Shown here: positions 1 through 38,762 of the stretch, one piece after another | Layout of the letters: every line of letters begins with the position of its first letter | Numbering within the stretch: position 1 is the stretch's first letter | Source: a virus | Length of the DNA: 38,762 nt | Virus record (IMG/VR): IMGVR_UViG_3300048905_000063 | Span: 1 to 38,762 of that record | Strand: one strand, 5' to 3' | Position numbers and translations under genes: made by a program | Notes under the pieces: model-generated | Seen by the model: only the letters and a program-made list of their open reading frames with translations | Database searches by the model: none | What the model was told of the DNA's origin: nothing

Positions 1-127
1 CTTGTTTCGGACCTCAATCACCCTCTGAAACGGCGCCGTCTCAATTGGTTGCCAAGCCATTCTCAATACTCCTCGGGCTGGGATGGGAGACGGGCGGTCA
101 CTGGTACACCGTCGGATAGATCGACTT
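1..127. repeat. Direct terminal repeat, copy 1 (identical to 38636..38762)
   Basis: cttgtttcggacctcaatcaccctctgaaacgg...gtcggatagatcgactt reads identically at both window ends. Confidence 0.95.
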
Positions 128-328
128 CTTGTGCCGGGTGAGCACGACGTGCTGCCAGTCTTTCTTGCCGACGCGGAAGTTCAGCCAGTATTGCCCGTCG
201 TCCAGTTGCTCCAGGTGGAAGCCGTCGGCGACAATCTCGTCGATAGTCCCGTCATCGTTCAACCGGACCTCCACGCCATCGCAAATGTCGGTATGCGGCA
301 CGGTTGCCCAATCTGGCGGAGTGCCCAT
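98..328 (-). CDS. Hypothetical protein (76 aa)
   Basis: ORF with GGAG 6 nt upstream of the ATG at 328. It starts 2 nt after the stop of the upstream gene (330). Confidence 0.55.
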   Translation of the reverse strand: MGTPPDWATVPHTDICDGVEVRLNDDGTIDEIVADGFHLEQLDDGQYWLNFRVGKKDWQHVVLTRHKKSIYPTVYQ

Positions 329-329
329 G

Positions 330-752
330 CTAAGCTCCTATCGATGATGTGAGACGGGTGATCTCTGCGCGGGCGTAGCTTATGCCTTCAAGCGCTGCGG
401 CAGCGGTCGCGCGTGGATCGTTGTCGCCGTCTCTGATCTTGATGAGCGCGGCCATGAACCGTTCGCCGTAGTAGCCCATCATCCGGCGCCTTGTTTCGGC
501 ATCAAATCGAGCGCTGGCCTCGGCTTCCCGTTTAGCTTCTGCGTCGGGATGGTGTTGCTTGCACCAACCATCCGTCGCGGCCTTGCGGGCGCACTGCGCA
601 TATTTGGACCAGCGTTCATTGCTCCACACGCCAGCCTTGCAGCGGGCAGGGTCAAGCGCTGCGGAACTTCCGCGATAGGATGGCCGACCAGGATCAGCGC
701 GGAACTCGTTGCTCATGCCGGTGGTCCGTAAGTGGTCCGTGAATTGGGCCAT
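330..752 (-). CDS. Hypothetical Cys/His-containing protein (140 aa)
   Basis: ORF directly downstream of attP on the minus strand. Motif CKAGVW..W..YAQCARKA..GWCKQHH. Alternative ATG at 716. Confidence 0.55.
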   Translation of the reverse strand: MAQFTDHLRTTGMSNEFRADPGRPSYRGSSAALDPARCKAGVWSNERWSKYAQCARKAATDGWCKQHHPDAEAKREAEASARFDAETRRRMMGYYGERFMAALIKIRDGDNDPRATAAAALEGISYARAEITRLTSSIGA

Positions 753-822
753 GTTCGCGCCTTGAGCACGTTTGTTGCTGGCTCGTTCTCTCGGGACATT
801 AGGTGTGCAGACCCTAAGACGG

Positions 823-870
823 TTCGTTTACACGGAAGATGTCGGCGGTTCGAGCCCGTCAGCGCCCACC
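823..870 (+). other. attP core candidate: 3' half of a tRNA-Val(UAC)-like gene (anticodon stem to discriminator+CC), not a complete tRNA
   Basis: Anticodon loop TTTACAC (TAC), stem GGAAG, variable ATGTC, T-arm GGCGG-TTCGAGC-CCGTC, acceptor 3' strand AGCGCCC, then A-CC. No matching 5' acceptor strand (GGGCGCT) lies upstream. It sits 21 nt from the integrase stop. Confidence 0.7.
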
Positions 871-891
871 GCGCGATTACTGGCGGATTTC

Positions 892-2112
892 CTAGCATTT
901 CTCTCCCTTCCGCACAATAGAAATCGGCGCTCCATAGGCTGCGGTGGTCCGAAAGTGCTCCGAGAACCAAATATGGGCATGGCCGCATACCTCGTTCCAG
1001 ATGGCGCTAAGCTGCTCTTTCACCTTGGAAAGGTGCTCGGGATCATACTTGGCGTAGATCTGCGTTGTGCGGTTCTCGCTGGTGTGCGCGAGCAGCCCGG
1101 CGATGTCGTCCATCGGCACCCCGCGCGTCCGTAGCTCGGTGGCGATCGTGTGGCGGATTGCCTTGGGGATATAGTCGGCGGGCAGGTCCAGCGCCTTCCG
1201 CATCCGAACCCACCAGGTGCGGCGGCTGATGACCTTGGGGTGCGGATAGTCGGCCCATGCCTCCAGCCACGGGCGGAACTCGGGAATGACCGGCACCTTG
1301 GCGTTGCGCTTCTTCGTGATCGGCTTGCCCTTGGGGTGCGTGTCGAAGATTTGCCCCCTGCCCTTGCCCCACTGCGCGGCAACGTCCCATTGCAGGATGG
1401 CGCGCGGCCGCGCCCCGGTGGCGATCATGGCGAGCACCCAGCGCAGCGCCTCTATGTCATAGGCGGCATAGGCCACGATCGCGCCGAGCTCCTCCAGGCT
1501 CATCCGCGTGTCGCGCGGGGCCGAGCGCAGCCGGGTCTCAACCGACGCGATCTTGGGCGAGAAGGGCAGCCGCCCCTCCCCTACCGCGTGATTGAGCGCC
1601 GCGCGAATGTCGTTCAAGTTGCGCTGCAGGCTTTCGCCGTTCACGCCCGGCGATGAATGCTGGTAGCGTTTGCCGCGCCACTCGATGTCCCAGCTATGCG
1701 GCTTCATCCGCCACGCCGCGAACCGGCGCAGCACTGGCGGGGTCAAGTCGCTGACCTTCGCGGCCATGCCGACCCGGTCCTGATCGAGGAACGCCGTGAA
1801 CGTACGGAGCGATATTTCGATCGTGCTCGGCGTGATCCGGCTTTGGCCGTGCTCCTCCCAATATTTGCGAAAGACGCCTAGCACCAGCGCCTCCTCGGGA
1901 GCTTGGGGCAATCCCGCCATATGCTCTTGGGCATGGGCGATGATGACCGGAATCGCATCCTCTAGGCTTGTGCAGCCAGAGCTTTTGCTGCGGCCTGTTC
2001 CCGCTGCTTCGTCATACCAGCGGATTTGGAGATAGGGTGAGCGACCGTCCGCGCGGGGCCTGGCAAGCCAGAATGGCCCGACCGTGTAGAGCCGCTGTTC
2101 CGACCTTGCCAT
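892..2112 (-). CDS. int: Tyrosine recombinase / phage integrase
   Basis: C-terminal AIRHTIATELRTRGVPMDDIAGLLAHTSENRTTQIYAKY (HxxR ... H ... Y catalytic box). The ATG at 2112 has GGAG 11 nt upstream. The ORF stays open to 2166 (alternative start). Confidence 0.9.
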   Translation of the reverse strand: MARSEQRLYTVGPFWLARPRADGRSPYLQIRWYDEAAGTGRSKSSGCTSLEDAIPVIIAHAQEHMAGLPQAPEEALVLGVFRKYWEEHGQSRITPSTIEISLRTFTAFLDQDRVGMAAKVSDLTPPVLRRFAAWRMKPHSWDIEWRGKRYQHSSPGVNGESLQRNLNDIRAALNHAVGEGRLPFSPKIASVETRLRSAPRDTRMSLEELGAIVAYAAYDIEALRWVLAMIATGARPRAILQWDVAAQWGKGRGQIFDTHPKGKPITKKRNAKVPVIPEFRPWLEAWADYPHPKVISRRTWWVRMRKALDLPADYIPKAIRHTIATELRTRGVPMDDIAGLLAHTSENRTTQIYAKYDPEHLSKVKEQLSAIWNEVCGHAHIWFSEHFRTTAAYGAPISIVRKGEKC

Positions 2113-2264
2113 TTCGTGCTTAGCTCCTCGGCTTCGCGTTCGATCAATATGTTGAGGACGCCCCATTCGCCAAGCTGGCGTAGCTCGTCAGCCGAGAAGT
2201 GTGTCCCGGTGTCGTTGCGTATCGCTCGGCGAAACTTGCTGGCAAGATGCTGGGCGCGGCTCAT
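1962..2264 (-). CDS. Hypothetical protein upstream of int (possible directionality factor); only the N-terminal ~50 aa look protein-like
   Basis: The ATG at 2264 has GGAGG 7 nt upstream. N-terminus MSRAQHLASKFRRAIRNDTGTHFSADELRQLGEWGVLNILIEREAEE. The remainder overlaps int in another frame. Confidence 0.4.
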   Translation of the reverse strand: MSRAQHLASKFRRAIRNDTGTHFSADELRQLGEWGVLNILIEREAEELSTKWQGRNSGSTRSGHSGLPGPARTVAHPISKSAGMTKQREQAAAKALAAQA

Positions 2265-2295
2265 CTATCGCCCTCCTGTCGGGGGAGTAGGGGGG

Positions 2296-2817
2296 TCATG
2301 ACAGCATCAGCTTTTCACGAAGCGCGACCGCATCCCACCATGCGTTATGCTGGACAGCGTCGGGCAAGGTTGTCGGGTATGCGTCAACGCGAACGATATC
2401 GAACTGGAGGCGCGGAATAGCCGCCATCTCGCCCGGCCCCGTGATTATGGCTTGGCAGAAATACCGGACATCGTCGGGCCAGTCTGTTATGATGTACGGG
2501 ACGCTCCCACCGCGCCGCGCAAAGAAGTCGGCAATTAAGCGGGGGCCAGTCTTTGAACCATGCTTGACGACGTAAGGTTGAATATCGCGCGGAACACTCC
2601 GCATAATCGGCATTACGTTCTCGGCGACCCAAGGACCGATCTTCTCGGTCGGCTCATAGATGATATACAGGCTTTCACCGTCCTGATCAACAAGAGCGAG
2701 GCTCAATAGCTCGCCGCCGAACTCGTTAAACTCGGTGTCGAGAAAATACCTCACGACAACATCTCCATCCTTAGCGATTCTATCCTCGGCGTTCCCATCA
2801 TCCCCTGTTCCCGCCAT
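2296..2817 (-). CDS. DEDDh (DnaQ-like) 3'-5' exonuclease
   Basis: RYFLDTEFNE (Exo I DxE) and HNAWWDA (Exo III Hx4D). An alternative GTG start at 2754 (GGAG 8 nt upstream) would give a GTGA junction with micro-ORF 2751..2930. Confidence 0.75.
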   Translation of the reverse strand: MAGTGDDGNAEDRIAKDGDVVVRYFLDTEFNEFGGELLSLALVDQDGESLYIIYEPTEKIGPWVAENVMPIMRSVPRDIQPYVVKHGSKTGPRLIADFFARRGGSVPYIITDWPDDVRYFCQAIITGPGEMAAIPRLQFDIVRVDAYPTTLPDAVQHNAWWDAVALREKLMLS

Positions 2818-2930
2818 CTCTCTCGTCCTCTTTCTATTGCCAGTGTACGAAGTCTCGATGCGACCTGTTCGGCACGGTCAAGCTCGACCAGTAGATCGTG
2901 AAGGACAGGGTCAGGGAAAAAGGGTTTCAT
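2751..2930 (-). CDS. Possible small protein (59 aa), below the track cutoff
   Basis: The ATG at 2930 overlaps the ninB stop as ATGA. MKPFFPDPVLHDLLVELDRAEQVASRLRTLAIERG fills the 110-nt gap between ninB and the exonuclease. Confidence 0.3.
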   Translation of the reverse strand: MKPFFPDPVLHDLLVELDRAEQVASRLRTLAIERGRERWREQGMMGTPRIESLRMEMLS

Positions 2931-3319
2931 GCGGCAAGTTCCTGCTCGTCATTATCGGTCCAGCGAACGCCATGACGGTCGCCGTATTCCTGGATGAAGT
3001 TTATGAGGTCGCCCATCTGCGACTTGGTGAGCTGCGAGGTGCTAAACCCGCGCGGGAACGGTCGCCCGTCCAGCCCTTCGAGGAACTGGCATTCCCAACC
3101 GCAGGCCGACATGAAGATGACCTTCCAGTCGTCAGGGATCATGCGCCGCCCCTCTGGCTTGCTGACTGACACGTCGGTCAACATCGCCCACATCTTGTCA
3201 TTCTGCGCGTTCGTCCGTTTCGGCTCCGCGATGGTGACGACATAGTTGGGCGGGGCGCGGTCGATCAGCGCATGGGCGCGATCGCGGGCGAACTTGCTGG
3301 ACAGGCTAATCTTGTGCAT
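2927..3319 (-). CDS. ninB: NinB/Orf-family recombination mediator
   Basis: MHKISLSSKFARDRAHALIDRAP...RTNAQNDKMWAMLTDVS resembles the NinB N-terminal signature. The internal ATG at 3319 is preceded by GGAAAGGAAG. The upstream part of the 212-aa ORF is an Arg/Pro-rich shadow. Confidence 0.7.
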   Translation of the reverse strand: MHKISLSSKFARDRAHALIDRAPPNYVVTIAEPKRTNAQNDKMWAMLTDVSVSKPEGRRMIPDDWKVIFMSACGWECQFLEGLDGRPFPRGFSTSQLTKSQMGDLINFIQEYGDRHGVRWTDNDEQELAA

Positions 3320-3671
3320 CGAGCTTCCTTTCCCATGCGATGCGGCCGGGCCATGCGTTCCAGTATGCCGCGGCGGTCGCCACAGCGTCTTTGCCGGGCA
3401 GATATTGCTCGAAAGACCGCCACCCCATGCTGTGCTGCCAATGATGGCATCCGTTCGACAGGGGGATGCAGTGTTTGTCCGAAACTTTGGTCGACGTGCC
3501 TTTGTCGCCCGCGTGGTCGACATGGGCTGCAACGATTGGCCCCTCGCACCATGGGAGCGCCCCACGGCAAGCGCATTGCCTTCCGCGTAACCATTGCAGG
3601 AAACGCGGCGCCGACTTCTCGGCTGGACGCGGCGCGTTGCGCTTCCTCGGCCTTGTGTCGACCCGCAGCAT
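3306..3671 (-). CDS. Cys/His metal-finger nuclease-like protein (DUF968 / Ref-type HNH-like)
   Basis: FLQWLRGRQCACRG...AAHVDHAGDKGTSTKVSDKHCIPLSNGCHHWQH. TGATG junction with the upstream gene. Confidence 0.55.
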   Translation of the reverse strand: MLRVDTRPRKRNAPRPAEKSAPRFLQWLRGRQCACRGALPWCEGPIVAAHVDHAGDKGTSTKVSDKHCIPLSNGCHHWQHSMGWRSFEQYLPGKDAVATAAAYWNAWPGRIAWERKLDAQD

Positions 3672-3856
3672 CACGCTTCCACCTGCTTGCCGCGAAACGG
3701 CGCAACCTCGTCAAGCGATGCGCGCGGCGGATACCCCTTCGATCGGCGATAGCGGTTGATCGTCGCCAGGCGCACCTCGGGATTGCTCCAGTAGCGGCGG
3801 CGCTCGTTCTCCGCTCGACGGCGGCGCTCGGCTAGGGTGTAGGAGTATTCGCGCAT
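3671..3856 (-). CDS. Small Arg-rich hypothetical protein (61 aa)
   Basis: The internal ATG at 3856 lies 2 nt after the stop of 3859..4821. MREYSYTLAERRRRAENERRRYWSNPEVRL... Confidence 0.5.
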   Translation of the reverse strand: MREYSYTLAERRRRAENERRRYWSNPEVRLATINRYRRSKGYPPRASLDEVAPFRGKQVEA

Positions 3857-3858
3857 GT

Positions 3859-4821
3859 TCAGGCGCTCACCTGATCCATCGCCGCGATACCGCTTTCCTT
3901 GGCCGCGTATATCTCCTCGAACTTGCGGCCCTCGGCACCGTCGAGACTTTCCACGACATCGCCGTTCTTGCGGAGCCATTCCTGCAAGCCCATCTTGGTC
4001 TCGACTTCGGCCAAGGTGCTGACGAGCAGTTGGTAGGCGACAGATTCTTCGGGTGGCGTTAAATCGTCGATGCGGCGGGCCATCCACTTCTCGAAGCCTT
4101 CATCGCCCTCACCCGGCTCGCTACCGTCACCTGTCCACAGCGGGTGGTTGCCGTCACGGATAGCCTTCAGGTCGTCCTTGTTGGCCCGCTTTAAGGCGCG
4201 GAACTCTTCCAGACTTTCGGTCTTGTTTCCGGCGATCATGAAAGCGCGCAATCGCTCGCGGATTTTGGTAATGCCCGGTATCTTCTCGACTTGAGCCTCG
4301 ATGATCTCGCCAGTCTGCGGATTGTGCGGCGTATCGTCGAACCCGCCTGGTGGAACCTCGGCAGCAGGCGTCGTTTCAAGGTTCGCCTTCATCATCACAA
4401 CGACGTGCGCGAAGGCCGATCGGCAAGCCCGCGATATTGCCCGCGTCTGCGCCATCGCCCGGATGGCATAGTCGGCGCGCTTGGGCAGCGTCTTGCCGCG
4501 CGACTGCCCGCCATACCAAGTCGGCTCGTCCTCGCCGACGAAGCCCTCGGCAACGGCGATCAGGTTTCCATCCGACATGCGACGGACCTCACCGATGGCG
4601 CGAACGCCACCCTCGATCCGCTCGACATCGCGCGCCCCGGCAACGCAACCGTGGGCAATGGCAATGGCCTGCCACCCTTCAACCGAGACGAACTTGCGCC
4701 CTTGGATGGTGCTGGCGGTCGCCACGACAATCTCGCGGCAAGCCCCGGCCGCGTCGGTGGACATGCGGTAATTGTCCAGCGGTCGCGCCTCGTGCATGAC
4801 CAATGCGGTTTCGGCGTTCAT
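3859..4821 (-). CDS. Putative single-strand annealing protein (RecT/ERF/Rad52-superfamily-like) with C-terminal extension
   Basis: GRKFVSVEGWQAIAIAHG ... YAIRAMAQTRAISRACRSAF resembles annealase core motifs. It is clustered with NinB, HNH and exonuclease genes. Confidence 0.4.
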   Translation of the reverse strand: MNAETALVMHEARPLDNYRMSTDAAGACREIVVATASTIQGRKFVSVEGWQAIAIAHGCVAGARDVERIEGGVRAIGEVRRMSDGNLIAVAEGFVGEDEPTWYGGQSRGKTLPKRADYAIRAMAQTRAISRACRSAFAHVVVMMKANLETTPAAEVPPGGFDDTPHNPQTGEIIEAQVEKIPGITKIRERLRAFMIAGNKTESLEEFRALKRANKDDLKAIRDGNHPLWTGDGSEPGEGDEGFEKWMARRIDDLTPPEESVAYQLLVSTLAEVETKMGLQEWLRKNGDVVESLDGAEGRKFEEIYAAKESGIAAMDQVSA

Positions 4822-4827
4822 AGCTAT

Positions 4828-5091
4828 TCACGCTCCATGTTGATTGGGGGACGAGGACTCGGCGGGCGCTTTTTGGGCAACCCGCCGTCCCGTGGTGAAC
4901 TTGGCGGCGCACTGGTCGCAGCGAACGTCATAAAGCCGACCAAGGAAGTCGGCGTCACAATCGACGCAAAAGCAGATGTAGCGCCTCGACCGGGTGGGGA
5001 GGTTCGGAACCGGAGCCTCCCCGTTCTCCGCTTGTGCCCCGCCAAGCGCGGACTCCACAGGGCGTTCCAATCTCGTTTGATCACTCATCAC
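4828..5091 (-). CDS. Small zinc-ribbon-like protein (87 aa)
   Basis: CFCVDC ... CDQC cysteine pairs. ATGA-type junction with the gene at 5088. Confidence 0.5.
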   Translation of the reverse strand: MMSDQTRLERPVESALGGAQAENGEAPVPNLPTRSRRYICFCVDCDADFLGRLYDVRCDQCAAKFTTGRRVAQKAPAESSSPNQHGA

Positions 5092-5258
5092 ACCGCCACC
5101 CAGATACAGAGCAGCACGGTCACAAAGATGATGGCGAGCGTCCAGCGTAGCTCGTTCGGTGTTGGCTGTAGCAGGCCATCGGGACGCTGCTGGCGGTGGA
5201 TTGCGCGGTCATCGCGAAGGATGCGGGCGATCTCGGCGGGGTCGATGGGGGCGCTCAT
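5088..5258 (-). CDS. Small membrane-anchored protein (56 aa)
   Basis: The ATG at 5258 overlaps the upstream stop (ATGA). C-terminal TM segment WTLAIIFVTVLLCIWVAV. Confidence 0.5.
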   Translation of the reverse strand: MSAPIDPAEIARILRDDRAIHRQQRPDGLLQPTPNELRWTLAIIFVTVLLCIWVAV

Positions 5259-5605
5259 GCGACCCACTCCTTGGCGGGCTCGGCTAAAGCGCGATCCAAT
5301 GCGGTGCCAATCGTTTCCCCGTAGGCGGTCTTGATGCCCGCGAGATTGCACAACTCCTCGAGCTGGCTGTGGCCGACAGTCATGTGGTAATCGACGGTCA
5401 CTCCGGTCTCATCGCCGTCAATGTCCTCCTCAAAGCGATGGGCATCAGCGATCATGTTGAGCAAGGTTTCGCGCAACAGTTCGCGGCTAACGACCTCGCC
5501 CGGATCGTAACCCGAAGGGCGAAGACCGGAACGGGCTTCGGGCGAAGCCTTAGAGCCGGATAAAGCGCCAGAAACAGGCGTATTGGGTTGCCATAGGTCG
5601 GTCAT
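5255..5605 (-). CDS. Hypothetical protein (116 aa)
   Basis: ORF in the operon, with 4-nt overlaps at both ends. Confidence 0.6.
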   Translation of the reverse strand: MTDLWQPNTPVSGALSGSKASPEARSGLRPSGYDPGEVVSRELLRETLLNMIADAHRFEEDIDGDETGVTVDYHMTVGHSQLEELCNLAGIKTAYGETIGTALDRALAEPAKEWVA

Positions 5606-5982
5606 GCGGCACCTCGGGCTTGTTCAATTCTAAGATTGGCGAGCGCCGTGATGGGATTGCCGTCGAAACCTGCCGGGCTTTCCTGGAGGTTCTCGAAGTC
5701 AGGAGCGACGGCGCACCACATCGGCCTGCCTTCATTGGTATAGCCGTCCATGAAAATGCGAGGCTCGTCTGCCGCTGGGCCGCCGTGGGCAGGGCAACAG
5801 GCCCCGTGGCAATATGATGGGCGTTCAAATGTGCCGACTCTCCCGTAGGCGCGGAGAATTTCACGAGGAAACTGGTCGCCAAATGCTTCCTCCCCGCAGA
5901 AGCCCGCAGGGCACCCTCCCATCCACATCGGAACGCGACATTTTCCGTTCTGCCATGGCGCGCGGTCAAAAGGCTTGCTCAT
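5602..5982 (-). CDS. Cys-rich hypothetical protein (126 aa)
   Basis: The ATG at 5982 overlaps the upstream stop (ATGA). CRVPMWMGGCPAGFCG ... CHGACCPAH. Confidence 0.6.
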   Translation of the reverse strand: MSKPFDRAPWQNGKCRVPMWMGGCPAGFCGEEAFGDQFPREILRAYGRVGTFERPSYCHGACCPAHGGPAADEPRIFMDGYTNEGRPMWCAVAPDFENLQESPAGFDGNPITALANLRIEQARGAA

Positions 5983-6353
5983 GCCGCCCACCGTTCCGCG
6001 TCCCTCGCCGCCTTTCGAGCAGCATCGAGAACAGTCGTTACGCTAGGGGCGCTTTCCTCGATTGCTTCACAGAGATAGTCGTTCTCTTGATCGCGCTCGG
6101 AGAGGCTTGCGATCTCGTCGGCAATGCGGTCGTCGCGGATCGCGTCCAGTTCGGCGTGGATGCCCTCAAGCTCGTTCCACAGCCCTTCCTCAACGCCCGG
6201 CAATTCACGACCAGCAACGCGGTCGTATAGCTCGTCAACCCACAGATAGCGGGCGATCAGCGCCTTCGCGGCGTCGGTCTCGGCCCAATCGAAAGCCGTG
6301 GCGTTCTCTCGGGCGCGCTCGGCAGCGAGCGGAGCGGGGTTGTAGCCGGTCAT
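5979..6353 (-). CDS. Strongly acidic hypothetical protein (124 aa)
   Basis: ORF with roughly 29 D/E versus 13 K/R by hand count. ATGA junctions on both sides. Confidence 0.6.
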   Translation of the reverse strand: MTGYNPAPLAAERARENATAFDWAETDAAKALIARYLWVDELYDRVAGRELPGVEEGLWNELEGIHAELDAIRDDRIADEIASLSERDQENDYLCEAIEESAPSVTTVLDAARKAARDAERWAA

Positions 6354-6511
6354 GCCGACACCTGCTGCGATGCACGGAGATACTGGCCGCAGAGCTTGCG
6401 GTGATACGCTTTCAGGATTGTGCGCTTGCCCTTGCTCTCGGGCGATTCAAGCTCGCGCTCGATGCGGGCGATCTCTGCGAAGATCACGGCGGGGGCGGTA
6501 TCGGGTTGCAT
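6350..6511 (-). CDS. First gene of the early-left operon, small protein (53 aa), below the track cutoff
   Basis: The ATG at 6511 is preceded by GGGAGA. MQPDTAPAVIFAEIARIERELESPESKGKRTILKAYHRKLCGQYLRASQQVSA. Its stop overlaps the next ATG (ATGA). Confidence 0.45.
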   Translation of the reverse strand: MQPDTAPAVIFAEIARIERELESPESKGKRTILKAYHRKLCGQYLRASQQVSA

Positions 6512-6544
6512 CGGAAGGTCTCCCGGCTTGTGTGCCTGAGACCA

Positions 6545-6572
6545 ACCATAGCCATAATCGCTACGCTGTCAA
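6545..6572 (-). promoter_or_regulatory. PL-like sigma70-type promoter for the early-left operon
   Basis: The minus strand reads TTGACA-N16-TATGGT (-35 at 6572..6567, -10 at 6550..6545), about 35 nt upstream of the ATG at 6511. Confidence 0.5.
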
Positions 6573-6599
6573 ACTGTTTCTCTAGCTTTTTTGGCTATA
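6547..6599. promoter_or_regulatory. Two imperfect operator-like sites related to the 7238..7256 palindrome
   Basis: CATAGCCA-TAA-TCGCTACG (6547..6565) overlaps the -10 and spacer. TCTAGCTT-TTT-TGGCTATA lies at 6581..6599. Confidence 0.45.
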
Positions 6600-6607
6600 C
6601 CTCATTT

Positions 6608-7171
6608 TTAGAGGTCAGCCACCCGCTTTCGCGCCCGCCCGATCACGGTGAACGTGTCGCGTCCTGGATAGATGGTTTGGTGGGCGGGATTCGTGGAACA
6701 GGGCTCCAAACGGGCCGGGTTCTCGCGGTAGCGTTTGAAGGTCGTCTCACCCTCGCCATTGCGGACCACATAGTATTTGCCGGAGACCAGATCGAGGTCG
6801 GTCGGATCGACGATAACGCCGTCCCCTGACGCCGCAACCTTGTCCATCGAGTCGCCTTCTACCAATACAACGAATGACTTAGCACTCAGCGCCTTATCTG
6901 GCGACGGCATATACCCCATGTTAGTCTCGAATCCTTCACGCCACGCGCCTGCTGAGACAAGCCCCACGATGGGCAGTAACAGGGGTTGCGGATTTTCGCT
7001 ACCGGCCTCGCCGAAATAGCGGCGCAAAACGTCCATTTCCCTAACGGTAAACTTCCGCTTTCCGAGCATACTGCGAGAGAATTGGTCCGGGGTGATGCCA
7101 ATTAATCGCGCGAGCCCAGCCTGCGTTTCGCCGCGTTCGGTTATCAATGCTTTAATCTGCGATATTTCCAT
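6608..7171 (-). CDS. CI/LexA-type repressor (XRE HTH + S24 peptidase)
   Basis: HTH GETQAGLARLIGITPDQFSRSMLGKRKF. S24 core VLVEGDSMDK ... TFKRY. The ORF is open to 7393. Start chosen at MEISQ (7171) because a TATAAT (7225..7220, minus strand) and operators lie upstream. Alternative ATGs at 7240 and 7246. Confidence 0.85.
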   Translation of the reverse strand: MEISQIKALITERGETQAGLARLIGITPDQFSRSMLGKRKFTVREMDVLRRYFGEAGSENPQPLLLPIVGLVSAGAWREGFETNMGYMPSPDKALSAKSFVVLVEGDSMDKVAASGDGVIVDPTDLDLVSGKYYVVRNGEGETTFKRYRENPARLEPCSTNPAHQTIYPGRDTFTVIGRARKRVADL

Positions 7172-7237
7172 GCGGACGTAATAGGCCGCCTGCAAATCCT
7201 CGCTATCGCCTGTTCGGCTATTATAACGCTTGCGCCT

Positions 7238-7256
7238 CATAGCCATTTTGGCTATG
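7238..7256. promoter_or_regulatory. Perfect palindromic operator CATAGCCA-TTT-TGGCTATG
   Basis: 8-bp arms with a 3-bp spacer, 9 nt upstream of the cro-like ATG. Weaker GGCTAT-containing sites lie at 7204..7222. Confidence 0.6.
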
Positions 7257-7264
7257 CCCCCATT

Positions 7265-7486
7265 ATGAAAAGGCTCAGCCCAGAGATTATCGCCAAATTC
7301 GGGAGCATCCAAGCGATCTCCGATTTGGTCCATGCGCCACATTCCACGGTGAAAGCCTGGCGGTCGCGCATATCCGATTCCCGTCTGCATCATCTGCGCC
7401 TTGCGTCGATGGCGGCAGGGTTGGAGATTCCGTGGGACACGCTGGAAGACGCAGATCCGCTGCCCGACAAGAAGGAGGCAGCATGA
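7265..7486 (+). CDS. Cro-like small DNA-binding regulator (73 aa)
   Basis: Divergent from the repressor. FGSIQAISDLVHAPHSTVKAWRSR is an HTH-like segment. Its stop overlaps the next ATG (ATGA). Confidence 0.6.
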   Translation: MKRLSPEIIAKFGSIQAISDLVHAPHSTVKAWRSRISDSRLHHLRLASMAAGLEIPWDTLEDADPLPDKKEAA

Positions 7487-8688
7487 GCAAGCGCGTCTAT
7501 TTCCTTCGCCCTATTGGCCAGCTTGGGCCGGTCAAAATCGGCTGCTCTAAGTTTCCCGAATCCCGGCTCGACACATTCACCATTTGGTCGCCGCAGCGCC
7601 TCGAGCTGGTTTGCTCGGTTCCCGGCACACACAAGGACGAGCGCACGCTTCACGCGATGTTCGCCAAGCATCGGGTTCATGGTGAGTGGTTCGGCGCCAG
7701 CAAGGAATTGCTCGCGCTGATCGACCACTGCCAAACGGTCGGCGCGCTTCCGGCGCTTCCCGAGGTCGTCAGGTTTCCGGTGATCCGTCACGTCGGCCAT
7801 GCGCGCCGCGCCAAAGGAGTCCGCGAACCTCTCCCGCTGCCCGCTCACAAGTTGGCGATCGCCACGACGATGCGCGGCCAATACGAAAGCGGCCTCACCG
7901 CTTCTGCGCTGTCCGCGGAACACGGCATACAGATCCAAACGGTCTATAAGTATTTGCGTGCGGTCGGGACTGCGATGCGTCCTCGCGGGCCGGGAGCGGC
8001 GCCGAGCGGCGTAACTGACGTTGATCGCGCGACGGCGTGGCGGGACCGCTATCTGGCCGGCGAAACGCTCCAGCAGATCGCCGACGATTATGACGTGACT
8101 CGCGAGCGGGTGCGCCAAGTTCTCCGCAAGTTCGGTGTCGATACGCTTGGGCATCGTCCCGAGCATAGGAACCAGCCTGCCCCTCTCACCGAACAGCAAA
8201 AGCTGGCAGCAGAACTCTACGCCCAAGGCATCCGCCCCCTCGAAATCAAGAAGCGGGTTGGGTTCAAGCCTAGCATTAATCTGCTCACTAAGGCGGGCGT
8301 CGAGACGAAGCCGGTTGGTTCGTGGAACACTCGCCCTGACGACGCAGAGATCACCCGCACCGTCGCCGACCTCTACCGCGCCGGATTGCGGGCGAAAGAA
8401 ATTGTCGAGCGGGTTCCGGCGCTGCGCTATCCCGAAACGGTCTATCGCTATCTGAAAAAGGCCGGTGTCGCCGCGCGGCAGAAGGCGGCTAGCCCGCTCG
8501 CTCCGTTCGTCATCAGCCAGTTTCGGAACGGCGACACGCTCCAGGACATTGCCAAGCGCTTCGGCATCAGCCCGATGACCGTGCGCCGCTTGCTTGAGCG
8601 CAACGGCGTCACGAACATCGCAGAGGAATTGAAGCGCCGTCACGCTCGCGCCGTTTCCGCAGCCAACGCGCGCCGGAAAGCTGCATGA
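7483..8688 (+). CDS. T5orf172 (GIY-YIG-like) domain protein with five tandem HTH modules (401 aa)
   Basis: The ATG at 7483 is preceded by AAGGAGG. N-terminus VYFLRPIG..VKIGCS..R...ERTLHAMFAKHRVHGEWF. Five repeats end in (Y/L)Lxx(x)GV, for example GETLQQIADDYDVTRERVRQVLRKFGV. Confidence 0.7.
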   Translation: MSKRVYFLRPIGQLGPVKIGCSKFPESRLDTFTIWSPQRLELVCSVPGTHKDERTLHAMFAKHRVHGEWFGASKELLALIDHCQTVGALPALPEVVRFPVIRHVGHARRAKGVREPLPLPAHKLAIATTMRGQYESGLTASALSAEHGIQIQTVYKYLRAVGTAMRPRGPGAAPSGVTDVDRATAWRDRYLAGETLQQIADDYDVTRERVRQVLRKFGVDTLGHRPEHRNQPAPLTEQQKLAAELYAQGIRPLEIKKRVGFKPSINLLTKAGVETKPVGSWNTRPDDAEITRTVADLYRAGLRAKEIVERVPALRYPETVYRYLKKAGVAARQKAASPLAPFVISQFRNGDTLQDIAKRFGISPMTVRRLLERNGVTNIAEELKRRHARAVSAANARRKAA

Positions 8689-8921
8689 CCCTGCTCGGCT
8701 TCCTCGCGGCATGGTTCGAATTGCCCATCGCCACCGCCTGTCTGTTCAGCGGTATCGCTACTCGCGGAAAGCGCCTCGAACGCAAGCGCCTCGCACAATG
8801 GGAGGCGGATCGGTTTGACGTGATGGTCCCGGTCGCGCGGTTCAGCCCTATCCGGAATGGCGCTGTTAACTCCCATGCTGGAAACAATACAGTAACGGGG
8901 CGACACTGTAATGGCCGTTGA
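8685..8921 (+). CDS. Hypothetical protein with hydrophobic N-terminus (78 aa)
   Basis: ATGA overlap with the upstream gene. Confidence 0.45.
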   Translation: MTLLGFLAAWFELPIATACLFSGIATRGKRLERKRLAQWEADRFDVMVPVARFSPIRNGAVNSHAGNNTVTGRHCNGR

Positions 8922-9201
8922 TTCCGCCATATCGGACAGGTTGAAGCATCGTCAGCGCGTGATGTTTCGCGCCGCTGCTGACCGTGGCTTCTCGCAGAAA
9001 GTCATTCACTTCGACACAGGACTAAGCCTGTCGGTCATTGATGAGTATGCGCGCGGCGAGACCGCGATGGGCGGTCCATCAATACTTGCGCTCGCCAGTC
9101 TGCCCGAGTTCCCGGCTGAACTTATTAGTCTGCTGTTCGATGGCACTGGCCGGGCGGTGATCGACGAGCCCGCCGACAAGCTGATCGGGGGTGGGAAGTG
9201 A
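8911..9201 (+). CDS. Hypothetical protein, possible HTH (96 aa)
   Basis: FSQKVIHFDTGLSLSVIDEYARGE segment. 4-nt overlap with the methyltransferase gene. Confidence 0.5.
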   Translation: MAVDSAISDRLKHRQRVMFRAAADRGFSQKVIHFDTGLSLSVIDEYARGETAMGGPSILALASLPEFPAELISLLFDGTGRAVIDEPADKLIGGGK

Positions 9202-9854
9202 GCGCACCTGTCACGATAGGGCGGGCGACGCTGTATCTGGGTGATTGCCGATCCCTGCTGCGCGGCATGGGCAAGGCCGACGCGCTTGTTACAGACCCGC
9301 CCTACGGGATCGGGGCGGACAAGGGCGCTGGCAAGTCCGCCGAGAAGTGGTCCGCGTTTACCGGGTCCGCAACGTGGGACGACGCGCCGCTTTCCGAGGG
9401 TGACATCGACCTGTTGCTCGGCGCTGGACGCCACTGCATCATCTGGGGGGGTAACTACTTCCCGCTTCCCCCGTCAAACTGTTGGCTGATCTGGGATAAG
9501 GAAACGGCGGGCGTGACGACCTTCGCCGACGCCGAGGTCGCGTGGACGAATCTCGACAAAGCTATGCGGCTGAAGCGCCACCTATGGTCCGGCCCATACA
9601 TGAAGATCCGCGAAGAACGCCATCACCCGACGCAAAAGCCGCTGGCAATCATGCAGTGGTGCATCGACCAGCTGCCCGCCAAGGTATCCAGTGTCGTCGA
9701 TCCGTTCCTCGGGAGCGGAACCACAGGGGTCGCCGCCGTCATGGCCGGCAAGGACTTCGTGGGGATTGAGCAAGACGCGCGATATTTCGACATCGCCTGT
9801 AAGCGAATTGAGCAAGCGCAGCGTCAAGGCGACTTCTTCGTGAGGGCAGCATGA
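9198..9854 (+). CDS. DNA methyltransferase, beta-class N6-adenine/N4-cytosine type (orphan)
   Basis: LVTDPPYG (motif IV) precedes HPTQKP and VVDPFLGSGTTG (motif I). No adjacent restriction endonuclease was recognised. Confidence 0.85.
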   Translation: MSAPVTIGRATLYLGDCRSLLRGMGKADALVTDPPYGIGADKGAGKSAEKWSAFTGSATWDDAPLSEGDIDLLLGAGRHCIIWGGNYFPLPPSNCWLIWDKETAGVTTFADAEVAWTNLDKAMRLKRHLWSGPYMKIREERHHPTQKPLAIMQWCIDQLPAKVSSVVDPFLGSGTTGVAAVMAGKDFVGIEQDARYFDIACKRIEQAQRQGDFFVRAA

Positions 9855-10024
9855 CCCGTCTCCTCGCCAAGCTATTCCGCCGCAATCCCGCGCGCGAGCT
9901 TGCTTTGCTCGGCGTAAGGAAGCGCCGCGTCGATAGCTATGTGCAGCGCGAGAAGGTCCGCGCTGTGGCCCGCGCAATACGCGAAGCCAAAGGTCTGCCA
10001 CCTAGCAGGGCGCTGCAAGGATGA
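9851..10024 (+). CDS. Small basic protein (57 aa), below the track cutoff
   Basis: ATGA overlaps at both ends (9851 and 10021). MTRLLAKLFRRNPARELALLGVRKRRVDSYVQREKVRAVARAIREAKGLPPSRALQG. Confidence 0.5.
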   Translation: MTRLLAKLFRRNPARELALLGVRKRRVDSYVQREKVRAVARAIREAKGLPPSRALQG

Positions 10025-10392
10025 GGCGGCAAGACGAATTTCGCCTGGCCTGCGTCGTCGCGGACTATCTTGCCCGAGCTTTGCCGGTCGAGGCTATCTG
10101 GACGCATTTCCCTGCTGGGGAGAACCGTAGCGCGATCACTGGCGCGCGCCTCAAGCGCATGGGCACGGCAAGGGGATGGCCCGACTATCTCATCATCTAC
10201 CGGGGCAAGCTGCTCGGCCTGGAGCTTAAGGCCGAGGGCGGTTCAGTCAGTCCCCATCAACGCCATATCGGGGAATCGTTCAAGGCGCACGGCTTCGACT
10301 GGTCGGTCATCAAATCAACCGAGGAAGTCGAGAAGTTCCTGACCAGACGCGGCATCCCGCTTCGCGCAACCGTGCTGGCGAGGGCGGCATGA
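10021..10392 (+). CDS. VRR-NUC domain nuclease (PD-(D/E)xK)
   Basis: GWPDYLIIYRGKLLGLELKAEGGSVSPHQ. Confidence 0.75.
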   Translation: MRRQDEFRLACVVADYLARALPVEAIWTHFPAGENRSAITGARLKRMGTARGWPDYLIIYRGKLLGLELKAEGGSVSPHQRHIGESFKAHGFDWSVIKSTEEVEKFLTRRGIPLRATVLARAA

Positions 10393-10973
10393 GAGCACCC
10401 TACGATCCTACATCGTCATGGGCCAAGCGCCACCGGCTGAACCGCCACTGCCCTTGCGGCACGCTGATCTACGACAAGTCCAAGAGCGGCCAGTGCAAGT
10501 CATGCTTCGCCTCCGCCCGCAACGCCACCGTCGAGCACCGCGCCAAGGTCAGCGAGGCGATGCGTCTCAAATATCGCCAAGACCCTCACTATGCCTCGAT
10601 GATCCGCACCAACCTTGCCGAGGGCAAGCGGGCATCGCTGAAAGACCCGGTAAAGCTCGCCAAGCAAATCAGGCAGGCGCGCATCAACATCGAGCGCACC
10701 AAGACACCGGAGGCCGTTGAGCGCCGCGAGGAAGGCAAGCGCCGCGCCTTGTTACCTTGGTGCCCTCGCGAACGGATCGAAGACTATCGCGCCCTAATGC
10801 GGAAAGGGCTTCGCGCCGCCGAGGCCAAGGCGCTGATTCTCGAAGAGATCAGGTTGGAACGGGCCAGGCTCTCGCCATTCGAGCGCCAGATGGCGAGCCT
10901 CGAAGCCAAAATGAAGCGCGGCGAGACGGCGCTGATAGCCTCGAACGATATGTTTCGGAGGCGCGCAGCGTGA
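10389..10973 (+). CDS. Hypothetical protein with N-terminal CxC...CxxC zinc-ribbon-like motif (194 aa)
   Basis: HCPCG...CKSC followed by a long charged helical region. 4-nt overlaps at both ends. Confidence 0.6.
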   Translation: MRAPYDPTSSWAKRHRLNRHCPCGTLIYDKSKSGQCKSCFASARNATVEHRAKVSEAMRLKYRQDPHYASMIRTNLAEGKRASLKDPVKLAKQIRQARINIERTKTPEAVERREEGKRRALLPWCPRERIEDYRALMRKGLRAAEAKALILEEIRLERARLSPFERQMASLEAKMKRGETALIASNDMFRRRAA

Positions 10974-11557
10974 GCTTCAACGTCGCCATGCTCGAAGAGA
11001 TGCAAGCGTCTGGCCTCGATCTAGAGGCAGTCATTCGCATCTTGCGCGCTGGTGAGGTTCGTAAAGACCCGACAGCCGCCGAACGCCAAGCGCGCCACCG
11101 CGAGAAGGTGAAGGCTGAGCGTGACATAGTAACGCGTGACGTAACGCGTGACGACGTAACGGAAACCCTTTCCCCCCACTCCCCCCCTAAAGTTTCCCCC
11201 GGACCCCCTACAAACACCCCCCCTATACCCCCCAAACCCGAAACTAATTTGAAGCGCGCGAGCCGTTTGCCGGATGGCTGGCGACCCGAAATGCTGACGG
11301 GCAAAGCGGCGGCGATGGTCCGCAACTGGCAAGCCGGGGAACTTGAACGGGAACTGGCGAAATTCCGCAATTTCTGGCTCGCAAAAGCGGGCAAGGACGC
11401 CTGCAAATCCGACTGGCAACGGACCTGGATCAACTGGCTCATTTCAGCCGACGAACGGAAACCACGAAATGGACGACAGCAACATCATCCCGATCTTGGC
11501 AAAAGCGGCCTCGCCTTCGCGATGCAAGGAAACCTTAGCGACGATCGCCCAATGTGA
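10970..11557 (+). CDS. Two-domain protein with Pro-rich linker; candidate replication-initiation-associated protein carrying the origin
   Basis: The GTG at 10970 (GGAGG 8 nt upstream) overlaps the upstream stop (GTGA). C-terminal ELAKFRNFWLAKAGKDACKSDWQRTWINWLI. Iteron-like repeats and a C-tract lie inside the linker-coding DNA. Confidence 0.5.
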   Translation: MSFNVAMLEEMQASGLDLEAVIRILRAGEVRKDPTAAERQARHREKVKAERDIVTRDVTRDDVTETLSPHSPPKVSPGPPTNTPPIPPKPETNLKRASRLPDGWRPEMLTGKAAAMVRNWQAGELERELAKFRNFWLAKAGKDACKSDWQRTWINWLISADERKPRNGRQQHHPDLGKSGLAFAMQGNLSDDRPM

Positions 11558-11951
11558 GGAGGCGCTGAAGCCATCCGGGGAGAAGTTCGGCACGGGTCAG
11601 CTTCTAGCCTGCCTCACCCTTGTCGCGCCTTCCGGGTTGACCGCTGGCGACCGCAACGAGTGGGTCCGGGTGGCGAAGGAAACACTGACCGGCATCCCCG
11701 GCGACCTGCTGCAATGGGGATGCCAGAAGGCGCGTGAGACGTGCCGTTTCCCGAGCGAAGTTGTCCCGACGATCATGGCCGAGGTGAAGGACGAATGGGA
11801 CCGCCGCCGCCGCGCGCTAGACCATGCCATCGCCGCCGAACACAATCGCCATGCGCCGCGCATCGAGCATAAGCGCGCCGAGCCCAACTATATCACGCCT
11901 GAAGAGTTCCGCGAGGCGCTCAAGGGCATCGTCGGGAACCTCACCGCATGA
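11469..11951 (+). CDS. Hypothetical protein (160 aa)
   Basis: Internal ATG (MDDSNIIPILAKAAS...). Overlaps the previous gene by 89 nt. Weak RBS. Confidence 0.5.
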   Translation: MDDSNIIPILAKAASPSRCKETLATIAQCEEALKPSGEKFGTGQLLACLTLVAPSGLTAGDRNEWVRVAKETLTGIPGDLLQWGCQKARETCRFPSEVVPTIMAEVKDEWDRRRRALDHAIAAEHNRHAPRIEHKRAEPNYITPEEFREALKGIVGNLTA

Positions 11952-12070
11952 CCGCCCAGATCATCTACACCGACCGCTTCCGCAAACCGCGCGAGAAGAT
12001 CGACCTGCGTGACTTACTCAAGCGGTCGATCGAACAGCACAAGCCCAACGAAGGACCGGAGGCGGCATGA
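11948..12070 (+). CDS. Micro-ORF (40 aa)
   Basis: ATGA overlaps at both ends. MTAQIIYTDRFRKPREKIDLRDLLKRSIEQHKPNEGPEAA. Confidence 0.4.
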   Translation: MTAQIIYTDRFRKPREKIDLRDLLKRSIEQHKPNEGPEAA

Positions 12071-12279
12071 AAAGCGGCTGGCTTGTCAGAAGGGAGACAT
12101 GGGCACTGTCGGTCATGGGCCTGCGGGTTGCGCCTTATACCGAGTTTCGCACCTACTGGTTTCGGTGGATGGCAGCGTTAGCAGCGTGGTCGGTTCGCGG
12201 CATAACTCCTGGCCCCGTCACACTTATCACGAGAGCACAAATCCTTGGCCGGGTCCGGCTTAAACAGGGGAAGAAATAG
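12067..12279 (+). CDS. Hypothetical Trp/Arg-rich protein (70 aa)
   Basis: ATGA-coupled to the micro-ORF. Its stop lies 1 nt before the next ATG. The competing ORF 12009..12263 lacks such coupling. Confidence 0.4.
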   Translation: MKSGWLVRRETWALSVMGLRVAPYTEFRTYWFRWMAALAAWSVRGITPGPVTLITRAQILGRVRLKQGKK

Positions 12280-12280
12280 C

Positions 12281-12805
12281 ATGGCCCGCACCAACAAGAT
12301 TCGCAAAGCCAGCGAAGATCCGGTCGCCAAGCTGGAACGGACCATCGTTCCCGAGGTCCAGGCTGGTCGCGGGCTCTACCTCATTGTCGATGCACCGACA
12401 TTCGCGGGCGAGGAAAACAAGGCTGGGTCAAAAGCCCGCACCTTGCGCAAATTGACCCGCATCGAAAAGCTGGAGCGCGCCAAGGTCATCAACAAGCGCG
12501 AGGCCGAGGCGTGCGAATGGTACGCCACACGCCACGCCGCTCGCTATGACGTGATAGGCATCACCGCCAAGTATGGCGAGCAAGCCAGCGGCGGGCGCAA
12601 GAGCTACTGCCACGGCCCCAAAACGCCCGAGCAAATCTCCGCCCTGCTCGACTATGACTTCGCCCGCGCCGGGATCAGCCCAATGATCCTGCCCATGTTC
12701 GAGCGCATCGTGATCCATGGGCGCCCGCTCGGGCGACTGGCCATTACCTTCCGCCAAGCCGCACGGGAGTTATTGGCACGACTCGAAAGCCGGGGTGCGC
12801 TGTAG
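12281..12805 (+). CDS. Hypothetical protein, last gene of the early-right operon (174 aa); candidate late-gene regulator by position only
   Basis: The internal ATG at 12281 is preceded by GGGGAAGAA. MARTNKIRKASEDPVAKLERT... Confidence 0.55.
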   Translation: MARTNKIRKASEDPVAKLERTIVPEVQAGRGLYLIVDAPTFAGEENKAGSKARTLRKLTRIEKLERAKVINKREAEACEWYATRHAARYDVIGITAKYGEQASGGRKSYCHGPKTPEQISALLDYDFARAGISPMILPMFERIVIHGRPLGRLAITFRQAARELLARLESRGAL

Positions 12806-12809
12806 GGTG

Positions 12810-12839
12810 TTGACAAACCGCATGGAATCTGCGCCTAAT
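12810..12839 (+). promoter_or_regulatory. Candidate late promoter TTGACA-N18-CCTAAT
   Basis: Perfect -35 hexamer at 12810..12815 at the start of the 262-nt non-coding gap before the packaging genes. The -10 element is weak. Confidence 0.3.
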
Positions 12840-12934
12840 TGTCACAGTGGTGCTTCGCGCCCACACCGCCGCTCCGAACTGTCTCCGTATGGTGTGCGTG
12901 TCCAGCAATGGACTAGGGCGGCAATCTTATTCCC

Positions 12935-12970
12935 ATTCGATCCGCCTTCCTCCTCTGGGTAGGATCGAAT
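12935..12970. repeat. 9-bp inverted repeat ATTCGATCC / GGATCGAAT with an 18-nt loop
   Basis: Arms at 12935..12943 and 12962..12970. The right arm runs into a tRNA-3'-end-like string ending in ACCA at 12987. Confidence 0.6.
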
Positions 12971-13067
12971 CCCCGCGTCCGACACCATCAAGCGAACACA
13001 GCAGCGGCCTAGCCCTCAGCTTCGATCACTGTCCCGTGACGCGGGGAGCCTATAACGGAGACAGCCC

Positions 13068-13208
13068 ATGTTGGTTACGATCTTCCTCCTGATCGCATTG
13101 GCCCTGTTTATCCTCGCTGCCATGCCCAGGGTAGCGGTTGGCGGTATCAACCTCGTCCCCGCTGGCCTCGCTTTCGTGGTGGCGGCAATGCTTGTCCCGC
13201 TGCTGTAA
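13068..13208 (+). CDS. Small two-TM membrane protein (46 aa), below the track cutoff
   Basis: GGAG 7 nt upstream of the ATG. MLVTIFLLIALALFILAAMPRVAVGGINLVPAGLAFVVAAMLVPLL. Its TAA overlaps the terS ATG (TAATG). Confidence 0.45.
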   Translation: MLVTIFLLIALALFILAAMPRVAVGGINLVPAGLAFVVAAMLVPLL

Positions 13209-13537
13209 TGGCCGAGCGCCTACGCAAGATGCACCAGGACGATGTGCGGCTGAAGATCAAAACCAGTCAGCTTTTAAATCGCCTTTCAGATCATGCACTT
13301 AACGGCCTCGAAATGAGCGCGACCCAGATTCGCGCCATTGAGGTTCTGCTGAAGAAGGTTTTGCCCGACCTGCAAGCCATCGAACACAGCGGAGAGGTAG
13401 CGACAGGCCCAGCTTATGACCTCAGCGCAGTTGGCGACGAAGCCCTTGCCCAACTTGAAGGCGCTCTTGCAGCTTCCCGACCCGTTAGCGTTGGTACGAC
13501 AGGAAAGAGCAAGACGCGGCCTGATAGCGTTCACTGA
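13208..13537 (+). CDS. terS: Putative terminase small subunit
   Basis: Position immediately upstream of TerL. SATQIRAIEVLLKKVLPDLQAIEHSGE resembles small-terminase helices of podoviruses. Confidence 0.55.
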   Translation: MAERLRKMHQDDVRLKIKTSQLLNRLSDHALNGLEMSATQIRAIEVLLKKVLPDLQAIEHSGEVATGPAYDLSAVGDEALAQLEGALAASRPVSVGTTGKSKTRPDSVH

Positions 13538-14870
13538 GTATACCGCGCCGCAATATGTCAGCGCGGCGCATCACCAGTTGATCGCACGACGGCTTGAAGC
13601 GGTAGAACGGGGAGAGATTGACCGGCTGATGATTTTCATGCCGCCGAGGCATGGCAAGTCGGAACTGGCAAGCAAGCGTTTCCCGGCATGGTGCCTTGGG
13701 CGTAATCCTTCCCGCCAGATCATCGCGGCTTCGTACAACAGCGACCTGGCAAGCGACTTCGGCAGGAATGTCCGTAACATCGTGGCATCGCCTGAGTTCG
13801 GCGAGGTTTTCCCTGGCGTGGCGTTGGCGGCGGACAGCCAGGCGGCGAACCGGATGAACACGAACAAGGGCGGGGCTTATGTCGCGGCGGGCGTTGGCAC
13901 GGCGATCACCGGGCGCGGTGCCGACATTGCGCTGATCGATGACCCGTTTAAAGACCGCGAGGAGGCGGACAGCGAGCGCCGCCGGGACGTTGTTTGGGAT
14001 TGGTATCGATCGACGCTCTACACGCGGTTGATGCCGGGCGCGGCGATAGTGTTGATCCAGACTCGCTGGCATGAGGATGATCTGGCCGGGCGCTTGCTTG
14101 AACAGCAGCCCGATCAATGGACGGTGCTGGACCTTCCCGCGATCAGCAACGCGGGCGAAGCACTCTGGCCCGAATGGTATGACGTTCCCGCATTGGAGCG
14201 GATCAAGGCGAGTATCGGCCAGCGTGAATGGTCTGCCCTGTACCAACAGCAGCCGCAGCCAGACGAGGGCACCTTCTTCCAGCGAGGGTGGTTCAATGAA
14301 TGGCAACTGCCGCTGCCCAAACTGCGGATATACGGAACATCCGACTACGCCGTTACCGATGGTGGGGGCGACTGGACCGTCCACCGGGTCTGGGGCGTGG
14401 ACCCAGCCGACAACATATACCGCATTGATGGCTGGCGAGGGCAAACCTCTGCCGACAAGTGGATCGACGCAAAGTTAAAACTGATTGCCACGCACCACCC
14501 GCACGCATGGTTCGGCGAGGCGGGGGTTATTCAGAAGGCGGTCGAACCAATGCTCATTCGCCGGATGCGGGAATGCAACGTGCGCTGCCGGATGGAATGG
14601 GTGTCATCGATCCATGACAAGGCAACGCGGGCACGCGGATTCCAGGCGCGGGCATCGATGGGGAAGGTCTATTTCGAGCCGGGCGCGGACATCAGCGAGT
14701 TTCTGGTGTTCCCGGCGGGCAAGCATGACGACGAGGTTGACGTGGCGAGCTTGATGGGCCGGGTCTTGGATCAGGTCCATCCGGCGATTGTGAAGCCCGG
14801 CGGTGAGAACAAGCCGCGCGATATGTGGGCGACGCGCGATGCCGTCACAGCGGATTGGAAGGTAGCCTGA
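13416..14870 (+). CDS. terL: Terminase large subunit
   Basis: Walker A-like MPPRHGKSE. IALIDDPFKD. QTRWHEDDLAGRL. C-terminal nuclease-like HDDEVD. The only ATG start overlaps terS by 122 nt. Confidence 0.9.
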   Translation: MTSAQLATKPLPNLKALLQLPDPLALVRQERARRGLIAFTEYTAPQYVSAAHHQLIARRLEAVERGEIDRLMIFMPPRHGKSELASKRFPAWCLGRNPSRQIIAASYNSDLASDFGRNVRNIVASPEFGEVFPGVALAADSQAANRMNTNKGGAYVAAGVGTAITGRGADIALIDDPFKDREEADSERRRDVVWDWYRSTLYTRLMPGAAIVLIQTRWHEDDLAGRLLEQQPDQWTVLDLPAISNAGEALWPEWYDVPALERIKASIGQREWSALYQQQPQPDEGTFFQRGWFNEWQLPLPKLRIYGTSDYAVTDGGGDWTVHRVWGVDPADNIYRIDGWRGQTSADKWIDAKLKLIATHHPHAWFGEAGVIQKAVEPMLIRRMRECNVRCRMEWVSSIHDKATRARGFQARASMGKVYFEPGADISEFLVFPAGKHDDEVDVASLMGRVLDQVHPAIVKPGGENKPRDMWATRDAVTADWKVA

Positions 14871-14871
14871 T

Positions 14872-15093
14872 ATGACCAGCGACTATCGCCGCGACCATGA
14901 CCTGACCGTCAAGAATGACGAGTTCGACCGGCTTGCCGGATCGGCGCGGGCCAACATCATCGTCGCGGTCGAAAACTTCTCGGCGCTCTATCCGCTGCCG
15001 GTGGCAAGTGCGGGCGAGACGCTGGCGTTGAAGCGAGCGTTCGCACGGTATCTGATCGACAGCGGCAAGGCATCGGTGGCGGGGGTGGTATGA
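14872..15093 (+). CDS. Hypothetical protein between TerL and portal (73 aa)
   Basis: ORF with ATGA overlap with the portal gene. Confidence 0.55.
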   Translation: MTSDYRRDHDLTVKNDEFDRLAGSARANIIVAVENFSALYPLPVASAGETLALKRAFARYLIDSGKASVAGVV

Positions 15094-16895
15094 GCAACAC
15101 CGCGCCGCTTCCCGCCGAGAAGGACAAGTTCGATCTTGCTTACCTAAAGCGCCTCTACAGCGAGGCCCGCGACAACACCATGACGGCCCGCCTCGAAGCG
15201 GAAACGGCATGGGATTACTACGACGGCAAGCAGTGGACCAGCGAGCAGATTAAGGCGCTGCGCAAGCGCAAGCAGCCGGAGATCTGGGTTAACCGCATTG
15301 CCCCCGCCGTCAATGGCATCCTGGGCGTGCTGGAGCAGGGGCAGGCCGACCCGCGCGCTTTTCCCCGCAATGAGGAAGATGACGACGCCAGCGAGGTCGC
15401 TACCGATAGCCTGCGCTATGCCAGCGACGTGTCGCGGTGGCAGCGGACCAAGCTCCATGCGGCCAAGGCGTATCTGGTTGGCGGGGTTGCCGCTGTCATT
15501 GTCGAGGTCAACGAGGAGGGCGACCCGTGGCCGCGCATCATCCGGCAGGGTGAGTTCATCTATGACCCGCACAGCAGGGATTACGACTTTGAGGATGCCC
15601 GGTTCATGGGCGTCGCGAAATGGATGTATGTTGACGCGGTCAAGAAGCTCTATCCCGAGGCCGACATTGACCCGGAAAGCATCACGCCGACCAGCGTATC
15701 TTTTGACGATCAGGACAAGCCGCAAACGGGCTGGGCCGATGTCAAGCGCAACCGGGTGCTGGTGGTCGAATTATATCTGAACGAAGGCGGGTGGAAGAAG
15801 GTCTGTTTCTACGGCGGCGCGATCCTGTCCACCGGGGACAGTGAGTATCAGGACGAGAAGGGGCGCCCGTGCAACCCGATCGTCGCACAATCGTGCAACG
15901 TGGACCGCGATAATGGGCGTTACGGCATCGTCAAGGGCATGGTGCCCATTCAGGACGAGATCAACATGTCGCGCTCACGGGCGCTGCACATGCTCAACTC
16001 ACGCCGGGTGCAGATCACCGACGAGAGTGGCCCGGGCATTGATGCCAACACGATCCGCGAAGAGGCCGCGCGGCCTGATGGTATCTTGCCGTTCGGCGTT
16101 CAGGCGGCGGACAATGGCGACCTGACGCAAGGCCAGTTCAGTCGGATGCAGGAGGCAAAGGCCGAACTGGAACGGATGGGGCCGAACCCCGCTGTCCTGG
16201 GCCAATCCAACCTCAGCGCCAGCGGCCGGGCACAGTTGGTTCGTCAGCAGGCGGGTTTGACCGAACTAACCCCGGTGTTGGGCGGCTTGGAAGATTTGGA
16301 ACTGCGCGTTTATCGGCAAATGTGGGCGCGCATCAAGCAATTCTGGACCGAGCAGAAGACCATCCGCGTGACCGATGACATCGGTGCGGCGAAGTTCATG
16401 CAGGTGAACGAGCCTGAAGTGCAGGAAGTCCAGGGCATCGTCATGGGTCCGGACGGAAAGCCGCAGATCGGGATACAGCAAGTCGTGACGGGGGTAAAGA
16501 ACCGCCCCGCCGAGATGGACATGGACATCATCATCGACACGACGGCGGACACGGCCAACGTCCAGCAAGAACAATATACCGAACTGGTCAAGCTGGCGCA
16601 GGTCTATGGCCCGCAAGAAGTGCCGTTCGACGATATCTTGGAAGCCTCTAACCTGCCGCAGAAGCGCAAGATCATCGAAAAGCGCAAGTCGCGGATGGAG
16701 GAACAGGCGCAGCAGCAGCCGCCAGTTGATCCACGGATCGAGGCTGATGTGAAACTCAAGGACGCCAATGCGGCGCTGTCACAGGCGCGGGCCGAGGCGC
16801 AGGAGCTTCGCAACCGGCTTGAGGCGATTGGCGCCGCGCACATGATCGACGCCATTCCCGAGGTCGACAACGGTTTAGTAGCGGCGGCGGGTTAG
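15090..16895 (+). CDS. Portal protein
   Basis: 601 aa directly after TerL. AWDYYDGKQWT motif. Acidic/helical C-terminal barrel region. Confidence 0.8.
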   Translation: MSNTAPLPAEKDKFDLAYLKRLYSEARDNTMTARLEAETAWDYYDGKQWTSEQIKALRKRKQPEIWVNRIAPAVNGILGVLEQGQADPRAFPRNEEDDDASEVATDSLRYASDVSRWQRTKLHAAKAYLVGGVAAVIVEVNEEGDPWPRIIRQGEFIYDPHSRDYDFEDARFMGVAKWMYVDAVKKLYPEADIDPESITPTSVSFDDQDKPQTGWADVKRNRVLVVELYLNEGGWKKVCFYGGAILSTGDSEYQDEKGRPCNPIVAQSCNVDRDNGRYGIVKGMVPIQDEINMSRSRALHMLNSRRVQITDESGPGIDANTIREEAARPDGILPFGVQAADNGDLTQGQFSRMQEAKAELERMGPNPAVLGQSNLSASGRAQLVRQQAGLTELTPVLGGLEDLELRVYRQMWARIKQFWTEQKTIRVTDDIGAAKFMQVNEPEVQEVQGIVMGPDGKPQIGIQQVVTGVKNRPAEMDMDIIIDTTADTANVQQEQYTELVKLAQVYGPQEVPFDDILEASNLPQKRKIIEKRKSRMEEQAQQQPPVDPRIEADVKLKDANAALSQARAEAQELRNRLEAIGAAHMIDAIPEVDNGLVAAAG

Positions 16896-18032
16896 GTGGA
16901 GACCTATCAGGTTGTCCTCAATGGGCGACCAGTTCAGTTCCAAGTGCGCGATGGGGCGACGGACGAAGAAGTAAGGGCGGCAGGAGCAAGTCTTCTAGCG
17001 AAGGCGGGTTGGCAACACCCATCACAGCACGCTGTTTTACGTCCCCCGCCGTTCAATGCTTTCGCCCCACCTGAGACGGGGCAAGGCGGACCTCCGGTTA
17101 ACGCCATGACCGGACAGATACGCGATCAGGGGACAATAACCGAATATCAGCCGACGTTGCGAGACCGAGCGGCGGGATTCGTTGCTGATGGACTTGAAGC
17201 TGTCGGGTACGACGACCGCCACGCGGCACGGGTTGCCGACCGTGCCACGCAATTGCTGGACTGGACACCGTTAGGGAACGCCTTTGGCTTAGAGGAAGGC
17301 GCAAGCGATGTTTCGCGGGGCCTGAGAACTGGCGACTTAGCAACGGCCGGGCTGGGCGCGGCGACCTTCGCGGCGAGCGTGTTGCCGTTTGGTGGCGAGG
17401 TCAGAAAAGGCGTCAAGGCGGGCGAGAATGCTCTGGCACTCATGTTCCGCGACGAAAGCGGCGCAATTCGAGCATGGCACGGTTCGCCGCGTGATTTTGA
17501 CAAGTTCGATGCGTCAAAGATTGGCACTGGGGAGGGAAACCAAGCGTTCGGCGACGGACTATACTTCGCCGATCGTCGGGGTGTGGCGAGTAGCTATGTG
17601 GTGCCGAGGGGCGTGCAGCCGTTACCAGTTCCGCCAGAAACGCTTTCGGCCTTGCGTGATCCGCTCAAGGCAGACGGATATCTGGGCTACGATAGCCTTG
17701 GCGAGGCAGTGAACGCGGCCCGCCAATCAGGCGACAGACTTGCCGAGGATTACGGACTTTCCCCGGAGGTTGCGGCGCAGATTCAAGCCGCGCTGAATGA
17801 CTATGACGCGGCGCGCTGGCCCGAAGGGTATCGCCCGACACTTTATGAGACCGAGATTAACGCGGAACCGCACCAATTCATGGACCTTCCACGTGGCCAA
17901 GCAGCGCCATCGCCGGAAGTCGCCAAGAAACAGGGGTTTGTTGGTTTCCGCTACAAGGACGGCACCACAAACCCGTCTAGCAATTATGTGGTGTTTGACC
18001 CGTCGTTAGTCAGCATCCTGAAGAAGCATTAG
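16896..18032 (+). CDS. Head-module protein with C-terminal ADP-ribosyltransferase-like (polyvalent-protein ART-type) domain
   Basis: The GTG start abuts the portal stop. AWHGSPRDFDKFD, GDGLYFADRRGVASSY, LYETEI and C-terminal GFVGFRY...SNYVVFDPSLVSI. Confidence 0.5.
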   Translation: METYQVVLNGRPVQFQVRDGATDEEVRAAGASLLAKAGWQHPSQHAVLRPPPFNAFAPPETGQGGPPVNAMTGQIRDQGTITEYQPTLRDRAAGFVADGLEAVGYDDRHAARVADRATQLLDWTPLGNAFGLEEGASDVSRGLRTGDLATAGLGAATFAASVLPFGGEVRKGVKAGENALALMFRDESGAIRAWHGSPRDFDKFDASKIGTGEGNQAFGDGLYFADRRGVASSYVVPRGVQPLPVPPETLSALRDPLKADGYLGYDSLGEAVNAARQSGDRLAEDYGLSPEVAAQIQAALNDYDAARWPEGYRPTLYETEINAEPHQFMDLPRGQAAPSPEVAKKQGFVGFRYKDGTTNPSSNYVVFDPSLVSILKKH

Positions 18033-18160
18033 GCGGCTTGCCGCAAATACCGCCGCCGGGTTTCGGGCGTTTCGTCACCGCTGGACGCAATCAGCAGGCT
18101 CGCCGCCGGGGACCGGGCGCAACGTGAACGCCGCGACGATACAGCGAGCGAGGGGAAACC

Positions 18161-18907
18161 ATGGAAGACGAAGACTTTCTGGCGGCCGCGTTGGCCGATA
18201 CCAGTAGCGATGACGATCAGCCTATCGAGATCGCCCCGGAACCCAAGGCGGAAACGCCAGCGGAACCGGCCCCGGCACAGCCGGATGAATTGCTGCTCGA
18301 TACACCTGTAACGCCCGAACCTCCCAAGCAAGACGAGCGGCCTCCGCTCGCCGCGCTGCTGGACGAACGGGACAAGCGGAAAGCGCTTGAAGCCGAGCTT
18401 GCCCAATTACGGGCGGCACAACCGGCCCCACAGGTCCAGATGCCCGATCCGTATGAGGACCCGGAAGGGTTTGCTGCGGCGCAAGAGGCAAGAGTTTCAC
18501 AGGCGCTCTACCAGACCAATTTGCGTTGGTCCGAGCGTATCGCTTCCATCCAGCACGGCGAAGAAACGGTGAAGGCGGCAAAGGATTGGGGGTTCGCCAA
18601 GTGCGATTCCGACCCCTATTTCAATGCCAAGGTCGCCAGCTCGCCCGACCCCGTAGGATTTGTGGTCACTGAGTATAAGCGCGAGGAGATCGCGTCAAAA
18701 GTCACGCCGGACGAGTTCGCTCAATTCCAGGCGTGGAAGGCTGCTCAGGGCCAGTTGCAGCAACCGGGCGGGCAACCGCCTTCACCCCCTACGACCTCCG
18801 CGATCCCCCCTCGAAGCCTTGCCTCGGCACCATCGGCAGGAAACATCCTGACCGAGCCGGTCCAGAGCGACGAAGAGATGTTCAAAGAGGTCATCGGTAA
18901 AAGGTAA
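18161..18907 (+). CDS. Scaffolding protein (putative)
   Basis: Acidic, Pro/Ala/Glu-rich and helical, immediately upstream of the major capsid gene. Confidence 0.6.
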   Translation: MEDEDFLAAALADTSSDDDQPIEIAPEPKAETPAEPAPAQPDELLLDTPVTPEPPKQDERPPLAALLDERDKRKALEAELAQLRAAQPAPQVQMPDPYEDPEGFAAAQEARVSQALYQTNLRWSERIASIQHGEETVKAAKDWGFAKCDSDPYFNAKVASSPDPVGFVVTEYKREEIASKVTPDEFAQFQAWKAAQGQLQQPGGQPPSPPTTSAIPPRSLASAPSAGNILTEPVQSDEEMFKEVIGKR

Positions 18908-18912
18908 ATCCG

Positions 18913-20004
18913 ATGGCAGAAACTGTCCTTAATGCAGGTCTTGCGCTGACCAAATGGCGCAAGAACTATTTCAATACCTACATCCGGGCGTCGCGGTTCA
19001 AACCCTATATGGGTTCGGGCAACGACAACATCATTGTCACGATGTACGACCTTCAGTCGGACGCGGGCAAGACGATCATCGTGCCGTTTATCGGCGAACT
19101 CAGCGGCTCGGGCGTTTCCGGTTCGCAGGTTCTCGAAGGCAACGAAGAGAATCTTGGCTCGGGCAACATGCCGGTCACTGTCGATTGGCGGCGCAATGCC
19201 GTCATTGTTCCCAAGTCGGAGCAATACAAGACCGACATCGACCTGCTCGACGCGGCCAAGCCCGCGCTGAAGAACTGGGAATCGAAGGCCCTGCGGACGG
19301 ACATCATCCGTGAACTGGGCGCGCTGACCGTCAACGACGCGACGCTTTCGACGATCCCCTATGCCTCGGCAACGGAAGCGCAGAAGAACACCTGGCTCGC
19401 CCTCAACAGCGACCGAGTGCTTTTCGGCAAGGACAAGTCGAACAACGCCAGCAATGTCCATGCGACTTCGCTGCTCAACGTCGACACGACCAACGACAAG
19501 GCGACTTCCGCCATGCTTCTGAAAATGAAGCGCATGGCGGCGGATGCGAAGATCACGCCGTACCAGTCCGACCAGATGGCCGGGCAGGAGTGGTTCGTGG
19601 TGTTCGTCGGGCCGCGCGCGTTCCGCGATCTGGAACTCGATTCCACCATTGTTACCGCCGACACGAACGCTCGCGCTCGTGAAGGCAACGGCATCGAGAA
19701 CAACCCGATCTTCCAGGGTGGTGATCTGCTTTATCGCGGTCTCATCATTCGGCAGGAGCCGGAAATCCAGATGCTGGCCGGTGTCGGCAATGCCGGTTCG
19801 GACGTCGAGCCGCTGTATCTGTGCGGGGCCGGTGCGCTGGCCGTTGCATGGGGCCAGATGCCGCAGACCAAGACGCGCCTCGCCGATTACGACTTCCGCA
19901 AGGGGGTTGGCATCGAAGAATTGCTGGGGGTCAAGAAGATCCACCAGCTCGGCGTCCAGCGGTCGGTCGTCACTGGCTACGCCTCCGCATCGGCTGATGC
20001 CTAA
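18913..20004 (+). CDS. Major capsid protein (N4-gp56-like, HK97 fold)
   Basis: 363 aa. N-terminus LNAGLALTKWRKNYFNTYIRASRFKPYMG is typical of this capsid family. Position after the scaffold gene. Confidence 0.8.
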   Translation: MAETVLNAGLALTKWRKNYFNTYIRASRFKPYMGSGNDNIIVTMYDLQSDAGKTIIVPFIGELSGSGVSGSQVLEGNEENLGSGNMPVTVDWRRNAVIVPKSEQYKTDIDLLDAAKPALKNWESKALRTDIIRELGALTVNDATLSTIPYASATEAQKNTWLALNSDRVLFGKDKSNNASNVHATSLLNVDTTNDKATSAMLLKMKRMAADAKITPYQSDQMAGQEWFVVFVGPRAFRDLELDSTIVTADTNARAREGNGIENNPIFQGGDLLYRGLIIRQEPEIQMLAGVGNAGSDVEPLYLCGAGALAVAWGQMPQTKTRLADYDFRKGVGIEELLGVKKIHQLGVQRSVVTGYASASADA

Positions 20005-20028
20005 CCCCTAACTGAAAGGACTTGACTG

Positions 20029-20463
20029 ATGGCAACGTACAACAGCCTCCAAGTCACGAACAAGATGCCGGTTGCCAGCCATGGTCCGGCGTCATCGCTG
20101 AAGGGCGAGCATTTCCAGATTGCTCTGGGTGCGACCTCGGCGGCGGACGTGATCAACTTGGGGTATCTTCCCGACTACGCGGTGCCGGTGAAAGTCACCG
20201 TGTTCCACACTGCCGCAATCGCGCTGATCACGGTCGGCACGGTTGCGGCTCCGGCTGGCTACATCGCCAGCACGGCGGTTGTCGCCAACACCCCGCTGAC
20301 CAACACGGTCGGAACGGAGTTGTTCAAGAACGTCGGCCTCGGTCAGCGCCTTGTCACAGCGACGATCGGGACAGGCGGCGGTTCGGCGGGCACGCTCAAC
20401 GTCTTTGTCGAGTATCTCGTCGAAGATCCGGGCGCTGCCTATCCCTTCACCGCTGCAACCTAA
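20029..20463 (+). CDS. Virion structural protein, possible head decoration (144 aa)
   Basis: ORF directly after the capsid gene; Ala/Gly/Thr/Val-rich. Confidence 0.5.
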   Translation: MATYNSLQVTNKMPVASHGPASSLKGEHFQIALGATSAADVINLGYLPDYAVPVKVTVFHTAAIALITVGTVAAPAGYIASTAVVANTPLTNTVGTELFKNVGLGQRLVTATIGTGGGSAGTLNVFVEYLVEDPGAAYPFTAAT

Positions 20464-20476
20464 GGAGTGAGTTGAA

Positions 20477-20662
20477 ATGAAGGCAACTTACGTCGGCGAT
20501 ACGTCGATCCCCGCTTCCAAGCGGGATATCCCGGACGTCATGGAGACCCTTGGTCTCGTATTCGAGAAGGGCAAGGCGACGGACATTCCCCCCGCTCTGG
20601 AAGCAAAGCTGGCGGGCAATCCGCACTTTGAACTGAGCGGCAAGGAAACCGCAGCCAAGTAA
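20477..20662 (+). CDS. Hypothetical protein (61 aa)
   Basis: ORF with AAGGAG 8 nt upstream of the ATG, followed by a terminator. Confidence 0.5.
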   Translation: MKATYVGDTSIPASKRDIPDVMETLGLVFEKGKATDIPPALEAKLAGNPHFELSGKETAAK

Positions 20663-20668
20663 CGGTCA

Positions 20669-20700
20669 GGGCCGGGGGTAACACCTCGGCCCTTTCCTTC
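20669..20700 (+). terminator. Rho-independent terminator after the capsid block
   Basis: GGGCCGGGG-gtaaca-CCTCGGCCC (9-bp stem with one G-U) followed by TTTCCTTC. Confidence 0.6.
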
Positions 20701-20714
20701 CAGGGGAGAGCGCT

Positions 20715-21170
20715 ATGTCCGCTTCAAATACCTTCGAGGCGGCAATTCTCGCCCTCGTCTTCAATAACACGAACTACGCCAACATGGGCGATGCGACGGG
20801 TGTTCGCGGCTCGACCACGGCGGGCTCGTTCTACATCTCGCTGCACACGGCGGACCCCGGCGAAACGGGCACGGCGGTGACGAGCGAGGCGGCATATACC
20901 AACTATGCGCGGGTCGCGGTTGCACGGTCATCGGGCGGGTTCACGGTTTCCGGCACGGCGCCGACACAGGCTGCCAACGCCGCCGTTGTGACGTTTCCGA
21001 CCTGCGGCACGACCGGCGCGACCGTCACCTATTTCGGCATCTGCTCGACGGCATCGGGGGCGGGTGAGCTTTACTTCAGCGGTGCGCTGACCTCGCCCGC
21101 TTCGCTTGCCGTTTCCAACGGGGTGACGCCCTCGTTTGCCATTGGCGCGCTTGTCGTGACGGCCGACTAA
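20715..21170 (+). CDS. Virion structural protein (151 aa)
   Basis: ORF in the late operon. FEAAILALVFNNTNYANMGD...FYISLHTADPGETG. Confidence 0.55.
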   Translation: MSASNTFEAAILALVFNNTNYANMGDATGVRGSTTAGSFYISLHTADPGETGTAVTSEAAYTNYARVAVARSSGGFTVSGTAPTQAANAAVVTFPTCGTTGATVTYFGICSTASGAGELYFSGALTSPASLAVSNGVTPSFAIGALVVTAD

Positions 21171-21171
21171 A

Positions 21172-21774
21172 TTGGCCGATAACAGCACCCAGAATGGCGC
21201 GGACACGATCCGCGACATTGATCGGGCCGGAATCAAGACGCAGGTTGTCCAGTTGGACGCTGGCGGTTCGTCGGCGGAGGCGCTGGTCAGCAAGGCCGCG
21301 CCCTTGCCGATGTTCCCGGTTCACACTGGGGCGGCGTTCGTCAACTTCTCGGCTGTCGGTGCCGCCGCTGGCGCAACAACGGTTGAAACGGCAATAACAC
21401 TGACTCGCTCGGGATCGCCCGGCGCAACGGTGACGACCGGGACGAGTTTTACCGCCACGTCAGGCAAGCGGCTCAAGATTACCTCGATCACGTTCGCATC
21501 GCGCGGCCACGCCACGGCCACCGCACAGCTAACCGATTTCACCCTCCGCGTGAACACTGCGGGCGCGACCACCACAACCAGCGCGCAGGTGATCAAGGCC
21601 CGCACGGCTACTGCTGCCACGGCCCTCGCCTATGACCGGATCAGCATTCCGCTTGAATATGCTGGCATTGAGATCGTGGGCGATGGAACCCTTACTTTTG
21701 GAGTGACCGCAAATGCGGTTTTCACGACCAATGCCCCGACGTGGGACGTGCTGATCACGGGCATTGAATACTAG
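21172..21774 (+). CDS. Virion structural protein (200 aa)
   Basis: TTG-start ORF 1 nt after the previous stop; Thr/Ala-rich. Confidence 0.5.
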   Translation: MADNSTQNGADTIRDIDRAGIKTQVVQLDAGGSSAEALVSKAAPLPMFPVHTGAAFVNFSAVGAAAGATTVETAITLTRSGSPGATVTTGTSFTATSGKRLKITSITFASRGHATATAQLTDFTLRVNTAGATTTTSAQVIKARTATAATALAYDRISIPLEYAGIEIVGDGTLTFGVTANAVFTTNAPTWDVLITGIEY

Positions 21775-21784
21775 GGAGGCGTAA

Positions 21785-23209
21785 ATGAGCCTCCTGCTAC
21801 TAATTGGACGCAGCCCTGAACTGGTCATCAACGGCAACGGCGATGCGGTTACAGGCTGGGTCAATAATGACTCATCAACCTCAACAATCACCTCCGTTGC
21901 TAGCCGCCTTCGCATTACCAGCACGGGCGCTGGTGGCGGTACATGGAATGAAACCTATTCGGTCACAACGGGCCAAAGCTACCGCGTCCGCGCTACATTA
22001 TACCCGCACGAATTGGACCGCGCCCGTCTTTCGGTCGCGATTGGCGGTTCGACGATCCTCGTCAGATATTCCGATACCGTGGGTGGGGTCGTTGATTTCA
22101 CCTATGTCTCGGGCGGGCCGAGCAATATCATCACGCTGGAAGCGGCAAGCGGTTCGGCCTTTGTCAGCGTCGGTGAATATGCCGAGTTCGACGATGTTAG
22201 TGTCCAGGCCCTCGCGGGGGCAATAACCGGGTCGTCATCGCTCACCTTCGGGCAAACCGGGTCGGTAACCGGCGCCGGAACGCTGGCGGGAGCGCCGGGG
22301 CTGGTATTTGCGGCAAGCGCGGGTGAGAGCGCGGCGGGTGCCCTTGCAGGTGTCTCCGCGCTACTGTTCACGCCGACGGGCGGCGAGACGGCCAAGGGGG
22401 CACTCGCGGGCACGTCTGCGGGTCTGTTCGGGGCGAGCGGCGGCGAAGCGGCGAGCGGGACACTGGCGGGAACGTCGGCGGTATCGTTCGGCACAACGGG
22501 AACGGCAAACGCGCTAACGCCGGTTTCCGCTTCATCGGGAGTCCTGTTCGGCCAAAACGGGGCGCTAACCGCCAAGGGCGCGCTTGCAGGCACGTCGGCA
22601 GGACTGTGGACGGCAACGGGTACCGAAACCGCTTCGGGCGCGCTGGTGGGCACTACAGGGGTTGTTTTCGGGCAATCGGGGACAGCCAAGGGCGCGGCAA
22701 CACTCGTCGCGTCGTCCGCGCTTGGGTTTGGCCAAACTGGATCACTCGCCGCAAGCGGTTCACTCGCCGGGACTTCGACGGGGCTATGGGGCGCCAATGC
22801 AAGCGGTTCGACCTCGGGCGCCGTAACCGGGTCGGCTGGCATAGTATTCGGGCAAAGCGGGACCACGACAGCAATCGCGTCGGTCAATGCCTCCTCTTCG
22901 CTAGTTTTCGCATCTGCGGCGCTTTTGAGTGGAAATGCGGCCACCAACGGTTCGGCTGCGGTTACTTTCTCATCATCGGGCCTTATCTCGGCGCAAGCTG
23001 CGTCAACTGGAACCGCCAGTGTTGCTTTTGGTCCTGCTGGAACATTGACAGGTGTTGCGGCAATTCTGCCGATCGCGCCCCGGCCATTTGTCTTGCGGGC
23101 CATCGACCAAGGCCAGTCGAGCGGTTCGGGCCGCGCTTATTCGTCGGGCGCCGCGCGGTCACGATCCGCCGGTACAAGCCGCGCCTATAGTTCACGAAGG
23201 GGACGCTAG
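21785..23209 (+). CDS. Fibre-like protein: N-terminal jelly-roll/CBM-like domain plus about 13 tandem 20-aa repeats
   Basis: The N-terminus ends in YAEFDDVSVQ. Repeats then follow of the type GGETAKGALAGTSAGLFGAS. Confidence 0.65.
   Translation: MSLLLLIGRSPELVINGNGDAVTGWVNNDSSTSTITSVASRLRITSTGAGGGTWNETYSVTTGQSYRVRATLYPHELDRARLSVAIGGSTILVRYSDTVGGVVDFTYVSGGPSNIITLEAASGSAFVSVGEYAEFDDVSVQALAGAITGSSSLTFGQTGSVTGAGTLAGAPGLVFAASAGESAAGALAGVSALLFTPTGGETAKGALAGTSAGLFGASGGEAASGTLAGTSAVSFGTTGTANALTPVSASSGVLFGQNGALTAKGALAGTSAGLWTATGTETASGALVGTTGVVFGQSGTAKGAATLVASSALGFGQTGSLAASGSLAGTSTGLWGANASGSTSGAVTGSAGIVFGQSGTTTAIASVNASSSLVFASAALLSGNAATNGSAAVTFSSSGLISAQAASTGTASVAFGPAGTLTGVAAILPIAPRPFVLRAIDQGQSSGSGRAYSSGAARSRSAGTSRAYSSRRGR
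22215..23045 (+). repeat. In-frame degenerate tandem repeat, 60-nt period, about 13 units
   Basis: An aromatic-Gly dipeptide (FG/WG/FA/FT) recurs every 20 residues. Confidence 0.75.
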
Positions 23210-23773
23210 ATGCCGACATGTCGGGATATCGTCACGCGCGCCCTCCGCAAAGCCCGCGTCTATGCGGCGGGCGAGGAACCTTCCGCCGAGGATATGGAAG
23301 ACGGGCTGGACGAGTTGCAAAACCTCTATGAGCAATGGGGCGCCAACGGCATGTTTGGTCGCCTCGCCGATGTTTATACCAACAGCGATTACGAGGCACA
23401 GCCCAATGAGCGGGTGACGGTGACGGATAGCGCCGTGGTCACGATCCCGGTGACGGTCAGCGATGATGGGTCAGATTACCCGCCCTACGACATGGCGTTG
23501 GTCGAGGTGGTCGATACGGTTGCCGGGTCGGTCTCGCGCTATCTCTATTCAAACGGCGCATGGGTTTCGATCAGCGACTTATCGCTTGATGACGAGGCGC
23601 CGCTTGCCGGGCGGGGACGGGGTGGACTTAGCGCCTGTCTCGCCATTGCCTTTGCCGAAGAGTTCGGAGCCGAGGTTGGGCAAGGAGTCATTCGCCAAGC
23701 GGGGGCGTTCAAGACCGGACTTTCGCTCAAGATGGGCGGCGATGCCAACCGCACCGCGCCGGACTATTTCTAA
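23210..23773 (+). CDS. Head-to-tail adaptor, P22 gp4-like (tail accessory factor)
   Basis: N-terminus CRDIVTRALRKARVYAAGEEPSAEDMEDGLDELQNLYEQW is typical of gp4-type adaptors. Gene order is gp4/gp10/gp26-like. Confidence 0.5.
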   Translation: MPTCRDIVTRALRKARVYAAGEEPSAEDMEDGLDELQNLYEQWGANGMFGRLADVYTNSDYEAQPNERVTVTDSAVVTIPVTVSDDGSDYPPYDMALVEVVDTVAGSVSRYLYSNGAWVSISDLSLDDEAPLAGRGRGGLSACLAIAFAEEFGAEVGQGVIRQAGAFKTGLSLKMGGDANRTAPDYF

Positions 23774-25150
23774 ATGCCCGCGATCAAATACGGGAGCGGG
23801 AGCTATCGCCGAGACAGAGGGGGGCTTCCCGAGTTCCGCCTCGTCAATATGTTTCTGGAAGCGACGCCCTCGGCTGAAAATGGCGTTGTGCTGCTATCGC
23901 GGCAGGGGTTGACGACTAGCACGACGGTAGGCGCCGGGCCGATCCGGGGTGTATTTAGCGAGCCGGGGACGTTCGGCGGCGACGTGTTCACCGTGTCGGG
24001 CGGCAACCTTTATCGCGGCGCGACCTTGCTCCTGGCGATTGCCGGGACAGGGCCGGTATCGTTCGCCGCCTCGGGGCTTGAACTGCTCGTGACGGCGGGG
24101 ACGACGCTCTACAGCTACAACGGGACCAACACGGTCGCGGTGACGTTTCCCGATAGCGCCAATGTCCGTTCAATCGCCTTTATCAGCGGTCACTTTATCG
24201 CGGTGCGCGACGGCTCGCAAAAATACTACTGGTCGGCGCAGCTGGACGGGCGGTCATGGGATGCGCTCGATTTTGCCTCGGCGGAATCGGAGCCCGACAG
24301 CCTGCTCGACGCTCTTTCAATGCGCGGCAACCTCTATTTGATGGGGCAATCGACGATCGAGCCGTGGTTCTACACGGGAAGCCTCGATCTGCCCTTTTCG
24401 CTGATCCAGCAGCGTCTTTTCCCCAAGGGCGTATTTGCCACGGGCTGCGCGGTCGAAATGGACAATGCGCTGTTCTGGGTCGGATCGGACGGGATTGTCT
24501 ATCGCACGTCGGACGTTCCTGAACGGCTGTCCAATCACGGAATAGAGGAACGGGTCGCCGCTAGTGCAACGGCCTCGGCCTTTGGCTTCATCCAGGAGGG
24601 GCACAGCTTCTTCTGTATGCGCCTTGCCACGGGCACTTATGTTTATGACGCGGCGACAAGCGAGTGGTGCGAGTTCCAGAGCTACGGGCGGGTCAATTTC
24701 GCGGGGCGCTGCGCCACGTCTCAAGGTCGGACGATCCTGCTCGGCGATGACGCGACGGGCAAAATATGGACCTTCTCGGGCTATGCCGACAACGACGTCG
24801 AAATGGTCCGCGAGTTCACCGCTGCTGCACCGATCAAGGGCGGCACGGCGGTCGTCGATAGCTTGGCGGTTGATGTCAGTGTCGGTCACACGACGTTGCT
24901 CACCGGGCAAGGGTCCGATCCCGTCATTGAAATGGCGTTGTCGCGCGATGCTGGGGTGACATGGTCGCCTTGGCGCGCGGCCAAGCTGGGGGCGGTGGGC
25001 AAGTATCGGGCGCGACCTCGCTGGACGCGCCTTGGCATGTTCGATTCTCCGGGTGCTGTGTTTAAGTTTCGGGTGTCCGACCCGGTATCGGTGCGGCTGT
25101 CCAATGTCCTGACCAACGAAGACGGCGGGGGACGCAGTCGTGGTGCTTAA
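23774..25150 (+). CDS. P22 gp10-like tail hub / packaged-DNA stabilisation protein
   Basis: 458 aa. The N-terminus ...LPEFRLVNMFLEATP resembles gp10 DYLPVNML. Position after the gp4-like gene. Confidence 0.55.
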   Translation: MPAIKYGSGSYRRDRGGLPEFRLVNMFLEATPSAENGVVLLSRQGLTTSTTVGAGPIRGVFSEPGTFGGDVFTVSGGNLYRGATLLLAIAGTGPVSFAASGLELLVTAGTTLYSYNGTNTVAVTFPDSANVRSIAFISGHFIAVRDGSQKYYWSAQLDGRSWDALDFASAESEPDSLLDALSMRGNLYLMGQSTIEPWFYTGSLDLPFSLIQQRLFPKGVFATGCAVEMDNALFWVGSDGIVYRTSDVPERLSNHGIEERVAASATASAFGFIQEGHSFFCMRLATGTYVYDAATSEWCEFQSYGRVNFAGRCATSQGRTILLGDDATGKIWTFSGYADNDVEMVREFTAAAPIKGGTAVVDSLAVDVSVGHTTLLTGQGSDPVIEMALSRDAGVTWSPWRAAKLGAVGKYRARPRWTRLGMFDSPGAVFKFRVSDPVSVRLSNVLTNEDGGGRSRGA

Positions 25151-25823
25151 ACTCGAACGCCTCGCGCCCGGCTCGCCGATCACGGGCAAGGATGGCAGCG
25201 CAACGCTTCCGTTCGCGGTGACGTGGCAAAAACTGGTCGAACAGATCGAAGGAGCCTATACCTCGCTGGCCGATCAATTGGCTGCGATTCAGGCCGCGCA
25301 AGACGCTGCCGATGCCGCCAACGCCGCTGCCGCTGCTGCCGATGCTGCCGCAGCCAGCGCGCAGACCTCGGCGGACTCGGCCAACACTGCCGCTTCAACG
25401 GCCAATACAGCGGCAACGACGGCCCAAGCTACTGCGGATGCAGCAGCATTGGCGGCAGCACTGGCTAATAGTTACGTTTCCGGCGCCACGCTCTCGGCGG
25501 CCGACGCCGGGTCAAATGCAACGATCACGATTAGCGGTCACACCCGCTATTATCCGCAAGCGGACGGCTCGATTACCAGCGTATCGGTAACAGGGGGAAG
25601 CCTCACCGGGCTGGCCTATTCGACGCTGTATTATATCTATTATGACCAGCCTTCGCGTGCTGGCGGGGCGGTAACTTATCATTCGACCACGAGCATCACG
25701 ACGGCGGCACAGGTCAACGATCGCCACCTTGTAGGCTCGGTAACAACCCCGGCGGCATTGGCAGCTAACACAAGCGGTTATTACGTCCTTCCGCCCGGCG
25801 TCGGTTCGCTGAACTATTTCTGA
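25140..25823 (+). CDS. Tail needle / fibre-like Ala-rich coiled-coil protein (gp26-like by position)
   Basis: GTG start. AAIQAAQDAADAANAAAAAADAAAASAQTSADSANTAASTANTAATTAQATADAA, then a C-terminal globular domain. Confidence 0.45.
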   Translation: MVLKLERLAPGSPITGKDGSATLPFAVTWQKLVEQIEGAYTSLADQLAAIQAAQDAADAANAAAAAADAAAASAQTSADSANTAASTANTAATTAQATADAAALAAALANSYVSGATLSAADAGSNATITISGHTRYYPQADGSITSVSVTGGSLTGLAYSTLYYIYYDQPSRAGGAVTYHSTTSITTAAQVNDRHLVGSVTTPAALAANTSGYYVLPPGVGSLNYF

Positions 25824-26881
25824 TGAGCTACCTGATCCTCGCCTTGCCGCGCTCGCGCACAACCTGGCTGTCGCGGTTCCTGACCTATGGCGAATGGAGT
25901 TGCGGGCACGAGGAATTGCGGCACCTGCGAAGCCTCGACGATGCCAAAGCGTGGTTTTCTCAGGACTGCACGGGAACGGCGGAAACAGCGGCTGCGCCTT
26001 GGTGGCGGCTACTTGGTAAGTTGGCGCCAGATACGAAGATCGTCCTTATCCGTCGCCCCGTTGGCGAAGTCGTTGACAGCCTCATGGCGCTGCCCCTCCC
26101 GTTCGACCGGGCCACGCTTGAAAAAACGATGGCTTACCACGACCGCAAGCTCGACCAGATCGCGACACGGCTGCCCTGTCTGTCGGTTGATTATGCCGAT
26201 CTTGCCAAGGCCGAAACCTGCAAGGCGGTATTTGAATATTGCCTGCCCTATGACTTTGACGAGGCCCATTGGAAGCGATGGGACGCCGAGAACGTCCAGT
26301 GCGATATGCGCGGGTTGATGCGGTATATGACGGCATACGCTCCCGCTCTGGAGAAACTGGCCAAGGTTGCGAAGCATCAAACGCTGACTGCGATGCGTCT
26401 GCGGCCCCCGGTCGTTGCCGAGGGCATGACGATACAGACCGAAAGTTTCGATAGCTGGATTGCCGGGGCACAGCACCTTTTTGACGAGCACCTGGTGATG
26501 GTCGGCGAGGCGCCGGGCGAATGGGAATCGAAGAACATCCCCTTGCTTCGGCGGATTTACGAAGCGGACGCGATGCAGATCACGACCGCGCGCTGCAACG
26601 GCAAGATGTTCGGTTACCTCGTCACGATCGTCACGCCTTCGCTGGAAAAGGAAGGCCGGACGTGGGCTGCGAATAACACGCACTACGCCTCGCCCGACGT
26701 TCCTGGGCTTGGGCTTAAGCTCCAGCGGGCAAGCATCCGGGCATTGAAGGAACGCGGTGTGTACGAACTGTTCGCACAGGCCGGGGTGCGCGGGTCCGGT
26801 GAACGGATTGCATCAATCTATAAGCGCCTCGGCGCGGCCAATGACGGACAGATGTTCCGCCTCCAACTAGAGGATTGTTGA
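25823..26881 (+). CDS. Sulfotransferase-like P-loop domain fused to a GNAT-like acetyltransferase domain
   Basis: N-terminus LILALPRSRTTWLSRFL (PAPS 5'-phosphosulfate-binding-loop-like) and IRRPVGEVVDS (3'-phosphate motif-like). C-terminus VPGLGLKLQRASIRALKERGV...IASIYKRLGA (GNAT motif A-like). Confidence 0.45.
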   Translation: MSYLILALPRSRTTWLSRFLTYGEWSCGHEELRHLRSLDDAKAWFSQDCTGTAETAAAPWWRLLGKLAPDTKIVLIRRPVGEVVDSLMALPLPFDRATLEKTMAYHDRKLDQIATRLPCLSVDYADLAKAETCKAVFEYCLPYDFDEAHWKRWDAENVQCDMRGLMRYMTAYAPALEKLAKVAKHQTLTAMRLRPPVVAEGMTIQTESFDSWIAGAQHLFDEHLVMVGEAPGEWESKNIPLLRRIYEADAMQITTARCNGKMFGYLVTIVTPSLEKEGRTWAANNTHYASPDVPGLGLKLQRASIRALKERGVYELFAQAGVRGSGERIASIYKRLGAANDGQMFRLQLEDC

Positions 26882-26882
26882 T

Positions 26883-27938
26883 ATGGGTATTGCGGCAGCA
26901 GCCGGAATTACTGCCGTTGCTGCAATCGGCGGCGCGGCGATCAGTTCATCGGCGAGCAAAAAGGCGGCTAATAAGGCGGCGGATGCGGCGACCCAAAACG
27001 CCGAGGCAAGCAACGCGCTGCAATCGCAGATCTACGGCGAGAACAAGGCGCTTCTTTCACCCTACGTCAACCGGGGCAATTCGGCGGGCGATGCGATCAA
27101 CGCGCTGCTCGGGTTGGGCGGGCCTCTAGCCGCCGCTCCCGCGCAAGGAACGCAGCAATATGGCCCGGCAGTCCCCGCCACAACGGGCGGCACTTATGGC
27201 GGCGGCGGGCTGTTCGGCAATGTCCCGGTGAATAGCGGTTTTGGCAACGTCATTGGCGCACTCGGCGGGATGGGCGGGCAGCAACAGGCAGCGAACCAGC
27301 CCCCCTATGTCATGGTGGGCGGGAAAACCTACGCGAACACCGCTGACGCCTTCGCCGATCCCAACGTCACCGCAAACCAGCGACAAGAGTTGATGATGGC
27401 ATTGCAGATGCAGGGCTATCAGCTTCCACAGACCGCGCAACCTGCCGTCCCCGCCGCAAGTTCCGGCACTGGTAGCGCGGCGGCGGGCTCACCCTATGAC
27501 GCGGCATTCAAGAACTATCTCGGTTCGACCGGGTATCAGTTCCAGATCGACCAGGGCAACAAGGGCATCAACCAGGGCTATGCTGCCAAGGGCGCGCTCC
27601 AGTCCGGTGCCGCATTGAAGGCGCTGCAAACCTACGGTCAGAATACCGCGACGGGCTTTTTCAAGGACTATCTCGGGCTGCTGTCAAACCAGCAGGCGGT
27701 CGGACTTTCTGGCGCCGGGGCGGTCGCCGGGGTGGGGACCGGCTATGCGAACAGCGTTAGCGCGAACAACGCCAACGCCTCCAACGCCATCGGTAATGCG
27801 GCACTGGCGAGTGCGAACGGCACGAACAACGCGATTGGCACGGCGGTTGGTGGCATCCAGAGCGCGGCTAATATGTTCGGATCAAGCTATGCTCCCAAGA
27901 ATGCGATGGCACCCATCCCGCCGTGGGCTGAATACTGA
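26883..27938 (+). CDS. Internal virion / ejection protein (Gly/Ala/Gln-rich)
   Basis: N-terminal hydrophobic segment GIAAAAGITAVAAIGGAAI. Position in the ejection-protein block. Confidence 0.5.
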   Translation: MGIAAAAGITAVAAIGGAAISSSASKKAANKAADAATQNAEASNALQSQIYGENKALLSPYVNRGNSAGDAINALLGLGGPLAAAPAQGTQQYGPAVPATTGGTYGGGGLFGNVPVNSGFGNVIGALGGMGGQQQAANQPPYVMVGGKTYANTADAFADPNVTANQRQELMMALQMQGYQLPQTAQPAVPAASSGTGSAAAGSPYDAAFKNYLGSTGYQFQIDQGNKGINQGYAAKGALQSGAALKALQTYGQNTATGFFKDYLGLLSNQQAVGLSGAGAVAGVGTGYANSVSANNANASNAIGNAALASANGTNNAIGTAVGGIQSAANMFGSSYAPKNAMAPIPPWAEY

Positions 27939-28144
27939 TGGACGAGATCGAACGGCTCCAAGCCAAGCTCAAGGCCCGCGAGGGGCAGCCCGGCTTCAAG
28001 GCTAATGTGGAAGCGATCAAGGCCGAGATCGACCGGCTGGAAAGCCTGACCTACCAATACCGGGACAATGCGACGGGGCAATTTGTCACCGCAGAATACG
28101 CCCTCGCCAATCCTGACACGACACACCGGGTGGAGTTGCCATGA
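27938..28144 (+). CDS. Hypothetical coiled-coil protein (68 aa)
   Basis: ATGA overlaps at both ends. Confidence 0.5.
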
Positions 28145-29433
28145 GCGAGCTTAATTGGGGCCTGCTGGACCCGAACGCCTATTCGAACGGGGTGGCGCAG
28201 GGTCGCGCCGCACTTGATGCAGTGGGCGCGACTTTCAAACAGCGGGGCATTGACAACGCCCTTCGCCAATATGCGACCAACCCGGATGATCCCAATTCGA
28301 TCAACGCGCTAGCAGCGGTCGATCCGATGTTGGCGATCAAGGCCCGCGCCCAGCAGGCGGAAACGGCAACGGGGCTTCGCAAGGAACACCAAGCGGCCCT
28401 TGAGGCTAACCGCGATAATATCATCCGGGGAGCCCAAATCGTTCGCCAGTTGCAGCCAAAAGATCAGGCGAGTTGGGATCAGGCGCTATCGACCGCGCAA
28501 AACCTCGGGATTGATGTCACCCATGTCCCTCGCAACTGGAACGATCCGGCGACACAGCAATATGCCCAAGGGCTGATTGCTGCGGCGGATGCATTCGAGC
28601 CGCAGAAGCCGGAATCGTCGCCCTATCAGGTTGTCCCCGGCCAGCCCGGCGCTGGCGTCTACCGCTTCGACAAGCGCACAGGCGGCATTACCGAGCTAGT
28701 CCACGCCAACGACGGTTCCGGGGTAACGCCAAGCGCAGCGGCGACAACTGGCGGACCTCCCCCCGCCGCGATTCAGATGCTTCGCTCAAACCCCTCGCTC
28801 GCCGCGCACTTTGACGAGAAATACGGCGCGGGCGCTGCGTCTAGAGTCCTAGGAGGTCAGACGCCCCCCGCGTCTGGTAACTTTTCTCCCTTAGTTCCGG
28901 GGAATATCGACCTTCATCACCGCCCCATCGTCCACAACAAGGATGGTTCGATCTCGACTGTCCGATCGATGTCGTTCGGGACCGACCAAGGCGAAGTCCT
29001 CGTGCCGACCGTTAGTGAAGATGGGCGGATCATGACTGACCGCGAGGCGATGGATGCTTATCGCAAGACCGGCAAGCACCTAGGGATATTCAAGACGCCG
29101 GAAGAGGCTACCGCCTACGCGCAGTCCTTACATGAAGATCAGGCAAAAGAATATCTACCGCAGAGCCGCGCAACTTTCCCTGACCCGTTCAAGGCACCGG
29201 GCACAGTAACGAGCGGACGCCGCACGATCGAAGGTAACAGGGCGGTCGGCGGCGCGCCCCACTCGCATCATCTCGACGGCGATGCGGTCGATTATGTTGG
29301 CACGAGCGAGAATGCGTTGCGCGGCTATTTCGGCCCCCAAGCGCGGTATCTCAACGAAGGCGACCACATTCACGTCACGCTGCCAGGGTATCACAAGGTG
29401 CCTTATTTCGGTCAGCGTGGGTCGAAAGGATAA
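28141..29433 (+). CDS. Internal virion protein with C-terminal M15A (LAS) zinc peptidase domain
   Basis: [29 protein letters not shown] ... GDHIHV matches the SxHxxGxAxD ... H metal-ligand pattern. Confidence 0.7.
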
Positions 29434-29436
29434 TAG

Positions 29437-31956
29437 ATGGCTAATCCGTTCGACGCATTTGATCCGGTCCCGGTGCCAATCCTCGGCGCGCCCAAGCCCG
29501 TCGATCCCTACAAGGCCGAAGACCAGCAGTTGCAACGTGACGCGGCAGACCGTGCGGAACGGGCAGCCGACAGGGCGGACAAGACGGCACAGCGCCAAGC
29601 AGCGGCAGCGGAATTGTCAGCGAAGGCGGCAACCAAGCCGACTGAGTTCCAAGCCAAGTCGGCGGGTTTTCTCGGGCGCATGATGGAGGCGGAAAAAGCC
29701 TTTAGCGCCGTCCCGGAATCAGATCGTGGCGCTCGTTCGCTTCCACGGCAGACGCTTCACAACATGTTGCCGGGGGTGGAAAACACCTTTGTCAATTCCG
29801 CAGACCGGCAGAAGGCCGATCAGGCGCAAGAGAACTTCATCGCGGCATCGCTTCGCCAAGAGTCGGGCGCGGCCATTTCGCCGCAGGAGTTTACGCGCCA
29901 ATACAACATCTTCTTTCCCGCGCCGGGGGACAGTGCGGAAACACTGGCGCAAAAGGCCGATGCCCGCCGCCAGGCAATCGAGGGGTTCAAGATCGCCGCC
30001 GGTCCCTTGGCTGAACAGGCGGCGGGCACGACCCAAACGCCTTTGCCCGATGCGGCTGTGCAGAGCGAATTACAGGCCCGGATTTCGCGCGGCGATGATC
30101 CCAAAGCAACGATTGCCTGGCTTATAGCGGCGGGTCATCCGCCGACTGATGATCAAGCCAAGGCGATCATGCTGAACGCGGGCAACCCCCATCCCGACGT
30201 GCGCCCGCCAGAGCCGCCCGCTGGTGGCGGCGGTGGTGTATGGGGCGAGCTAGGGCAGGCCACAGGCAATGTCGTGTCTGGCATCGCCCAAGGTGTTGCA
30301 GCCTTGCCCGACATGGCGGCGAACGCTGTAGGCGCGACTCTCGCCCTTCCCGCGCAGGCGATGGGCTTCGACCATGCGGCGGACGTGCTACGCCACCCCT
30401 TCACCATCGGGGGGGCAATCGAGCAGGCCAACCCCACGCCGCAGGACGCGGGCGGCAAGACGGCGCGCATCGGGGCACAGTTCCTCGGCGGGGCCATAGG
30501 CTTCCCGCAAAGCGCGGCACAGGCCATTACCAACCGGATCGTGGGCGAAGTACCAAAAGCCATCCCGAATGCGCTGGCGGGCGGCACAGCGCCGATCATG
30601 CGAGCCGCGCAGAGGCAGGGGGTTGAATTGCTCCCCGCCGACGTTGGGGGTGATTTCGTTAAGGGCATGACGAGCGCAGCGGCACAGGCTCCGTTGTCAC
30701 GTGGGTCGATCATGGGCGTATCGCGCCGAGCCGCAACACAGTTGGGCAACGCCGCCCGCCGTACGGCCAACGGGGTCGGAGAAGTCCTACCTCCTGACGA
30801 AGCGGGGGCCGCTATCCGGCGCGGCGGCGAGCAGGTTGTCGCCAAGCAAACCGACCGGGCTTCGCGCTTTTACGAGCGCGCGGGCGAGCAGGCCAAGGGC
30901 GTGACCGTCATTCCCGACGAGGCGATCAAGGTCATCGACGACCAGATTGCCCGCAAGTCGCAGGCGGGCGAAATGTCCAGCGATATTGTCGGCGAGTTGC
31001 AGAAGGTCCGCCGCTCGCTGGCCCAGCCCGGCGGCATGACGGTTGAAGGGCTGCGGCAGGCCCGGACCATCCTCGGCGCGCTGGCAAGGAACGACAAGCT
31101 GCGCGGAACCGACGCCCAGCGCATCTTCGGCAATGCCTTGAACGCTGCCAGCGAGGATATGTCGCGGGCGCTGTCCGAGGCCGGGAAACCGGGAACGGCC
31201 CGCCTGTTCCGCCGTGCCGATGCGCTGTGGAAAGAGCGTATTATGAACATCGACGAAGTGTGGCAGCCGATCATCGGCAAGGCCAAGAGCGGCGAGGATA
31301 TTGTAAATTCGGTCGAAGCGATGGCGCGGGGCAGCCGGGGTGGGGCTATGCGGTTGCAGCGTGTCATGGCTGAAATGCCGGAATCGGAGAAGGGGGACTT
31401 CGTAGCGACCGCGATTGACCGGCTCGGCAAGGCGTCCGCTGGTGCACAGGATGACACGGGTGGCGTCTTTTCGTCCGAAACCTTCCTCACCAACTGGAAC
31501 AAGATGTCCGCCAAGGGAAAGGCGGCGTTGTTCGGCAATAGCGAGACGCGCCGCAATCTTGATGACATCGCCATGATCGCGGCGGGGCGCAGGGGCACGG
31601 CGGCGATTGCGTCCAAGTCGAACACCCCGATTGGTCTGACAGGGAATGTCGGCACGCTGGCTGGGGTTGGCGCGGTCACGAACCCGGCAACGGCGGTCGT
31701 GCTGGGCGGGTTGCAATATGCGACCGGCAAGCTCTTGGCATCGCCGGCCTTCACCAAATGGCTGGCCCGTACTCCTAGAAGCGCGGCGGGGATCGGGCCG
31801 CACATTGCTCGCCTATCCACCATCGCTTCGCAAAACCCGGCGATTGCCGATGACATTGCGCGGTTTCAGCGGATGATCAGCGGGGCGGCGAATGAAAACG
31901 TCGGCGTTGCTGGCCTCGCGGCGTCAGACCCCAGGACCGATGCCAACCGCAAATAG
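29437..31956 (+). CDS. Large internal virion / DNA-ejection protein (839 aa)
   Basis: Size, position and Ala/Gly/Gln-rich helical composition resemble P22 gp20/gp16-type proteins. Confidence 0.55.
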   Translation: MANPFDAFDPVPVPILGAPKPVDPYKAEDQQLQRDAADRAERAADRADKTAQRQAAAAELSAKAATKPTEFQAKSAGFLGRMMEAEKAFSAVPESDRGARSLPRQTLHNMLPGVENTFVNSADRQKADQAQENFIAASLRQESGAAISPQEFTRQYNIFFPAPGDSAETLAQKADARRQAIEGFKIAAGPLAEQAAGTTQTPLPDAAVQSELQARISRGDDPKATIAWLIAAGHPPTDDQAKAIMLNAGNPHPDVRPPEPPAGGGGGVWGELGQATGNVVSGIAQGVAALPDMAANAVGATLALPAQAMGFDHAADVLRHPFTIGGAIEQANPTPQDAGGKTARIGAQFLGGAIGFPQSAAQAITNRIVGEVPKAIPNALAGGTAPIMRAAQRQGVELLPADVGGDFVKGMTSAAAQAPLSRGSIMGVSRRAATQLGNAARRTANGVGEVLPPDEAGAAIRRGGEQVVAKQTDRASRFYERAGEQAKGVTVIPDEAIKVIDDQIARKSQAGEMSSDIVGELQKVRRSLAQPGGMTVEGLRQARTILGALARNDKLRGTDAQRIFGNALNAASEDMSRALSEAGKPGTARLFRRADALWKERIMNIDEVWQPIIGKAKSGEDIVNSVEAMARGSRGGAMRLQRVMAEMPESEKGDFVATAIDRLGKASAGAQDDTGGVFSSETFLTNWNKMSAKGKAALFGNSETRRNLDDIAMIAAGRRGTAAIASKSNTPIGLTGNVGTLAGVGAVTNPATAVVLGGLQYATGKLLASPAFTKWLARTPRSAAGIGPHIARLSTIASQNPAIADDIARFQRMISGAANENVGVAGLAASDPRTDANRK

Positions 31957-32082
31957 TAGAGCGAGCGCGGTTAGCACGCGGAACCGATAGCGCGGCAGTG
32001 CCCACCATATCGCCAAGATAAGCCCAACGGCCTGCCACACCTTCACAAGCCCAACCTAACCCAATTCCCCAATTCCACCAAG

Positions 32083-32104
32083 GCCCTCGTTTTCGGGGGC
32101 TTTT
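32083..32104 (+). terminator. Rho-independent terminator / attenuator just upstream of the tailspike gene
   Basis: GCCCTCG-tttt-CGGGGGC (7-bp stem with one G-U) followed by TTTT. It ends 15 nt before the tailspike ATG. Confidence 0.5.
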
Positions 32105-32119
32105 CCTATTGGAGCCGCC

Positions 32120-34633
32120 ATGTCCGCCAAGTTGTATTACAGCCCGTTTATCCCGGCGTTTAGCGCCAACGGACTCCCCGTGGCCGGGGCGCAGCTCCTG
32201 TTCTATCTCACCGGGACCACAACCAAAACGACCGTTTATTCCGACGTGGGCATGGTGACGCCGCTGGCAAACCCGGTTGTTGCCGACGCGGCAGGTCGGT
32301 TCCCGGCGATCTATCTCAATGACGCGATCACGTATCGCGTTCGCATTCTCGACAAGCTCGGCGCGCAGATCGGGGCCGATCTTGACCCCTATGTGCCGGG
32401 GCAGATCGTCGCCAACCTAGTCGGCGGGATCGGGGCCAATGCGACCACGCGGACGGCGATAACCACCATTGTCCCGCCGCCGGTAGGAACGCCGGTTGTG
32501 CTGACCGAGGCCGGACGCGAGGGTACCTTTGTTTTTTCCAATACCAATATGTCGGCACTGGTTACAGCCGACCCGCTCCAGGCAATCTATATCGCCCCAT
32601 CCTCGGACACGACGGGGGCGAGCGGCGCATGGGTTCGCAAGTTCAACGGCCCGCTCAATATCCAATGGTTCGGCGCGGTTGCCGACGATACCGGGACGAG
32701 CGGCACCGATAACTATGCGGCGATCACGGCTGCACTGGCGCTGATTACAGCCCGCGCCGAGGCGTATGACATCTACCGCCTTGGGGAGACCTTGTATTTC
32801 CCGCCCGGCACGAAGAGGGGCTACTACTGCTCCACCCCGATCAACATCAACGCAACGCTCAAGTTCAAGGGCGATTGGGCCGGGATGCCCAACGAGACGC
32901 CGCACGGCATCCGCTTTCCGCTCAATTCGGCGGGGTTCATCGTCAATACCCACCAGACCAACGGCTACACTGGTGGGGCGGTGACGACCACGACCTACGG
33001 CGGCGGCTGCACGTTCGAGGATATGTGCTGGTATTCGGGGATTGGAAATCAGTTCGGCGGCGGCGCGGGCTTCAACCGCACCGGCAACTATGACGGCATC
33101 CTCGTTCGTGCCCGCGTCAATCTGATCCGCTGCACGATCCTCGGCTTTGCCCGGAACAACGTCTATATCGCCGGGTCGTCGGACACGGGCGGGTCGGGGC
33201 TACTCGGGAACGCCAACTGCACCAACATCGTCGATTGCACGATCCGTTACGCCGGGCGGAATAACGTCTATCTCAAGGGCACCGACGCCAACGCCTGCCA
33301 TATGCAAGGCGGCTATTCGGATTACGCCTTGGGCTGGGGCATTCTCGACGAAAGCGCCATCGGGACCAACAGTTTCGATAATGTCCACACCGAACTGAAC
33401 GGCCTCGGTGACGGCACGACCACCTATCTCGGTGGAACTTGCGCCTATCCGACAACCAGCAGCCAGCGTTACGCTTGCGCTGTCGGGCAGGAAGCCGCCG
33501 CTTCGACTACAGTGCCCGGCACGAACAGCGCCGTATGGATATTGATGCAGGGGTCAGTCGGCGGCCCGCTGTGGGTTTCGGGAATGACTTGGTTTGCGGG
33601 CGGGTCGCTTGCGCTCCGCCCCGTTGCCGGGGTCTCCCGCGCGTCGAACTTCTACATCGAAAGCGGCCAGGCCCCGGTCCAGAACAACAACCACGGCCAC
33701 ATGGAAGATGGCATGGCGACCGGCTGGAACCCCGGCAACACCGGGACCGGCGAGACGACCATCGCCCCCAGCGGGGGGCCTTCCGTCCGTGTCGCCTACA
33801 ACCCGACGCAGGTAGCGCACACCGGAAAAGACGGCTGGGTTATTGAGCACAACATCGGCGACGGTTCGGCTGGCGGCGACAGTCGAATCCGCAGCTATCG
33901 CAACAGCAACATGACCGCTGGTCACTACGTCTATGAGCGGGTCGAAGCCGCCGACATTATCGGGACCGACTGGAACACGCAGCGCATATGGTGGACGACG
34001 GGCGCCAACCCCGCGAACCTGACGGTAAGCCGGGCCGGTCGATCGACCGTCGTTCCCTACATGACGATGCCCTACCGGCTTAAAATCCAGGCATTCGACG
34101 ACGCCAACGAAGGCCGCTTGATCCACACCGGCTCGGCGGCTCCACTGGTCGGTGCAGGGGAGCGGGCACAAGGCGAGGTAGTCCTGAACCTCGCCCCGGC
34201 AGTCGGCGGTATTTCCAACTGGTATTGCTACACCGGGGGCACACCGGGCTCGTGGGGCGCGGATTACATCAACGCGCGGGCGGAACCTACGGTTGGGGTT
34301 GGATATGTGACCGGGGCCGGGGGCGCCGTCACACAGGCGACCTCGAAAGCAACCGGCGTCACCCTCAACAAGGTCAGCGGTCAGATCACCATGAACGCCG
34401 CCTCGCTAGCTGCGGCTACCAGCGTATCGTTCACACTGACCAACAGCGCCATCGCTGCCACCGATACGATCATCGTCAACGTCGGGTCGGGCGCAACGGC
34501 GGCGAGCTACACGGTTGATGTCGATGCGGTGGCGGCGGGTTCCTGCCGAATCCATATCCGCAACGTCTCGGCGGGGGCACTGGCGGAAGCGCTGGTGTTG
34601 AACTTCGCCGTCCTGAGGGCGGTGAACAGCTAA
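32120..34633 (+). CDS. Tailspike / depolymerase with right-handed beta-helix (pectate-lyase-like)
   Basis: NIQWFGAVADDTGTSGTDNYAAITAAL is typical of the beta-helix entry. Conserved fibre N-terminus SAKLYYSPFIP...YSDVGM. 837 aa. Confidence 0.75.
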   Translation: MSAKLYYSPFIPAFSANGLPVAGAQLLFYLTGTTTKTTVYSDVGMVTPLANPVVADAAGRFPAIYLNDAITYRVRILDKLGAQIGADLDPYVPGQIVANLVGGIGANATTRTAITTIVPPPVGTPVVLTEAGREGTFVFSNTNMSALVTADPLQAIYIAPSSDTTGASGAWVRKFNGPLNIQWFGAVADDTGTSGTDNYAAITAALALITARAEAYDIYRLGETLYFPPGTKRGYYCSTPININATLKFKGDWAGMPNETPHGIRFPLNSAGFIVNTHQTNGYTGGAVTTTTYGGGCTFEDMCWYSGIGNQFGGGAGFNRTGNYDGILVRARVNLIRCTILGFARNNVYIAGSSDTGGSGLLGNANCTNIVDCTIRYAGRNNVYLKGTDANACHMQGGYSDYALGWGILDESAIGTNSFDNVHTELNGLGDGTTTYLGGTCAYPTTSSQRYACAVGQEAAASTTVPGTNSAVWILMQGSVGGPLWVSGMTWFAGGSLALRPVAGVSRASNFYIESGQAPVQNNNHGHMEDGMATGWNPGNTGTGETTIAPSGGPSVRVAYNPTQVAHTGKDGWVIEHNIGDGSAGGDSRIRSYRNSNMTAGHYVYERVEAADIIGTDWNTQRIWWTTGANPANLTVSRAGRSTVVPYMTMPYRLKIQAFDDANEGRLIHTGSAAPLVGAGERAQGEVVLNLAPAVGGISNWYCYTGGTPGSWGADYINARAEPTVGVGYVTGAGGAVTQATSKATGVTLNKVSGQITMNAASLAAATSVSFTLTNSAIAATDTIIVNVGSGATAASYTVDVDAVAAGSCRIHIRNVSAGALAEALVLNFAVLRAVNS

Positions 34634-34989
34634 TGTCGCCCGCCCGCGCCCCAGTCGGAGACACGAGTTTGAACAGCTTGCACGAGAAGATCGGCGAGAT
34701 CACCGGCACCTTGCGCGAGTTGAATCATGCCACGGCCAACAACAGCAGTAAGATAGACGCGCTCGCTCTTGCGATTGCCACGCAAGCTGAACTCGTCCGT
34801 CGAGTGGAGGTGCTCGATAAGGGGCAGGCCGAACACCATTTGAGGCTGGCGGTGCTTGAGGCCGACAAGCACCGTCGCGAAGGCGCAATCGGCCTTGTTG
34901 CGTGGATCTCCAGAAATTGGCCGGTGACCTTCCTGATTACGATGGTGTTGGCCGTCGTGGCATGGGCGAACGGGAGGCTGCACGTATGA
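34633..34989 (+). CDS. Coiled-coil protein with C-terminal TM anchor (holin/antiholin candidate)
   Basis: TM segment WPVTFLITMVLAVVAWANG. Its stop overlaps the endolysin ATG (ATGA). Confidence 0.45.
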   Translation: MSPARAPVGDTSLNSLHEKIGEITGTLRELNHATANNSSKIDALALAIATQAELVRRVEVLDKGQAEHHLRLAVLEADKHRREGAIGLVAWISRNWPVTFLITMVLAVVAWANGRLHV

Positions 34990-35507
34990 CCGCCTTCGAC
35001 ATTTGCTTCGACAGCATCCTCGCGTCCGAAGGGGGCTTCGTCAACGACCCACGCGATACCGGTGGCGCTACCAATCTCGGCGTGACTAAGCGGGCCTGGG
35101 AGCAATGGGTTGGGCACCCCGTCACGATTGCCGACATCAAGTCACTAACGCCCGCCAAGGCCGCGCCGTTCTATCGCAGCCAGTATTGGAACGCTGCTCA
35201 TTGTGACAGCTTTCCGGCAAGCCTCGCCTTGTGTCTGTTCCACTGCGCCGTCAATTCAGGACCGAAACGGGCGGCGACCATCCTGCAAGGCATCGTCGGC
35301 GCACTACCTGACGGCTCTATCGGCCCCGCCACCCTGCAACTGGCGCGGGGGGCGATAGCGGTTCGCGGTGAGCGGGCGATGGTGACGGCCTTCCAGGATG
35401 CCTACCGCGCCTATTATCGGACCCTCTCCAACTTCGACCACTTCGGCAAGGGATGGCTGAACCGCGCACGCGATGTCGAGCAGCAGGCATTGGCGCTGGC
35501 GGTATGA
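34986..35507 (+). CDS. Endolysin, GH108 muramidase with PG-binding domain
   Basis: ILASEGGFVNDPRDTGGATNLGVT is the GH108 signature. The internal ATG at 34986 is used. Confidence 0.85.
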   Translation: MTAFDICFDSILASEGGFVNDPRDTGGATNLGVTKRAWEQWVGHPVTIADIKSLTPAKAAPFYRSQYWNAAHCDSFPASLALCLFHCAVNSGPKRAATILQGIVGALPDGSIGPATLQLARGAIAVRGERAMVTAFQDAYRAYYRTLSNFDHFGKGWLNRARDVEQQALALAV

Positions 35508-35872
35508 AGCTCCCAGCATGGCCTCCTCGCGACATTAGAGCAATTATCGCCCTAGTCGCATCAGTCGGCGGGTCGGGCGTCCTGACCGCCTTTGCTTGTT
35601 GGCTGGTCTATATTCTCTGGCGTGGGGGTTGGTCGGAAACGACGGCTTTGGCGCGCATCGACAAGATCGGCCTCGCGCTCATCATCGTGCTGGTCATCAT
35701 GGGCGTCACCATGACCTCGCTTGGGCTGGCGATCAACCGCCGCTCGGTGAAGGCGTCGGCGTTTGGCACCTCGTTTGAGGCGACAGGTGGCGATGATGCA
35801 CCCGCTGCGGCCCAAGCCGTTGCCGACGCCGCGACCGACAAGGCCGAGGAAATCAAGGGGATTGCGCAGTGA
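35504..35872 (+). CDS. Holin candidate (2-3 TM segments)
   Basis: ATGA overlap with the endolysin gene. TM segments AIIALVASVGGSGVLTAFACWLVYILW and IGLALIIVLVIMGVTMTSLGLAI. Confidence 0.5.
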   Translation: MKLPAWPPRDIRAIIALVASVGGSGVLTAFACWLVYILWRGGWSETTALARIDKIGLALIIVLVIMGVTMTSLGLAINRRSVKASAFGTSFEATGGDDAPAAAQAVADAATDKAEEIKGIAQ

Positions 35873-36135
35873 CCGAACCTGTTCCGATTCGCCAAGGCGT
35901 GACGCCTGAACTGGACCCCGCGCGCGAGCTTCTCGACTTTTGCTCGACGAAGATAATCTCGTTCGTCGACGACTACGGCGTTGCACCGACAGCCATCGCG
36001 CTCGTTCTATTCGGTCGAGATGGGGAGAAGTCCTTTACCGACGCCTATAGCTGGGACAGCACAGAAACGCGAACCCGGCTTGAGACGTGCGGCACGGCAT
36101 CCGCCATCCTCCTCAAGAGGGCCATCGACCAATGA
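35869..36135 (+). CDS. Hypothetical soluble protein inside the lysis cassette (88 aa)
   Basis: GTGA overlap upstream and ATGA overlap downstream. Confidence 0.5.
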   Translation: MTEPVPIRQGVTPELDPARELLDFCSTKIISFVDDYGVAPTAIALVLFGRDGEKSFTDAYSWDSTETRTRLETCGTASAILLKRAIDQ

Positions 36136-36542
36136 CCTCTATCATCGCCTTCCTGGTCGCCAAGGGCGTCCCCGCGCGCTTCGCCAAGCCGCTACTGGCC
36201 TTCGTTGCGCTCCTAGCGCTGGCGGGCCTTCTGTGGGCAGGAATCGCCATCCATGACCGCAACGTCGTCAAGACGCACGACGCCGGGCAAGTCGCAGCTA
36301 CCGCCGTTGCCGACCGCAAGGCCGATGCGACTGCTGCTGTCGAACGCCGCGCCGACGATACACGAACGACCGACGAAAAAACCCAACTGGAAAAGGTTCA
36401 AGCCAATGCGTCGTCTGACCTTGATCGCCGCCTTGCTCGCCAGCGGTGTATCCGCCTGCAACAAGACGCCCGTCGCCTCGGCAAGCAGTCACCCGCCTGT
36501 GCTGGACCTCCAGTGCCCGGACGAGCCTCCGGCGCTCACTGA
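36132..36542 (+). CDS. i-spanin (Rz-like)
   Basis: N-terminal TM segment LLAFVALLALAGLLWAGIAI followed by a charged helical periplasmic region. Confidence 0.65.
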   Translation: MTSIIAFLVAKGVPARFAKPLLAFVALLALAGLLWAGIAIHDRNVVKTHDAGQVAATAVADRKADATAAVERRADDTRTTDEKTQLEKVQANASSDLDRRLARQRCIRLQQDARRLGKQSPACAGPPVPGRASGAH

Positions 36543-36702
36543 CGCCGCCGTAATGGCCGATACGGATGGAGCGGCAGAGAACGCTTTCAACGACGCCGTG
36601 CTGCTCGCTGGGCGCGGTTGCCGCGATGCCCTTGCCCGCGTCTGCCGCTGGCACCAGGCGCGTGGTGCTGCGGTAGTCTGCCCGCCCGCGATTCGCCCGT
36701 GA
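36406..36702 (+). CDS. o-spanin (Rz1-like lipoprotein), overlapping the i-spanin gene out of frame
   Basis: MRRLTLIAALLASGVSAC has a lipobox. Pro/Cys-rich mature part. GGAAAAGG upstream. 137-nt overlap with the i-spanin gene. Confidence 0.65.
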   Translation: MRRLTLIAALLASGVSACNKTPVASASSHPPVLDLQCPDEPPALTDAAVMADTDGAAENAFNDAVLLAGRGCRDALARVCRWHQARGAAVVCPPAIRP

Positions 36703-36975
36703 AGTTCATCCTCATCGCGCTCGCCCTGCTCTTCCTTGCCGGGGTCCCGAACGCGTGTTGAGTGCCATGATCCGCGCCACGCTATGGTCTATATGGGTTG
36801 CCCTGATCCTGTTCGGGGGTGCGGTGCTTTATTCGCTGACGGTGGTGCCGGAATTGGGATAGATAGACCTCGGCGGGTGAGCGGTGGCAATCGTTGCATT
36901 CCGGCTCCCCCGCGCAGGCGAACATCACGCCGCCACACGCCGCGCACGGCACGGAAAGCGGGCCTAGCTCAAGCC

Positions 36976-37491
36976 TCACTGGCGCTCCTTGCTACGGGTG
37001 AGATAATCCTGGCTCGCGATATGCGCTGCGTGGTAATCGGCGCCAGCAAGCTCGGTCACATGGTCGATACCGCGAGCGGCACAAAAGCCCGAAAGGAAGG
37101 CTTCCTCGGCCACCTCATCCAGCGATACCGGGGGTGGGGTGCGGGCTTCGGACAACTCGGCGGCAAGGCACTGGAACGCCTGTACGGCCTCATCCTCCAT
37201 GTAATCCCGATAGCCGCCGAGCAGCATCAAGATGCGATCGCCCGCCCTCAACGCCTCGAGCGGGGGTGGGGTGCTGCCTCGCAAGTCAGACAGCGCCGCC
37301 TCGCCGTTGCGTATGGCTTTTTCTACCGGGCCACCATAGCGGATAACCTCCTTGACAGCAGCCAAGACTTTCGCGCCACCATCAAACGCATCGAAGGGGT
37401 GGGACACGTTCAACGCGTCCCCGGTGGGGTCAGGGGTGGTCGGCGGGTCATTGTATTCGGGTCCAGTGGTATAGCCGTCCCAACCTTCCAT
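36976..37491 (-). CDS. Hypothetical protein (171 aa), accessory arm
   Basis: The ATG at 37491 is preceded by AAGGAG. Confidence 0.6.
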   Translation of the reverse strand: MEGWDGYTTGPEYNDPPTTPDPTGDALNVSHPFDAFDGGAKVLAAVKEVIRYGGPVEKAIRNGEAALSDLRGSTPPPLEALRAGDRILMLLGGYRDYMEDEAVQAFQCLAAELSEARTPPPVSLDEVAEEAFLSGFCAARGIDHVTELAGADYHAAHIASQDYLTRSKERQ

Positions 37492-37513
37492 CACTTCTCT
37501 CCTTGTTCGGGGG

Positions 37514-37690
37514 TCATTGCGGTTTCATCCTTTCCATCGGCTTGATTGCCTTGGCTTCCTCATCGGACAGGAACCGATCCGCCGCCCGGTCAAATACCTT
37601 CCACGCGGTTCCGCCAGTGGACCTCGGTGTGTAGCGGGCAAGAGGGTCTTGATTATCCCACACGGCCCGTAGGACGGAGCGCAGTGTCAC
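37514..37690 (-). CDS. Small hypothetical protein (58 aa)
   Basis: The GTG at 37690 has GGAGG 6 nt upstream and overlaps the upstream stop (GTGA). The longer 85-aa ORF is Arg/Pro-rich upstream of it. Confidence 0.45.
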   Translation of the reverse strand: MTLRSVLRAVWDNQDPLARYTPRSTGGTAWKVFDRAADRFLSDEEAKAIKPMERMKPQ

Positions 37691-37908
37691 GACTTCCCTC
37701 CTTGTTCGGGGGTGGCGAGGGCTTGGCGGCATTTCGGGCAAGTGTCCCAATCGGGATCGCCATGCTCGCACGGAGCCTCGGCGCGCGACCAGCTTTCGCG
37801 TTGTGCGGCCCGCTCCTCGCGTTCTAGTGCGGCCCGCTCACCGGGCGGCATGGCCGCTCGTTGCCGATTGATCTCGTCGAGCATGGCTTGAATGTCCCAA
37901 GCTGCCAT
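37687..37908 (-). CDS. Small Cys-containing protein (73 aa)
   Basis: CEHGDPDWDTCPKC. TGATG junction with the upstream gene. Confidence 0.55.
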   Translation of the reverse strand: MAAWDIQAMLDEINRQRAAMPPGERAALEREERAAQRESWSRAEAPCEHGDPDWDTCPKCRQALATPEQGGKS

Positions 37909-38450
37909 CACCCCTCCCCCTTACTGCTGTCATCCGGCTCATAAACATAGCCACAATGCTCGGTGCTGGGGTTAGAGGTGAGGGCTGCGAGGGTGCTTTC
38001 CATGCGCGCCAAGGCGGGGATAACGTGGCCATAATAGTTAGACGCGACGACGCCATCTTCCATGTCGGTTTCCAGTTCGCGGACGCGCTCGCACAAGAAG
38101 CGCGCGTCATCGACAACAGCATCCGTGGATTGACTGTCTGTACGGGTTGCGAGGGTAGCTTCGACGATATGGTAGACCTCGATCATGCCGTTGTTGAGCG
38201 CAGCCACTTGGTCGCTGTCGAAATTGCTCATGTTGAGTTCTGGCGTGTCAGCAAGCACGGCCCGGATTTGCCGTAGCGGCTCGGTAGTGTCTGTACGGGT
38301 TGCGAAGTCAGGGTCTAGGGCCTTCATTGCGAGGTAGATGGCTTCAATGTCCGCATAGCGGCCCCACTGGATACCGCGCTCGGCGGCAGCGCGGCCTCCC
38401 GCGACGAGCATTTCATCGGTGGCTTCAGCACTAACCTCTTGATCATCCAT
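37908..38450 (-). CDS. Strongly acidic protein with internal duplication (180 aa)
   Basis: The internal ATG at 38450 is preceded by GGAGAGG. The ATRTD-containing segment occurs twice. Confidence 0.6.
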   Translation of the reverse strand: MDDQEVSAEATDEMLVAGGRAAAERGIQWGRYADIEAIYLAMKALDPDFATRTDTTEPLRQIRAVLADTPELNMSNFDSDQVAALNNGMIEVYHIVEATLATRTDSQSTDAVVDDARFLCERVRELETDMEDGVVASNYYGHVIPALARMESTLAALTSNPSTEHCGYVYEPDDSSKGEG

Positions 38451-38452
38451 AT

Positions 38453-38695
38453 CTAGTCCTCTCCTGTAGGGATGGGCGGAAGGGGTTCGCGCCATTCGGT
38501 CGGGCAGCACAGGTTCCCCGCAAAGACCGGGAAGAACTTGTCGGGCGTGTAGACGGTGGTGCAGAACGTGTTGTCGGGATGCACCGCGCCGTTCCAGACG
38601 TAGCCGCGTGTGGCGAGGCAGGGCTTTTCCATCTGCTTGTTTCGGACCTCAATCACCCTCTGAAACGGCGCCGTCTCAATTGGTTGCCAAGCCAT
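38453..38695 (-). CDS. DUF551-like small protein (80 aa)
   Basis: MAWQPIETAP N-terminal motif. GAGGAG 8 nt upstream. Its 5' end lies in the terminal repeat, so it also appears truncated at 1..60. Confidence 0.6.
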   Translation of the reverse strand: MAWQPIETAPFQRVIEVRNKQMEKPCLATRGYVWNGAVHPDNTFCTTVYTPDKFFPVFAGNLCCPTEWREPLPPIPTGED

Positions 38696-38762
38696 TCTCA
38701 ATACTCCTCGGGCTGGGATGGGAGACGGGCGGTCACTGGTACACCGTCGGATAGATCGACTT
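38636..38762. repeat. Direct terminal repeat, copy 2 (identical to 1..127)
   Basis: Exact 127-nt match to the window start. It spans the 5' end of CDS 38453..38695 and the 3' end of CDS 98..328. Confidence 0.95.

Follow-up and report, generated by a model that had tools for sequence, protein, structure and literature searches.

The stretch of DNA analysed here, referred to as the window (38,762 nucleotides in full), carries an open reading frame between the genes for the portal and the scaffolding protein. The initial annotation, made from the letters, had proposed that its product is an ADP-ribosyltransferase (ART)-like protein that could be packaged in the head and delivered with the DNA, and had pointed to an asparagine where the catalytic glutamate was expected. 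The locus raises the question of whether the product belongs to the ARTs and whether it could act as a virion-borne enzyme with such an active site. The features discussed below are collected in Table 1.

Table 1. Positions in the window of the ART-like gene, its neighbours, and the parts of its product.
Feature	Position	Strand	Basis or remark
Portal gene, P22-type (context)	15090..16895	+	PF16510 E 1.3e-99; phrog_156
ART-like gene	16896..18032	+	378 aa plus stop codon
N-terminal mini-domain (aa 1-40)	16896..17015	+	two strands plus helix, AF2
Conserved helical N-terminal module (aa 77-184)	17124..17447	+	alignments; AF2 helices 88-184
ART-PolyVal (ADP-ribosyltransferase-fold) domain (aa 185-378)	17448..18029	+	PF18760; AF2; Foldseek
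His195 codon, strand 1, H-G-S	17478..17480	+	equivalent to tankyrase-2 H1031
Tyr223 codon, strand 2, G-L-Y-F-A	17562..17564	+	equivalent to tankyrase-2 Y1060
Helical insert of ~80 aa (aa 236-314), strand 2 to strand 3 of ART core	17601..17837	+	AF2
Asp355 codon, loop start before N363	17958..17960	+	end of predicted strand 350-354
Shortened diverged loop (aa 356-362), GTTNPSS	17961..17981	+	family consensus QGSRGAGxGSS
Asn363 codon (AAT), start of strand N-Y-V-V-F	17982..17984	+	sequence read; homolog counts
Scaffolding protein gene (context)	18161..18907	+	34% identity, E 8e-29 to Pseudanabaena phage Pam1 scaffolding protein

Gene context of the ART-like protein

Both flanks were as originally claimed, with the portal family match upstream and the homolog of the Pam1 scaffolding protein downstream, the latter followed by a major capsid protein gene (PF13252; 36% identity to the Pam1 MCP). 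The GTG start codon of the ART-like gene follows the stop codon of the portal gene without a gap (TAG, then GTG), and this start was backed by the homologs P0010, P0145, P0151, P0162, and P0213, which align from residue 1-5; METYQV is common to the protein and P0010. In public gene calls, the start is the ATG at codon 71. The motifs quoted in the initial annotation were found in place (AWHGSPRDFDKFD at residue 193, GDGLYFADRRGVASSY at 219, LYETEI at 316, GFVGFRY at 347, and SNYVVFDPSLVSI at 362), and its numbering of H195, Y223, E318, E320, and N363 was right.

In Pam1, the closest cultured relative, the portal gene is followed directly by the scaffold gene with no genes in between, so the ART-like gene can be regarded as an accessory insertion. 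Its GC3 of 0.61, versus 0.74-0.79 in the neighbouring genes, also counts towards an accessory nature. The locus offers a clean case of such an insertion, the portal-scaffold-capsid block being conserved apart from it. A near-identity DNA search of phage genomes with the portal-to-capsid block gave no matches. A second assembly of the same phage was identical across 8.9 kb; because of this identity, an estimate of dN/dS was impossible. No promoter-like or + strand terminator-like site was found in the scanned interval 16700-18300, which includes the 128-nt gap 3' of the ART-like gene.

The C-terminal domain and its putative active site

The assignment of the C-terminal half to the ART fold of H-Y type was upheld by Pfam and by structure comparison. 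The domain alone matched ART-PolyVal (PF18760) with 32.4 bits (E 1.8e-7), above the gathering threshold of 31.2 bits, and the full-length protein scored 29.6 bits (E 1.4e-6), just under it; the same family was matched by 106 of the 109 aligned relatives. Relatives amounted to 9827 cluster representatives at E<=1e-3 (a family of ~9800 clusters, counted at 50% identity) and 3590 at E<=1e-10, a resemblance far beyond chance. NCBIfam and PADLOC returned no matches for the protein. Among PDB sequences, phmmer with the protein retrieved just a chance beta-lactamase match, the C-terminal consensus peptide matched nothing, and the family profile retrieved tankyrase-2 alone, with an E-value of 1.6 that is insignificant by itself.

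The AF2 model of the domain had a pLDDT of 88.8 and a pTM of 0.80. In the Foldseek search advised for residues 185-378, the PDB matches came nearly all from the ART superfamily. Tankyrase-1/2 (prob 0.99-1.0, TM ~0.41) and PARP1 were in the lead, together with diphtheria toxin, cholix toxin, and exotoxin A, and RES, PARP14, and KptA were found as further matches; the individual E-values were weak (~0.015). BFVD gave 27 matches at E<=1e-3, many of them named ART-PolyVal. The Tpt1 family had also been listed for checking, and a Tpt1/KptA-type RNA 2'-phosphotransferase can be effectively rejected, KptA having appeared only once in the Foldseek list, at rank 38 (E 1.3), with no match to Pfam PTS_2-RNA (PF01885). 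Tpt1 is defined by an Arg/His set; this set is not apparent at the conserved positions, and the conserved H-G-S and G-x-Y-F-A motifs are of PARP type.

The helices of the insert span residues 247-259, 267-286, and 290-307, and solo homologs typically have an insert of similar length (median 79.5 aa). The present protein is itself a 'solo' version with one recognisable effector domain, polyvalent proteins having at least two unrelated ones. It is a divergent member of a family already described. The idea put forward for this gene is not new, since Iyer et al. (2017, 2022) had presented the ARTs of this family, noted that their genes adjoin those for the portal and head, and predicted that they are packaged. 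No biochemical characterisation of any ART-PolyVal member was found in the literature searched.

Of the H-Y-E layout ascribed to the protein, the first two elements stood and the third did not. The H-G-S and G-x-Y-F motifs match tankyrase-2 (TNKS2), with the H195 region aligned to FHGSP and Y223 to GIYFAENSSKSNQY; in the family profile, yHGSP corresponds to FHGSP and GLYFAE..vA..Y to GIYFAE..KS..Y. Histidine was present at position 195 in 120/120 homologs and 304/304 domain instances, and tyrosine at 223 in 119 of the 120 homologs; Y234, 11 residues further on, is the equivalent of tankyrase-2 Y1071. All the NAD-pocket residues (H195, G196, S197, Y223, F224, A225, and Y234) are kept. The site of the PARP catalytic Glu (E-Y-V-I-Y) is occupied by N363, a register that rests on strand order and local similarity, the hhalign confidence there being close to zero.

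The order of secondary-structure elements in the domain is the same as in tankyrase-2. The global mode of hhalign against tankyrase-2 produced a meaningless alignment. The local mode aligned the N-terminal half (E 3.6e-4) and left two possible C-terminal partners for A-E-Y-V-I-Y, namely N-Y-V-V-F and M-Y-E-V. The latter was rejected, as strands 3-4 would then be missing from the ART core and as its glutamate, E318, is just 72% conserved, with Lys and Gln as alternatives.

The asparagine had been taken for an oddity of this protein, which it is not. Asn stands at this position in 119 of the 120 aligned homologs, and in the best 256 matches practically every motif instance that could be recognised is of the H-Y-N pattern (Asn in 214/214); Burkholderia phage AMP1 gp38 and Sulfitobacter phage phiGT1 gp5 have Asn there too. 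Judged from these alignments, the missing catalytic Glu appears to be a trait of the whole subfamily and not of one gene.

A change of the Glu in PARP1 and in toxins sharply lowers activity. With Asn at this position, catalysis, if any, must therefore use another acidic group. The two substitutes suggested earlier failed on conservation, E318 being Glu in only 86 of the 120 homologs and E320 in only 14. Nearly invariant among the homologs, and present here, are D355, E213, and D202. D355, located at the end of the fifth predicted strand, is Asp in 117/120 homologs, and D368, at the end of the N-Y-V-V-F strand, is Asp in 82/120. Iyer et al. (2017) described the ART-PolyVal active site as H in strand 1, Y in strand 2, and D in strand 5; D355 is a candidate for the strand-5 aspartate of this H-Y-D description.

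An amide residue at the Glu position would also suit an NAD+ glycohydrolase or another NAD-consuming enzyme that is not a transferase. ART-fold NADases without the catalytic Glu exist, the tuberculosis necrotizing toxin (TNT) having Gln there, and RES-domain NAD-degrading toxins were among the Foldseek matches. This reading is nevertheless very improbable in our view: the best structural matches are transferases (tankyrase and PARP1), no sequence matches to the TNT or RES families were obtained, and depletion of NAD+ on entry would hurt the replication of the phage itself.

The present copy has diverged from the rest of the family. Six near-invariant residues are changed (V319T, D332P, P349V, S358T, R359N, and G360P), and the loop ahead of N363 has a 4-residue deletion. 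The three lost loop residues are present in the family at S358 in 113/120, R359 in 115/120, and G360 in 108/120 sequences. Altogether, 32 of the 38 near-invariant positions are kept, and only 3 of the 119 homologs keep fewer; since this retention is in the lowest ~3%, the protein is possibly inactive or changed in specificity. As far as the aligned sequences tell, the loss of the six residues, including the S-R-G loop, is what sets it apart.

The changes at D332, P349, S358, R359, and G360, the shortened loop, and the Asn in place of the catalytic Glu would fit a catalytically dead ART-fold protein with a structural or binding role, either a portal-proximal minor head protein (like SPP1 gp7) or an NAD/ADP-ribose-binding sensor. 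The location of the gene directly after the portal is also that of the MuF/gp7-type minor head proteins. We rate this explanation as unlikely, though by no means negligible. Across thousands of clusters, tandem copies in polyvalent proteins among them, the H, Y, and N and many further residues hardly vary, which suggests a conserved active or ligand-binding site and not a scaffold, and the present protein retains an intact set of core NAD-pocket residues. In the homologs, H, Y, N363, D355, E213, D202, and several glycines are 95-100% conserved, a pattern that would not be expected for a decayed domain. A core structural part is further argued against by the close relative Pam1, which assembles without such a protein.

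The N-terminal half and probable carriage in the virion

The N-terminal mini-domain was modelled with strands at residues 2-8 and 11-17 and a helix at 23-36 (pLDDT 80-88), and this segment is common to P0010, P0004, and other homologs. The helical module that follows contains a D-x-T-P-x-G-N motif at residues 122-128, with P125 and G127 invariant in the alignments, and a Gly/Ala-rich hydrophobic helix at 148-166 (Kyte-Doolittle hydropathy 1.42). It had no matches in Pfam, PHROG, and NCBIfam. Searched alone, the module recovered just the protein itself, and a profile built from 19 such modules retrieved only 5 proteins. The sole informative case for its fusion partners is the homolog P0257, which combines the module with an ART body of another kind. 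We propose that it is a virion-incorporation module, a role read solely from its position.

The evidence for carriage in the virion comes from the relatives. Sulfitobacter phage phiGT1 gp5 (QLB38217; 27% identity, E 1e-19) is encoded in the portal-to-scaffold interval and was detected by mass spectrometry of purified virions, with 12 spectra and an SC/MW of 0.29, as compared with 0.2 for the contamination level set by the authors and 0.67 for the phiGT1 portal (PMC10386132 Table S3). Burkholderia phage AMP1 and Ralstonia phage RS-PI-1 carry the ART-PolyVal domain embedded in T7-like internal virion proteins, and in Roseovarius phage RPP1 it lies within the virion RNA polymerase. Among 49 viral contigs with an upstream neighbour, this was a portal gene in 12, from two different portal families, and the other recognised neighbours were mostly head, adaptor, terminase, or endolysin proteins. 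The gene order around P0017 is terminase, a 690-aa gene, ART gene; P0008 and P0004 are located between capsid and adaptor genes. The idea of a packaged effector gains support from the presence of phiGT1 gp5 in virions together with the fusion of the domain into internal virion proteins. It is plausible by analogy that the present protein is carried in the virion as well, the direct detection being that of a 27%-identical homolog and not of this protein.

The same observations weigh on a further alternative, an active enzyme that stays unpackaged, is produced late along with the head proteins, and works inside the infected cell. It might modify host or phage proteins like T4 ModA/ModB or protect the packaging machinery. 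The gene does lie in a late operon, with neither promoter-like nor + strand terminator-like sites in the scanned interval, and Iyer et al. (2022) also considered that ARTs linked to the head might oppose immune systems that target the portal or terminase. We consider such an enzyme improbable, as the phiGT1 homolog was found in virions and as internal virion proteins and virion RNA polymerases contain this domain within their own polypeptide chains.

The explanation that we place just on the probable side is an accessory virion protein that is packaged, ejected with the DNA, and acts as an NAD-using ADP-ribosyltransferase. The gene product would be a two-part accessory protein of a temperate P22-like podophage. 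Its N-terminal ~185 residues, a small beta-beta-alpha unit plus the conserved helical module, may incorporate it into the procapsid close to the portal, and its C-terminal ~195 residues form the ART-PolyVal domain with an NAD-binding fold of the PARP/diphtheria-toxin (H-Y) type. We infer that a few copies would be packaged in the head and would enter the cell together with the DNA, where, at an early stage of infection, the domain would transfer ADP-ribose from NAD+ to a target belonging to the host or to a defence system. Catalysis, if it occurs, would depend on a different acidic group, supplied by D355, E213, or the substrate itself, probably with mono-transfer rather than polymerisation.

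A more speculative extension, rather unlikely in our judgement, takes the H-Y-N ART-PolyVal proteins in general as virion-delivered enzymes with non-canonical chemistry. ADP-ribosylation would then be substrate-assisted or dependent on Asp355/Glu213, possibly with nucleic acid or a defence component as its object. The N-terminal module would serve as a portable packaging/ejection signal that can be combined with exchangeable ART bodies, P0257 being an example, and the rebuilt acceptor loop of the present protein would mark it as a variant directed at another target.

ART-PolyVal is among the most abundant predicted effector domains of phage virion proteins. If its members are injected ADP-ribosyltransferases, they would give podophages a widespread means of first strike, comparable to T4 Alt. 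Given the invariant Asn at the Glu position, their chemistry is not one that can be taken over directly from PARPs or toxins. The gene described here adds little beyond one more, divergent, member of the family.

Comparison with known systems

The protein shares with PARP/tankyrase the H-G-S motif, G-[LI]-Y-F-A-[ED], and the Tyr 11 residues on, all of which align exactly, as well as the strand order and a similar terminal x-Y-V-[VI]-[FY] strand. In contrast to these enzymes, it has Asn for the catalytic Glu and Ala for the nicotinamide-binding Ser, contains the 80-aa helical insert, and lacks the helical regulatory domain.

T4 Alt, an ART that travels in the head and is injected together with the DNA (Iyer et al., 2017), is a functional precedent with no sequence relationship to the present protein. 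Alt belongs to the R-S-E (Alt/VIP2) clade, whereas the protein studied here is of the H-Y clade: its motifs are of H/Y type, and it had no match to Pfam ADPrib_exo_Tox or ART. Head targeting of Alt depends on a cleaved capsid-targeting sequence and a protease-containing prohead. The MuF/gp7 proteins are low-copy head proteins, often with C-terminal effectors (Iyer et al., 2017, 2022), and the gene of SPP1 gp7, like the present one, comes right after the portal. This resemblance is positional only; as Phage_Mu_F (PF04233) gave no match at E<=1, the N-terminal module appears to be unrelated to MuF and to constitute an unannotated sequence family.

Closer relatives are AMP1 gp38, the RS-PI-1 'structural protein P5', and the vRNAP of RPP1, the family prototype of Iyer et al. 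(2017). All three are virion or ejected proteins and belong to the same Pfam family, but their domains reside in multi-domain proteins of 1600-3800 aa, whereas the present one is a 378-aa single-effector protein. AMP1 and RS-PI-1 share the motifs of its subfamily, including S-N-Y-V-L-F. The N4-type prototypes (RPP1, R7L, and PunY3) differ in having G-Y-D-G where the subfamily has G-I-P-G, the Asp being replaced by Pro in the subfamily and by Val in the present protein, and appear to have E or Q at the N363 position, in a column that is ambiguous in the automatic alignment.

Among solo ART-PolyVal proteins from head modules of podophages, a counterpart is phiGT1 gp5, which likewise consists of an N-terminal region and a PF18760 domain that has a helical insert of ~80 aa and carries the H...Y...D...N-[YF]-V-V-F motifs. 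It differs in possessing H199, H220, D332, P349, the S-R of the loop, and a second insert, none of which is found in the present protein, and phiGT1 has an extra gene, gp4, between the portal and gp5. Being canonical, known in virions, and encoded by a cultured phage, phiGT1 gp5 would make a better experimental entry point to the family.

The gene, its start codon and the surrounding phage

The stop codon of the P22-type portal gene directly upstream (PF16510, E 1.3e-99) immediately abuts the GTG start of the ADP-ribosyltransferase (ART)-like gene (TAG followed by GTG). The public calls of the gene (JGI, Logan) open at the ATG of codon 71, leaving the 210 nt behind the portal (16896-17105) uncalled. 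Several homologs aligned with the protein from residues 1-5, and METYQV is common to it and the homolog P0010; therefore, the GTG at 16896 is the likelier start, and the public 308-aa version is probably 70 residues short at the N-terminus. The motif starts (193, 219, 316, 347, and 362) and residue numbers (H195, Y223, E318, E320, and N363) of the initial annotation were exact on reading of the sequence. Its placement of the gene between portal and scaffold was also right, since the downstream ORF, which gave no match in the family-profile search, is homologous to the scaffolding protein of the Pseudanabaena phage Pam1; the major capsid protein gene comes next. The scan of the interval 16700-18300, covering both junctions of the ART gene, revealed no promoter-like site and no terminator-like site on the + strand.

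The window is a P22-like podophage. Its integrase, NinB/Orf recombination mediator, and DNA methyltransferase genes mark it as temperate; genes for the adaptor, head-closure, and ejection proteins accompany those for TerL, portal, scaffold, and capsid. An independent Logan assembly (SRR35925476, 38,665 bp) was identical to the window across the 8.9 kb compared (13106-22032). The occurrence of the same phage in separate samples at near-equal size suggests a complete genome. No PHROG match was obtained for the sizeable ORFs 4291-5334, 7390-8712, 10389-10973, 11343-11951, and 12245-12805, nor for the 474-aa ORF 21785-23209, which is flanked by the small head proteins on one side and the adaptor on the other and consists mostly of Gly/Ala/Ser/Thr-rich repeats of about 20 aa (TRF period 60 at 22379-22491). 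The latter may encode a fibre or decoration protein.

Features of the window and of the ART-like protein (strands and helical insert from the structural model; TNKS2, tankyrase-2)
Feature	Window position	Residues	Strand	Remarks
Integrase	892-2166		-	
NinB/Orf recombination mediator	2927-3565		-	
DNA methyltransferase	9198-9854		+	
ART-like gene	16896-18032		+	378 aa; GTG start
Scaffolding protein gene	18161-18907			Downstream of ART gene; 34% identity, E 8e-29 to annotated Pam1 scaffolding protein
Beta-beta-alpha unit		1-40		Predicted, AlphaFold2 model
Conserved helical module		77-184		D-x-T-P-x-G-N motif; P125, G127 invariant
Gly/Ala-rich hydrophobic helix	17337-17393	148-166		LATAGLGAATFAASVLPFG
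Strand 1		191-197		
H-G-S		H195-G196-S197		Aligned with TNKS2 H1031-G-S
Strand 2		222-225		
Y-F-A		Y223-F-A		Aligned with TNKS2 Y1060-F-A
Tyr		Y234		Aligned with TNKS2 Y1071
Helical insert		247-307		
Later strands		315-321, 328-331, 350-354, 362-366, 372-377		

Fold and active-site residues

The gene adds a new, divergent member to ART-PolyVal (PF18760, "ADP-ribosyltransferase in polyvalent proteins"), a family that was known and annotated before, and the assignment of both family and fold is hardly in doubt. Relative to the cutoff of 31.2 bits, the full-length protein scored slightly below (29.6 bits, E 1.4e-6) and the C-terminal domain alone above (32.4 bits); PF18760 was also matched by 106 of 109 aligned relatives. 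The exhaustive HMMER search retrieved 9827 cluster representatives at E<=1e-3 (3590 at E<=1e-10), from "solo" proteins of 250-450 aa to polyvalent proteins of 1000-5500 aa.

AlphaFold2 modeled the full-length protein with pLDDT 75.7 and aa 183-378 with pLDDT 88.8 and pTM 0.80. In the structure search proposed initially, the top PDB matches of the C-terminal domain were nearly all ART-superfamily enzymes: tankyrase-1/2 (prob 0.99-1.0), PARP1, diphtheria toxin, cholix toxin, exotoxin A, RES toxins, PARP14, and KptA, with individually weak E-values (about 0.015) and TM of about 0.41. Among predicted viral structures, 27 matched at E<=1e-3, many bearing the name ART-PolyVal. Tankyrase-2 chains were the sole PDB proteins touched by the family sequence profile, with yHGSP aligned to FHGSP and aYGhGLYFAenegvAksY to MFGAGIYFAENSSKSNQY. 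After its sequence had been checked against the PDB entry, local hhalign of the half of the domain carrying the H and Y motifs gave E 3.6e-4, and the strand order of the model agreed as well. The ART-type layout of HGS and G-x-Y-F-A motifs proposed for the protein was thereby upheld; the sole mismatch among the compared pocket positions is A231, which replaces the nicotinamide-binding Ser. That the protein acts as an NADase is very improbable, and a Tpt1-like enzyme was rejected.

Judging from the order of the strands and from local similarity (S-N-Y-V-V-F-D vs A-E-Y-V-I-Y-R), N363 occupies the place of the PARP catalytic Glu. Asn had been regarded as an oddity of this protein, which is refuted by its presence in 119 of 120 aligned homologs and in all 214 recognisable third-motif instances (256 proteins examined), as well as in Burkholderia phage AMP1 gp38 and gp5 of Sulfitobacter phage phiGT1. 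Judged from these alignments, it is an invariant, subfamily-wide trait. E318 and E320, put forward earlier as alternative acidic residues, were rejected as catalytic candidates on account of poor conservation: among the 120 homologs, the former position holds E in 86, K in 18, and Q in 13, and the latter E in only 14. Near-invariant acidic residues kept by the protein are D355 (117/120), E213 (115/120), D202, and D205. The ART-PolyVal site was described as H in strand 1, Y in strand 2, and D in strand 5 (Iyer et al. 2017, PMC5512222); in the model, D355 closes the fifth predicted strand and is the prime candidate for this Asp. D355 and E213 are candidate catalytic residues worth testing.

The protein retains 32 of the 38 positions conserved in at least 90% of homologs, and only 3 of 119 homologs retain fewer. 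V319T, D332P, P349V, S358T, R359N, and G360P are changes of near-invariant residues, H199R (0.9%) and H220D (2.4%) are rare states, and the D355-N363 loop is four residues shorter than the consensus (GTTNPSS vs QGSRGAGxGSS). The canonical residues are intact in the nearest relatives, P0002 and P0003 (47-49% identity). Since other ARTs carry their acceptor/ARTT loop at this place, the rebuilding of the loop suggests a changed target or lowered activity. Whether this copy is catalytically active is somewhat doubtful; a dead protein with a structural or binding role is unlikely.

N-terminal module and probable association with the virion

Searches of known families gave no match to the N-terminal helical module. 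Its helix 148-166, followed by a basic patch and conserved across N-terminal modules, has a Kyte-Doolittle value of 1.42, short of the threshold usually applied to transmembrane segments; contacts with membranes or proteins are a possible role. The metagenomic homolog P0257 (287 aa) shares the N-terminal module of another homolog, P0008, up to the first strand, with GAIRAYHG as the last shared sequence, and then continues into an ART-like body of another kind, which ends in ADQIAVLD. Apparently the effector body was exchanged behind a constant module, a hint that this module can be moved as a unit. P0126 (1796 aa, metagenomic) is a polyvalent version of the protein: the same beta-beta-alpha unit and the helical module stand at its N-terminus, and behind them come four ART-PolyVal copies in tandem, all of which have Asn in the place of N363 (RNFVIY, RNYVVF, SNLVIF...), as well as additional domains.

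In the cultured phage phiGT1 (portal-gp4-gp5-gp6-scaffold-capsid), the homolog gp5 was found in purified virions with 12 spectra and SC/MW of 0.29; the portal reached 0.67, and contamination was stated to lie below 0.2 (PMC10386132 Table S3). The ART-PolyVal domain also occurs within internal virion proteins of the T7-like phages AMP1 and RS-PI-1 and within N4-like virion RNA polymerases. Among the 49 viral contigs having an upstream neighbour of the ART gene, the neighbour was a portal, of two unrelated families, in 12; the remaining recognised ones were mostly head, adaptor, terminase, and endolysin proteins. One metagenomic genome carries a 690-aa gene between terminase and ART gene, and in two others the ART gene is flanked by capsid and adaptor genes. 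Virion association of the protein is probable, and a late enzyme that stays unpackaged is quite improbable. The best-supported reading is that of a low-copy head protein, which would be incorporated into the head via its N-terminal module, enter the cell along with the DNA, and mono-ADP-ribosylate a host or defence target in an NAD-dependent manner.

Comparison with known systems

Frequent placement of ART-PolyVal genes beside portal and head genes was reported, and packaging and injection of their products were predicted, by Iyer et al. (2017, PMC5512222; 2022, PMC9503650), hence packaged ART effectors beside portal genes are not a new idea. No biochemistry of ART-PolyVal was found in the literature searched, and the whole family would repay biochemical study. 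The present analysis adds to the initial annotation the subfamily-invariant Asn, the catalytic irrelevance of E318/E320, the naming of D355 and E213, the rebuilt loop before N363, a homolog detected experimentally in virions, and an insertion relative to Pam1.

Judged by portal, scaffold, and capsid, Pam1 is the closest relative in culture; its portal-scaffold junction has no intervening gene. This absence, together with the lower GC3 of the ART gene (0.61 vs 0.74-0.79 in terminase, portal, and capsid; 13416-16895, 18913-20004), marks it as an accessory insertion outside the assembly core, apparently a later, moron-like acquisition in an otherwise syntenic portal-scaffold-capsid block.

The N4-type prototypes RPP1, R7L, and PunY3 have G-Y-D-G before the fifth strand, whereas the subfamily studied here has G-I-P-G. 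In these prototypes (for RPP1, vRNAP aa 1018-1148), E or Q starts the sixth strand by manual reading, the column being ambiguous in the MAFFT alignment, in contrast to N in this subfamily. Two or more active-site configurations therefore appear to be combined in Pfam ART-PolyVal, and the abundant subfamily holding the protein is best written H-Y-(D)-N.

Follow-up and report, generated by a model that had tools for sequence, protein, structure and literature searches.

A putative sulfotransferase-like/GNAT fusion protein at the P22 gene 14/T7 gene 13 position of a P22-like temperate podovirus

Gene organization of the locus

In this study, a gene encoding a 352-aa protein was analyzed in IMG/VR virus record IMGVR_UViG_3300048905_000063; the window is the whole stretch of 38,762 nt. 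The gene and its neighbors are as follows.

23774..25150, + strand: gp10-like head-closure/tail-hub protein, assigned by PHROG match (phrog_578, Hc3); opens the conserved block
25140..25823, + strand: 227-aa Ala-rich coiled-coil protein, needle/fibre candidate by position only; its stop overlaps the start of the 352-aa gene
25823..26881, + strand: 352-aa gene in the IVP-A slot (the P22 gene 14/T7 gene 13 position), assigned from the ORF, full-length family conservation, synteny, and the P22 and T7 gene orders
26883..27938, + strand: ejection protein E1, IVP-B/P22 gp7 family, assigned by PHROG profile (phrog_598); starts 1 nt past the 352-aa gene
28141..29433, + strand: ejection-protein candidate E2, with a C-terminal Peptidase_M15_3 (muralytic) domain by profile match
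29437..31956, + strand: ejection-protein candidate E3, 839 aa, in the gp16/IVP-D position, assigned by position and the conserved downstream size pattern

The 352-aa gene overlaps the upstream ORF by 1 nt, the last base of the upstream TGA being the first of its ATG, and its stop codon (26879-26881) is followed by 1 base and then the ATG of E1 at 26883. The packing by 1-nt junctions described in a sequence-only reading of this DNA was thus borne out, and the motifs quoted there were located in the protein: LILALPRSRTTWL at residues 4-16, IRRPVGEVVDS at 76-86, VPGLGLKLQRASIRALKERGV at 293-313, and IASIYKRLGA at 329-338. The same reading had placed the gene between a gp26-like needle gene and the ejection proteins. 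The downstream half of this placement stood, E1 being a profile-level homologue of P22 gp7 (phrog_598 is common to both, and pairwise BLAST between them was not significant). For the upstream half the likeness is limited: the 227-aa protein showed no sequence similarity to P22 gp26 and only weak 'tail fiber' matches in PHROG, and it is like gp26 solely in position, size, and Ala-rich coiled-coil character.

No promoter-like site was found near the 352-aa gene, and terminator-like sites were not above chance; a moron or independent expression was therefore rejected. Neither a signal peptide nor a membrane segment was predicted from the protein sequence.

The gene order of P22 is 10-26-14-7-20-16, and in T7 gene 13 precedes 14-15-16. 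In this window and in relatives, the order is a gp10-like gene, small genes, the 352-aa-type gene, and three ejection-type genes. Of 86 loci, 78 have the gp10-like gene upstream in the same orientation, and the three downstream genes have a conserved size pattern in relatives (medians of 268, 560, and 593 aa). The gene thus lies in a late operon and directly precedes the genes for IVP-B and the large ejection proteins, which is the IVP-A position. IVP-A has been described as a nonstructural, acetyltransferase-like protein of T7 that morphogenesis requires, with equivalents in VpV262-like, P22, and epsilon15 phages (Hardies 2016, PMC4819975). These proteins are needed to assemble the ejection proteins, are reported not to stay in virions, and have no reported enzymatic activity (PMC4819975).

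N-terminal sulfotransferase-like domain

The 352-aa protein was divided into two domains and a linker.

25823..26302, + strand: N-terminal sulfotransferase-like domain, approximately aa 1-160, from Pfam, phrog_10855, an AlphaFold model, Foldseek, TPST2 alignment, and conservation
26303..26419, + strand: long helical linker between the domains, approximately aa 161-199, from DSSP of the models (helices over 162-193)
26420..26878, + strand: C-terminal GNAT domain, approximately aa 200-352, from Foldseek against PDB and BFVD, phrog_1249, Pfam in relatives, and conservation

Profile and structure searches agreed with the earlier proposal of a sulfotransferase-like N half and a GNAT-like C half. 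Against Pfam, the 352-aa protein gave sub-threshold scores with Sulfotransfer_3 (21.1-23.7 bits, GA 27) and Sulfotransfer_4 (16-17.2 bits, GA 22.8). Some relatives scored above the cut-off (P0208, 23.2 bits versus 22.8), and several homologues have a precomputed PF13469 assignment. Among 126 diverse family members, Sulfotransfer_3, _4, and _1 were matched by 32, 15, and 3, respectively, and the only Pfam families matched were sulfotransferase and GNAT families.

The AlphaFold model of the N-domain had a pLDDT of 81.6 and a pTM of 0.73. Its best PDB matches in Foldseek were SULT1A3, TPST1/2, Cpz8, and CurM-ST, all sulfotransferases, with TM of 0.45-0.57 and E values of 1e-4 to 1e-2; P-loop kinases followed close behind. 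A kinase or NTPase identity was rejected because the domain has no Walker A motif (G-x4-G-K-S/T) and kinases rank below sulfotransferases.

The domain contains a PSB-type loop, P9-R10-S11-R12-T13-x-W15, and a 3'-PB-type motif, R77-R78-P79...S86, which is flanked in the model by a strand (72-77) and a helix (80-88). Further motifs are C27-x-H29-E30, G51-x-x-E54-T55, and N157-x-Q159. In an HMM alignment to the verified sulfotransferase TPST2, which scored only 10.6 bits, the two cofactor motifs fell at TPST2 R78/S79/T81 and R183/S191. The loop P-R-S-R-T/S-x-W is near-invariant and aligns to PRSGTT of TPST2, a sequence also present in PaMx28 gp68; R78 and S86, forming the R-x7-S motif, correspond to TPST2 R183 and S191. 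The invariant pair H29-D/E30 aligns at TPST2 E98-E99. Across about 120 representatives at no more than 50% identity, the near-invariant residues were P9, R10, S11, R/G12, T/S13, W15, H29, D/E30, E54, T55, R78, and S86. Position 12 is Arg in approximately 94% of relatives and Gly in approximately 6%, sulfotransferases having Gly.

The likeness to PAPS sulfotransferases (TPST1/2 and bacterial Sulfotransfer_3/4) therefore consists of a strand-loop-helix with P-R-S-x-T and a strand-helix with R...S at equivalent positions and, for TPST2, a His or acidic residue that follows a conserved Cys-x and falls in the Glu99 region of the alignment. The N-domain comprises about 160 aa, compared with 260-300 aa in sulfotransferases, and is about 100 residues shorter than the solved members. 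No Lys aligned with the catalytic Lys of sulfotransferases (TPST2 K158, SULT K106); the corresponding strand closes with the invariant E54-T55, a position occupied by Lys/His in those enzymes. No C-terminal 3'-phosphate-binding element was found in the domain, that is, no counterpart of TPST2 S285 or of the SULT GxxGxxK element. On the models and alignments, the prediction holds that residues 1 to about 160 form a shortened PAPS-sulfotransferase-like fold keeping the PSB-loop and 3'-PB residues.

Homologues of this domain occur alone in phages as 'sulfotransferase-like / NTP hydrolase' proteins (phrog_10855), including PaMx28 gp68, phiH1 GP01, and Stenotrophomonas Bhz60_00032, which are 25-28% identical over the full length and have the same PSB and 3'-PB residues. 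Unlike the 352-aa protein, they are single-domain proteins encoded in siphophage DNA-replication/nucleotide-metabolism modules, away from ejection proteins; the N-domain is therefore not intrinsically tied to virion assembly.

C-terminal GNAT domain

In Foldseek, the model of the C-domain matched solved GNAT structures (more than 50) and numerous GNAT models from viruses with a probability of 1.0 and TM to target of 0.6-0.75 (about 0.7), and the order of secondary-structure elements is as in the GNAT fold. The beta4-alpha3 loop reads G295-x-G297 and is followed by K299-L300-Q301-R302. Both glycines are near-invariant (64-68 of 71 and 18-19 of 19) and precede a K/R-L-Q/H-R helix; the Q/R position of motif A varies in the family, being D/E, or P/R/K depending on the register. 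Other near-invariant residues are E207, H223, A256-R257, G264-Y265, G326, and R335-x-G337.

In profile searches, the 352-aa protein itself matched no Pfam GNAT family, and its nearest PHROG was phrog_1249 (E = 0.0018). Acetyltransf_1 was matched by 30 of the 126 family members (best E, 2.2e-7), and other members matched Acetyltransf_6, _7, and _9. Sequence-profile searches of PDB chains were uninformative, giving only spurious matches to designed repeats and marginal ones to NAA30, SgdX2, and PseH. The fold comparison and the matches of relatives agree in predicting that residues from about 200 to 352 form a GNAT fold keeping the G-x-G CoA loop, an assignment that holds at the level of the models.

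The full-length model had a pTM of 0.53 with good per-domain pLDDT, and the relative orientation of the two domains is therefore uncertain. Full-model Foldseek matches included the tRNA(Met) cytidine acetyltransferase TmcA (2zpa), in which a nucleotide-binding alpha/beta domain is likewise followed by GNAT. The analogy is no more than loose, as the two structures superpose poorly (rmsd of about 17 A) and TmcA has a helicase-type ATPase with Walker A, which the 352-aa protein does not have.

Family distribution and domain architectures

Database searches yielded 786 close homologues and 2,928 representatives at 50% identity, and the fusion protein was present in 372 IMG/VR contigs, indicating that the two-domain fusion proposed earlier is real and conserved. 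The hosts are mainly Alphaproteobacteria and include Azospirillum, Sphingomonas, and Rhizobiales. With tblastn, the full-length protein had no match among cultured phages (INPHARED); the N-domain alone, searched at relaxed E, found distant siphophage homologues. Surveying the same position in relatives showed that the slot, the synteny, and the 1-nt coupling recur, the gap to the next gene being exactly 1 nt in 63 of 80 loci. Together with the number of close homologues and the near-invariance of the motif residues, this confirms that the tight coupling and the motifs are more than chance.

Among 150 representatives, 19 had a gp13-like module followed by sulfotransferase-like and GNAT domains, and 13 had the gp13-like and sulfotransferase-like modules. 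The extension in these fusions is phrog_308, which T7 gp13 matches at 1e-42, and in loci L007 and L106 the gp13-like fusions lie directly before an IVP-B-type gene and a giant protein with a lytic domain. Versions with only the sulfotransferase-like or only the GNAT domain were also found, still in the IVP-A slot. They are real architectures rather than artefacts of split genes, since tblastn found no missing half adjoining them in L104 and L105. The slot is thus modular, with gp13-like, sulfotransferase-like, and GNAT modules in five combinations. Locus L020 looks frameshifted.

This distribution bears on the possibility that the protein modifies the host surface, sulfating or acetylating LPS, EPS, or capsule so as to cause seroconversion, superinfection exclusion, or receptor masking. 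Polysaccharides are commonly decorated by sulfotransferases and acetyltransferases, and the hosts named above make decorated surface glycans. However, conserved 1-nt coupling ties the gene into the late structural operon, where it has neither a promoter nor a terminator to itself. Conversion genes such as P22 gtrABC lie close to the integrase or tailspike, and this gene does not; nor does its product have a signal peptide or membrane segment. Fusion to IVP-A modules, occupation of the same slot in T7-type layouts, and adherence of the single-domain versions to the slot argue in the same direction. We regard a role at the host surface as very unlikely.

Relationship to T7 gp13 and P22 gp14

The IVP-A class comprises T7 gp13 (phrog_308), P22 gp14 (DUF2824/phrog_651), and VpV262-type acetyltransferases (phrog_1249, Acetyltransf_1). 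The 352-aa protein resembles the class in its slot directly before IVP-B (P22 gp7/T7 gp14), its late operon, and its acetyltransferase-fold C-domain, the GNAT domain supplying the fold expected of an IVP-A. It differs in being more than twice as long and in having the additional sulfotransferase-like domain and helical linker. VpV262 ORFS belongs to phrog_1249 (2.6e-20) and occupies the same slot; the VpV262-type proteins at this position are bona fide members of Pfam Acetyltransf_1. In hhalign, the relation of the C-domain to the gp13-like module was weak and only suggestive (98 collinear columns, P value of 7.8e-4, probability of 25%). Direct homology to P22 gp14 was not detectable with the profiles used (BLASTP E = 5; hhalign of two profiles against DUF2824, probability 0.5%), so the link to gp14 rests on position and the literature. 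Neither a DUF2824 gene nor a separate gp13-like gene was found in the window or in 98 loci.

The sequence-only reading had considered a protein of this kind to be outside the canonical P22-type set. This has to be revised: P22 carries gene 14 and T7 gene 13 in this slot, and an acetyltransferase-fold assembly factor has already been described there (PMC4819975), which leaves the sulfotransferase-like domain and the three-module variants as the sole unusual features. Since the gp13-like module and GNAT coexist in the three-module relatives, GNAT may not simply be 'the' IVP-A.

A protein in this position could act purely as a scaffold or chaperone, serving as IVP-A by binding the ejection proteins, with both folds being relics without transferase chemistry. 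The gp13-like module, when aligned to the GNAT C-domain, has no G-x-G loop, unlike the 352-aa protein; at least one IVP-A type therefore has a degenerate CoA site. The Gly-to-Arg change in the PSB loop, the truncated sulfotransferase fold without the catalytic Lys or third PAPS element, and the lack of a reported IVP-A activity (PMC4819975) are likewise in accord with binding alone. On the other hand, the residues that are near-invariant in representatives at no more than 50% identity are the cofactor-contacting ones (PSB loop, R78/S86, and G295/G297), the conserved polar set H29, E30, E54, E207, H223, R257, and Y265 is typical of active sites, and the VpV262-type counterparts are genuine acetyltransferase family members. 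Weighing these points, we consider pure scaffolding rather unlikely.

Alternatively, the protein might be packaged in the virion and ejected as an effector, being loaded with the ejection proteins and then acetylating and/or sulfonating a host target for takeover or anti-defence. Its gene lies with those of the ejection proteins and is co-translated with them, relatives carry a fused module from a family named 'internal virion protein', acetyl-CoA and PAPS are found solely in the cytoplasm, the compartment that an ejected enzyme would reach, and phage GNATs acting on host targets are known (mentioned in PMC10269572). Against this, IVP-A is reported not to stay in virions (PMC4819975), and the sequence suggests no unfolding or translocation features. 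Ejection as an effector thus appears improbable.

Proposed role

The folds, the motif residues, the position and coupling of the gene, the gp13-like fusions, and the lack of a separate gp14 or gp13 homologue are the observations on which an assembly role is based. Our main reading, with a probability of roughly 0.55, is that the 352-aa protein is a late, cytoplasmic morphogenetic factor of the IVP-A type with two predicted cofactor-binding domains and acts on the ejection proteins. Among the three functions suggested earlier, modification of a virion component fits best, an ejected enzyme is possible, and host-surface seroconversion fits worst in view of the late-operon coupling, the absence of an own promoter or terminator, and the IVP-A fusions.

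According to this proposal, the gene would be the IVP-A-slot gene of a P22-like temperate podovirus, in whose lineage the usual acetyltransferase-fold protein of about 150 aa (P22 gp14, T7 gp13) may have been replaced by one in which a sulfotransferase-like nucleotide-binding domain is joined by a long helix to a GNAT keeping the CoA-pyrophosphate loop. Synthesis would take place in the cytoplasm at a late stage of infection, coupled at translation to that of E1, and the protein would bind and/or covalently modify the ejection proteins of the downstream genes ahead of their loading into the procapsid. The chemistry could be acyl transfer from acyl-CoA and possibly sulfuryl transfer from PAPS, and the protein would probably not remain in the virion.

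A stronger form of the proposal is that the slot proteins are true enzymes and that this family uses acyl-CoA and PAPS to modify ejection proteins covalently (e.g., by acylating N termini or Lys and sulfating Tyr/Ser), a step that packaging or trans-envelope channel assembly would require. We consider this form unlikely at present; if true, phage morphogenesis would gain its first example of a PAPS-dependent protein modification, and the T7 gp13/P22 gp14 class, long enigmatic, would acquire a biochemical function.

Conclusions

The finding bears on how podoviruses load ejection proteins into the capsid and on the role of T7 gp13 and P22 gp14. Members of this abundant family retain CoA- and PAPS-type motifs that look intact, together with a second enzyme-like domain, so that the question of catalysis by the slot protein is better approached through them than through gp13 or gp14. 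In addition, thousands of 'hypothetical proteins' encoded by alphaproteobacterial prophages can be annotated in this way.

Genome context and position of the gene

The window is a temperate P22-like podovirus genome of 38.8 kb with 61.8% GC. An exact 127-nt direct repeat was observed at both ends (1-127 and 38636-38762); therefore, the assembly is regarded as closed (circularly complete). The following genes were identified.

Genes identified in the window
Integrase, large terminase, portal and major capsid protein
Ad3 adaptor and gp10-like head-closure protein, upstream of the coiled-coil protein
25140-25823 (+), coiled-coil protein, adjoining the 352-aa ORF on the upstream side
25823-26881 (+), 352-aa ORF
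phrog_598 "DNA ejection" protein (P22 gp7 family), downstream of the 352-aa ORF
Protein with a Peptidase_M15 domain, after the phrog_598 gene
839-aa protein, tailspike-sized protein and endolysin, further genes

The tightly packed 352-aa ORF described in the sequence-only reading is real: the translation contained the quoted peptides, its ATG overlaps by one base the stop codon (TGA) of the 227-aa ORF that precedes it, and one base separates its stop codon from the ATG of the next gene. The upstream gene had been called a gp26-like needle; it is like gp26 in position only, and no similarity to P22 gp26 was detectable. No promoter-like site was found near the ORF, and terminator-like sites were not above chance. 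Downstream, the candidate ejection protein E2 (28141-29433, +) ends in a Peptidase_M15_3 domain, a peptidoglycan peptidase and not a transglycosylase, and a 68-aa ORF (27938-28144, +) is squeezed between it and ejection protein E1.

Two other ORFs were observed. A 474-aa Gly/Ala/Ser/Thr-rich ORF (21785-23209, +), flanked by the head genes on one side and the Ad3 adaptor on the other, contains degenerate units with a periodicity of ~20 aa (TRF: 60-nt period, 22379-22491) and has no match in PHROG or Pfam; it may encode a fibre or decoration protein. The 418-aa protein at 7432-8688 (+), with many weak matches to HTH and HNH-type DNA-binding PHROGs, is probably an early-region multi-HTH regulator or replication-initiation protein.

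Since the P22 gene order is 4-10-26-14-7-20-16, the ORF occupies the gene-14 slot; T7 gene 13 lies in the equivalent slot, ahead of genes 14-15-16. Uncultured phages and an Azospirillum prophage keep the gene at this position. Among 98 loci sampled from genomes and IMG/VR, 78 of 86 had a same-strand gp10-like gene upstream, and 63 of 80 had a gap of exactly 1 nt before the next gene. The next three genes encode proteins with median lengths of 268, 560 and 593 aa, compared with 229, 471 and 609 aa for P22 gp7, gp20 and gp16. The interval from the gp10-like gene to the ORF varied from ~0.35 to 4 kb among relatives, indicating a variable tail-tip cassette.

Family size and domain assignment

The protein had 786 close matches, conserved over the full length; an exhaustive search gave 2,928 family representatives at 50% identity, and 372 viral contigs in IMG/VR carry a relative. 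Hosts were mostly Alphaproteobacteria (Sphingomonas, Azospirillum, Acidocella, Beijerinckiaceae and Rhizobiales), with some Gamma- and Betaproteobacteria.

The N-terminal half had been proposed to be sulfotransferase-like, and this fold assignment stands, with the caveats given below. The window protein matched Sulfotransfer_3 (E 6.7e-5, 23.7 bits; GA 27) and Sulfotransfer_4 below the Pfam threshold, and its best PHROG was phrog_10855 (4.5e-13). When 126 diverse members were scanned singly, Sulfotransfer_3, _4 and _1 were matched by 32, 15 and 3, respectively; these and Acetyltransf_1, _6, _7 and _9 (30, 7, 5 and 1 members) were the only Pfam families matched repeatedly. An AlphaFold model of the protein was built with 35 homologues (pLDDT 82.5), and the N-domain was modelled separately (pLDDT 81.6, pTM 0.73). 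The nearest PDB structures to the latter were the sulfotransferases SULT1A3, TPST1/2, Cpz8 and CurM-ST (TM-scores 0.45-0.57), with P-loop kinases ranking after them. The TPST2 sequence used for alignment was checked against the PDB (100% identical to 9wwe/3ap1). The N-domain HMM aligned to it with only 10.6 bits, placing P-R-S-x-T on the 5′-phosphosulfate-binding (PSB) loop, C-G-H-E on C-G-E-E (Glu99 region) and R78...S86 on R183...S191. Unlike sulfotransferases, the N-domain has Arg in place of Gly in the PSB loop and a truncated fold, and no equivalent of the catalytic Lys was found in it.

The proposed GNAT-like fold of the C-terminal half was borne out by the modelled structure and by the Acetyltransf matches in relatives. 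The window protein alone had no GNAT match in Pfam, and the best PHROG of this half was phrog_1249 "acetyltransferase" (0.0018). In the AlphaFold model it matched more than 50 solved GNATs (Foldseek probability 1.0, TM ~0.7) and many models of viral GNATs.

Residue conservation was scored over ~120 representatives sharing ≤50% identity. Nearly invariant residues in the N-domain were P9, R10, S11, R12 (G in about 6%), T/S13, W15, C27, H29, D/E30, G51, E54, T55, R77, R78, S86, N157 and Q159, and those in the C-domain were E207, H223, A256, R257, G264, Y265, G295, G297, G326, R335 and G337. Because cofactor-contacting residues are near-invariant in both domains, their sequences argue for genuine ligand binding or catalysis.

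Relation to IVP-A and modular variants

In the description by Hardies et al. (PMC4819975), the internal-virion-protein operon of T7 comprises genes A to D. VpV262 ORFS, a Pfam GNAT directly upstream of 203-aa and 1,536-aa proteins, belongs to phrog_1249, the best PHROG match of the C-domain. An extra N-terminal module of ~150 aa, assigned to phrog_308, the family of T7 gp13, was found in addition to both domains on 19 of 150 representatives, and a further 13 consisted of this module and the sulfotransferase-like (ST) domain only. The slot is modular: different phages carry ST-only, GNAT-only, gp13-like+ST or gp13-like+ST+GNAT versions, the single-domain forms having no other half nearby.

Modular variants in the slot, upstream of ejection proteins
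L104, 4899-5540
L105, 585-1058
L106, 1640-2734
L007, 135-1682

The L007 and L106 fusions, which include the gp13-like module, are followed by a phrog_418 IVP-B or IVP-B-sized gene and then by giant proteins with lytic domains. In a Sterolibacterium MAG (L020, 10001-10977), the gp13-like+ST and GNAT parts lie in different reading frames, which reflects a frameshift or else misassembly. Neither DUF2824 nor a separate gp13-like gene was found in the window or the 98 loci.

In profile comparisons, the C-domain showed no signal with gp14 and a suggestive, collinear alignment with the gp13-like module (P 7.8e-4, probability 25%), in which the gp13 side is without the G-x-G loop. This loss of the CoA loop in gp13, together with the degenerate PSB loop, would suit a scaffold with dead catalytic sites, an unlikely explanation given the residue conservation. 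The module, position and VpV262 results fit the IVP-A account of Hardies et al. (PMC4819975). As IVP-A is reported there to be absent from virions, an effector packaged in the virion and then ejected is quite improbable. Conversion of surface polysaccharide is more doubtful still: the gene is coupled into its operon, its slot is conserved in both P22- and T7-type layouts, relatives are fused to IVP-A modules, and the protein has no export signals.

Stand-alone homologues and interpretation

Distant stand-alone homologues of the N-domain (25-28% identity) include PaMx28 gp68 (L102, 4992-5534), which has the canonical PRSGTT, and Stenotrophomonas phage Bhz60_00032 (L103, 4980-5558). These homologues, from cultured Pseudomonas and Stenotrophomonas siphophages and annotated as "hydrolase", "NTP hydrolase" or "similar to sulfotransferase", lie not in the ejection-protein slot but within DNA-replication or nucleotide-metabolism modules; therefore, the N-domain is used beyond virion assembly.

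A GNAT-fold factor in the IVP-A slot is already known. No paper pairing "sulfotransferase" with "P22-like" was found in the literature search, and no ST-GNAT fusion was found among cultured phages; what appears undescribed is the sulfotransferase-like domain, together with the fusions of two and three modules and how large the family is. The gene is best read as the factor that fills the IVP-A slot in this lineage of phages, extended by a domain of the sulfotransferase-like type. Its product would be late, cytoplasmic and co-translated with the ejection proteins, which would most likely be its targets.
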